A stretch of 60,430 nucleotides of DNA, filler included, from Sphacelaria rigidula (taxonomy: Eukaryota): the NCBI GenBank assembly GCA_964200075.2. It is 8 parts of 8 records of this genome, joined end to end, with 100 filler letters (N's around TTAATTAATTAA, not from the genome) between each part and the next. Parts side by side here need not be neighbours in the genome. Positions count along the whole stretch, not along the records: positions 1 to 7,467 come from CAXNAA020014799.1; 7 more parts are not named here. One strand, written 5' to 3'. The notes under the pieces were generated by a model. That model did not search any database. It had not been told where the DNA came from and saw only the letters and a program-made list of their open reading frames with translations. The position numbers and the translations under genes are program-made. Positions 1 to 60,430 of this stretch are shown here, piece by piece. How positions within the stretch are numbered: position 1 is the stretch's first letter; each line of letters opens with the position of its first letter.

Positions 1-60
1 GGGTTTTCGCCGGACCAGGCTTGCACTCAAACCACCAAGCGCGAAGCGCCGTGGTGTGTT
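1..60 (+). repeat. Fragment of the ~570-bp dispersed repeat fused to the protease codons
   Basis: Aligns with ~13423-13482 and ~30326-30385 (ccggaccaggct...aagcgcgaagcg..gtggtgtgt). Confidence 0.85.
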
Positions 61-2755
61 GGACACCGGGGCGGGGGGGGGTAGCTATGCATCAAAGCAG
101 TGGTGGAAGTCTTTGGTGATTTGGGGGAACATATCGGGCAAACTACAACGGCAAGGGGCAGGATTCCTGAGGGCAGCAAACCCTAGTGACAGCAGGATGC
201 CGCCGATGAAGATTTTGGGGTCAGCGGTAATTCTGATTCGGTTCCATCCAAATGATAGAATAAGGAAGGTATGGGTTAGGGTGGTCGATGGATTGCCGTA
301 CGGGTTCATATTGGGGGCAAGTTTCTTTAGAAGGAACAAGAGCACACTGTCTTTTGAGGGTCAGTCGGGGTTCCGACCATCACCGGAGGCCCCGTGGGTG
401 AGATTCGTGTCTAATGGCTCACCAAAACTCGGAGCCGTTAACGACGATCGCCTCACTGGACAGGGAGACTCGGCAGGGTGGGATCTCTTTTGTGCTGTCA
501 AGCCGAGAGCGCTCAGCGATGACCCGACGGGGGTGTTGTCGAGAGAGAGCGACCTGGCAGAATAGGATGAGGTATGGAAGAGCCTTGGAGCGGCGTGGGA
601 GGACGACGCTACACTTCAGTGACATCTAAGGCTGACGGAGGACGCACGATTGGAAGGCTTCGTTGGCAAGCTAGTCCCAGGCTACGTGCGAGGTCCTCAA
701 CCGCAGGAACGCCAACTCGTGTTGATCGAACCTCGAAAGTTGTTCGATTTAGATGAGGAAGCTGAGATAGGGGTAGCTAGGGGAGTGCAGCGATGGGATC
801 CACAGCTACCGTTGGTATGTAAGGTGGTCAACACGGCCAAGAATGCTCGCCTAGTGAAGAAGGGTATTATAGTGGCGGAAGTTGTGGCCGTGAATGTCCG
901 AGATCGCGAGCGGTCGCAGAATCTGTACGTGTCCGACTCGGGCACCACGCTCAAGTCGAAGCTGGAGGATCGAGGGACTGCGCCATCCCCTCCCCAACCG
1001 TCGCCGGAACCGCAGGAAGGGGAAGAAGAGGACACAACGGAAGCCACAGGAGTAGATCTCACGGAAGCGAACATGGGTCAGTTGGGTCGGGCGCAGAAGA
1101 CACAGCTGTTGTCCATCTTAGGAGACTTCAACGAAACAGGACTTTTTGCGGTGGACCCCAAGAAGGTGAAAGCCGCGCGTGGGGAACCGTTACGTCTACG
1201 AATGAAACATCCCCGCTGCAAGCCATTCGCTGCCGGTACCAGACGGTACTCACCAGAACAGGAAACAGCTATACAAGACGAAGTTCAGAAACTCGCCGAG
1301 CGGGGGGTCATTGAGCCGTCGACGTCCGCATGGGCAGCCGCTTGCGTCACGGTGCGGAAGAAGGACGGTGGTTTACGGTTGTGTCAGGATTATCGTGGAC
1401 TAAACGAACTCCTCGAGTCGTATAGCGGTGGTTTGGGGGATATGCAGACCATGTATAATGGCCTGGCGGGATCCAAGTACGTTACGAGTGTGGATTTAGC
1501 GAGCGGATTTTCCCAGTTGGACGTGGCGAAGGAGGACCGACACCTCACCGCCTTTCGCGACGCGCGGGGGCACTTATGGCAATATCAGCGTTGTGGATTC
1601 GGACTCAAGGTTTTACCCGCGACATTTCACCGAACAGTATCCGAAGCGTTGTTGCCAGCGCGGGGTGTCAAGAATTGCTTGGATGATATCTTGTGGCCTA
1701 GCGCAACTTTCGCCGGCCACACGACGGGGTTGAGGGTTGTGCTCTATTGCTTGCTGAAGGCAGGCCTCACTGTGAATTTCCAGAAATCACAGTGGTGTAC
1801 CCAGTAACAGGACTTCGTGGGGATGACGATCGATGCGTCGGGAATACGATCTTCTCAGTCTAAGATCGAGGCGATCGCTCAGTTGAGGGAGCCGCAGAGG
1901 GTAGAAGAGCTAAGGTCGTTCTTAGATATGACCAGATATCTGCGGAGGTACATAAAAGGGTGCAGCAATATGGCGGCACCACTCACAGACTTGCTGAGGG
2001 ACCCACGATTCGCCTGCAAGCGAGCCCGGAGGATGGAGATCCCGTGGGGGGACGAACAGCAACAGGCATACCTCGACTTGAACAGCGCTCTGATGTCGTA
2101 TCCGATCTTAGTGTACCTGGATTGGAATTAACAATTCGTGGTACACTCAGACGCTTCAGAGTTCGCAGCAGGGGCCGCCCTGGCCCAAGAGGCAGATGAG
2201 AGGGAGTGGATCATCGAATACGCTAGCCATAGATGGTCTCGAGCGGATGAAGAAAGATCAGCATCAGAGAGGGAAGTAGTCACTGTTCTGTGGTCCGTAG
2301 AGCGATTCAGATCATATCTATGGGGGCGAGAGTTTACGCTAGTCACGGATTGCAGTGCGTTGACATGGTTGTTTCGTAGTCAAAACTTGTCGCCTGAGTT
2401 CCACCGGTGGGCGCTGAGATTGATGGAGTATGATATGGTCCTCAAGTGGCGAGCTGGACGCGAACACCAGTTGCCAGACGCTCTGTCTAGGCTGCAAGGG
2501 AGCCAGCCCAGGGGAAGTGACATTGACGTGTCATTCCCTGACGATGATACCGAAGCGGGACCAGGCGGAGGGGGAGGACCACAAGGACCCAAACTGGATG
2601 GGATGTTGCTGAAGGAACTGGAGGCTGAGTACCTGGAAGAATCCGCAGACCTAATGGCATTGGCGTTGGAGGAAGCCAACGCGTGGTATCCACCGGAAAC
2701 GGGTGAAGGAGTTATCATTGACTCCGAAGACCATATGACCGGACCGGTTAAGCAA

Positions 2756-3650
2756 CGACCTCCTGCGTTGATTGTCCATTGTGGAGGCGGGGGCAACATC
2801 CTGGCCGCGGAGAAGTTTTTGGAGGTAGTAGCAGCCACCGATGCAGATTGGAAAGCGTTGGATTGTGTTAGGGTGAACCAGATTGGAAAGGGAGTCAGGT
2901 TGGTACGTACGACTCCGGGGCGCCCTTCTTTCCACAACTCGATGGAGGAGGCACAACCAGAAGTGTTGGTAGGAGATACGAGTAGGGTTCCCCCCGTTGA
3001 TAAAGGTGCGGGGGAGTCGGAATCCGTAGAAGGTGCCCGAGAATTGATCGAGTCGTTCCTCTCCTTAGAGTCAGCGACAACTCTGATCTTGGAGAGTACA
3101 GATGTAAAGGTGCATTCTCCAGGCTGGGAGAAGAGCGTGACTCCGCTGCTGAGCAGAGCCGGCTGCTGAGTCGAGCAGGCATCCGTCTCCGCCCTGCAAG
3201 GGGGCGCTCCGTATCGGAAGAAACGAACCTATGTGGTCGCTCTGAAGGCAGATCAGCAAGGAGGAAAACCACTGCGCGCGTGGAAACAACGGGTGAAAGC
3301 ATACGCTGTTATCTGCCCCCCGCTGGGTCAGCTATTGGGGTGGACTGGAACCTATTTCTTGGAGCCGACAGAGCAAGGCAAGGCTATTCACCGTTTCGAG
3401 GATCCGTTGCCTAGGTTAACTCGTCCTCGGCTGACGAGAGGGAAACCGCGGCGCGAGGAATTCACACCCCACAAGGCGGATGCAGGGGTATGGGAGGAAG
3501 CGGTAGAGTTAGAAAGAGTCGATTTTGTGAAAGTCGCGACCACCCTCGACTATTACGAGACCCCACCCACGGTAAACCCCGATACGATGCCAGATATTGT
3601 AGCTGATTTCGCTCATCCGTGGATGATGGGGGCGGTTTTATCGAGCTTGG
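2756..3650 (+). other. C5 cytosine DNA methyltransferase-like domain inside pol (catalytic motifs degenerate)
   Basis: Motifs in canonical order: I ALIVHCGGGG; II VVAATDADWKALDCVRVN; IV PEVLVGD (no PC); VI TLILES (no ENV); VII-VIII LLSRAGC*VEQASVSALQGGAPYRKKRTYVVAL; EDPLPRLT; IX-X LERVDFVKV...IVADFAHPWMMGAVL. Recognised by eye; no HMM was run. Confidence 0.75.
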
Positions 3651-5253
3651 AAGTGGAAGGGTTGTTGAGTTTGACTCAGAGTCGGAGCGAGGACGTGGGC
3701 CTATTTGCGCTCGCAGCGATGTGGCCCCATGAGGATGAGTCGCCAGAAACATGGGGAGCCGCAGTAACTCGCTCGTCGGTTCCCGCGGCAGAACATAAGT
3801 CGGACCAAGACTATGGTGGGGGGAGGCTTCAGCTGAGGAGCTGATATCAGGTACAGGTAACCCTAGAACCGTCCTCGAACAGGCGAAGGCAATCTTGATG
3901 GACAACACGCAACTCGCTTTATTACAAGGACGGTACTCCCGCCTTGGACCCATCAAGGATCGGTTGAAGGGAAGGCCTAAGGACGAAGGAGTTGGTAAGA
4001 AGCGGAATGCGTACGTGCTAGATGAGAATAATCTGTTATGGTACACTTCCCTTAAAGAGCCAGCCAAATTAGCTATCCCACGCAGTATAGTGCCAGGCCT
4101 GCTTGCGTGGGTACACACTATGCACGGGCATGCTGGGGTTATGAGGACGACTGCGGTAGTCAACGCACGGTATGAATGGCCTGGTCTTTGTGCCGATACC
4201 CGCAAATACGTGTTGTCGTGTGAATGTCGCCGGCGCAAGCGTACCAACAGTCACACCTTAGCGTTGCGACCCGCACGATTCCTGCGTGCATGGGAAGTGT
4301 TAGAGATGGATATATCAGACATGAAGCAAGTTTCCGCCTCAGGTAACTGGTACTTGCTGATCATCGTGAATCGAGCAACCAAGTTTCTCTTTGCTACTCC
4401 ACTGGCTGCCAAGCTCACGGTGCCCGTCGCGAAATGTCTGTTGAAGCTTTTCTTGACGTTCGGGGTACCCTATTTTCTAAAAAGTGACACTGGGGGGGAA
4501 TTCACGTCGGAGGTAGTGAACCATTCATGCCGGTGGATGAAGGTGAAGCTGGATCATGGTCCGGCAGAGCACCCTTGCGGTCAAGGCGCGGTGGAAAGGT
4601 ACGGTGGATGGTTGCACGACGTTTTAGCCGAACTCTGTAAGCAATGGCCGGAAAGGTGGGATGAGTATGTAGGCCCCGCTGTGTGGATTCACCGTACTAC
4701 TCCCGATCCAGCATTGCCTAATAGCCCGACTCCATTTAAGCTGCTTTTTGGGCGCGAGCCACGCACCCAATTAGACACGGTGTCACCCGAGGCGGAATGT
4801 CCACCGTTGAATAACACGGTGGAACAACAACGCCAGAACTTGAAGGAATTTCACGAGCTGTTGACCCAACACCACAAGAAAAGGGAGGAAGTACGGTTGG
4901 CTCGAAACGCCGAGTTAGCCCGCCAGTCAGCAGGGTCGCGAGCTCAGGTAGGGGATCTAGTGTTGGTAAAAGAGTCCGACAGCTCCCTCGTACACGAAAA
5001 TGTGCCAGCTAAACTAGTGCACGACTTGTGGACGGGGCCATGGGAGATAAAGCAAGTGGTGATACCCGGTCTCAGCCTTAAGGTCAGTATGTAAGGGCGT
5101 AAGGTACGGGAACGGACGGTCTCGGCAGCCAATGTGAAGAAATTTCATGTGCGCCCTGAACAGCTGCGGCATCCGTTTCCGGACGAATATTCTCAGTTAG
5201 CGTGGGGGGCTGATTTGGGGTTAGCTGAGGAGATCACGACCGTTCCGCAACTG

Positions 5254-5664
5254 TACACATTGACAGATAGGAAAGTGGTGTTAAAATCAGGATCGTCCTG
5301 GGAGTGGGCCTATCGAGGGTTATTTCATGACGGAACCGAGTCTCACTGGCTTTCAGAGGAGGAAGTTTTGGACAGTTTCACTGGGCTACAGTTGGACGTT
5401 TTTCATGCTTTGAGGGAACTATATAACCCGCAAACCAAACTACGCCCATCCGTTAACCCATCTCGAGCGGAAAGAGACTCTTTTGCTCGGGATGAAGCTT
5501 TACGACTCATTTCTCGAGGGACCAGAATACGTAAACAGTTTGTGGACAACCAAGGTGAGCGGCAGGAGTTCAACGGGGAAGTGTTCGACTTCCGTCAGCC
5601 GTATTACCGTATCAAGTATGAGGATGGGGATTGGGAAGAGATGACGCCGTCGGAGGTGCGCAAA
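5254..5664 (+). other. Integrase C-terminal chromodomain-like (~5254-5403) and Tudor-like (~5518-5664) modules
   Basis: YTLTDRKVV...WEWAYRGLFHDGTESHWLSEEEV resembles a chromo fold. GTRIRKQF...FNGEVFDF..PYYRIKYEDGDWEEMT matches the G-x-x-V-x-K-x-F...Y-x-V-x-Y-E-D-G-D-x-E-E Tudor-like pattern. Confidence 0.65.
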
Positions 5665-5720
5665 AATGCGGTGAAGGAACAGGGTACCAGAGCCGCTTCA
5701 GGATCTAATTAATGGGGAAA

Positions 5721-5874
5721 AGGGATCGTTCTGCACGGTGTTCAAATTCCCTACATGGTCTAACCCGGCAGAGCGGTCAACAAGATCAAGGACTCCTCCG
5801 GACTGGAAGGGATCGTCCTGCACGGTGTTTAAATTCCCTACGTGGTCTAACCCGGCAGAACGATTATCAAGATC
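5721..5874 (+). repeat. Two-copy direct repeat (~66 bp, period 88) in retroelement 3' UTR
   Basis: gggatcgt(t/c)ctgcacggtgtt(c/t)aaattccctac(a/g)tggtctaacccggcaga at 5721 and 5809. Confidence 0.85.
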
Positions 5875-5984
5875 GACGGCTACACCCCGACGCTGAGCAC
5901 TCGGAAGAGGGACATGGTAACGCGGCGATCCATCGTGTGAATCACGTCAGTCCCAGGGTTTTCAATCCTAGGACTGAGGGCGGG

Positions 5985-6604
5985 TGTTACGGATCGCGGC
6001 GTGATGCAGTGGAAAGGGGGACAGTACAATGATGGGCCGTTGATTTGTAACGAAGATACGCGCCCGGAGGGCTGATCGCGGGAACCGGCTAGTACCTACG
6101 GTCAAGGGCGAGGATGTTAGGTAATCCGTCAAGATACAGAGTACGTAAACATGCCTCTTACATCTGGTTGAATCCGATTCTTTCTAAGAATTAGTGCAAT
6201 GCTATGATGCCCTGGTGTTCAGAACTTCTCGAGGAGGCTCTGATTTCAACACTACCAAGGAACGAAAGGAATCGAATCACCTGAAGCTGTGAACAAGGAT
6301 ATCCTGACGATCGAAGTGTACTGTACTGCGTTGGACTGTCTCCCTACGTGCTGTGAGCCTACGATTGTTACAAGAATAACGGTGAGACGGTTTGGAGCTC
6401 GAGTACTTTATGAACAGATGTGAAAGGATCGACCTGCAGTAAATAAATATGAACAAACTCATGCACAAATGGATGACAGTCAAAGAATAAGTAGAATAAA
6501 AGGTTCCACCCGAAATAGTGAAATTTCGTACTCGTTGACCGAAGTCTTGTTACTTGCCTAGCTCAGTGATCAACCTGCACTGTAGAGTTAAGCAAATGCT
6601 GACA
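5985..6604 (+). repeat. Putative 3' LTR
   Basis: Starts TGTTAC right after the polypurine tract and contains AATAAA signals (~6452, ~6495). The end at ...CTGACA 6604 is tentative because no 5' LTR is available for comparison. Confidence 0.55.
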
Positions 6605-7467
6605 ACGACTGGAGACTGCCGTTTTTTTGTATCAGTACAGCAGAACAGCAGTACATACCAATAGTCTACAACTTTACATGCAGCAACATTTATGCTCCGC
6701 TGTTCATCTGCTCCCCCCTGTCACAGCGATGCCGACCGCGACAGAAATAACAGTGCGCGCAGAGAGCAGAGAGCTTCGATGAGGTGTGTTCTTGCTTCAA
6801 CTTTAAACGTAGACTCATGCTATGCGTACAGCAGTACCTACTCTTTTATTTTGTACCCGAGCTACAGTGTACTTTCAAACACATGATGATGGCTAAACAG
6901 CGCTTGTTTCCTTTTCCCATAATAAGCTGCAACGTTGATGCTCATGGCCGGATACTGCTGTATCAGAGAGCTTCGATGAGGTGTGTTTTCAAATTACCAT
7001 GCTGTGCTACACAGTCGTACTGCAGTACAGCAGTACAGCAGTACAGCAGTACATACCATAGATAGACAATAGTCTACAACTTTCGACTAACAACTCTCGC
7101 ACACTCTCCCATCCTCTCTTCCTCCTGCTTCGTGTCTTCGCCAACTTACACTGCTATGAAGGAACTACCTACTACGCACAAGCCCCCAGCTCAAGATCAA
7201 CCTCAGCACCAACGTCGTCTCCTGCCTACGACATTCTTCAACTTCGCCTCTCGTAAATTGCAGAGCACAATTCCTGTACGGAGTTCTCCTCTCATACAGC
7301 GCGTGTCTGATGGCTTTTGTGCCTTCTGTCCTTCGCTTGCAAGTTTGTAAGTACGTACCCGGATATCTTGCACGGGGTTCGCGTCTCCTGCAGCAGGCAC
7401 CTGCAAACAGCCGATCCTAATTTTTGGGGTTGAAACATAAAATGAGGTTGAAGTTCCATCCCTCCAT

Positions 7468-7567
7468 NNNNNNNNNNNNNNNNNNNNNNNNNNNNNNNNN
7501 NNNNNNNNNNNTTAATTAATTAANNNNNNNNNNNNNNNNNNNNNNNNNNNNNNNNNNNNNNNNNNNN
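7468..7567. other. Artificial scaffold spacer (also 15035-15134, 22601-22700, 30167-30266, 37733-37832, 45299-45398, 52865-52964)
   Basis: 100-nt N blocks with central TTAATTAATTAA (stops in six frames), separating sequence blocks of 7467, 7467, then 7466 nt. Confidence 0.98.
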
Positions 7568-8419
7568 TGCACCCGGGTGAACATATAATTTTTCTGCTTC
7601 GCGGACGGTAGGGTAGAGTTCAAGGGCATGCCGAGTAGAGTATGTACTTTTGAGTATGCTCCTGCTCGACGAACGCACACAGGAGAACTATTATATTGCC
7701 CCTAACATCCTCCTTGGAGGAAAAAAACAAACGAACGACTATTTTTAATATTACCTTCACACTAACTACAAGGCCGGAGCGTGTTCGCCATTTTTGAGTG
7801 GTGTGCTTTGAGCCGAAATGCACCCACTGGGTTGTAGCCCTTTACAGGGCACATGCCGCGCTCAGCAGGAAAAAGTCGGACTATGGCCTATTATTTCTTC
7901 TGCAGGTTTTGAGGGTCGGCTTGAAATGCACGTGGAAATAAGGATCAACCCCGGAGTGATGCTGCGGTAGGGTCTGCACTTTTGGGGCCAAAACCGGCCT
8001 GAGAGCCACGAGAGTAATGTTCCATCGAGAACATTGTGACCTCCGCCCGAACCTCAGACTGGAATTATCTCATGGGTCATGGATGCATGTTCCACCCTGA
8101 GGCTCTTAGAACTGTGGTGAGAGTCAAAGGTGATTCGACATGCCTAAATCCCGATTTCCTCTCACGCCGCAAAAGCGCAGACCCTATCGCAGCATCACTC
8201 CCCGGAATGTCTCACTGGTGCGGAGGTGTATGTGGCGTCTGAACAGGAATAGCGTTACCTTCACGCACGATTTCTCCCTGTCAAGGATGTAGTCTAAAAT
8301 CAAGTGTATCCCAAGAAACGAACGAAAAGGGGCGATGGTTCAGGATGCTTAGTAGAGTGTCGCCAAACACCCCGGACACTTTTCGTAGGCTAGCAACCCC
8401 CCCGCCTTTGGCACCCCTA

Positions 8420-8722
8420 CACACGCAGCCATTTGGCTACCCCCCAAAATGCCTCCGGGGGAATGCGCGGCCCTTCAGAGGCAAGACAAGCCTCCGCAGG
8501 CCTTCAATCCCTCTGGAGGAAATCAAACACTACCGGCCTGGAGGGCCGCGCACCCCTACGGAGGCAAAAACAAGCGTCCCGGTGCGTTTAATCTCTCTGG
8601 AGACAACAAAAAGTATTCCTTTGAAGGGCCGCGCACCCCTCCAGAGGCATTCAGTTCCTCTGGAGGCTCGAAAAGTTTACCGCCCTGGAGGAATTTTGGG
8701 GATAGCCAAATGGCCGCGTGTC
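8420..8722. mobile_element. MITE with TIR acacgc(a/g)gccatttggcta, TA flanks, internal ctggagg/cctccag subrepeats
   Basis: Left cacacgcagccatttggctac, right tagccaaatggccgcgtgtc; TA on both sides; homologous copy at 23090-23440. Confidence 0.75.
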
Positions 8723-8905
8723 TAACGCTCATCACGTTAGCTGTGGGGCTGGAAGCCCATATTTGCTTATACTTTGTACTTCTTAGTTACGGTTAAGGTC
8801 GTTTTCGCTTCTCGCAATTTCGTTCTGAATCACCACCCGTGCGAGAACAGTGGCGTTGGTACCTGCGGCGGTACTGCCACGTGCGTCAGCCGTGGCTTAC
8901 CACTA

Positions 8906-8906
<1 letters not shown>

Positions 8907-8977
<71 letters not shown>
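8907..8977. repeat. (TAT)n microsatellite
   Basis: Perfect ATT/TAT run; source of the poly-Ile ORFs. Confidence 0.97.
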
Positions 8978-11520
8978 TGTGTTCGCTTGTATAATAGCCC
9001 ATATATATGCTTGGACCTGTGATTCTGGGCAACAAATTTTGCAATCACCGTGGTCAACCATGCTCAGACCCGCGATCCCCTGACCTTGATACTAATACCA
9101 GCATAGCATTGAGGCATGTGGCTGCGACGTTGTAATTTTCACGTGAGTGTTGTATTCAGACCTGCGATCGAAACTCATTGTGTGTGATTGATCGTGATGC
9201 GGTGACCAATGTAATGGATGATGTGGCAATAACAGCACAGGTGATAGTAACTGCGTAAGGAGTGGCAACGGGTGGGAGTGAAGGGGGTCCGCAGTGTAGG
9301 GATGATGGACTGCTGCGTAAATCGGGTCGATCTTCCCTCAGAGTTCCTGTGTAGCCCGGATGTTTCATCAGGCTCCAGAATCGGCATGATATGTTATTTT
9401 AGAGCGTTTTATAGATATGAATTTCGCCATGTATCAAATATCAAATTCAAGCACCAGAATTGACCCAATATCATGATTCATATCGTGGTGTATCGACACA
9501 TGAAAATGGACTGACAGCCTGGTCGGTACAGGCTAGCGCAGCAGGCAGAGCACGAAGACCCCACGCGCTTTGCGTGGCTTTTCATCGCGTCCTGACGAGG
9601 CAACCGGGACCGAGCGGCATCTGTTCGGTGGCAATCGTCGGAGCTCTCTGGGGAACTGATTGTCGCAAGTCCCAGCCTGCTTCCGTTCTCGCGGCACGAT
9701 TCCAGCTTGATACGAAGAACACCCGGGCACACATACACGCACGCACGCACGCACGCACGCACACACATACATACATACATGGATCAGCTTACACCACAGA
9801 CGCAGTTTACCTTGGCCACTGTCCCGAAACTACCTCCATCACCGGGAAAACGTGAATCGCGGTTAGCTTTGCAAGCACGATACTCGTGTCTTCAGTGCAG
9901 AGCCAACAGTGTATTCGGGACGGGACGGGACGGCATCGCTGCCTGTTGGGGTCAGCAGGCGCTCTCCGGGGGAGATGACTGTCCTCCGTCCCATCTTGTC
10001 CCTGTCCTAGCCGAAAAATCCCAACTCGATATGCAACCCACCCGCCCAAGCAACGAGTCCTCGCACTCGGGAGGCAGAAAGTTTTGGTGAATGACCTCTA
10101 TGTGGACTCTTCACTGTCGGATCTGCAACAAGCACAACAGCGGAGCGTCGACTGTAGCACCGGTTGTTGAAACCCCGTCCCAGCTATGTGGTGGTGAAAG
10201 CCGAGTGATACGACGGACGCTGCGGTTGGCGGTCCAGTGCAGGTGGCGGTACTGTTGCGTACTCGACCTTGGAGCACAATCTGTCATCTGCGCGTGTGCT
10301 CGGTGCTCCTCGATCTACATCGGCTGGTGTCGAGGGCCTCACAATGACGTCTTCTCCACGATAGTGCTTGTGCTTGTCCGCTTTTTTCACCGTCATATCA
10401 CTTTGGGATCATTTTTTTCTGTTTACAGGATGGTTGCCATATGCGATAGTCCAGGGTCGGTTATCACTATTGTATTCGTCACACTGATGCGGCTGTTTTT
10501 CCTTCCGCTGCTGTAATCCGGTCTGCACTGATAGCCTTGCTTACATGGTCAGGGCTATGAATGTAGCAGGCAAGGCCACCACAGAGAGAAGAAAGCCACG
10601 CGATTCGCTTCGCCGCTATCGGAGAGCGACTGCGATGCGATGTTGACCCTGGACTGCCGTATCCATCACGGGGTGTATGTTGTACAGTCCGACAAACGAT
10701 GTCAAGTTTGGTCACCGTTGAACAGGCAGTCGCGCAAGGGGTATTCGAACGGTGAAATCACATAACTCACGAAGCGGTCCGGTCCGTAAAAACGGGCAGA
10801 GATCGGGAGAACGCCGCGTGAACGTGGAAAACGTCGATTTCGTTGCCATGATTGACCTCGAGATGGGCACGTAAACAGCCCGGAGCTTTCACCACTGTGT
10901 CAGAGGACGGGTTCCGTGCATTGCTCACCCGCACGCGTGCGATCAGGATATGCGATAGGCGCAAGCCTGCCTGAATCCGTTTCCGTGGCTTGTACCCAGG
11001 CCTTGGTACGCTTGGTCATGTTTTGTACAAGACTTTCACGGGTGTCCTATCCGTCACTCTGGACTGCGCTTGCCGTACAGATGGTGTATCGTCCAACGCG
11101 GCGGTGCATGCGTTTGATTCGACGATGAAGGGGTGTGAGTATTGTGGGGCAGTGATAACAGAGTACTGCAGCGTAGTTGAGGTTGTCTTTTGCACATTTT
11201 GCAGGTACGGTTACCTACGTTCATCTAGTATTCTCGCCCAGGCGCCTACTTGTTCGTCCACCCATAGGTGTCCTCCCCAGCATGCTGTGCTATCCATATC
11301 CTAGGGTAGATGCACCGCTCTATTCCACTTCCTTTGAATCTTCTCATACTTGAGGTATACTGCATCCACAGCCATACATACAGTCAACGCACACCTCATG
11401 TTTTTCTCGCCGCCTATCTTTAAAGTACGCACGATGTCAACCATGGTACACATTCCCACCTCATCAGCGCGCCCGTACTCCTCCCCTCCCATGAACACCT
11501 GGACGCATCTACGTGATTAG

Positions 11521-11673
11521 GCATGAGATTCTGAGCAAAGGAGGACCCTCGGCAATTGTCGATCTGCTTCAGCAGTCGCCGGAAGTACTTAAAGCCGCGA
11601 CGCGCGTGCAGCAGCAACCACAGCATCGAAAGCAGCGGGGAGGACGCGGCGGGGGCAACAACGGCATGAACCG
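11521..11673 (+). CDS. Possible isolated exon of unknown protein
   Basis: ttag|G...CCG|gtacgt boundaries; open frame HEILSKGGPSAIVDLLQQSPEVLK...; partner exons not identified. Confidence 0.3.
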
Positions 11674-11760
11674 GTACGTGGTTGTTATCGGTATTGGAGA
11701 GGTGAATCTGATACGGCCGGTAATGTCGGCCAACTCCCCCCCCCCCCCCCTCCACCCCTT

Positions 11761-12331
11761 TTCAGCCTGGTCCGGCGAGAACCCGGCGTGCTCCGTCCCG
11801 GCTTTGCAGGGGCGGACCCCCGATCGGGTTGGCGTCGGTTGGCGATGACGCTATTAAACACGTCACTCCCTACGTAAGCTAGGCAACCAGGTTAACGCTT
11901 TTGTTTTTTGCGCGCTTGCGTTTTTGTTTTGCGGTAACCATGATGGTAGTCGACCTAAATCATGTTGTGCCGCGTGGGAGAACCTCAACTCCGCACAATG
12001 GGGATGATTGTACTACGTAGTGTTTACATGGTGAGACACCCATGAGGCAGTGTATAAGCCGTGGCTGTCTCTGGGAGTGGTGATACCAGAGAATGAAGCA
12101 ACTCATTTGAGGCTATCATCCGAATGCAAGATAGTCGGTAGGCTTTAGGTCGAACAATCGTAGCAGGATGCAGCTCACCCTTCATGCGGCTCGCCGAACA
12201 CACCACGGCGCTTGGCGCTTCGTGATTGCGTGAGAGCCCGTTCCGGCGAAAACCCGGCGTGCTCCACCCCGCCTTTGTAGGGATGCGAGGCCAACGGTCA
12301 TATGACTACGGCATGCATGATTATGAGTACA
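11761..12331 (-). mobile_element. ~570-bp dispersed non-coding repeat with internal ~50-bp direct repeat, next to a C-run
   Basis: Reverse complement of 13345-13915; motif agcc(t/c)g(g/t)tccggcga(g/a)aacccggcgtgctcc at ~11764 and ~12235. Confidence 0.85.
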
Positions 12332-12692
12332 GCCGTGAAGCGTGCCAGCCGTCGCTTCTTGAACGACAACATCACACGATGCACGGCTGTAGATGTTGGA
12401 GAGGTGAACACGGCTGGTTGGTAGCGTGAACAACTTCGCAAGAGCCACTTTCGAACTCGCTCGCCCTCCTAGGTCCATGCATCATGCATCAATCGGTACT
12501 TCGTGTCATCGTTGATTCCTCTTGACCCGAGCCCATACTGCTTCGGGACCGCGAAGCCGGAGGGTGTATTTTTCTTCTGCTCACTTCTTTTTCTCCTCTG
12601 GTCATTGTTGAATGTGGCAGGTGGTGTGTCAGTCTCTTAGTCAACTAAAAACATGGACACGTCGATCATGGTGGTACGGTTGACCCGCTTAA

Positions 12693-12810
12693 CCCTTTGG
12701 GAACCCATTGACGATTTTTGTTTGTGTGAATCGGCATCATTTTCTGTCAGTTTCAAGTCAAAATGATGCCGATTCACACAAACAAAAATCGTCAATTGGT
12801 TCCCAAAGGG
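12693..12810. mobile_element. piggyBac-type MITE (118 bp foldback) with TTAA target-site duplication
   Basis: TTAA|CCCTTTGGGAACC...GGTTCCCAAAGGG|TTAA; ~50-bp near-perfect arms. Related half-copy at ~48578-48630. Confidence 0.85.
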
Positions 12811-13344
12811 TTAACATAACAAAAAAACGCATAAATGGATGATGGCGTTCCAATGACTGGTCCAGCCATCGTTCTCGTCATCACGATCGGGAGAAGCACT
12901 TCACCACTCAGGAATGCTCCGGTTTTGACCCTCGGTCGTCCTGCGACCAACGCATGGGGCTACATTTTAAACGAAACCCCTGTTCAACCGCTAGCCAATG
13001 CAGACATATGCGTATTTTATTGTTCGAGTTGAGGGCCCCGAAACACGAACGGCATGTTCGAGTACAACAGATGAGGTGTTGGCGCATTCAAACTAGCCGT
13101 CGCACCCAGCCGGCCAAGCTGATGAAGCAAACTATTATAGCGTGGGTGGATATCGCGACTTCGAATCCCAACCGTAGTGGCGTCTTGCTTCCCTAGCTTT
13201 CCTCGTTCAACAAACGTGCGAACGCAAGTTGGGAAAAATACTAGAACTCCACAAAAGTCGATGGGCTGCGGACATGATCGTCATCCAGTGTTAGACTGAG
13301 GTGTAAGGTCAGCAAATCACCGGGGGTGATTTGGGGGGGAGAGG

Positions 13345-13915
13345 GGGTGAACTCATCATCTTGTATGCCATAATCATATGACCATTGACCTCGCATTCCT
13401 ACGAAGCCGGGATGGAGCACACCGGGTCTTCGCCGGATCAGGCTCGCAATCAATCGCCAGGCGCGAAGCGCTGTGATGTGTTCGGCGAGTCGCATGAATG
13501 GTGAGCTGCATACGGCTGAAATTGTGCCCCCGAAGCGTACTGTTTATCTTGCGTACGGATGACAGCCTACAATGGGATGCTTCATTTTCTAGTATCGCCA
13601 CTTCCAGAGACAGCCATGGCTTGCACACTGCCTCACGGATGTCTCACCATATAGCTACTACGCGGCGTGACCATCCCCTCCCTTTGCGCGGAGTTGAGGT
13701 TTTCCCACCCCGCACAAAATGATCTAGCTCGAACACCATCATGGTTAACGCAAGAAAACGCAAGCGCGCAAAACAAAACGGCAACCTTGTTGCCTAGCTT
13801 ACGCAGTGAGTGGTGTATCCTACAGTGCCATTGCCAACCGGCGCCAACCTCGTAGGGGGTCCATCCCTACAAAGCCGGGACGGAGCACGCCGGGTTCTCG
13901 CTGGACCAGGTTGAA
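13345..13915 (+). mobile_element. Second full copy of the ~570-bp repeat (fragments also at 15135-15205, 30267-30550, ~37988-38035, 52833-52864)
   Basis: Preceded by a G-run; direct-repeat segment at ~13395-13446 and ~13864-13914. Confidence 0.85.
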
Positions 13916-15256
13916 TACCGGAAAGTACCGGAAATTTCAGGGGGAGAGACATGGGCTAATTTGATGTTTCAAGACCCACGAGAGAGGAGATGAATAAGTG
14001 GAACCAAATGGTTTTTCGTTCAGTAGTGAGAAAATTTCACTGCGTATAGCGTCGACAAGTGCGTCTGTTGCAACAGACAAAATATATCATGATGTACGCA
14101 ATACATTTTTTGGCAGTGCAAGCAGGATGTGATTTGATTCAGCAAACTTGAGTGCACAGTGTTCCGAGAGTAAGAAATAGTAAAATACGTTATATAACAT
14201 TGATATCTTCGCAAGCGAGGAACTCATATCTCAACGTATTTTTGCATCACTAGCCAAAGATTTTCCCCACCGGGGAGCAGTTTTTTTTTCTTTCCTTCCC
14301 GAATCATGGAAGGCCCACGCCACAAGCGATGGCTCACCCTTCAACATGAGTAGAATAAAAAAATGAACAATGTAGCGGAGGAAACATAATGGGAGATTCG
14401 ATTTCAAGTTGGTTCACCCTTGGGCCACTGCCCATGCGTAACACAAATCTTGTTGACAACTGCACAGGCACCGCAGGTGAGGTACATACGCGGCACCGGT
14501 ATTTGGGACATCTCATTCCCTACCGATACTGGTCCAATCGGGTATTTTCAAATGTCATGCCCACGTTACCCACGGGGCCATGGTAATTCGATATTTAAAT
14601 GCCCACCTTACCCGTTCGATCGGGTTTTTTCAAATGCCATACCTACGATACTTACGCATACCACGGTATGGGATATCCCGGTGAATACCGGGGGTATACC
14701 CGGTCAATACCGGACGCGATCCACTCCCCATAGTGCAGCAGCTGGTCCCAACTTACGCAAAGGCCAGAAGTTGTCGGAGGAGGTACATGTTGTTCTCACA
14801 AGTAATATTCACCCAGACTCCCCCTGATTTTTGTGTTCGGATCAATTCGAATGAACTCATTATTATGTAGTCTAAAGTGCGGTCGATTTTTTCTCGATCC
14901 AAGGGCGCTTGAAAAAACAAATCCTGGATCCACACTCACTTTTTTCCATTTGGGGCCGATTTGGGGGGGGGGGTATTCATTTGTTGCTTGCCTTAGTCAG
15001 TTGACCATTGACCACGCATCCCTTTCGAGACGGANNNNNNNNNNNNNNNNNNNNNNNNNNNNNNNNNNNNNNNNNNNNTTAATTAATTAANNNNNNNNNN
15101 NNNNNNNNNNNNNNNNNNNNNNNNNNNNNNNNNNATTGTAGGGATGCGAGGTCAATGGTCTGATGAATATGGCATGCATGATCATGAGTACACCCGCCCC
15201 CCCCCTTTTCCCTATTCCTTATGTTGGCGTGAATCACGTGCTCATTGCATCCACAG

Positions 15257-18200
15257 GGAATGTACCTTAAAGGAGAAGGTACGGATGCCAACCATATCAA
15301 AGCTGTGGAACTCTACGAGCTTGCTGCGGCCGAAAACCACGTGCGTGCCCTCAATGGCTTGGGATACGAGTACTTCCACGGGCATGCCGTTCCCCGCAAT
15401 TTGGTAAGCGTTTTGGCATGACGCCGCTCCTTTCGTGTAGTGTTTATCACCGCTTGTTCCTTTGCGCGGCATGTTTTTCGGTTGGGGATGGCCACGATAT
15501 TCCACATGGTCTCGAAGACACAGTGTAAGCCAACTTGCCGACATTGGCTGCTCCCCGAGAACAAAGTGCAACGTTTCCGTCGAAAGCTCGTGTATGGCAC
15601 CATTTCTCGTCTGGCCGCCACTGAGTCTCGGTGTTGCAAGTTTTGGCGAACGCTAGCCTGCCTGCTCGTGCATAATACGCGCTTTTGGATGAAAACAAGC
15701 GAACGAATGTTCATGAAGAAATCAAGAAAGGCAACCAGCTCTAGGCGCGTACTGGAATGCATTACTTTGAACAGACACGAGCATACGAGTACTTCCAACA
15801 GGCGGCAGACATGCGACAAGACGCAGACAGCCTCTTTAACGCTGCTCACTGCCACGCCACGGGCGCTGGGACTCCCGTCGATGTAGAGCGGTGAGTGTTT
15901 CCTTATGAAAAGTGTAACGCGACAAGCCCGCGAAGGGTTCGCTGGAACTCCAGCCGAGAGAAAGTGTATGTAGGCGAGGTGGTTGTACCGAACGATCCTC
16001 TTCGCCAACCGAACGATCCTCTTCGTCAACCATAAGCACAAGGCACATGGACGGGTGGAGGCGTCTTCGTTTGTCCGGCTATGGACGGATGGAGTGGATT
16101 GCTTGTGCACCACCCTTTCCCCCTGGGTAGTCAATGGTCAAACGACTAAGGCAAGCAACGAATGAGTACGCCCCCCCTGGGTATGGCAGCAGTTGCAACA
16201 ACACACGCCGTCTGCAACAAATCTATGTTGTGATGATGACGTGCGTGCGCTGTGGCCCGGAACGAAATGTAGATTTTGGCGAGAAAATACAGACGGACCA
16301 CCTCACGGAATCTACCCGTCACAGAGAGCCCCGAGAGTCCGAGGGCCAGAAAACATAATTTTCGCTCTTTACCGAACCATGAACCCTTGTTGACGGCGAA
16401 CAAGTCATTTTTCAATAAATCCAGGTATGTATGCCAGTGCGAGTTTTTCACTCGTTTTTGTTGTTCAAATTATCCTGCTTTAAATATCCAAAAATCTACG
16501 TTGTCGAAGGAGCAACATTTCAGGCGGGACCCAGAAGCCTATTTTTGGTATCATTACTGACTTTCCGCAATTTTCACTCCATTGTTTCTCCTCTTTTCCC
16601 AGCGCTGCCGAATTGTATCGGCTGGGGGCTGCGTGGGGCCACGTCGATTCTGCGTACGAGTTGGGGGTTATGAGCGCCGGAGGAGCGGGGATGGAGCGCA
16701 GTCCTTCGGATGTAGCGATGTATCTTCTTGTGGTGGCGCAGGCATGAGTGTCAAAACGCTTCATATTTTTACTCCATGACATTAGCGGGTAGCATCAAGG
16801 TGGTTCATACCTTGCAATCAGGAGTATGTGCATCGTCATCGTCGAATGCCGTACTGACTTTTCAACCCCACAATGAGAACTGTATCCCTTGAGGTTTTTA
16901 TACGGGCACCCCACAGTACTCACAAGGAACTCTTGCCCTAGATAAGCGCTATCTACTCGCGCCTCTCGCTGTAGCACGTAACTACTTATCCTGTCGTCAC
17001 CGCGTTCTATTACAATACCGCACCTGTTTCGTTGGATGGTGCGTTTATGAACGGTACAATTTGCACGGTGTCCACAGGCTGGGCCGTGGGGGCGAGTACT
17101 TCGAACCGCGTTCGACTGCTACCTTAAGGGCGACATGCTCTGTGCACTCGCACTCTATGCGCAGGTGCGATGCTGTACGACGTTGAGGACACGCGTGCAT
17201 CGATCGCGGGCACAATGTATGATGTTGTATGAAGGCACGCTGACGATCGAAACTTGCTGCCATTCGTGTACTTTGTGGTAAATTGGTTTGATATACGTCC
17301 TGGTGGTGCTAAGAAGCAGTCCAAATGATAATGCTGCCGATCTCCGACCCGTGCGCGCTTACCAACTTGTCAGACGGCAGAACTTGGATACGAAGTGTCC
17401 GCCAGCAATGCCGCTTATATTATGGATCGGCAAAAAATAGCACTTCGGGATCCCTCTTCACAAGGTATTGTAGAGAAGGTTTGGGAGCCATCTTGTGTAT
17501 GATTTTCCAGGATGTTACGTTTGTTGCTGAAAAGGAAGCAGTCGACTTTGCAAGCGTTTTCCATACAGAAAAGTTCACGTTTGCCGATGTCATCCTTATC
17601 TTTTTCGTTTGTCAGTTTACTCTGTCCTTTCTCTGTCTGTATGTCTGCCTGCCTGACTCTGTCTCTGTTTCTTCTTTTCCCCTATTTCTCGAGATTTATT
17701 TTGTCAGTTTTTCCGTATTGATTTTCCTTGAATGCGTTCATCTTGTGAGCACGGCTGGAGTCGTACTGATATCCATACACTACACTCATGTCAATGGGGG
17801 ATCGGCTAAAGTGCGGGAATCAATCATCCCGAATTCTTGACGAGAGAAAGACCGCGTACAAAAGAGCAGGCAAGAAAATGTCTCGTGATATGCCCCCGAC
17901 AGTGAACGATTTACAGTATGCAGAACTCCTTCACTCTTTCGGGGCAAGTGCGGCATCACTCTCTTCTTCATTTATGAGACAGAATAAAAGAATATCATTC
18001 AGCTGACGTTCAATTCAGGTTCATATTTCGGATAAGCCAACCTGAAGCACCCCCTATGCACTGCCATTTACTGCCAAGGTCCGAGATCTGACGAAAGCCG
18101 TGCCGGGGGCGATCGATCATCCGAGTGGATGCAGGCGATGTCAGTTCGCTGGCACATCATGGCTGCCGACAAGGGATATTCGCCGTCATTTTTGCACATC

Positions 18201-21200
18201 GGAGATGCATTCTTCTATGGTAGAGGCGGACTACCAAGGTAAGGAATTTTGTTTTAACACATGTAGAATAAACGGATAATGGTGTTATCGGCCGCCGTCC
18301 CACCTCGACGGGCGAATATGGCGCATTAATACTACTAATGTCTCTCGCGCATACAACGTTGCGGAGAGATGAAAGGGTATTTATAACCCTAGAAGTGTGG
18401 GCAGTATGACGCGAGGCAGCGCTTCGGTGCTCGTGGTGGGAGTGAGTCGGTGGAGATTGTTCGTTGGGAGCGTTACCGTCGAAGGCCTGGTTCGCAACAT
18501 CTCATCCTCTCGCTACCGTCCATGCGCTGAAAAATGGTTGCGATGAACGCTCCTCTTTTTCATAAAATACCTCATCCACGGTGTGCCCACTTTTGCGGTA
18601 CGTGGGCTATTGCTTCGCGCGAAGTTGGTCAGTTCACCTATTTGTGCCAATGGGCATATGTAGCGGAACTCTCCCCGAGTAACATACAAAGTAGGCACCA
18701 CTCTCCGGTGGTCTGAATGGTGTAGAGTACTACTGTAGTACCAGTACTAGTAGCCGGGTAGGGCGGAAGGTTGATTGATCGATTCATGGATTGATTGAGT
18801 GTCGCACTTCAACTGACCCCCCAGGAGTCATGATCCAGCTCGTGGTCATTATCCACATGATGGACGTACAGTACCCGAGACAAGAAAAACTGAAACACTT
18901 GCTGAAGGGAAAGAAGAAAAAGCAGAAAATGTAGAAGTGAACAGCAAAGTAGACTGAGAAAAAACGACGGCATATATGTATATATGTGTATATATATATA
19001 TAGAAATGGCTGGCCTCTGCCACATGGCTTCGGTGGAAAAGATTCTGCGCAGGACCACAGTCATACTTGGTCGTGAAAAAAAAAAAAGGCCGTGGGAAAA
19101 GATTGGGGCTCATCTATTAGCTTGGGGTTCAAACCCTGACCTTTTGTTTTCAAGCAGAATTCAGTTTCCGCCATTCAAAGCGTACGGGCGCGACTCGATG
19201 ACAGTCGACGGGTTACAGGAGTGCTGTTCCACATACCAAAATACCAGACAGGTACTGCGAGAGAGATGAGATAATCCCTTGAGACCACGGACTCGTCTCG
19301 AGGAGGGGGAGAGCAGGGAGGGGGGGTAGAAGTATGACCAAACCAAACCAAACCAAAGGTCTTTGATTCAGGCGTTGTCCACTGACTCCCTAAGGGTACT
19401 ACGTAGTACCGACCGGTTTCGTCTGCAGATCATCTCAAACGTCCGTATTTCGCTGATATCTCATCAGGGATACCTCGGCAGCTTGCTGGTGGTATTCAAG
19501 AGCAAGTGCATCGGGTTCGGCTCGTGGATCGTACAACTTAGGTAGGCGAGGAGGTCTACCCTCAGCTCGTTGCTCGAATGGTTACATCGTTACGACATTG
19601 GCAAGCGAACGTTGTCGGTTGTGGGCTGTGGGCATCTAGCACGTAGACGCTAGGAATGTGCCAGGCTACATTTGAAATCTTGTCCCGGTACGTGGAAGAC
19701 TATTAGTCAAAACCATGACTAGCCTCTAAACTAACCAGACATACTATTTATTACATGCTACGTGAGCTACGATAAGTTGCCAACAAAACCGGGCAAGCTA
19801 TGCATTTTCATCTGGCATCCATCTATTGCTGTGATATCAGTCGGACGGTGATAACTGAATGTTGTTATGCACACATAAAATATATATCCCTCAAGTACAA
19901 ACGAATGCACGGTATCATTAGCTATTAATAGCACCGCGGTCGAGAGAGGCGAGATGAGATTGCAGAACATGTTGGGATCCGCACCGAGTGAAGAGGATGC
20001 CAAATTCGTAGGCGAAACGCCAACGTGCTAGTTAGAAGTCTACCTAATGTACACATCTAGGTATGCACTTTTCATAGACGAGCCGTGCCGCGATAGGGGT
20101 TTACATAATATTTCTCAGGTTGTAATCGTTACGAGCCCATTATTCAATACAAAAACGACGTACGAATCATGCTACGATAGGGAGGGGGGAATGTTTGATT
20201 CCACCAGAAGGAAGGGCTCGCAGATGTGTCAGACGATCTAACACACTCGCGGCGCGCTTGTATTTTGGGTAAAACCTGTGTCAGGCAGTCTAATTGAGAT
20301 TTATTTATCAGTAATAATAAGCGAGTTCGATTCCTGCTTTCAACGACGATTTGGAGTGGAATTTCGTGCAATAAATTTCCCGAAATACCCCTCCTATCGT
20401 CGCACGGCCCTTACGAAATACGTGACAGCACGCCACGATTAGCATTTCAATGGGCTAGGGATATCTCTAATGGATCTTCAAACTGGAATGCCCAGGCCTA
20501 TATTCTTGTGTAGCTCCTAACTTTACGAACCCTTCAATGAGAAACATGTGGGCCCAAATGTGCAGCCCCTGCAGTGGCGTGACTCAGACACGAGACCAAC
20601 CACGAAACCCGATCATCTTGACGGGGATCAGAATGTCTCTCCCCCTAGGCTTGATGAACAAGTCGACCTAATCGCTCGGCACTGAACATCATGGTAGGGT
20701 ATATGCACGAGCACGGGTTGGGGGTTTCGCGCAACTACGAGCTCGCATGGACGTATTATGACCGGGCCCGTGAGAGCGGGCATGCTGACCGAAGCGACGT
20801 GAACCAAGGGCTGGATGGAATGCCGATAGAGCTTCTGGTTCTTCTCGCCAAGACCAGGTGTGTTGAAGGAATGGCTGCGGAGCTTGTACAATTTTCACTA
20901 GGCTGGAAAGGACAGTGAGTATGTGAAGACGGGATGGTGCTAATGCTAACGATACCAAGCGTGATGCCTGGACCAAAAACTACACTTTCTTCCTGCCTGA
21001 CAGTAGTTCAAAAATAGTCCGTCATTTATTTTGCTCATCGATCCGACCGCACCAAGTAGACTTCGGTCTTACCCATGTTTTAAGTGACGCGCACGCCACA
21101 ATCAATACAGCTCGCTCCAAGAAATGTAATGACACGCTTTGCACCACGCCGTTTTTTTCCCCTCGAAACGTGAAGGTTGTTTCTCAACCGCGCATCGGGT

Positions 21201-21497
21201 GGGGGCCTTGGCAAATTGTGGGGGCATGGCGGCAACGAAAACCATGGCCACCACGCCGAAAAAGCTTGGCTGCTACCGAGAGCGCTGGTTGAGGGATTGG
21301 GGTCATCGCATAGTGTTCTCGACCGGAGTTCAAACACCGTTGAATTCGAAGATCCCCGTCACGATGCGTTATGGCGAAGAACAATGCTAAGTTTATCGCT
21401 GGCGGCGGGCGAACACGTGTTGCTTGTAGTTTTGTTGTCAAGCTTGGCTTATGTTTTGCTACGTAAATGGCGCCGTCGACGTGGGATCCCCCTGTAG
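15257..21497 (+). CDS. SEL1-like repeat membrane protein (SEL1L/Hrd3 family), 3' part; exons 15257-15403, 15775-15890, 16603-16741, 17078-17164, 17374-17464, 18079-18238, 19468-19541, 20698-20857, 21176-21497
   Basis: Nine phase-compatible exons splice to GMYLKGEG..AVELYELAA..ALNGLGYEYFHG / AYEYFQQAA..SLFNAA / VAQAGPW..AFDCYLKGD..AELGYEVSASNAAYIMD / LHIGDAFFYG / [26 protein letters not shown], then a C-terminal TM helix and basic tail. The 5' end is off the scaffold. Confidence 0.9.
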
Positions 21498-23089
21498 TCG
21501 CAATATGTGTGTGGGGCAAAAAGGAAAAGAACTCGGTCAATTTTCGACAATGATATTTGCATCAAGTCAGGTCTCACTCTGTTTATCCTGGTGAGGGAAC
21601 ATGTTGCGAAATCTTGCCCGAAAGAAGCACTGGTTGACGTACCGCACGTACACTATATAGGGATCGTGATTCCCACTCATGAGGCAACACAGAGGCAGCA
21701 CAGAGGCCGCAGGCGAGGGCTGATTGCTTGTGCTCAATGTCTCCCGTGTTCCGAGCACCGTTATATGCTTATTTCTCCCCGCACGAACGAAGTTACTATG
21801 GCTACCCCGTTGAATTCACGCCTGAGGCCCATTTTTATCGAACAAATATTTTTTCGAGAAATCCTGAATTTTTCGAGAGCTCCAAACGGCCGATTATCAT
21901 CGAGTTTTGCCGTCGCTTTTAGATCTCTCACTACGGACACGGTGCTGCTCTCGTCATTGGCTCGCCTTCGCCGCCCTCAGTATACCGCTCCCGCCAACCA
22001 GCAGTGCTTTTTACTCTTCGACATGGCCCAGGGTGTTACTGGCAAGGTACCTCATGACTCTCGAGCGCTTACGAGCGCCGTGCACAGTATACACACATGG
22101 CGGCAGCTCTCCGAAGTGCTGCGTTGCAGTCCGAATTTTTCGTGCTTCTCCAAAATGAAGCGTTGGAGGAAAAATGAAGCCGCTTTATTTCGAAGAAGTC
22201 CGAAAGGCAATATACAAAAAAGTGTACGCTGTAGTGCTTTTGGAACAGAAAAGGGCAACGCATTTTTCGGATTTGGGCGCGGCGCTGCACGCGGGCTGAA
22301 CACCTCGAAAACATGTTCCAGCCCCTCAGCCCCACCGAGCACAAGGTGTCTGGGCAGCATGTCCGACCACTTCTTTCTAATTCACACGTGGCACTAGGCC
22401 TGAGTGCGGCGCGGATAAGGACAGTCTGTGAAAGTACCCATTTTGTAAACAAACCAGGAGGGTACACCCTGCACTCTGCTAAAAATTCATCTCAAGCAAT
22501 GCTACGGTAGGAGCACACAAATATTTTCTGAGGTTAGAATTGTTAGGAGCCCTTTATCTCATCCAAAACGCGACTTATGAAAATATGCGAGAGTACGCCA
22601 NNNNNNNNNNNNNNNNNNNNNNNNNNNNNNNNNNNNNNNNNNNNTTAATTAATTAANNNNNNNNNNNNNNNNNNNNNNNNNNNNNNNNNNNNNNNNNNNN
22701 TGTGCGTTTCGTCGTCTCATCACTGCCATGTGCTTACAGGTACACGTTGATATCCTACTCAGGGGTATTGAGGGCCTCAGTGGCAAGCTACTGCAGTGAG
22801 AATATTGTTCTGGTGGAGGTGCATTTCGGAACTGGAACGGCTTATTATTCTCTAATTGACCACTTTTCACTCTCAATCGTACCTTCAGCTCTCAATTTCA
22901 CGAAAATGTTGTCAAGAGTGAAACAGCGATTAATAATGGTAGAATTTTATGGTTCAAAGGGCCCAAGGTCTGACACGCCAATACATCAAATAAATACTCA
23001 CGATATATTGCATGTCACCCTGTATACGTCAACTCCAGCGAAAGGAGCTGACGTCATCGTATAGAGGGATAAAAATCCATTGGGTAAGC

Positions 23090-23440
23090 CACACTGGTGG
23101 CCATTTGGCTACCTCCAAAATTCCTCTAGGTGGGTAAACTTTTCGAGCCTCCAGAGGAATTAAACGTTTCCGGAGGGGTGCGCGGTCCTCCAGAGGATAT
23201 ATATATATATATATATATATATATTCCTCCAGAGGGATTAAACGCCTCCAGAGGCTTATTTTTGCCTCTGGAGGGCCCCGCATACCCCCACATTCCTCCG
23301 GAAGGGTGCGCGGTCCTCCGGGTCGGTAGAGTTTGGTTTCCTCCAGAGGGATTGAATGATCTCCGGAGTCTTGTTTTCTCTCTGGAGGGCCGCGCATCCC
23401 CCTGGAGGCATTTTGGGGTGTAGCCAAATGGCCGCGTGTG
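23090..23440. mobile_element. Second copy of the 8420-8722 MITE family, with internal (TA)n
   Basis: ggccatttggctacc ... tagccaaatggccgcgtgtg termini and shared subrepeats. Confidence 0.75.
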
Positions 23441-24059
23441 CAGCCTATGTTTCAACACAATAACAGTCGTGATCTACGAACAACCAAACGTATGTTCGAG
23501 GGTGGTCGTTAGCTGCTCTACACCCGCGTCATGGGAAATCAAGTTTGGGCAATACCGTCGACGTGATGTTCAGTAGAGAAACGTACATATACAAGAGTTT
23601 CGGCGGCTTCGCCGCCACGATCAGTGGATCGACAGCCAAGATACATGAGCACCGATAATAGCTGTGTGCGTTGCGTAAAACTAATGCTGGTTCCACAAAC
23701 GACCGTCCATCACAGGTGAAGCTAGAAAACGCATTGCCATTCCGAAAACAAAAAGCACGCAGCTCGAGTCGTAGCTGCTCATCACCCGAGCTGTGCGTGA
23801 CGTTGCATTGATCTGATCAGGATTTAATGAGAAACGATGATTTGCATAAGACGCTCACGAACCGGTAGTAATTCATTCGTGCGTAGTGCCACAGTTTATA
23901 CTTGGAAGAAAACGCCGTAGCTGCTCATCAGCTGAGCACCTTGTTTACCGTCCTCATACCAATCTCTTCAGAACCCCATGAGAAACAATTCGAAAAACGC
24001 CCTGGCGCCATGCAGAAGGCAGTGTCGAAGACAATTGTATTCCGGACCCGAGGAGGCGC

Positions 24060-24885
24060 AAAACGCATTCCTTATGTCCAGCGAAAGGCCAGCGAAGAGG
24101 TATCAGGGAAAACGTGTGTACTCTAAAATCAAGCGCAGACTCGCACATCAAAACACGCTCGAGGTGTTCGATGCAGAGCGGTATCATGATTGATGTCGTG
24201 TGTTGTGGTTGTCAAATAAGTATGATGCCGATTCTATGTTTCCAAGTGAAAATAATGCCGATTCCACCGATAAGCGGTAAAGATGAATGATGGTACCCCT
24301 GACGATCGAAGAGTCCGCTGAGACGTGAAGACAGGAGACTCGATCATGGCAACGCAAGCCCTAATGTCATGTAGAATACAGCTCTATAGCCGTGCAGAAC
24401 ACAGTGCAGAGAGCAAATGTAATCTACACTCAAGCAGGAACAGAACGCACCCTATAATGTCCATCGAATAAAAAGCGAAGAGGCATCAGGGGAAACGTGC
24501 ACTCTAAAATCAAGCACAGACACACACATAAAAAGACGTTTGAGGGGTTCGATGCAGGGTGGTATCATGATTGGTGTCGTGTGTTCTGATTGTCAAATAA
24601 GTATGATGCCGATTCGATATTTAAGTGAGAACGATGCCGATTCCACCGATGAGCGGTTGAGATGGATGGCGGTACCCCTGACGGTCGAAGAGTCCACTGG
24701 GCCGTAGAGAGAGGAAACTCACGGCAACGCAAGTCCTAACGCCACGTGCAACGCAGTGCTAAGGCCTAGCAGGACATAGTGCAGAGAGAAAATGCAGTCT
24801 ACACACAAGCAGGAACAGAAGGCATCCTAATGTCCAGCGAAAGGCAAGCGAAGAGCTACCAGGAAAAACGTAGTCTAAAATCAAG
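24060..24885. repeat. Diverged tandem repeat, ~380-bp unit, ~2.2 copies
   Basis: tgtcca(g/t)cgaa...agcgaagag...tctaaaatcaag recurs at ~24075, ~24458, ~24831. Confidence 0.8.
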
Positions 24886-26558
24886 GAAAGAAGAACTGCT
24901 GGCTTCTCAAAGCTTCATGAACGAAAATGACCACGAAAGATATGTACTCTGAAATTATGTCAAGGAATACAGTAAAAATGCCCCTGTCTGCAGGGAACGA
25001 ATATCAGAACAATTGTAACCGATACGATTTCTGGCGTTTCTACAAGGTTTCTGGCGCTTCGCGCCGCCGCTCAATGGAGCACTTCCCAAGGCAAAGGCTC
25101 ATGAGGGGTGTGACTACCGGCATCAGCCGTCGCACACATACATGGAGAAGTGCTGAGAGACGACGATATGATTCAGAGATTACTCTTGTGACACGAAGAT
25201 ATGTTTTAGAGATAACTCGTTCTCTTTTTTTGTTTGCCTCTTCGGACTTCCAAACATCGTCGACGACGACAAAACCCGACGGAAAAATAATCGAAACGAG
25301 GCAGAAGACACTGGTCCTGCACAACGAAAAAGATAGCCGGGAAGCTCCACCCATTCTCTGTCTGAGTTATCTGCCCAAAATGAAGTCACATCAAACATAG
25401 ACAAAACTCGAAAATAAAAGAGTCTGCGACGTAGGAGACACTTGTCCTGCAGAACCAAGAACTACCTATGAAGAAGTATAACAGCATCGACAATATGAAG
25501 AACAAATGTAGATGTCGCTGTTGCCCGCGTCGATGAGACGATGTATAAGACCATCTTTCATGGTAACGAATCTCGACTATTTATAGACGGGGACTCAAAT
25601 TCGCGAACTCAAAATCGGGGGGACCATTTTATGCTACAGATGGTATCATGGATTTGAGAAATACTTCTGTACACAGACGGACATTTCCTGCACGAGTGTG
25701 GCATTGCGTGTTCGTGCATGAAGCCGAAGAGCAGGGAGGCGATGAGTAATCCTTCGAGTACAGTGCCGTACCTTGGTATCCTAGGGTGATACAATGCAGG
25801 ACATTCCATTACTACAGTGCATGATAATGCCGTGCGGTAGTACAAGACGGCACAGTCGGTATTGCGAGAATAGTGAACAATCAGTGCACGAGAAGAGTTC
25901 AGAAGTGAAGTGCCATGCTTCACCCTGAAACTACAGCGACATCAGACTAGGAGAGTACAGCACCGTTCGTTACCATCGCCACAGGGTATATGGCGTCAAC
26001 ACTTAGTATCCACTTGCTAAACCCCGTGCAAAGCTGCTGCAGCAGCTGGTGTGGGCAGGCGCACACTGCGTGGTCGCGAGACTGTCTTCTACTGCGGCTG
26101 CAAAAATATCAAACGCCTCGTCCTCTTCCATTGTCCTTTAGTACACGTACGTCAACTCCTCAAAATCGGGGGGAGTCGCGATCTCGGAACGATTTCCTCC
26201 AATTTTTTCGAAAAATGGGGGGGAAATGGTTCTGAGATCTGTGACGCCAGCCAGAAGAACTGCTGGATTACTGCTGTTAAGGGACTCGCCAGTCTTACTG
26301 GCCTCAGTTTCAGTTGTCAGCCTCTACAACATTCTTATTATTCAGGAGTGCCGTTCCAAGGCACCCACCTAGACCCGCCAGGGTATCAATATGGTGTCGC
26401 CGCTGATTATCCAGATGATTGCTACCAACGGTCATTATCCAGATCACCACCACCAACCCAACGTAACGTCGAATTTTCGTCACAGCGCCCCCGAAGCGCG
26501 TTGAACACAAATCGATCAACAAGCTTGACACATAGAAAACGCCAAAACGATGAGTATG

Positions 26559-29500
26559 TCACAACTTAATACCAAACTCACTCGTAACGCGAGCAGCAAC
26601 GGCACGAGTCATGCGCAATTTACCCAACTCCTGTGAAAGAAATTCCGGAGTGGCCCTAAACATATCCTTGTAAGGCTCCCACGTACGCTCCTCAACTTTG
26701 AAACCGACCCAGTCGACCAACACGATCAACTTACGATCACGTGCTTCTGCCACTCGTACAATACCAGCCATCTGAAATTGCCCCTGATTTAAAGCATACC
26801 GGAACACGTCCTCAACGTCAGCCGTAACATTAAGCTGCGAGTCTGCATAAAAACGCGAACGAGCTACAGGGGCAGTCTGAACTCGACCCGAAACAATGTT
26901 TGGAATCTCAAACATGTGCGGGTGGTGAGCACCAACCACTCTCCATGGACCAGTCCACGTCGCCATCAACTTGGGCGTAACACCCGGATGACGAACGCGT
27001 GCATACAAGACATAGTCGCCTACCTCAACATTTGGCAGTTGCAGCCCCGACGAGGACCCCTCACATCTAGGCGCACGTTCAGCGCAACACGTTCCTGCAC
27101 TTGAACGTGCAAACGTTCTTGCACGTCCAAGACTACTTGAGTGCACGCTTAATTTGATCATCGACTAATGCCGAGATAGCCCCCCCACAAAAAGTGCACC
27201 GCCGCCGTCCAACAAACCGGCTGCGATCCTGCCATTGGGCTCGTTTTCAGCGATTGCGCCCACATGAGAGGCGTGTAACAGTCCGAAATCAGCTGAAACG
27301 CCCAAATAAGTCGCGTCGTGCAGCGCGAGTCCAGCTCTAACGGATTTTATCACCATCGCCCCCGTGCACCTTTTTAGCCGGTTCGGGGGTGGGGGCTATC
27401 TCGGCAGCAGTCCATCGTCCAAAACATCACATTTCTATTCCCCCGCCGACGAAGACGCCAGCACCGAGAAAGACGTCCGAGGAGCACGACCGAACATCAC
27501 GTGGTACGGCGTACTATCGAAACGACGACGATACGCTTTATTGAGCGCCCATTTCACCGCCGGCAACACATCCACCCACTCGGAAACAGCTGTATGCTGC
27601 TCGAGAAGAATAGAGCGAAGAACACGAACTCCTTCCTTGACCATGCGTTCGCACGTACCATTAGACCACGGAGAATACGCCACCGCAAACTGGTGATCAA
27701 TGTGCAAAGCCTCTTGCAATCGGGCCAAGGTCGTATTCTTGCAATGCGTGGTGATATCACTCACCCACACACGCGGCAACCCCAAAGTTTTGCACCAATT
27801 TAGCAAAGATGCAGCAGTCGATTCAACAGTACACACTGCTACTGGCTCCAGAGATACGAAGTTGCTCAAATCATCCATGATTACCAGAATTTATCGAAAC
27901 CAAGCATCCTCCGACAAGCCTTGGGAAGCTAGCGGGCCATTCTCGCCTACGTACAAGAAATCAAAATGAACGACTTCATTCGGCATGGTATCGTGGACCG
28001 TTTCGCCGAGCCGGCGGGGAACAGCATCACCCGCCCTCGAGTCAGCACAGTGAAGACACTGGCGGAAAAAATCGCACACATGAGTTATTATCCCCTGCCA
28101 GACACAAACCTCTTGCAAGCGCACGAGCGTTGCATCCACACCACGATGCCCGGCGTCGCGCATGTGCGCGCAAATAGTCAGGCGTACCTGCAACTGCTTG
28201 TCATAACTCGGAATCCACAAAAGATTTCGGCCACGCACATGCACACGAAATATACCTTCATTGTTCAAGTTAGCAGTACCAACATCCGACTCGAAAGATT
28301 GCACATCCATATCTTCGCCCACAAGGTCTTTCCATTGCGCTTGGCGGACAATAGATTTGGACGGCATCGAGTCATCAGGCTCACACGGACCATCCACAAT
28401 CACAGCGCGCACAGGCATTTTCATTTCAACTGTAGGCACCTGCATGACCAAACTACCCCAACGGCACTCAGACGCATCCGGAAATATAAACAACTGACAA
28501 TCAGGACGAGGATGGAACAGCGTCACGGCATGAGCCACCATATCCTTCGCTGCCGACCGCACCTGCCGCCTGCCTTCAGTCCACGATGCAGCCTTCTTCA
28601 AAAACGCCATATCTGGACTTGACCACCCCGCCTGCAAATTTCGTAACACCAACCCGAGCGCCAAAAGAGCCGCCATGCACAACGCCAACCAACTCGATTT
28701 CACTGGATCCTACCACCGCGGCTTCGTCTTCGCCGCGGACGCCCCAGATTTTAGCTGAACACGCATGGGCTCCACGCGCGTAGGAGGATCACCCCGCAGC
28801 GGACGACGAAACGCATTGACGCGGCAATGCCATATGCCGCGCAGGCGCTCCAATTTTGAGACGCTGAGGCCTGTCGCCCCAGCATCCGTCATGTTCTCCT
28901 CCAGCGCGACCTTCCGAGCAGACGCCACTTCCGCCGGAATCATCAACATATCAGGGCTGCGCTCTATCAAGCGTTCCACCGCCGCATCCCGCTCCTCGGT
29001 CACCTACCCTCCAGCCTCCAAAAAAGCATCCACCGACAAACTCACGCGAAGACTGCCGAAAAAGACGGGCGTCTGCAAGCGTGGACCACGCGGAGACATC
29101 CGCGTCTTCATGGAGTCCTACAACCGCCGAACGTCGACTCCAAGATCCTAAGGCGTCGGCAACCCCAGAAGAATGACGCCATCTGACCCCGGCATAATCG
29201 CAAATGAGATCGGAGGCAACTGCGCCAGCCCTCAGGAAGTCGTGAAAGTCAGCTGCAGCGGAACAGTACGCTCTGTGACGTAAACATGCTGACCCGACGC
29301 GGTGACGGCTTGCCGCACCCCGAGCAATAACGGCTTGCGCAGCGGCACACCTGGGAGGAGACGCTCCAATATCGCCACAATCTGTACCGACAGACTTACA
29401 TGACACGTCAAGTGGGCGCCAGAATCCCACTAGCCCGAACCGCGATGGCTCCACGCTACCGTTGATATGGAAGACACAGCTCGGCAGGAACATATTTGTG

Positions 29501-30091
29501 CACAGACACATTCGCTGACCGATGCACCACTAATGCCAATTGAAGCCAGGGCCGCGCAAGCTGCGCAAGCTGCGCAAGCTGCGCAAGCTGCGCAAGCTGC
29601 GCAGGCGAAGACACCCCGGTAGGTTCAAACGGCACCGCCAGCGGGTATGACCCCCAGCCAGCAGACCAAGAATTTGGCGAACCTCCAATCAGCGCATCAA
29701 CACAGGCGTTGCGCCTGGCGCTGCTGTCGGTGTCGCCATCGGCGCAACCATACCCAGAACCAAGCCCATGCTGACGCCGCTGCCCCCGCTGCTGCTGCTG
29801 CTGCTGAGGACTAGGCTGTGAGCCTCCATCGCCGGAGGATCCGCCACCACCACCACCACCCCGATTACCTCGTCGTTTGCCCTTATGCTGGCGATGCTGA
29901 TGACGCGCGGCATGAGGCTGCCCAGATTCTTCACCGGAAGGCGTTGGGTAATCGCGCGCGTAATGGTCGACCTGGCCACAACAGTGACAAGTGCCCTCCG
30001 CATGCCCAGCATGCTTTTTGATCGCCGCAACCAATTGCGGCGGGGTAGTTGTTGTAATGCGTGAGAGGACCGCGTGCTTAGAGGACCGCAC
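26559..30091 (-). mobile_element. Decayed chromodomain-bearing Ty3/Gypsy element lacking RT and most of RNase H
   Basis: Gag knuckle CHCCGQVDHYARDY; frameshifted protease (DSGA ~29420, FAIMPGSDGVILLG); RH start FPDAS; integrase AH..AGHRG..CLHC, VHFDFL, WVSD, SNGTCERM; WTGPW; chromodomain VLVDWVGFKVEERTWEP. Confidence 0.9.
29553..29602. repeat. 9-bp tandem repeat (gcgcaagct)x5 within gag
   Basis: Encodes AQL repeats on the minus strand. Confidence 0.9.
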
Positions 30092-30112
30092 CGGAATTTG
30101 AAAACCCCTATG

Positions 30113-30146
30113 GTTAGGGGTAGGGTTAGGGTTAGTGTTGGGGTTA
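30113..30146 (+). repeat. Degenerate TTAGGG telomere-like tract
   Basis: ggttaggggtagggttagggttagtgttggggtta close to the scaffold end. Confidence 0.7.
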
Positions 30147-30866
30147 TGATCAGGGGGGGGGTGCCTNNNNNNNNNNNNNNNNNNNNNNNNNNNNNNNNNN
30201 NNNNNNNNNNTTAATTAATTAANNNNNNNNNNNNNNNNNNNNNNNNNNNNNNNNNNNNNNNNNNNNGTGCCATTGTCATATGACCACTGACCTCGCATCC
30301 CTACAAAGCCGGGGCGGAACGCGCCGGGTTTTCACCGGACCAGGCTCGCACTCAATCACCAAGCGCGAAGCGTCGTGGTGTGTACGGCTCGTCGCATGCA
30401 GGGTGAGCTGCATACTGCCAAGATTGTTCGACCCGAAGCCTACTGATTATCTTGCACTTGGATCACAGCCTTCAATGAGTTGCTTCATTTTGTGGTATCG
30501 CCACTTCCAGAGACAGCTACGGCTTATGCACTGTCTCATGGGTGTCTCACCGAGGGGGGGAGGGGGGGCTATAACAGTCAGTATGACGAAACTAAAGCAA
30601 AGCAGACAACTGTCACACGTGACAAAGTATACCGTTCGTACGGAGGTGAATGGTTCGGGGGGAGTCCGAAATATTCTCAAGGTCGGACGTTATTCTGAGG
30701 TGGCATAAAGCGTTTTCCGTCACAGTACCCTGGGGTATCGTTATGATGCTAAAGTAACCAACAAGGCCATCACTGGGGAGTTCATTCCAGGGAGGGGGTG
30801 GTACTAGCCTACGAGCGTCCCACCGTATCACGCACAGTTGTCACGATGGCTACGACGTTTCAGTAC

Positions 30867-33422
30867 CTTCCTCTCGGGCTGCAAGTAGTAGTAGTAGTAG
30901 CTCAGGTAGTGCGACACGGGCTCGCGGAACACGGTGACGAGGTTCACGGTGGAGGAATCTTTCATGATAGCTTTGTAGGCCGCTTCAGCCTGTTCCCAGG
31001 TGCCTTTGTAATATCCGTCCCACGCGTAGTGGTAGTGCATAATGTCCACCCGCTTCCCGAGTTGCCGCATCTGATTGTAATGTTGACGACGACGAGGACG
31101 ATAGCGGCGATGATGTTGATTACAATGACGGCGATCGTGACGATGATGGTGATGGTGATGATGGTTGGTGACAAAGAATGAGAAAATAGGAATGGGAAGG
31201 GAGGACGGGACCATACACGAGCAAAAGCCAAGGGCTGAGTCATCGCATGCAAGGGGGGGGGGGGGGGCAGAGGGAAACATGGCCAAGCTAGCGAATGGTC
31301 GCTAGATTCCGAAATATATCTCAGGCCCGTTACTGTAAAAAATGGCATCGCCGCGCCCCCGTGAGTGCAACGGTGAAGTTGATCCCACTGGGTCGTTGGA
31401 AACGCGGACGTGATTCTCATGTCTAGTTTGGCTTTTCTCCAAGGTGTCACTAATCCCCGACGATGAGGGCATGAGGGCATGAGGGCGTCAGCAGCAAAAA
31501 GAATGTGACTGAGCCTGTTAGGCGACAGCCGAAGCAGTGCGAGAGAGCTGATCAAATCCGCGGTACCAAACTGTGAGGTGCGTAACGGGGGAGGGGTGGG
31601 TCGATCTCGTGAGACCACGGACTCGTCCCGAAAGAGGTCAGAACTTAGAAGTGAGATCAAAGACTCAGACGTTTTATGAACACCCCTCCCGCCCATCGTG
31701 GGACGGTTGGATTTCACCAAGATGTCAACATCAGCAACGTCTACGAGGGTTTTTATAACGAAAACAACAGTAAGGGTTTAACGTAAGATCCAAAGTCAAT
31801 GGCAGCAGAAAAGCGACCGGGAGGAACCAAGATGCCACAAGATCCATATCGACAACGACACGAGGTTTTTCATAATATCACCCAACATTACGTGAACTAA
31901 CCAAAAATGCCCTGCATGGTTGAAATCAACGTCCTGACCAAGCTTTCGAAAAAACACAACGGGAAGAGTTACTCGAATGGCATGTATACTAGAAAAAAAA
32001 AAAAAAACGACCTAACAGACGAGGGGGGGAAGGGAGAAAAGAAAACAAAAAAAAAAAAAAAATACCGGCCCCCCCCGCCGGACCCAGCGTGNNNNNNNNN
32101 NAACAAAAATAAAAAAAAAAAAAAAAAGAAAAAATTATAAAAAAAGAAAAAAAAAAAAAAAAAAAAAAAAAAACGACTTAACAGTCGACGAGGGAAAGGG
32201 AGTGCTGAAGCCCTCTCGCGATGAAAAATAACGGCAAGCACCGCAGAAAGAAGGTGGGGGTACTGAAAACAAATAAAATATGAAAAAAACTCCTGTGCTG
32301 ACCCTCCTGTGTGACCCAGGCTGGTGCGCTCACATATATCGAAACGTGTAGACCGGCGTCCAGAATAGATGGGACGGCAACACACACTAATGTGCAAGGG
32401 TTCAAGTTACGCTCAAATATATATATATATATATATATATATGTTACACACCCCACAGATCAAGAAAATACGGCACGATACAGCCTGCACGAGCGTCAGA
32501 AGCTAGCATGATTTGGTGAGTTTCAACACGTTACTTCCATATTTGAACGTACAAAGCAAGAGCACGACACATATCCGCTGGCATATATTTTCCACGTGTA
32601 TTCCGAGTACCCGCACGAAGCAAACGCTGACCTCCGACTAGTCAAAATAGTCTTGAGGTACACATCGAAAAACGCGAGTGCGACGACATGCAAACACCTC
32701 ACCTGACACGCATGCAGAATGTACACAAACTAGAATTTTTTCAGAACCATCGTTCTGGGTCGGTCAGTTTCAATGTTGGCAAGCACTAAATGTGACGTGT
32801 CTCACGAGAACAGTTGGGCATGAGCGATTTCATTGTAAGTCACGGGTACGACCGACCACGCAGGCGGTAAACCATCAAAAATTGAAGATTTGAATGGCCA
32901 ACATTGCAAATACTGATGGTTACAAGGCTAGCGGACGAATCTAGTACGAGTCAATCAAGTGCTCAAGTTACTTCTTTCCCGTCCTTTTACACTAGGTTAC
33001 ATAGTAGTAGTAGCAGTAGTAGTAGTAGCAGTAGCAGCAGCAGTAGTAGTAGTAGTAGTTTTAGTAGTACTAGTAGGCAGCCACGGCTACTATGCCACTG
33101 GGAAGTCATGTCACCGTAAAAGGGGTTGGTGTGCTGTGCGACATCTCATCATAACATTTTATATTTATGGTCTGGAAAGGACTTGGAAAATTACGCAGAA
33201 ACTGTTCCAAAAGGGATCGTTTCGCACGACAATTTGTTAATATATATATATATATTATATTCTGGTACATACCCGTCCCGCGGCCTCCGGTAGGGTAATG
33301 ACCGAGTGGCGGTTCTCGAAATGAGCCACGTCGACGCCATGTCGTTTTCCATACCGGTACAGGATCGTCGCCATTGTTGTCGACGCCGTCTTGTGGGTCT
33401 TGACGAAGGCGATGTTGCACGT
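30867..33422 (-). CDS. Galactose-3-O-sulfotransferase (Gal3ST)-family sulfotransferase, two internal exons (33273-33422, 30867-31070)
   Basis: CNIAFVKTHKTASTTMATILYRYG (5'-PSB) and LVTVFREPVSHYLSYYYY (3'-PB); both exons are phase 0 with cag/gt boundaries. Confidence 0.85.
32172..32388 (+). mobile_element. 3' body of tRNA-derived SINE
   Basis: Reverse-complement similarity to ~42262-42450 and ~48120-48320; ends in cacacac. Confidence 0.65.
33002..33072. repeat. (AGT/AGC)n microsatellite
   Basis: Direct reading of tagtagtag/cagcag run. Confidence 0.9.
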
Positions 33423-33912
33423 CTGCGCGTCGTCGTCGTGTCCATCACAAGGGAGGGGCGCACACACAATGTAACAATCGCAACGCCCAAAAACAACGCA
33501 CGACGGGTCAGGCGAGATTCGTTAGTAATACCGCGAGTCGCGTCGCGTTGGTGACGATAAAGGAAGACGCGCACAATAACAAAAGTCAACGCATGCGATG
33601 TGACCAGTCCCTACTGGGTGAGAGAGGCTGTCAGCGCAAAGGGGCGGCCATCGTGTTGTTTCCTACATGAAAAGGAAGATAAACACGTGCGATAAATGTG
33701 GGCCGCACGTGCTGGACGTTCCTGAAATTCCACAATCCCGATCCCCTAGACAAAATCGACGAGACGCTGACTTTTCCATCCGAAGTAACCTGTATATGAT
33801 GCGCATACCATATCAAGAAACTTGAACCAAACAGTCAGAGCATAAACACGGCTTTAACGGCAGCTAGTCTTACGCAGAAACGTGGTGTCTCGAGGTAATT
33901 TCGAACAACCAT

Positions 33913-33938
33913 AACCCTAACCCTAACCCTAACCCTAA
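33913..33938 (-). repeat. Interstitial (CCCTAA)4 telomere-like tract
   Basis: taaccctaaccctaaccctaaccctaa. Confidence 0.85.
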
Positions 33939-34168
33939 GTATATACTACGAGATGAATCAGATCCCCAGCAAAAACGCGGGGGAGCATCGTGTTGCAGTG
34001 CAGTAGACGGCAAGACGCTACAACCGACTTGGCCTATTCGACTGAAAATTGATCATCTACAGTCAGTCAATCTACGAATATCAGTTCAAAGCTTTGCGAG
34101 GGTTTAGCTTGATTTCGCCATCCTTACCCTTTCAGCACTGGGATTGCTTGTTCAGGGCTGAAGGGTAA

Positions 34169-34572
34169 AGCTCGGAAATGGTACCAGTTATAACTGGCCA
34201 TTATCATTATAATGGTAGTAATGGTAATGGTTAAATGAAAGATAATGGTTTCAAACCATTATTTACCGTTACCGACTTTATAAGCCGTTACCGGCCACGT
34301 ATGCTACATCCAGCCCTTGAACATTGGCCCAAACTTGATGTATTTCTTAGCTCTAGTGAAACCAAATTGCGTATAAACGTGCCTCATGCACGACGTCTTC
34401 AGCGGGGCCCTCCGGGGGCGCCTCCGGCGGGGCCCTCTCTGCCGGGGGAGGCTTTTTGGCTCGCGGCTGCGCCGCTCGATGACCAAATCATTATGTATCA
34501 TTTCACTGGTTAATGAGTGCGCTACGCTTAACCATTCAACTGGTTAATGGTTAAGCAGACCATTTCCGAGCT
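34169..34572. mobile_element. MITE-like element with TIR agctcggaaatggt and GC-rich core
   Basis: agctcggaaatggt at 34169, accatttccgagct ending 34572; subterminal aatggt/accatt repeats. Confidence 0.65.
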
Positions 34573-37500
34573 CTACTAAAAGGACTGGCTTCTTCCGGTG
34601 GGAGGGGGCGTTGTGAGTATCTTTTGGGGGATGGATGGATAATACCTAGATAAAAGGCCGTTGCCACGCATATACCGTGCGTCATAGTTATTCGTGTGTG
34701 AGTTACGACCACCAGCACAGAGCCACCATCTCAGTGCAGCAAAACAGTACACTGGTGATCGGTAAAAGTCGACACCGAACATTTGTTCTCATTTTGTAGA
34801 CTCAAAATGTCCTGGCACTTCTGGCTCTTTCTCCTGCAACGACTTGTACTTAATTACGCTGGGTTTATTTCCGCCTTTGCTGTGACACTACACCTGAAAT
34901 ACGCAGGGTTCCCCTCCGAAATCTTACCGCACAAGAATCAAGATGTGAAGATCACCTACGCGTCTTGAGCAATTGCGAAATATAACCACATGATACATCG
35001 CGATAAGGGCCTAAAGTGGGAACAACTGGAGACTACTTCCAGAATGCCAATTTGGAACCGAGACATGCTCACTGCAGCTTTTGCGGTAAGCAGACTTCGA
35101 AACTGCGATACTGTTTGGTGCTGTAAAATCGTCAACAACCGATCAGCATGGGATTTTTCTTTCCCTTGTGGAACCGGGTGTTCCTCGTGGACTTGGCCTT
35201 CATCACAGAAGACAAAATGGGGTATGTTTTCCACAAGTGCCAATGTCGCACATGGTTCATCGCAGTGGCAAAACTCTACACGACAGGGCCCTGAGCAAAG
35301 CTCTGAAAGTACCGGGGGCTGTGGTAAGAGGTGTGACGTTGTGCTTTGGTACTGGCCAAAATGGGACATCTTTCCCACGGCTAGGAGAGAGCGAGAATGG
35401 CGGTTCTCATGCGCAACATACTTCACACCTATCACACACGCATGTGGCTCGTTGCGCTCGACAAACCAAAGTCACTCGCTCAAGTAAATCCGAATGCCAT
35501 AAAAAAAAGGGGGGATCAGAAAAAGATAAGGTGGATTGAGAGAAAAAGGAGGAGAGAATGAAGTGTAGTGCGACCGACAAACCACTTCCAGATATATGTA
35601 TCCTCTGTCGTTCCAGAATACACGCTGCTGAGATGCGGTTCACATCCCCGACAACGCTGGTGAGATGTCGATGACACCGGGAACGAAATGCCCTACCATA
35701 GCGCATGAGATAAATATCCACAGATAGTGTCAAACAACGCTCTTCTTGGGGGAGAGGGTTTTGCTTCAGTTGGCACCATGGTACCCTCAGTCCTGTACTG
35801 GGGAACGCCTTGCATCACCTCCTGAACACGCAGCCCACCCCGCGGGTAATACGTTTTCGGGTCCCGGAAAATTCTCCAGCAGGTTTCGCACTCATAGTAC
35901 TCCACGTTCCACGAAAATCTGCGAGATGCCAAGAAAACTGCTCGTACTATCCACACCGCTCCAGTAAGCATTCGGTCACTGTCTGAGACAACCGAAGCCT
36001 TCTCTGCGCGATTTCACCAGTACTACTTCTGCTGTCGAACCCCTCCAGAAACCAATAAATGTCCTCAAAAGAAACGAAGTTAGCATTTTTCCTCAAAGGA
36101 CGCTGACGACCAGAATGTAAGCTAGAATAATCCTCGTGAACGCTCCCGCCTCACATCCAGTACATGTATTTGGTCAGACTTCGGTACCCCGAGAGTCCTT
36201 TCAAGCCAACAGACAAACAGATATGCGTGAAATTCTCGCATTTCCTCAAAATATTCCCTGTGGCATTCCACGTTGAAGGTACCTTATGACAGCTCGGAAT
36301 TCGAAAGGGGTTATTTTCGTAGGGATATCCCCCGCTGCTAAAGAGTTACCCTCTGAACGCCCATAGTTCCTGGTGATACTTTATCGGTCGATAGTCCAGT
36401 TAGTTTCTGGAGGACAGTTTTTGCAGCCATAGATAGACGCTAGAACGACACGAGAATTCAGCAGGAAGTGACGAAAAAGTGAGGCGTTTCAGTCAAAAAA
36501 CGAGCAGCACAATCATTAACATGGTCGAAACAGTAGGGTGCATGTCTTCATTGTACGCAGTGTCATTCTGCAGAATCTATTTCACGACCGTTACCACCTA
36601 TGCCACCTGTGGATTCACCGTTCCAGAATACTGCTACGGCAATATGACGCTGGTCGCGGTTTGTGCGCGATTAACGATCATACGCAGGACACACGTGGTA
36701 AAGGACGTCATTTTCATGTAGAAATTATAGCTCTGTCCAGGAACAACTACTCCGATCTCTACACACACGCACACAAATTCCTACACTACCCCCTTATGGC
36801 CGGCGAGAGGTTCGGTCGCTGAAAGGGTTGAAGTTGTAATGACACGGTGGTTCGAATTTAGTTCAGCGATCTATGGCAATAACCGCGAGAATGCGGTCCT
36901 GATCATGAGTGCTGTGGCTCGCTGTGCCCTGCCGTGGGAATGATGTTTCACCCTGGCTCAAAGCGCCCCCACGTGGTTGAGTAAATAAATGAACATGTGC
37001 TATTGATAGTGGTCGATTGACTCCTTTTGTTGGTTGGTCGTTGTACGTCAACTAATCCTCCACGACTTCAACCAGCCGCGGTCACAAAACAAACGCACAT
37101 ACCCGGTGGAAAACGGGAAAATAAATATGAAAAAAAAACACAATCTCGCGAAGGGGAACTTCAAGAAAAATGACAAAAAGTCACAAAAACTAGCAAAGGG
37201 AACGGAAGCGACATCGACGCCAAAAGACGAACGGGGATCACGGTACCGAGAGAGTCCGAGACAGGCTCGTTCCGGGGCCTTAAATGTGAACGAAAATAGG
37301 GAAGCATGTGTATGAATCTTTGGCAGCGGTTGGGGACTATCGCAGTTCCTTTTACAACAACAGTTGCTGGTTCCCTCGAAATTCTATTCTGCAGTCACAG
37401 ACGGCAACCGGATGATCATATCTGCAGAATTTCTCCGACACATGACAATTCCAAAGATAGCCCGCCCCCAGAATGTGGTTGTTGGTTTGGGGAGGTAAAT

Positions 37501-40500
37501 CGGAATGAAAGAAGCACAACGAGCAGCTGGAAATTCCCACGCTTTGGTTCGTGTTCGTCAATGTCGCCCATTTGAGGCGCTTCATGCAGCCTGAAACTAA
37601 ACATCAGGCGCTGTATGACCATGTCTGTTCGTGACAGTTTTGGGCTGGTTTGGGAGACGGGGGGGGGGTGCTCATTTGTTGCTTGCCTTAGTCGTGTGAC
37701 CATTGATCACGCATCCCTTTCGAGACGGAGTTNNNNNNNNNNNNNNNNNNNNNNNNNNNNNNNNNNNNNNNNNNNNTTAATTAATTAANNNNNNNNNNNN
37801 NNNNNNNNNNNNNNNNNNNNNNNNNNNNNNNNACACAGTGTGCGATTTGGTAAGGAGGGGCCAAGCAACTGACAAAGGAACAGGTCAAGAAAAAAAGAGA
37901 AACGCCCCCCCCCCCCCCCCAAAGCTGGCATGAACAATTCACGATCTCGAATGCTTTGGACACACCACGATCCCGGGCGGCGTCGAGGGGGGGTGTACTC
38001 ATGATCATGCACGCCATAGTCATAAAACCATTGGCGTCGAGGAGGGGGAGAGAAAGCAACCATGATGCTGATGCTTTGGACATTTACTCTAGATTCATAG
38101 TATGCACATAAGATAAAAGCACAGGACAGATGACATGAGAAAGGGATGAGTAAAAACGCCATAAATCCGGTCAGACAATACTTGAAGGTTCCTGGCGATA
38201 ATATTACTATGGTTTAAGCCGGTAACTGAATGTTATCAGTCCTTATTTCTCAAACATGTTACCCACCCACCTGGTTAAAGATGCCGTGCGTATGTTTTCC
38301 CTGCTTCGCGCCCCCCACGCCAACTCCGGCTCCAGCCGCACCGTTCACCAAGTTAAAGCGTATTATATTGGCATCGCCGCGAACGGTCATGCCTACGAAT
38401 CCACGATCACAAGTTTGTCACTTACGAAACACAACAAGCATTCAAGCTACAAAGACGTTAAAAAAAGCTGACTTTGTACAAATTTATGTTTTGAACAATC
38501 GCCCGAATGACATCCTTATGGGCTTATAAGCGAAAATCACATAATTAGGGACAAGGTAGAAAAGTAATGAAAGTCTAGGAAGATATACTAAAATATAGGA
38601 TGACGTCATTAGTAATTTCAAAAAAGTAAGGATGTAAATGAAAGTCGGAGTCATAGTTGCACTCGTACTGCAGCACTGCAACCCAAATTACTTCGTCTGA
38701 GTATATATCGTGTGGTGCTTCGGCAAGGATCAAGGATCTATCCAGATCTGCTCCGAACACCCGAGCTTCGAAGCTCTCTGATGCCAACAAACACTTTCGC
38801 AGTGTTACCTTCTGCCTCATGATATGTATAGTCGCAGATTCAGAGTCCGACTTTCAAAGACCGCGGGGACGTTAATATCTGTGTAGAAAATGTTTACAGT
38901 CGAATCTCACACACGCATACTGAGTGGCATGTGTGGTATAAGAAGATAGAGGGACATCCAACAAATTTGACGACCATTTAGGTAAAATTATTTGCATGAT
39001 TGATAGATGCATTCATGAAGGAAAATATAATCATAGGTTCGTAAAGTGTTTGGTGGTTGGTTGGTTGTTAGAAACTTAGTTGTTTGCTTCTTTTTGTGGG
39101 GAGGCGCGGACAAAGTGACTGTTGCAAGCCACACCGATGGATTCCCCCCATTGTCTGCTTTCTTTTCTTAGGAGGCTTCGTGTATATTAGATTCAGAGAA
39201 AGGACTGTGTTACAGCTATAGAAATTCTCTCAGTCAGTACTATACGTACGACTTAGCCGTATCCGCTGAAATTCTGGCCGCACGACAATGACAACTATTC
39301 AATTTGTTGGCATGAAACTGCTGACTACGGAACGAACCATGGTTATGAAAGAAATTTGTGTTGAGCAGATAGGACCGAATCGAATCACTCCTCGTTGTCG
39401 GCTGTTGCATCTCCATGAATCGAAACTGAAGAGACATGGTAACTACAGATTACATAGTCCAGAGAAGGGAAAAATTAGAAAAAAATGTTACGCATTGAAG
39501 AGAGGAAGGACCGCCAAATGAAAAAAACAAAATCACCTTTCCTTCGCTTCCTTCCCACCCCCCTTCCTCGGTGCATGGTTTCGAGAAATGAGCTCATCTC
39601 TTCCCGGGTACACACCTTGCATTTCGGCCTCGCACGTTGGATCATGATCAGCACTCCTACACCGCGCCGACTCTCGTCAAACAAACTCAGCCAAATAAAC
39701 TCCATCTGTATTTCACACCCTCATACTTTCAACAACAGGAATCGGATACTTCTGAGAGAAAGTCAAACTAGCCGCATCTGGCGGTCATTCGACCCACGTT
39801 ATTCCCGCCCTAATGTTGTAAGTTGCGACGGTACAGCACCGGGGTACGGCAGCTTCTACTGTATATTTCCCCTGTCTCATAAGTTAGGGTACCTATGGAC
39901 AATACTTTGTCTGGTTACAACCGTGTTAGTGAGGATAGTATAGTCGGGTTCGTTGAAAGGATAAAATGAAGGCAAAGCTAGAGAAACAAGGGAAAAAAAC
40001 GGGGTTCTATTCCTTCACCTAAAATGGGTTCAAATATACCCTATTTTGGCTTATTTCGAGAATGTTCTTCGAGATCTATTTTTTAATTCTCGAAACAATC
40101 ATAAAATCGTCCAACTTTAGTACCCTACCTGCCCACTACACCATTCGAGCGATGGACTCGCCCCCCCAGCACATCCCCGCCTCGCAAACGGGGCGCCGCG
40201 ATATCGGTTGGTGGCTGCTACGCAATGGCGACAATGGTTTTCGACACATTCTTTTCCGTGGCAAAGGCGTGAAATACGGCCATTTTGGGACCAACTGATT
40301 TTTTTCGGCCGTTCGGCCACATGGTTCGAGCACCGACTGAATAAAATAAAATAAACTACTCGAAAAACGCCGAGGATTTCACACATCGGACAGATCGTGA
40401 TCTATCTGAAACAACCAATGAAAGAAGACACTCGAGTGTGTGGGTCCAAAAACACAAAATATGTGACCGCAGTCAGGAAAGCCAAGACGCAACCTTTGCG

Positions 40501-42257
40501 CTACTCGGCATGCTCGGCGTCCGGCGCTGTAAGAAGCAGACATGAAAAAGGGTAGCCAACTGATCCGGATCATGATCCAGATCGGCATACTAAGAAGAAG
40601 TAATTTTCAGACGGATCATGATCCGTCCGGCGTGAGGAAGATTTCAATAAAAAAATCGAAAACCAGGTCGGACGTGGTTGAGGGCCCGTGCAAATGACAC
40701 TTTCTACGATAGCCCCCCCTAGAACCAGCCCAAAAGTGTCACGAAAAAAATGGCCATACAGCGCCTGATGTTTGGATTCAGGCTGCATGAAGCGCATCAT
40801 ATTGGCAACATTGGCGAGAACGAGTCCAAGCATGGGAATTCCCAGCTGCTCGTGGTGCTCGGCTTTTCTCATTTCGATTTATGAGAAGATATTGCCTCCC
40901 AAAACCATGCACTTTTGGGGGAGAGGCTATCGTAGAAGGTGTTAAATGTAGGTACACTAACTTATGAGACAGAGAAAGTACACTGCCTATGTACTTCGAA
41001 GTATATATATATATATTATATATATATATATATTGTACGACAAACTGGCACTACTATTCTGGACTATCTGCTTACAAACTTACCGGCTCCAACAGCATCG
41101 TGGGAATCGAGGCAGTTGTTTCCGTGCAAGACGTTGAACTGAGATCCTTCGTGAATGTTTATGCACGCACCACCCACGTCCGAAACACTGTAGACCCGGT
41201 CCGGTAACAAAGAGCCGTTCCGGTATCCGAGGATCGGTTCGGCCACCAAGGCCCGGTTGGGCAAGCGACATCCGGTCCGGCACGCGAGAATCGGTCCATA
41301 TGCACGACGGAAGAGGGTGAAGGAGGAAGTGGGTTTGGGGCTTGAGATAAAAATTGGCACCCTCAGACGGCATGTCAACAGCTTTGGGGTTTCGACGGGT
41401 ATGGTTTGCGAATTCACCCTTGGATCACGCTCAACGGTTTCATGTGAGCACAATACTGAGTTCTAAAACAAGCAGTCTCGTATCGCTTGGACACCAACTT
41501 TGTGCGGTCCCTAATCCGTGCTATCCATCACAAAACACTGTTTACTTGCACAGGGTCGGCCCACGGGTTCCTCGTTTCTTGTCTCACGATTGTGAAAAGT
41601 GCACACGACAAAGTTGGTTGCTCGCGGGATTATTCGGAAGCAACAGAAGCTCATGACTATCTCGAGGTTTCCAAGCACCAAGCATCGGTGTTTTGTCTGT
41701 TACTTCGTTCGTATACCTTCTCCCCAGCTGTTTCCTCGTTTCGTCCTTTTCTTCACTCGACTTTGCTTCGTGCCCAGTGTTTCCGGTCATTTCGCTTGGC
41801 TGCGTCTATCGTGCGACTATTGGTGCATTCGTAGCAAGTAAGTTAATGTCACATATTTTGTCAATCGACTAGTCAAGTTTGAGGTTACTCAAGAGGTTTT
41901 GACAAAGACCACGGTATGTTGCTCTTCCTCAAGAAGAAACTTTGGCTCTCAAATGAATCGTTATTGCAAAATTTTGCGCACAAAGGTACAAGCGGCAATT
42001 TCTTGTTCGCAAGGCCTTCCTCTCAGGAATGCACTCATCACAAGTTCACGGTCGGGGCCGTTCTGAACGAGTTCCTTTCATTCTTACGAAGAGGTTGGTA
42101 TACCTCGACCGGTGCTTCCTTTTGTGGAAGTCACACGTTGTATTTCTGAGAAAATGGGAATATGACGCGTTAAGTAGTACCCTTATATAGTCACAAGTAC
42201 GATTTGAACCACAAAGTGGCACTGCTGTACTATACAGAGTTGTGCCCATGTGTTGTG

Positions 42258-42601
42258 TTGTCATCCCATCCGTTCTGATCGTAAGTCTACACCTCTCGGT
42301 TTATGTGGGCGCATCAGCCGGGGCCACACAGGAGGCTGGTCGACACACGATTTTTTGTGTTAATATATGTGTTTTTGCACCCCACCTTTCTCCTGCGGTG
42401 CTTGCCTTATTTTTATCGGGGTTCAGCGGCCCCTTTCCGTCGTCGACCGTGGAGTCGAATTTCCTGTGCCCACGACATAGTCGCTCTCTACTGTTGGGCA
42501 TGGTGCGAGAAACAAAAACGTATCGTGTGACCCCATCGAGATTCGAACCCACGATCCAACCGCCAGAAGGTTTCGAAGTCATGAACTAACCCACCGGGGC
42601 G
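42258..42601 (-). mobile_element. tRNA-derived SINE
   Basis: Minus-strand head gccccggtgggttagttc...ggttcgaatc (A/B boxes) followed by a body shared with 48112-48458. Confidence 0.75.
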
Positions 42602-43816
42602 TAAAAACAATATGTTGCAAATGTGCAGCTATTATTTGGTACATATGTGTGCTCTTTGCTACCAACCAACCAAGACAAGTTTTGATACTAATCTCAATAC
42701 CCTTTTTTCACGTAAACAATATCGCAACATATATACCTATATGTGCACTAGCTTTCTGGCCCACAGAAGCGCTCATTTGCTGTCATAAGCTCCTTTATCG
42801 TCAAAAATATTGTCAAGTCACATGTACGTTCTGAGTTCACGACAAGCACTTCAAGATGTGCGGTATCTTTCCGAGTCACAAGTGTGTTCCCGACTGTCAT
42901 TTTCTACAACATCAAATATATGATTGGTCACAAGGCTTCAGCTAAATTCCCGACAGCAAATGACTACTTACACAATCCGTGTAAAAAACGAACACTTCGA
43001 ACGTGTGGAATAGTTTTCTGACTGTCGAGAGGTTGATGTTTGTCAACATGTTATCATTCACACGATGTTTAATAACACTACTTGGCACGAAACGTTTTGA
43101 TCAAAGTCAGTGATGACACGTTTCTCCGAAACGAAAAGCTACACATCGTGGAAGTCGCATTTGTACGTACATGACGGATGTTGATGTCGCAACAGCCATA
43201 GATGATAGACAGATATCCGTAACACGGCACATGCCGTTCCGACAATGACGTGGGACGACGGAGTCCAAAAGTATCCGTTTTGTCTGTATTTGTCAAGTCC
43301 CGAAACCTTAGGCACCCATGTGCGTCATCCTAAAGATCCCGAGACTACAATGTCAGAGGCACACCTGGGATAGCTTCTAGTCTACCAAACACTTATTCAA
43401 ATAGCAACGAAACGAAGCTGTGGAGGACCTTGAATCGAAGATAGCAACACCTTCCTCGACGACTATGGTAGTGTCCCGTAGATCCCCTAGCTTTACCGCA
43501 TGTTCACCACGGCGACACCGGTAAGATGAATCTGTATATATTTATAAGCAGAAGGTCCCGGATCCGAATCTCGGTCCCCATCAACTCAACGCAAAGAAGT
43601 GAAAAAATTCTCCTTCCTTTGGTTGCAGCGAGTTCCACACGCAACCGCGATTCATGTTGACTCTTGCTCCCGGGAGTTGGTTTCAATCTCAAGATCTCAA
43701 TACCCACTAAGTGCACCTGCTCGTATGTTTTACTCACAAAACATTTGTTGATGTTGCTCGAACGGTCTAAGCACAGTAGTATACGCGTATGGCGTACCTA
43801 CTTTGGAAGTACAGTA

Positions 43817-44263
43817 TAAACAGTCGATCATCGAGATTGAGGATGGAGATTTTCATTGAGGATGAGAACCCGGAGAATTAGAATGTTCGTATCCACACCA
43901 AATCTTCGAAATATGGTTTCATTTCTTGTCCTACTAGTAGCTATTGACAAGCACTATACGTGATACAGATTGTGGCTTCGATAGGCGAAATGTTGGGGTC
44001 CTAGATGAAGAAACAATTTTGGGAAATTTAGGTGATCCAATCGGATCGCCGAAATTCCCCGAAATCGGTTTTTCATCTAAAACCCCAATATTTCGGTTAT
44101 CGAAATCCAACTTTGTAGGGCGTGTAGCAGTCGTCAATAGCTACCAGTAAGTGAAGGAATTGATTCATATTTCGAAGATTTGGTGTGGATACGAAGATTT
44201 CAATCCTCCGGTTTCTCATCCTCAATAACAATTTCCATCCTCATTTCGATGATCGGCTGTTTA
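43817..44263. mobile_element. ~450-bp foldback MITE (family also at ~45468-45911 and ~58913-59346)
   Basis: Nearly the whole element is one inverted repeat (aacagtcgatcatcga...tcgatgatcggctgtt) with TA flanks and centre near gatccaatcggatc. Confidence 0.85.
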
Positions 44264-45133
44264 CAGTATAGTGGCAACTCCCGAACACACAATCTACATA
44301 GGTAGGCCACCATACCTAGACTAGAGTCGGACGGAACGTACTTCGTCTGGGTCCCATCTCGTCTTTATACGGGGATACAAAATGCCATGTAGGTTCGCCC
44401 GCTGTATGTAAAAAAGCAATGTTTCACTCACAAGTTTTGAAAAATAGTGTTCCAGGAGGTCTCGTCGACCTCCCCTCCAATGCTCTCCATGCGACGAGTG
44501 AGGCTCGTGCCCAGGTCTATACCGGAACCGCACCCAATCATACCCTTGCATACGTCCTGCGCGTCAATTAGGGGTTTGTCGATGTTATTCGTTGGTTGGT
44601 TGGTATTGGTTGGTTGGTTGATTGGTTGATTGGTTCGTTGATTGACTGGGGTAGTCAGTTGATCACAGCGTATCAACTGGTCAGCGACGGGATAAGCCGC
44701 GGTCCCAAGATAGGCGTTGGTTGATATGTTGATTAGTTGATTGGCTCATCGATTGACGCACACTAAGTGATTCCCGGGGGATCCGGCCGTTGCCATCGCC
44801 CACAAGTTAGGCGTACCCCAAGAGGAATATACGAATATACTCGATGAAAAAAAGTCAAGGAAAGGGGAAATATGATGATCAAATGTGAAAACAAGCAAAA
44901 GGAGACGTGATGGAATTTGCGTAACGACAGTGACTAGCTTTTTCGACAATCGTGATTGCAGCTGTTTGGCACCGTAGGAGCAATATGTGTAAAGGTTACG
45001 CTTGAGTCGACTCAAGGCACACCCCAAAAAATAACACCACCATAGATAAATGTGTGTGTGTACTATGTACCTACCGTCATTACTGGCTGCATACACGAAG
45101 ATCGCAAGTATACACTTACATATGCATGCATGC

Positions 45134-45298
45134 ATACATACATACATACATACATACATACATACATACATACATACATACATACATACATACCATACCA
45201 TACCATACCATACCATACCATACCATACCATACCATACCATACCATACCATACCATACCATACCATACCATACCATACCATACCATACCATACCATAC
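45134..45298. repeat. Compound microsatellite (CATA)n-(TACCA)n running into the scaffold end
   Basis: Direct reading. Confidence 0.97.
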
Positions 45299-45398
45299 NN
45301 NNNNNNNNNNNNNNNNNNNNNNNNNNNNNNNNNNNNNNNNNNTTAATTAATTAANNNNNNNNNNNNNNNNNNNNNNNNNNNNNNNNNNNNNNNNNNNN

Positions 45399-45470
45399 GG
45401 AGAAGTATGGGAGGGGAACGCGAAGTTGGCGGAGAGGTTAGAAACAGTACAGATGGCAGCAGCTAAGAAA
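45399..45470 (+). mobile_element. Short LINE ORF2 remnant interrupted by a foldback MITE
   Basis: GEVWEGNAKLAERLETVQMAAAKK resembles the post-RT 'W......L..LE.VQ..A.K' segment of non-LTR elements. Confidence 0.5.
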
Positions 45471-45911
45471 TTGAAGATGAAGCTTTCCATTGAGGATGAG
45501 AACCCGGAGGATAAAAATCTTTGTATCCACACCAAATCTTCTAAATATTATCATGTCTTTCCTTCACCTACTGGTGGCTGTTGACAACCGCTACACGCCC
45601 TGCAAATTTTGATTTCGATAACCGAAATGTTGGGGTATTAGATGAAGATGTTTTGGGGGGAATTTCGGTGATCCGATCGGATCACCGAAATCCCCCGATA
45701 TTGGTCTTTCATCTGGTATCCCGACGTGTAGGTGATCGAAATCCAAATTTGTAGAGTCTATGGGTGTAATATTTGTCAATAGCCACCAGTAGTTACAGTA
45801 GGTGAAGGAATGGAACCATATTTCGAAGAGTTGGTGTGGATACGAAGATTTTTATCCTCCGGGTTCTCATCCTCAATGGAGAGCTCCATCCTCAATTTCG
45901 ATGATCGGCTG
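45468..45911. mobile_element. Foldback MITE copy
   Basis: Homologous to 43817-44263; centre gatccgatcggatc. Confidence 0.85.
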
Positions 45912-46111
45912 CGTTCTATGTAGACTGCCCTGTCTAGGTCCTAGATCTTCGTAGCGAAATTACGCCGTGTCAAGGATGACGTATGGCAGTTGTCCTAGAA
46001 ACGAGGTAACTTCATGAGAGATATATATGGGTATTCTATTGTACTGCAAGCGAGTAATCATGGTGACTATCCCATTATTTTCACCCCTAACAAAGTACGC
46101 GGTACAAAGTA

Positions 46112-46367
46112 GAGTAATGCCACGGTAGGGGTGCACTTTTTTCGCGAAATTATGTCTAGTTCAGGGGCTCCTAACGATTCAAAATGCACAAAAATATGAG
46201 TCAGGACATCCCATTTGCAAATTCATTCGGGATATCCCCAACACATTGGAGGAGTAACCCTGGCGTACTTCCACATATTTCCATAGGTCGCGTTTTGCAT
46301 GAGATAAATGGCGCCTAACAGTTCTAACATCAGAAAATATTTGTGCACCCCTACCGTAGCATCACTC
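46112..46367. mobile_element. MITE with ~25-bp TIR gagt(a/g)atgc(c/t)acggtaggggtgcac
   Basis: Both termini are visible; homologous ends at ~22496-22600 and ~7953-7980. Confidence 0.75.
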
Positions 46368-48111
46368 AGTACGCGGTGAACATGTACAGTAAATCAGTGG
46401 GAGCGAGGCACGACAACAACGGGTTGCCGAAAACGGGTTAGATTAAATATTGCGAGCGAAAGTGAACTACAAAAACCTACTGGTGATTCTCCTGCTCCTC
46501 TCATGTCAGCTGTCAGTCACCACCTCGCATTCTCAGGGACATTGCTTCTCTGGCTGACACCGAGCGGATCTTGGGAGTTTATGTGGTAAGAAAGGGGGGT
46601 ACATTGTGCTTAAAAACATACAGACGAGGGAGAGTTAGAGGCTGCACTGGATTTGCGATTACAAAAAGTATTCTATAAAAATGTTCTGATAATTTTTGTT
46701 TGAAGTTCTACTGAAAATCCTCGGTTCCGAGTTGATCCTGTGAGTACAGGCACACGGAACTACCTCTCATCCCAACATCGCAAGTTCACAGCGGCACAAC
46801 GTCACCAATCATGGATATGTACCTCGCGGAGTATGGCTGGCCGTGGTGCCTGTGTCTTTCTAATATGTCACGAGAGCCGAGGAACACCGCCCATGATGAT
46901 GACCGTACCGCATCGTTCAGGGTTTCAAAAATGCACCAAAAACTCGAAAGCAACGGTTGCGTTAGGGAACCTTGTCAGGTGCTACCGCCAGTATCCAATA
47001 CGTTCCTTGGGCACACCATGTTGCTGTTCGCAGTCAATACAAGCGCCACCACCACAGTATCAGCTAATCCGTTCAATCTTTTCACCAGCGACATACTGCT
47101 TGTTACCGTGTCATGATGACGGAAAATAACACCCCCGCGAGATTAATCTCAATCTTCCTTATATGGGAGATCTGGTGTATCTGTTGCTCCATCCCATTCG
47201 TCGAAAATATCCCGATTTGAAGTGTATCCCAAACGGAATATGTATACAATGTCGTGGCTAAGGGCCGGTTCCAGCAGGCAGTCGTTTGTGCAAGTCTCGT
47301 TACTCCCCATGTCAAAATGACGGGGCCATTTCCCCCTACTGTTGCACTCCACAATAGCTCAAGGGAGGCGAATGCCGGGCCAAATACTCTCACCACATGT
47401 CAACTCATCAGCGTCATGTCCAGTGCGCTGTGCTCACGGCGTACAACTCACCAGTGCGAATGCTATGGAGGCCTCGATGCGTGTCTTGGGAGCACAGACC
47501 ACTCTGTCCGAAGACATTCTTGTTTTTGGCCAGTCTGCTCGTCCTGAGCTGTTCTGACTATTGTCCCTGCAGATAGCGTGGGTGGCACAGTGTGCTCCGG
47601 GCGGAGTTGAGGCATGCACTGTTATGGCCGTAGTGCTTTGTGCGGCACCCGCAACGTACCAGCACACCTTCGCCGGTGTTGCGATAACACCAGGGGGTTC
47701 CTTGCACTCATAACATGCGAGCCCTGTATCAACAATCCCATGCCACACGGCATTGCGGTGGTGTTAAACGGGCGGCGGAATCACTGCGCAAGCCCAAGAG
47801 CTGTGTTGTCCCAAGCCCCGGAGGAGGCCCGCTCGAGTTCAGGTTCAGGCTGTACAGATGCTGCAAACACGCACACCCCTCGCACAACCACCGTGCTATC
47901 AGGCTACAGGATGATTGGTGTAGCCCTTTTGAAGGATAATGAGCCCATCTCACGCGCCAGTCCTGGCCCTGGTGAATGGGACGTGTCGCACTCGGGCTTC
48001 CGGGTACACATCTCTCGTGAATGAACGTGCGACATTTGAAACAAGTTAATCCATACCGCGTAAAAAATTCCATGATGATGTGTGTGTGTGTGCGTGTGCG
48101 TGTATGTGTGT

Positions 48112-48458
48112 GGATTGTCATTTCATTTCTTTTGGACGCCCGGCTACACCTTTCGGTATATGTGCGCGCGCCTGCTCGGGTAACACTGGAGGAAGGTCTA
48201 CACCGGCGTTTCTTCTTATTGTTTGTTGTTAGTACTCCGCCTTCCCTCTGCAGTGCTTGCCTTTATTTTTGATCGCGAGAGGGGCTCAATATCCCTTTCC
48301 TTCGTCGAGCATCAAGTCGGATTTTGTGTACCTACGACATACTCACTCTCCGTTGTTGGACTTGGCGTGAGAAAAAATGCTAGATCGCTCCGAGGTCTGA
48401 ACCCACGACCCAGCCCTTAAAAGGGCTCGAGGTTACCAACTGAGCCACCGGGGCAACC
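48112..48458 (-). mobile_element. tRNA-derived SINE with (CA)n-like tail
   Basis: Head gccccggtggctcagttggtaacctcgagcccttttaagggctgggtcgtgggttcagac: A box TGGCTCAGTTGG, stem-loop around TTTTAA, B-box-like GGTTCAGAC. Confidence 0.75.
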
Positions 48459-48978
48459 GGCGTGGTAGTTGAAAGGTTAAATTCGTCTCTGACATTTTAC
48501 GCTTGACTACAAAATGGCATTTGGCGCCAATGAAAGTGCCAGCTGATGAAGACTCTGAATGCACTCGAAAATTACTGAAAATGATGCCGATTCACGATGA
48601 CAAACGTCGTCAATGGGTTCCAAAAGGATTGAACGCATGAACAGAAAGATGAAGTAAGGCTTATACGGCTAGATCCCCGAGCACTACCAACTACAGAAAA
48701 GCGAACCTGAATATCCCACCGACATCATGTGCGACAGGCCGGCGCTTGATGGAACTCCCCCTCGGCGATTCCTCATGTTGATATCTCCCCAAACCTCGAA
48801 ATGCATTTGGGATTGAGAACACGCGAAATCATGCCGAAGCGATCGAAGCAAATTTCTGACATGCAGAGAAGACACGTTTGTTGTCGGAAACAACGGTTGC
48901 GCTTGTCAGTCGCCCCTCTCAAATAGCGTGCTCATTTTGTTTCTACTGTTCCCATGCAATCTCCCTCCTCCTTTTCAG

Positions 48979-50903
48979 CCCAGTTTAGAAAGGGGACCGA
49001 TGGAAGACGTACACGGCGAGGGTGGCAAGCTCGATGATGAGCTAGGTTATGACCATGTGGACGATGCCATGGACGAGCAGCAGCCGCAGTCATTGCTGGA
49101 GGCGATCGAAAGAGGAGATGCCCGGTCGGTGTCTAGGGTTTTGTCGGAACTACCTCGCGAAGAACAAAAGAGGGAGCTTACGGAGGAATGCGCTGCTGCC
49201 AGCAGGGCTGGTACTAGCGGTTCATCGTCGGCGTCCAGGACAATGACCTCCATTTTCCATGCAGCGGCCTCCGGCAACGTGGAGGTGTTCTTGCAGGTGC
49301 ATGCTTCTATGAAGGCTATCCTCCCTCAGGAAACGGTGAGTGGAAAATTCCGAGTTTTACTCCGGGGGCGGTGACTTTGCGGGTGGAGCAGCAGAGAAGC
49401 GATGGGATTACGGCATGCATGGCTATTCTGGGCTTGACGTATCCAGTAGCAGACGGAACATGTCACAACTAATTGCAGGATTGCCGAAACTTGATTTGTT
49501 GGACAGACCAAATGTAGAAATATTCATGCCCGACAGGTCCCTTTTGTGGAAATGTTCGGCAGACTGCATTGGGAGCGGGACAGATTCGCTTGGTAACTTA
49601 CCAATCAGATCGCTCCATTTCGCTTGGGAATCGCCAGGGGAGTACTCTTGAACCAAGTGTTCGTGTGGTCTAACTCGTAGCGCGTTTCAGCCCAATACAG
49701 TATCATGGATGATTTAGTATTGTACACTGAACACAATACAGTAGTACGGTACAGTACAGGCGCCCAACCCACGGCACCAGCAGCAGGTGTGTCGCAGCAA
49801 CGGACAGCGCGTTGTTCGTGTTACCGAAGACGAAACAGTCAACACACCCATGAAGCTTTCAACAGTGTGCAGCCAGCACTGTGTGTCGACCAAAATTGTT
49901 TTCTGCAGAGACGAACACAACGACGACAACATCGCAGCCCATGCAATCCAAACCGTCTTCGTAATGCGTGAACACACCATAACAGAACAGACAGTGGAAG
50001 CTCCGACACATGGGAGAGGCTTGAGTGTTTTTGCTGCAGTACAGTATTGAAACAGGACATGTCCCATGTTTTAGTCCTCCGTCTGATTGTCGAGAGGTCT
50101 TCAATCTTGGGCCAGTGCCGAGTTTGAACACTCGGCCATAGTCGCGTTTCTTTAATTCACTTTGGGTGACCCTCATCTGTGTGTGGGAGGTCTGGCTTAA
50201 GATGCGGGCTCCGCCCGCTAATTTAATTTTGCAGATTCTGCCCCGGTACATCTTCATTTTGCCAAATGTTCGCGTGGTGTATTTTGAGTTTCCATATGTT
50301 GTCATGGGGGTGTTGCACTCCGTCATCTGCTATCGGACGATTTGGACAATCTTCCACATTTTGTGCGTGAACATATCCAGCGCGTGCATCCCTCCCACTA
50401 CAGCGAGCAGCGACATATTACCTGCTCAAACGCCTACGACGTGGCCGACCGCCGATTGTGTATTCCGAATACTCCACGGGTCGGACGAATTCAAGATTCG
50501 TCTGAAAATTACTTGAGTTTAGTGTCATTGATTCGTACCGTACGAATTAATCCTGAGGCCGTGTTTCAGCGTTGCAACCCAGGTACACGCAGCCCAGGCA
50601 CGTAGAATGGCTCAAAAATTGCGTGAAGACCTTTTTGACCAGCGGCCTTTTTGTTTTCCCCCTTTCGAGCAATCAGGCCTGAAAAATCGTGAATTTGGTG
50701 ATTCGAATCGTGGATTTAGTGATTCGAACCAGCGATGATTCGTCCGAACTGTGGAATACTCATCTCAGGTGGTGAAGATGTTGACGTCAACCCGCGACAG
50801 CGAAGGACGGAATCTCTTGATGACTGCCCTCGAGAGTGCATGCGTGAAAATCGTGGGGGCTCTCGTGAAGCTCATTGATGCGTACGAGGTGGCGATTGGG
50901 CAG
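48979..50903 (+). CDS. Ankyrin-like repeat protein, two exons (48979-49335, 50769-50903)
   Basis: SLLEAIERGDARSVSRVL, SIFHAAASGNVEVF, DSEGRNLLMTALESACVKIV; phase-0 cag|...|gtgag boundaries. Confidence 0.7.
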
Positions 50904-53315
50904 GTGAGCACGTACACACGTGTAGACTGGCAACGAAGGACGCTATGTCGTGTGACCCACCACGAATGGTGAAGGAAGTGTCGAGGGCGGTTCACATGGC
51001 CAGTGCCTTCCCTCTGACCGGACCGACTGCCGACCGGGTGGACGTGAGAAATGATTGACCCCCAACTAACTGCTGCAGTTCACACAGCGAAACGTCGGCT
51101 GTACCCTGCTTTCAATCTGTTGTAAACAGTATATATATTGTGTGCTTTCCAGCGTCACACCTACAGTAATCCCAGCCATGCGGGAAGAAAAAAGCTTGAA
51201 TCATTCCGGATACATTGATATAATAGTTCGGACAGCAGCCCTAGAGATTAGTATCTCCGTCGGTGTCGCCGGAATACGGGCAAGGGTCGACGCGGAACAT
51301 GGAGCATCGTTTGTTGAAGTTTGTGGTACATTATCTGCACGCGAGGCTCCGTTCGTTGCACGAACGATAAGGAGGCGGTATTGACGACTCAATATGATTG
51401 ATTGCTTTTTTACTTGATCGATTGTCGGACATGAAATGATCCCAGGGAATCTATTATGGGTGTGGTCACAACACCAACGCGCCCCCCCCCACACCCCCCC
51501 CCCCCCCCCGAAAAACAAAATGGCAGCATTCGCTAGACGAAAACTAGAGAAGAGGGGAAAAGTGCAGAAAAAAGGACGGAACAGCGGGAACTGAAGAGGA
51601 GAGAAACAAAACCAAACACAAGGCAAAAATATCAGGGTAGAAGAGAGTAAAAATTTTTTGAAACGAGGAAAAACAAGCACAGCACGAAAAAAAACGTCAA
51701 GGTACCGTACATCTCGTACGGATCCCGATGAAAATAGCGCGCGTGCCTTCGGCGGATACGCGTAAATCTTCTCTCCTGCAACGCGCTGAACTGCGCGTGG
51801 CACTGAGCTAGCTTTTGCCATTCTGACCTGAACCATTAGTGTTTTGACGAATGCTTCTGAACTTTATCTCGGGTAGAGGTGAAACTTGTACTCGAACCCG
51901 AAGTTGTCTAGGAGATTTTTCCTACGAGTCTCCCCGCGCGGAATCGCTTCTTGTTGCGCCTCATTTGGTTCTCATTTTTCTAAATCTGATTTTGGGGCAA
52001 AGGTGCAGCCTCTGATACTCCGCCACTGTAAAAGACGGCGCAAAATATAAGGGCGCATCAGAGCAGCATCACTTCTAAGCTTTGGTATGATCGGTGGTAC
52101 GACCTGCCTCCAACGTTTCCCCACGAATCGCCCTGACGCACAACACTTTCCGAAGCGGTCAGTTATGAGGAAGGCGTATCGCTAGGGTAGACAGAGACCT
52201 ACGGGGGAGACTGTCGTTGCAGATGTCGTCCTGATGCCGGAGGAACTCCAAGGCTGGCGATGATTACCTCTTGTGTTATGTAGGCAAGAAGTGGGCCAGA
52301 CATGAGTCTAATCACCGTGGGATGATCAGTTCCTTGGGGGATGCTGGATCGTCCTGAGATCGGGCTCTTCCGGGCATCACCCCGAGTTGTCTAGCATCGT
52401 TGGCATTACAGGGTCTCGGTATTCTGGTCCTTCCGGACCGTTCCTACCTTGTACTTGCATGCGCTGGTTCTTCATACATGTGTGGCATCAATCTCTGATA
52501 TCACTGCAAAGAAGTATCGTCCACACATTGGCTCATACTTCGTATTATATATCAGTATATTGTTTGGTCGTCATCGGAAAATATTTTTTTCCAACCTTGG
52601 ATACATGAACGTGATCGTTTTGTCATCGTTTTAGTTCAGGGTGGTTTCCCGGCGAGGGTTACGAGCAGATTGCCCAGAAAGTTGATTACGCTTCACCGAC
52701 TAGCGTGTTGGTCGTGTTGTGAGAGGGTGTTCTTTCATTTGCGGAATATTTTGTAAAGGATATTTTCTTTCAAGGTATCCTCCACAGCACACGTTTTCGT
52801 GTCTTACGGCCTCTGCGCCCTCCCTCCTCCCCTAGCCTGGTCCGGCGAGAACCCGGCGTGCTCCNNNNNNNNNNNNNNNNNNNNNNNNNNNNNNNNNNNN
52901 NNNNNNNNTTAATTAATTAANNNNNNNNNNNNNNNNNNNNNNNNNNNNNNNNNNNNNNNNNNNNCGGACACCATTGAGAGCTCGTATAAACATAACGGAC
53001 TTTACTTATGGGACAGAGGAAGTATATATATATATATATATATATACTCACTCTTGTGTTTCAAATTCTAACTTTGTGTTCGAGCTGCGACATGGTCCAA
53101 GTCGCAGCAATGGTTGGATTGCTTTCGAAGTTGTTTGGACCTCTCCGTGAGCCTGCTGTTGCCAGTAAGCGCTGTGTCGCTTGTGTCCATGATGTGGTGC
53201 GGCAAACTCGTCGTCTTCCTGCTTTGCACGAGCGCGGCATGTCAGAATTTGACCTCGCAACGAATGGCACCATTCGGTCACGCTCACGATACATTGCCTG
53301 TTGTATTCCGGACAG

Positions 53316-56300
53316 AACTCGTCGGAGGGGGTAACATTCGGGACGGACATGTTCGGCCAGCAGGAGGACAAGGGGGGAGTCTCTTGCGGCATCATGCTTC
53401 TGGGGCTGTACCTAATGTTCGACTCCTTTACTTCCCAGTGGCAAAGTCGGATGTTCACGAAGCACAGGGTACGTGCAGACTCGACTGATGGTGTTCGGTG
53501 TACATATCGTGTGTGTGCAGATTGACCACCCGTGAGGAGGCCACGCCTTCTTCCAACGCCGTTCGTAGTCTCTGCTTTTTTGTTCTTGTGTGAGTAACGT
53601 CATGAGTTTGTTGACTAATTCGCTGTTTGGCCCATATTTGTTGCCCAACTATATTATTGATTCACGTTTTATCGGGATAGTCTCTGCATTGGTGTCTTTT
53701 GGCCTCCGTATACTGTCCAAGAGTTTTACAAGTCGGGCGGATCAAATCATTGGCGATTCGAGCAGTGCGGGCCACGAATATACGTAAGTGGCAACAATGT
53801 GCTGATGATCCCGATCGTTGGGGTTAGCAATATGTTGAATTGAGACGTTTGCCCTGCTCTTCCTGCGCACGGCGATCCTCAATTTTCATTTGCGCGGCAA
53901 GTAATGCCGGCCTTGTTATTTAGGCAAAATCGTTGGAGCGACGTCTTGGTTGAGCTTGTTTTGGAAGACGGACCGTAATGTAGTGCTGATCGGCTCGTGA
54001 TTTTCATGTGACGGGATTTGAGATTTTCCCGGATGCTGTTCATAACCTCAAACGACGCTCTCTTCTCTTCTGTAACATGAACATTTCTGCTGAGCCTGTC
54101 GCTTCTAGCATCGGACAAGATGCGCCGTGAATAAGCGGCAGATGTTGGTTTCCTCCATACCGTCTTCCCCCCTCGCATATGTGCGTGTGTGTTTTGTTGC
54201 CTTTTTTTCTCAATATTTATTGTGGTACAGGATTTGAGTCCCATCCAGATGATGTTCGTCATGACGGCATTCAGCACAATTTTTTCGTTCGTGACCCTGG
54301 TGCACCAAGACGAGCTGGTGCCCTTCTTCAGCTTCGTGTCAGCCAATCCCGAAATTCACCTGCACTTTGTGGCCTTCGGAGTGTGCTCCACAATCGGACA
54401 GCTGCTGATATTCCATACCATCCGCTCATTCGGCGCCGTTGTGTTCGCCATCATCATGACGGTAAGTGCGGCCTTTGCGGCACGCAAAATGGCACATCAT
54501 GTATGGGGATTATGTGTGTAGTGAAAGCATTACGGAACCGCTTGGATTTTTTTCGTTCTAGCGTGTTTTCCCTGACGGTTGAGATGTGCGCGGGCAAGTG
54601 TTGCAGATAATCCAACGTTTCACATTTCTGCCGGTTTGTAGAGAACGACAAGAGTGTAGGGGTAGGTTGCCGGTAGTAGGCCGTGTGGGCGCTCAAACGA
54701 TTGTATCGAGTTGTAAGTTGTGTAACATAGTTGATGTGTTCTTATTCTTCTTTGCAGCGTGTTCAAAACTGGAACGCCGATCGAGGTCGCTCCCCCCTTC
54801 CCCAGCTCTCATTGCCGCGAGCTCCAGCTTGGTCAGCAGGGGTTCCCGACGAGGGTGGGGACAAGCTCACCGCTGTGGTTCCATGCGTGTTGCTTGTGTT
54901 GACGTGTGTTCGTCCTGCGAAGTTGGCGGTGAGGGGTCGGGGATGGGGAGAAATTCCGGCAAACCTCGGGGGCAGACTCACTACACCGCCCGACCATACC
55001 CGCAAGCGCCGCCTGCAGCACGTCCACTTGCCACTGAATATGCGACGTTGTTTTGGCTGTTAAGCGAGAGCTACGTGTGTTGACCACAAACATGCACTAC
55101 TGGTGGCGCGATCGCTGCTACTCTACTACTGCCTTGCATACCGCCGTTGTCCTGAGACGGTAACTCGCTGCTGATCTTAGCTTACTGTACACACGAAGAA
55201 TTTTCACAAGCGCCATGTGTGTAGTGACGCACAATGAATCGCCTAGCGGACCACCAGGGTCCCCTCTTTACATGTAGACTTCACAATTAGTTCAACGACC
55301 AACGAGATGAACACTAGCGGAGCCCACTGGCGAGTGAGGTCGTGAAGAGAGAAGCGGGGTGGTGAGTTCGGAACAGTTTTTTCATTCCCCATTTTCATTT
55401 GTAGACGGTAGTGTCTGGATAGTGTCTCAGATTAAGTTTCATCTGCTGCTGTTGCTTAATACCCTGAAATGATGGGATGTGTGTCCCCGTTGTGCTGGTT
55501 GTGGATATGGCGCGGTGAGCATTTTCGGAACAATGGTGTGAATGTGTTCAACTTCTTGCTTGTGCTATCTTCAAAACCGTGCTGTGACGCGCTTCCAGAG
55601 ACGTGCACTTGACGTGTTTCACTAGCAAAGCAATGTTTCGGCCGAGCTCTTACTTTTGTCCCCATGTGAGCAGTGACCCAACACACTCGTGTCAAAAAGT
55701 CAACTCTCCAGCAATCAATCATTGCCTGTCAGCATTTTGTCTGTGGTATGTTACGACTTCGTGCATGTTAGTTGTATGTTTTGAGTCGCCAGCCAGCGGA
55801 CGTCACGCCACCTGTCGCCACAGGATCACTTGGGCTTTCGACAGAATCTGCAAAAACGGACACGATGGGAATCAACAAGACCGACCCGCGAAGTACGTAC
55901 TGTTGTCGTTCAGCGCTTCAGGGTTATATGTTTAATACGGAGTTACTTCGTTGGCCCCCGCGAGCAACGCTGTCATAATTGGGTGAATGACCACCTATGA
56001 TAACTTGGAGAGTGGACACAGGAACGTAGCTCCAAAAGTCGATTGTGAGACTATTTTGCGAAATGATGCTTGCGAAGGCTGCAAAAATTTGGACTCAAGA
56101 CCTGTTCATATTCGTGGTTTCTCTGCCGATGTGTCCCGACAGGAAACGGTGTGTAGTCGTCGATTAAATGAGCCTTTTACTGACATTATTCGATTATTCG
56201 ACATCGGGTTTTCGGCCTCTACTCTCTTTTTTTGCTATTTTTTCACCCTTGCACAGTTTGTTTCACTTGTTTCACTTGTTTCACTTGTTTCTTGTTGTTT

Positions 56301-57225
56301 CAGACTACTCTCTTCATGACTTTACTGTTTCATCTTCCCCCTTTCTCGCGCCTCCTTCAGCGAGTGTTTCTGTCTGGTTGACGTTGGGCATGCCTATCTT
56401 GCGACCGCAGTGGGATTCCTCGGGTATCAGTTGATGTGCAAAAACCTCACCAATCAATCGAACCAATAGACGAGGGCCTATGCGGCGACCCGCATAAGTT
56501 TTCCCATGCTGAACGTCGAGATGCGGCTTTTTTCAGTATACTTCAGTCGGTAGGCACCATTGTCCTGAAATTTCACCACGTGGTGGAGGCGTTTCTGACA
56601 TTATGTCTATCTCTATGATAATGAGGCCGTGTCTTGGCACACCAATCTTCGATCGAAAAAATGCGGTGGAAATAAAATATTCCGATCTGATAGGTCGTGA
56701 TTTCAACCATCTTCAAAATAAACTCCGATAGTTGAAATTACGACCCATCAGGTTGGAGATTTCCGTTCCCACCGCACATTTTCGATCGGAAAATAATGTG
56801 CGAAGACACGCCCTGATGCATCGCTTCCAAGCTCGATGTTACTGATAGGCGATGTCAGTCAATGCGGTCTGTTGATCGTTTAGGGGCGCTTACGTATCCG
56901 CGTCGGATTTCAACACCCATTTCCTACGCTTCCCCACTGTTTCTATTCTTCCCGGTCACCGTTTGTTATTTCTGTCTCGCGTTCTTGCCTCTACGTGTGT
57001 GCGTCTTACTAGACGAGGATAGCCCTGAGCATCCTCATGTCGTGTCTAATCTACAACCACCCCATCACGGAGCTTGGTCTGCTGGGTATGCTGATCGTGT
57101 TCGGAGCCGTATTTTATAGGATTCTTCGCCGTATGGAAGGGAAAAAACTCTTGGTAATGGAGGGCATGAATACGAGCAAGGGGCAGGAGATGTTCCACGA
57201 GTGGCACGAGCACCTTGACCTCTAG
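53316..57225 (+). CDS. SLC35B/UAA-family transporter, PAPS transporter 1 (SLC35B2)-like; last three exons 53316-53468, 54231-54461, 57013-57225
   Basis: GIMLLGLYLMFDSFTSQWQ, SPIQMMF, STIGQLLIFHTIRSFGAVVFAIIMT|TRIALSILMSCLIYNHP; all phase 0; stop at 57225. Confidence 0.9.
56628..56810. repeat. ~180-bp imperfect hairpin in the last intron of the transporter
   Basis: cgtgtcttggcac...ggtcgtgatttcaaccatc / gatagttgaaattacgacc...gtgcgaagacacg. Confidence 0.8.
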
Positions 57226-58029
57226 CGGAAGTATATTCACGCTTGAATTTTATCTGCTCATGCTCGCTGGGGCCTGGGACCGTTCTCTCGCATGATCTCT
57301 TCGCTAGAGTGTTCACGAGGAACGCTTCTGTGTTAGGACCTTGCATTGGTGAAATGGTCGCTAGATTTTTTCTCAAAGATTTTGGGTTGAAAAGCGGCGC
57401 TCGCGGGCGAAGCACCGTGTGCTGCGTTGCTGGCGAAGTTGTGTGTCGTGGGGTGGCGGTGTATACGTGGATGGAGCAGTCTCCGTGACATGACCCCTGT
57501 GAGGTGATGGCTTTCTTGTAGTTGTGTGTTCGATGATGGAGAGTACATACATGTTTAAAAGTTACTCGCGAGCATTTGTTGCCAGGTCGTGCTGCCGGGG
57601 TAAGTGATGTGTGTGTGTGTGTTTGGTGCGTAATTAATTGAATGTATGGCCAATATACCACGCAGGTATTTTGGTTACGAGACTGTCGTGCGTGCAACAG
57701 CTGGTGACGAGCATTTTTGGTTCTATCCAACGAACGTACCAGCCTCTAACTCCTCAACCGTGAAGCAATCCGTTTAAGTCCGTGCGTGTACTCTTGCATT
57801 CACTGTGTATCAAGTTTAGTATGCGGTCGCCTCTGCAAACAAAAGCGCACAGGTCGCGAACTCCTCAAGATCCAAATCCGCAGTAAGCCCAGTTTCAATT
57901 TTTGTAGTCACACGTAACACATCAACTCTGCAGTACAACACAATCGTCCGCGTGCCCAGCTCGTTTTTTCTAGCCAGTTTCCCCCCCGAGCTATGCTCCT
58001 AACAGCCTTGGTGGTTTCACGTTGTGGTT

Positions 58030-58455
58030 GTTGTCTCAGACCATCTCAGATTCGGCATCGGATTTCTGTGACAGAAGAGTGTTGGATTTTTTTCGTAATA
58101 TATTTTCAGAACCAATCGGCGCTCTTTAAGAACCTACCCAAAATGTGACCCCTCCCACATGCTTTAATCCCTATCGTTGAAATACAGAAGTCCTACAATA
58201 TATATAGCAGTACATAGCATTACACTGAACACAACACAGAAGTCATACAGTTCCAATTTTCAAATTGGTCGTTGTCTCAGGCTATTCCAGATTCAGCACT
58301 GGATTTCTGTGACAGAAAACTGTCTCGTTTTTTTCGGAATACTTTGAAACAAAGAAGCAGAACTTTCCAAAAAACAAGCAGAACTATTCGAAAAACTACT
58401 CAAAGCATGACCCTATTATATAGTACAGGGTACTACACTGAACACAACACAATTC
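58030..58455. repeat. Diverged ~240-bp tandem duplication
   Basis: gttgtctcag...ggatttctgtgacagaa at ~58030 and ~58271; tacactgaacacaacac at ~58222 and ~58434. Confidence 0.7.
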
Positions 58456-58783
58456 TGCAGTGGTATATGGAGTATAGAGTACTACACTGCATACAACACA
58501 ACACAGCACAGCTTCTGCTGTGTTTTTTGGAACCTAAACACGGACCGTATACAGGATGCACCAGCTTCTCTTGTTGCAACGAACAAGGCGCTTCCCACAC
58601 CATCATTTCTGTGCTGTAGTTGTCACTGTGCTGTTGTGCATTTGAACACTCCACAACGAACATGGTGTGATGTGCGCTGGAATTTTTGCCGAGTGCCGAG
58701 AAAGCAAGCATGGACCCATCGACGGGTACGTACCCAGCGCTGTCCCGTACGGTGGCTATCACTCGCAAGGTGCGTGGGTGTTG

Positions 58784-59413
58784 TCGCACGGTCGAAACGC
58801 GGACCGTCTACAATCAAGGGCAGCAGCAGCAGCAGCAGCATCGGCACCGGTTGATGTAGACCCACCCCCAGCCACGTACATTTACTGGCAATGAATATGC
58901 TGCTGATACTAACAAGGGATCTTACAAATTTGGGATGATTTGTTTTTGGGTGATGAAAAACCCGGAGGATTGAAATCTTCGTATCCACACCAAATCGTCG
59001 AAATATGGTTCCATTTCTTCACCTACTAATAGTTATTGACAACTGCTACACACCATAGTAATTTGGATTTCGATCACCGGAATTTTCGGGTCCTAGGTAA
59101 AGAACAATTTTGGGGAAATCCGGGTGTCCGAACGGACGCTAAAACTGCTCCGATTTTGTTTCACCTAGGACCCCGACATTTTGGTAATCGAAATCCAAGT
59201 TTCTACGGTGTGTGGCAGTTGTCAATAGCTATCAGTAGGTATAGAAATGGAACCATATTTCGAAGATTTGGTGTGGATACGAAGATTTCAATCCTCCGGG
59301 TTTCTCATCCCCAATAAAAGATCCATCATTAATTTGTAAGATCCCGTCTTCACTGCTGCTGCTGCTGCTGCTGCTGCTTCTCGTGCGGGAGGCGGTCCGC
59401 GTTTCGTCGTGCG
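58784..59413. mobile_element. Nested foldback: MITE (~58913-59346) inside an outer inverted repeat with (CAG)/(CTG) arms
   Basis: tcgcacggtcgaaacgcggaccg..(gca)n pairs with (ctg)n..cggtccgcgtttcgtcgtgcga. Confidence 0.75.
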
Positions 59414-59490
59414 ATATTACCTAACTGTTCTTGTAAGGTGATCGGAATTTCCCCTTGTTTTTTAATCGCTTGACCATTTTCCTCAGAGGT

Positions 59491-60365
59491 ACGCGAAACC
59501 CGAATGGTTCATTCGCAGCTACCTACTCGACCTTGCGGGACAGATCACGAACTGAGCGCAGGGATACATACACTGCAGTGATAGAAACCGACACCACTAC
59601 TGTTTTGGCATGATGTGTTTTTTTTTGTTGGCGAAAACTTAGGCATCTAATTTTGTGGCAGGGTCCACCGACGGAGTTACGTGTTGGAGTGGGCGATCGA
59701 ATTGCCAACGCGCTCATGGACAGCCGAGACCGCGCAAAACTGCATAATATGGTTCAAATCTGCTTCGCGTTCTCCTGTATACAGAGAGTCAGAAGGCTGT
59801 GCTGTCTGTCAAATCTGTTGTATGCCGCGTTGCCCGCTTCTTGCCCACGTCGTGTCCACATGCTGCGCGAAACACACACACTATCTACACAACACAGTAG
59901 TACAGGGCGCCACTACTGCTGTACAGTCTGTACTGTACTATATATAGGTAAAAAGAAGTACCTATGTTGCAGACGACCCTGCCGGATACTATCTCTTCAC
60001 AGAATTACGCAAAACCCAAATGGTTCATTCGCAGCTGCCTGCCCAACCCTGCGGCATAGATCACGAACTCAGCACAGGGATATACACCGCAGCAGTAATA
60101 GGAAACCGACACCACGACTGTTTTGGCATGATGTGTTCTTTTTTGTTGGCGAATACTTGGGCATCTAATTTTGTGGCAGGGTCCACCGACGGAGTTGCGT
60201 GTCGGGGTGTGCGATCAAATTGCCAACGCGCTCATGGACAGTAGAGGCGGTGAAAAACTGCACATGGTTCAAATCTGCCTCGCATCCTCCTGTTCGCAGA
60301 GAGTCAGAAAGCTGTGCTGTCTGTCAAATGTGCTGTGTATCGCGTTGCCCGATTTTTTTCCACAT
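59491..60365. repeat. Direct duplication of a ~360-bp unit (~59491-59860, ~60007-60365)
   Basis: aatggttcattcgcagct...ggcagggtccaccgacggagtt...gctgtgctgtctgtcaaat present in both. Confidence 0.85.
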
Positions 60366-60430
60366 AACAGGGTTGCCAGAAAAATGAGAAGGTCTTTTGA
60401 AATGAGAATCCACCGCTCCCCGGGATTGTG

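Follow-up and report, generated by a model that had tools for sequence, protein, structure and literature searches.

What use does a Ty3/Gypsy retrotransposon have for a domain that resembles a C5-cytosine methyltransferase and whose catalytic motifs depart from the canonical ones? The question is raised by a pol gene of the alga Sphacelaria rigidula, in which a preliminary description had recognized such a domain at positions 2954 to 3245 and had taken it for a likely pseudo-enzyme, with catalysis lost in the active lineage rather than through decay of this copy. To answer it, one has to establish whether the region is a methylase at all, whether its motifs were altered in a lineage or in a single dying copy, and what might maintain the domain once catalysis has gone.

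The window (the whole stretch of DNA analysed, 60,430 nucleotides, filler included) contains the pol of a Tudor-bearing Ty3/Gypsy retrotransposon, the host element of the methylase-like domain, with the order PR-RT-RH-IN followed by a C-terminal Tudor domain (Pfam RVT_1, RT_RNaseH, Integrase_H2C2, rve, and PTM_DIR17_Tudor; Table 1). The window start cuts into the element, leaving out its 5′ end and truncating the protease-like part. The methylase fold is in frame with reverse transcriptase and RNase H and is placed between RNase H and integrase, an arrangement that recurs in the polyproteins P0144 to P0147. The window pol is collinear with P0147 (1287 aa at 35% and 607 aa at 46% identity), the Ectocarpus sp. 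polyprotein P0144 also matches, and the Tudor domain is found likewise in P0005, P0144, P0145, and P0147; all named relatives come from brown algae (Ectocarpus, Cladosiphon, and Nemacystus). Sequencing runs that contain the family show it to be old and multicopy, with 144–328 contig pieces per run at a minimum of 80% identity, mostly below 90%. A second Gypsy fragment elsewhere in the window has RNase H directly adjoining integrase, and no Rfam family was matched within the window.

The window copy itself is dead. It carries five in-frame stops before position 3844 (at 563, 620, 1805, 2129, and 3167), one more at 5092, and one frame change at about 3799–3844, upstream of integrase, although the DTG letters of the protease, LDD of reverse transcriptase, and HHCC and DDE of integrase are all present. 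Reverse transcriptase, RNase H, and integrase thus bear scattered lesions only, as had been noted at the outset, and lesion density in the methylase domain (1 in 311 codons) is not above that of the rest of pol.

Table 1. Features of the retrotransposon pol and of its methylase-like domain, in window coordinates.
Feature	Position	Strand	Details
Protease-like N-terminal pol part (VLDTGAG)	2..565	+	In-frame TAG end at 563-565; 49-51% identity to N-terminal parts of P0147 and P0146
Reverse transcriptase core, RVT_1	1352..1798	+	Pfam E 1e-12; 46% identity to P0147
Ty3/Gypsy RNase H (RT_RNaseH, RT_RNaseH_2)	2045..2431	+	Pfam E 7.6e-26; in-frame TAA at 2129-2131
Acidic, Gly-rich linker, RNase H to methylase fold	2432..2752	+	Model residues 1-5 of low pLDDT
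Complete C5-cytosine-methyltransferase fold (catalytic lobe, target-recognition lobe, motifs IX and X)	2753..3685	+	Model residues 15-325
Motif I, SAM loop LIVHCGGGGN (LFAGIGG of Dcm)	2768..2797	+	Family Gly columns G in 40/45, 43/47, and 46/52 rows
Motif II/III, ATDADW...RVN	2834..2878	+	Acidic residue ending strand 2, conserved Asn 12 residues on; by family alignment
Motif IV, PEVLVGDTSRV	2957..2989	+	Ser (AGT, 2981-2983) at the catalytic Cys position; Thr at the Pro position
Motif VI, LILEST	3083..3100	+	Glu (3092-3094) retained; Asn-Val replaced by Ser-Thr
In-frame TGA within the methylase fold	3167..3169	+	Sole lesion in the 311-codon domain
Motif VIII hairpin, GAPYRKKRTYVVAL	3203..3244	+	Canonical Q.R.R reads Y.K.R; faint PF00145 matches of relatives fall here
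Motif IX-like (VDFVKVATTLDYYETPPTV) and motif X-like (IVADFAHPWMM)	3518..3628	+	Canonical GN.V of motif X absent
Integrase zinc-binding (H2C2) and catalytic core (rve)	4075..4575	+	Pfam E 1.9e-10 and 2.9e-06; 58% identity to P0147; other frame
C-terminal Tudor domain, PTM/DIR17-like	5518..5661	+	Pfam E 1.7e-08

Sequence comparison alone gives little hint of a methylase. PF00145 did not match the window copy at E ≤ 1 and yielded only two sub-threshold matches among nine relatives (14.5 and 10.8 bits against a cut-off of 22), both covering motifs VI–VIII. Searches of PDB sequences with the protein or with the family profile returned chance rows only (E > 0.3), word-indexed protein searches gave no matches, whether the query was the window domain at near lengths or the read-through pol, and relatives were recovered only by full HMMER. 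Aligned by hhalign to E. coli Dcm, the trimmed family profile followed a collinear path of 318 columns with a non-significant score (E 0.2), and the untrimmed family alignment matched over just 11 columns, in the RT part (E 0.41).

The predicted structure tells another story. An AlphaFold model of the window's own domain (pLDDT 81.4, pTM 0.77) was compared by Foldseek with the PDB, where C5-methylases made up all 50 of the 50 best matches listed (E 5e-10 to 1e-7, probability 1.00). Alignment by VIA of model residues 15–325 with whole M.HhaI, M.HaeIII, Dnmt2, and the DNMT1 catalytic domain gave Z scores of 20.7–17.8 over 252–284 residues—20.7 for 3lx6 (Dcm-like), 20.5 for Dnmt2, 20.2 for M.HaeIII, and 20.1 for M.HhaI—and both methods found the two-lobed architecture of a seven-stranded catalytic lobe and a target-recognition lobe. 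The top BFVD match was a phage cytosine methylase (E 1.3e-15), and the relative P0144 matched PF00145 clusters, bacterial and phage, in 29 of 30 ESM Atlas matches. Motifs I, II, IV, VI, VIII, IX, and X are collinear by family alignment, DSSP order, and the hhalign path to Dcm. The closest structural rows are of the bacterial/phage type, Dnmt2, and DNMT1, with tied Z scores and no subfamily assignment at the sequence level; DNMT3 structures are absent from the best 50 listed rows of either PDB search, where Z values are likewise tied. Judged by its model, then, the domain is methylase-derived, invisible to sequence tools and far above chance at Z about 20, so that the methylase-like identity first proposed is borne out and the fold is retained. 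That the region is not methylase-derived and resembles one by chance, as the silence of PF00145 on the window copy, the lack of PDB sequence matches for protein or profile, and the non-significant hhalign scores might suggest, is next to impossible, being already contradicted by fold similarity across the full length of many C5-methylases, by top rows of two structure libraries that are all C5-methylases, by the ESM Atlas matches, and by the collinearity of all seven motifs.

Within this complete fold, bases 2954–3245 encode motifs IV to VIII. Of the two elements described earlier as kept, motif VIII falls inside that interval, and the SAM loop, which is real, lies upstream of it. The Gly-rich loop and the motif II acid are evident in the window copy as HCGGGGN and ATDADW, and the motif II/III positions are well kept in the family (D in 51 and E in 9 of 66 rows, W in 61 of 66, N in 66 of 70). 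Motif IV lacks GxPCQ, as had been observed: EVLVGDTSRVPP is encoded at 2960-2995, where GDTSRV has Ser (Ser91 of the domain) and no Pro-Cys, and there is no Cys between residues 84 and 151 of the domain translation, catalytic loop included. The claim that motif VI reads LES in place of ENV needs a change of register. LES occurs twice, at 3065-3073 and 3089-3097, and the equivalent of ENV by family alignment, DSSP strand pattern, and the hhalign path to E. coli Dcm is E128-S129-T130 (3092-3100); Asn and Val are replaced indeed, but the Glu is kept. Motif VIII, canonically Gln-x-Arg-x-Arg, is Tyr-Arg-Lys-Lys-Arg in the window; across the family, the first Arg is mostly Lys (45 of 62 rows), the second is kept (46 of 59), and Gln gives way to Thr, Ser, or Tyr. 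The corresponding hhalign pairs, family before Dcm, are LGCGAGG/LFAGIGG, GDACRRY/GFPCQPF, LECP/LENV, PTRKQRVF/PQHRERIV, and EEFT/GNSV. With the motif I aromatic residue missing from the window copy, as well as the motif X Gly-Asn, these motifs do not make SAM binding assured.

Whether the altered motifs belong to this copy or to its lineage can be read from the family. Two HMMER matches, P0063 and P0077, were excluded before all counts, as they are long repeat proteins matching at residues 15-45 only, in nine stretches. In keeping with the preliminary description, which intact PC and ENV in the family would have refuted, Pro-Cys is found in 0 of 71 family rows and Glu-Asn-Val in 0 of 70. The Cys itself, in the form of Ala-Cys, is retained in 36 of 71 rows, and the motif VI Glu in 59 of 70; the Cys-bearing state of the family is Ala-Cys-Arg versus canonical Pro-Cys-Gln and Glu-Cys-Pro versus canonical Glu-Asn-Val. 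Four Cys are conserved in the family: in motif I, in the LEC helix, in motif IV, and directly after the motif VI Glu. Among proteins of at least 900 aa, 10 of 11 have Cys at the nucleophile position (Ala-Cys-Arg) plus the Glu, and the Cys-bearing members include the long open polyproteins of Ectocarpus, Cladosiphon, and Nemacystus. Since half the family and nearly all its long proteins keep both residues, the family as a whole cannot, on these alignments, be called a pseudo-enzyme.

The clade of the window copy is different. None of its eight rows has the Cys (Ser in six, Thr in one, Arg in one), but 6 of 6 have the Glu, and the clade retains the Gly-rich SAM loop, the motif II acid, and the basic residues of motif VIII; motif I Gly, motif II Asp and Trp, and motif VI Glu are invariant within it. 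In the tree, this clade is separate from a second Cys-less clade. Directly following the motif VI Glu, every listed row of group A has Cys, and the window clade has C, C, S, F, G, and D, variation that points to a relaxation confined to the active centre. Because the missing Cys is common to all eight representatives of the clade, the alignment indicates that the nucleophile is lost at the level of the lineage and not through decay of the window copy. Mutational decay of a single dead copy as the source of the odd motifs draws on the six stops and one frame change of that copy and on the many positions that set it apart from almost every other copy in the runs (40 of 437 differing places listed), yet it is very improbable, already contradicted by the state common to the clade, by the absence of Pro-Cys and ENV from every family row, and by a lesion density in the domain no higher than elsewhere in pol. 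The earlier statement of a loss at lineage level therefore stands for the nucleophile, whereas the word "active" rests on inference, because the family rows yielded no Cys-less polyprotein of this clade that is intact. Median length is 166 aa among the 35 rows that lack Cys, one of which reaches at least 900 aa, versus ten that long among the 36 rows with Cys; the Cys-less lineages may have died out, or perhaps they were never autonomous.

The best explanation, to which we assign a probability of roughly 0.58, is that a very diverged but complete C5-methylase fold in a Tudor-Gypsy pol lost its nucleophile in the window's clade and was kept as a non-catalytic module, a role that we infer. Lacking a thiol in its catalytic loop, the window clade's domain would be unable to form the covalent C6 adduct and would therefore be inert for C5 methylation. 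It could have stayed under selection in pol by binding SAM and/or nucleic acid, perhaps a flipped base, possibly in cooperation with the C-terminal Tudor domain in cDNA handling or target choice. Having lost its Cys, the domain is probably a binding module and no longer an enzyme. In the Cys-bearing clades, such as that of the Ectocarpus polyprotein, the domain may remain enzymatic, with a chemistry or substrate out of the ordinary. Mutation of the active-site Cys to Ser in C5-methylases abolishes activity but leaves DNA binding. For the DNA binding of such mutants, the backing here is the title of PDB 3ubt, M.HaeIII C71S on DNA, which has the same substitution at the same position; unlike that laboratory mutant, otherwise canonical, the window has a natural change accompanied by many further motif changes.

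A different reading would leave the domain of the window clade a working methyltransferase, with Ser or another residue substituting for Cys, through non-canonical chemistry or on another substrate (RNA, an RNA:DNA hybrid, or cDNA). It would account for the conservation of the SAM loop, motif II acid, motif VI Glu, and motif VIII basic residues in a Cys-less clade, and the whole family departs from Pro-Cys and ENV and is nonetheless maintained in long open polyproteins. We regard it as distinctly unlikely: the catalytic loop of the window copy is devoid of Cys, the position beside the Glu varies freely once the Cys is lost, as loss of the catalytic centre predicts, and Ser is not known to take over from Cys as nucleophile in C5-methylases.

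The domain might also be a functionless leftover in the window clade, a spacer whose frame stays open merely for translation of integrase and Tudor. It is the least conserved domain of pol, 32–35% identical to P0147 versus 46–58% for reverse transcriptase, RNase H, and integrase, and its Cys-less members are almost always short broken ORFs; the datasets listed as containing the family, moreover, include none of RNA. The single lesion within it is no proof of use, because an open frame through the domain is required to produce integrase. Against a mere spacer, site-wise conservation in the window clade parallels that in the Cys-bearing clade (Spearman rho 0.277, p 3e-07, 331 columns), a modest correlation that can be inflated by poorer alignment of variable columns in both clades. 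The Gly of motif I, the Asp and Trp of motif II, and the Glu of motif VI show no variation within the window clade, about 310 residues have been retained rather than deleted in two independent Cys-less clades, and RNase H is able to adjoin integrase directly, as the second Gypsy fragment indicates. The support for selection on the Cys-less domain comes from the site-rate correlation, and from that alone; taken with the other points, it makes the spacer reading unlikely.

The non-catalytic module that we favour can be set beside known systems. Dinoflagellates and a charophyte have retrotransposons that captured cytosine methylases, and those enzymes are canonical and active. The three retrotransposon DNMT families treated by de Mendoza et al. 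2018 (PMC5890265) all keep key catalytic residues, which the window copy does not. KnitGypsy-Dnmt3 of Klebsormidium nitens, described in that paper as a recognizable PF00145 Dnmt3 whose key residues are conserved, with a Ka/Ks below 0.2 and a host rich in 5mC, likewise has a C5-methylase domain within a Ty3/Gypsy-type pol polyprotein; the brown-algal family differs in being invisible to Pfam and in lacking Pro-Cys and ENV throughout, and DNMT3 is not in its best 50 listed PDB rows, with Z tied. SymbioDIRS-Dnmt3 and SymbioLINE-Dnmt of Symbiodinium, with conserved catalytic positions and demonstrated de novo CG methylation in the same account, indicate that such captures recur, although these elements are of the DIRS and LINE classes, unlike the Gypsy element of Sphacelaria, to which none of these traits applies.

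The Tudor-Gypsy lineage has recently been highlighted as the first case of a Tudor domain in a transposon, and passages of PMC12477816 describe that domain in Gypsy-10_Ec32 of Ectocarpus. The window element, too, is a Ty3/Gypsy pol ending in Tudor, a likeness by description, homology being shown to other brown-algal polyproteins; it differs from Gypsy-10_Ec32 as described in its added methylase fold and in belonging, as a copy, to a diverged Cys-less clade. The term "methyltransferase" is not tied to the Gypsy-10_Ec32 family in those passages or in five supplementary files, and no description of the domain was found in the literature searched. Collinearity with the window element extends to the Ectocarpus polyprotein P0144, in which the extra domain is found as well.

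Among host genes, DNMT3L and plant DRM3 have the C5-methylase fold without its catalytic residues and partner an active DNMT, and DNMT3L is not known to bind SAM. The analogy with DNMT3L drawn at the outset, and the DNA-binding, target-site tethering, or decoy roles suggested with it, are conjectural for the Sphacelaria domain. The Sphacelaria domain resembles them in keeping the fold after loss of a catalytic residue, and differs in being borne by an element, with a SAM loop that looks retained; we know of no active DNMT partner in brown algae.

A wider scenario is tentative and, taken whole, rather unlikely: ochrophyte Tudor-Gypsy elements of the brown-alga type would carry a cryptic, Pfam-invisible C5-methylase branch (Ala-Cys-Arg/Glu-Cys-Pro), of which Cys-bearing members may be real methyltransferases acting on their own cDNA, RNA, or hybrid, and at least two clades would have turned independently into a non-catalytic base-flipping or SAM-sensing reader that cooperates with Tudor in integration targeting. 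To our knowledge, cytosine methylation is reported absent from Ectocarpus, and DNMT2 is reported as the sole DNMT of Saccharina. Low non-CG 5mC is reported in Saccharina. If the Cys-bearing members were active, they could be an overlooked source of cytosine methylation in such DNMT2-only organisms. Domain surveys based on PF00145 miss the brown-algal Gypsy methylase fold, which is too diverged, and inventories that list no DNMT in brown algae are blind to the Tudor-Gypsy family. Running from members with non-canonical Cys and Glu to clades with the fold and no nucleophile, the family offers a natural series in which to ask what use a methylase fold is to a retrotransposon after methylation stops.

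Two minor results complete the survey. A metagenome scan with the window protein confirmed 0 of 89 pattern matches. Strict coupling of the motif IV Cys with the Cys after the motif VI Glu was considered and rejected, as the two Cys-less clades lost them in different orders; the pair of positions reads C-C in 23, S-S in 8, and C-S in 4 of 55 rows.

The domain sits in the pol region of a Ty3/Gypsy retrotransposon, and because this copy carries in-frame stops and one frame change, it is a dead element. About 550 codons, missing from ordinary Gypsy elements, separate its RNase H (ending near 2431) from the integrase zinc finger (starting near 4075). Word-indexed protein searches found no relatives of the domain; full HMMER against 1.84 billion representatives (E ≤ 0.001) recovered 141 proteins, and two of these were discarded as spurious repeat proteins. 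A second search, with the intact domain of the relative P0005 as query, returned 12 polyproteins of 914-2024 aa. All relatives with a species name belong to brown algae of the Ectocarpales—Cladosiphon okamuranus, Nemacystus decipiens, and Ectocarpus sp. CCAP 1310/34. The element is collinear with one polyprotein, P0147 (1287 aa at 35% identity, 607 aa at 46%), and its Tudor domain is shared by P0005, P0144 (from Ectocarpus), P0145, and P0147. Each of four public runs yielded 144-328 contig pieces with at least 80% identity, the majority of them under 90%; in those runs, the domain family is old and multicopy. Among the runs listed with the family, none was of RNA.

Even with the cut-off relaxed to E ≤ 1, Pfam profile PF00145 did not match the window copy, phmmer and family-profile hmmsearch against all PDB sequences returned only chance rows, and sub-threshold PF00145 matches appeared in two of nine relatives scanned (P0012, E 0.024; P0144, E 0.31), both covering motifs VI-VIII. 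A methylase nature is thus not demonstrable from sequence, and the assignment is decided by predicted fold. The window's own translation (X at TGA), modelled with AlphaFold2 from a 142-row alignment, gave a mean pLDDT of 81.4 and a pTM of 0.77; its strands and helices are ordered as in a class I methylase lobe, after which comes a second lobe. Against the PDB, all 50 of the Foldseek matches listed were C5-cytosine methylases (E 4.8e-10 to 1.2e-07); VIA-align gave Z scores of 20.7 for 3lx6 (Dcm-like), 20.5 for S. pombe Dnmt2, 20.2 for M.HaeIII, and 20.1 for M.HhaI, with 252-284 residues aligned and model residues 15-325 covering the whole enzymes. The top match in a viral structure library was a phage cytosine methylase (E 1.3e-15, TM 0.62). 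An ESM Atlas feature search with the P0144 domain, independent of the family alignment, placed 29 of 30 hits in PF00145 clusters (top score 0.93, 184/256 features). Together, the model and these comparisons indicate that the window pol contains a complete C5-methylase fold.

The motif register was taken from the intact-polyprotein alignment, DSSP elements of the model, and an hhalign path between the trimmed family profile and E. coli Dcm (318 columns; E 0.2, not significant alone), all of which agreed.

Features of the window and motif letters of the methylase-like domain
Feature	Position	Window copy	Family	E. coli Dcm
Ty3/Gypsy pol region	1 to about 5712	5' part cut by window start		
First frame	2-3844	DTG protease-like part, RVT_1, RT_RNaseH		
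Second frame		Integrase_H2C2, rve, C-terminal PTM/DIR17-like Tudor domain		
In-frame stops	563, 620, 1805, 2129, 3167, 5092			
Frame change	near 3799-3844			
Gly-rich loop	2768-2797	LIVHCGGGGN		
Motif I			LGCGAGG	LFAGIGG
Conserved Cys, motif I (codon)	2780-2782			
Conserved Cys, LEC helix (codon)	2864-2866			
Motif II/III			acid, 12 residues, Asn	identical spacing
Motif IV (encoded peptide)	2960-2995	EVLVGDTSRVPP	G-[DN]-A-C-R-R-[YF]	G-F-P-C-Q-P-F
Nucleophile position	2981-2983	Ser91 (AGT)		
Motif VI	3083-3100	LILEST	L-E-C-P	L-E-N-V
Motif VIII	3203-3244	GAPYRKKRTYVVAL	P-T-x-K-x-R-V-F	P-Q-x-R-x-R-I-V
Motif IX (family or window)		DFVKLTT..F.IP		
Motif X			E-E-F-T	G-N-S-V
Direct repeat, 68 bases	5720-5787 / 5807-5874			
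Recurrences of bases 1-60	30326-30383; 12197-12255 (minus strand); 13424-13482			
Second Gypsy-type fragment	26559-30214 (minus strand)			
Paired 44-base N runs	7468-7567, 15035-15134, 22601-22700, 30167-30266, 37733-37832, 45299-45398, 52865-52964			
10-base N run	32092-32101			
(TTA)24 microsatellite	8907-8977			
15-base tandem array	about 45100-45342			

The preliminary description had said that the domain looks like a pseudo-enzyme that keeps its SAM loop, and the Gly-rich loop, upstream of the stretch it covered, bears out the latter point. Its claim that Pro-Cys is replaced in motif IV also holds, the window copy having Thr90 at the Pro position and Ser91 at that of the nucleophile. For motif VI, it was right that ENV is replaced, but its reading of LES was one residue out of register: the ENV position is Glu128-Ser129-Thr130, and the catalytic Glu128 is kept. 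In the family HMM alignment (150 retained proteins, 156 rows), Pro-Cys occurred in 0 of 71 rows covering motif IV, with no PC dipeptide nearby in any row, and ENV in 0 of 70. The nucleophile column held C in 36 of the 71 rows, S in 17, Y, R, and E in 4 each, F and V in 2 each, and T and G in 1 each; the preceding column held A in 43 and T in 12, but never P. The motif VI Glu column held E in 59 of 70 rows and Q in 7, and the column after it C in 37, S in 20, and N in 1. The active-centre motifs are non-canonical throughout the family. Among the rows with Gln at motif VI, some keep the motif IV Cys (the relatives P0006, P0022, P0024, P0050, P0120, and P0142), a combination that would be another route to an altered active centre. 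Two further Cys are strongly conserved in the family, in motif I (35/44) and the LEC helix (59/66), and the four conserved Cys near the cofactor pocket could form a disulfide or metal site.

A midpoint-rooted FastTree tree of 36 of the 156 rows, those with a coverage of 85% or more across 106 core columns, split into three groups: one that carries the Cys and includes the long brown-algal polyproteins, a Cys-less "TS/ES" clade, and the Cys-less clade that includes the window copy. Because Cys is missing from all eight window-clade representatives that cover motif IV (Ser 6, Thr 1, Arg 1), the nucleophile was lost in the ancestor of that clade, and identity among its present members is just 44-63%; within the family, such a loss occurred at least twice. 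Motif VI Glu is present in all 6 members that cover the motif, followed by C, C, S, F, G, and D, and this neighbouring position became free to vary after the Cys was lost. What the window clade has lost is the nucleophile; its SAM loop, the acidic residue of motif II, the motif VI Glu, and the basic residues of motif VIII are kept.

Constraint on the Cys-less domain was assessed by comparing per-column mean pairwise identity between clades. The window clade (23 sequences) correlated with the Cys-bearing group (18) at Spearman rho 0.277 (p 3e-07, 331 columns); for the second Cys-less clade, rho was 0.156 (p 0.016, 236 columns), although variable columns align worse and could inflate such a site-wise correlation; none would be expected from neutral decay after Cys loss. 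Three motifs contain residues that do not vary within the window clade: Gly in motif I, Asp and Trp in motif II, and Glu in motif VI. Other observations pull the other way. Compared with P0147, the methylase domain (35% and 32% identical) is the least conserved part of pol (RT 46%, RH 49%, IN core 58%, Tudor 43%), and the ORFs behind the Cys-less rows are short (median 166 aa; at least 900 aa in 1/35), whereas 10/36 Cys-bearing rows derive from proteins of at least 900 aa.

In C5-methylase chemistry, a Cys thiol attacks C6 of the base, and because this thiol is the nucleophile, the Cys-less domain would be unable to methylate C5. The most economical reading is that it is kept in pol as a SAM- and/or nucleic-acid-binding module, possibly acting together with the Tudor domain when cDNA is handled or targets are chosen. 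The proposed lineage-level loss of catalysis is supported in part: Cys is absent clade-wide, but the Glu is kept and Cys-bearing clades may still be enzymes. The window clade's natural Ser matches the laboratory mutant M.HaeIII C71S, crystallised on DNA (3ubt, per its title).

The literature searched contained no description of the domain. In the available portions of PMC12477816, text and supplementary files do not link a methyltransferase to the Tudor-bearing Gypsy family of Ectocarpus (Gypsy-10_Ec32), for which a homologue in a yellow-green alga is given, and Ectocarpus "notably lacks cytosine methylation"; the portions of PMC6916402 available quote 5mdC below 0.035% for Ectocarpus and report that about 1.4% of Saccharina japonica cytosines are methylated, with a PF00145-based search giving DNMT2 only. 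Surveys based on PF00145 would have missed this domain family. DNMTs carried by retrotransposons have been described before (SymbioLINE-Dnmt, SymbioDIRS-Dnmt3, and KnitGypsy-Dnmt3, PMC5890265; DNMT3 in Copia and DIRS elements, added by a later survey, PMC12344493); all are canonical domains of the PF00145 type whose catalytic residues are conserved. The window-family domain is likewise retrotransposon-borne, but it fails these defining catalytic features and is not assignable to Dnmt3, and its element lineage and host group differ.

Elsewhere in the window, the second, unrelated Gypsy-type fragment ends in a C-terminal chromodomain (E 0.0014) and comprises a Cys-His gag-like ORF and an rve core; its RT_RNaseH_2 and Integrase_H2C2 lie about 80 residues apart in a single ORF, the methylase insert is absent, and RT is seemingly missing. 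The 68-base direct repeat (90% identical), directly 3' of the Tudor ORF stop, may be a piece of the element's 3' untranslated region or LTR, and the three recurrences of the protease-like start (83-92% identity) are perhaps relics of related elements. The paired N runs, every ~7566 bases, look like masking or scaffolding rather than biology; the tandem array lies beside one of them, and its minus strand translates as repeated MVWYG.
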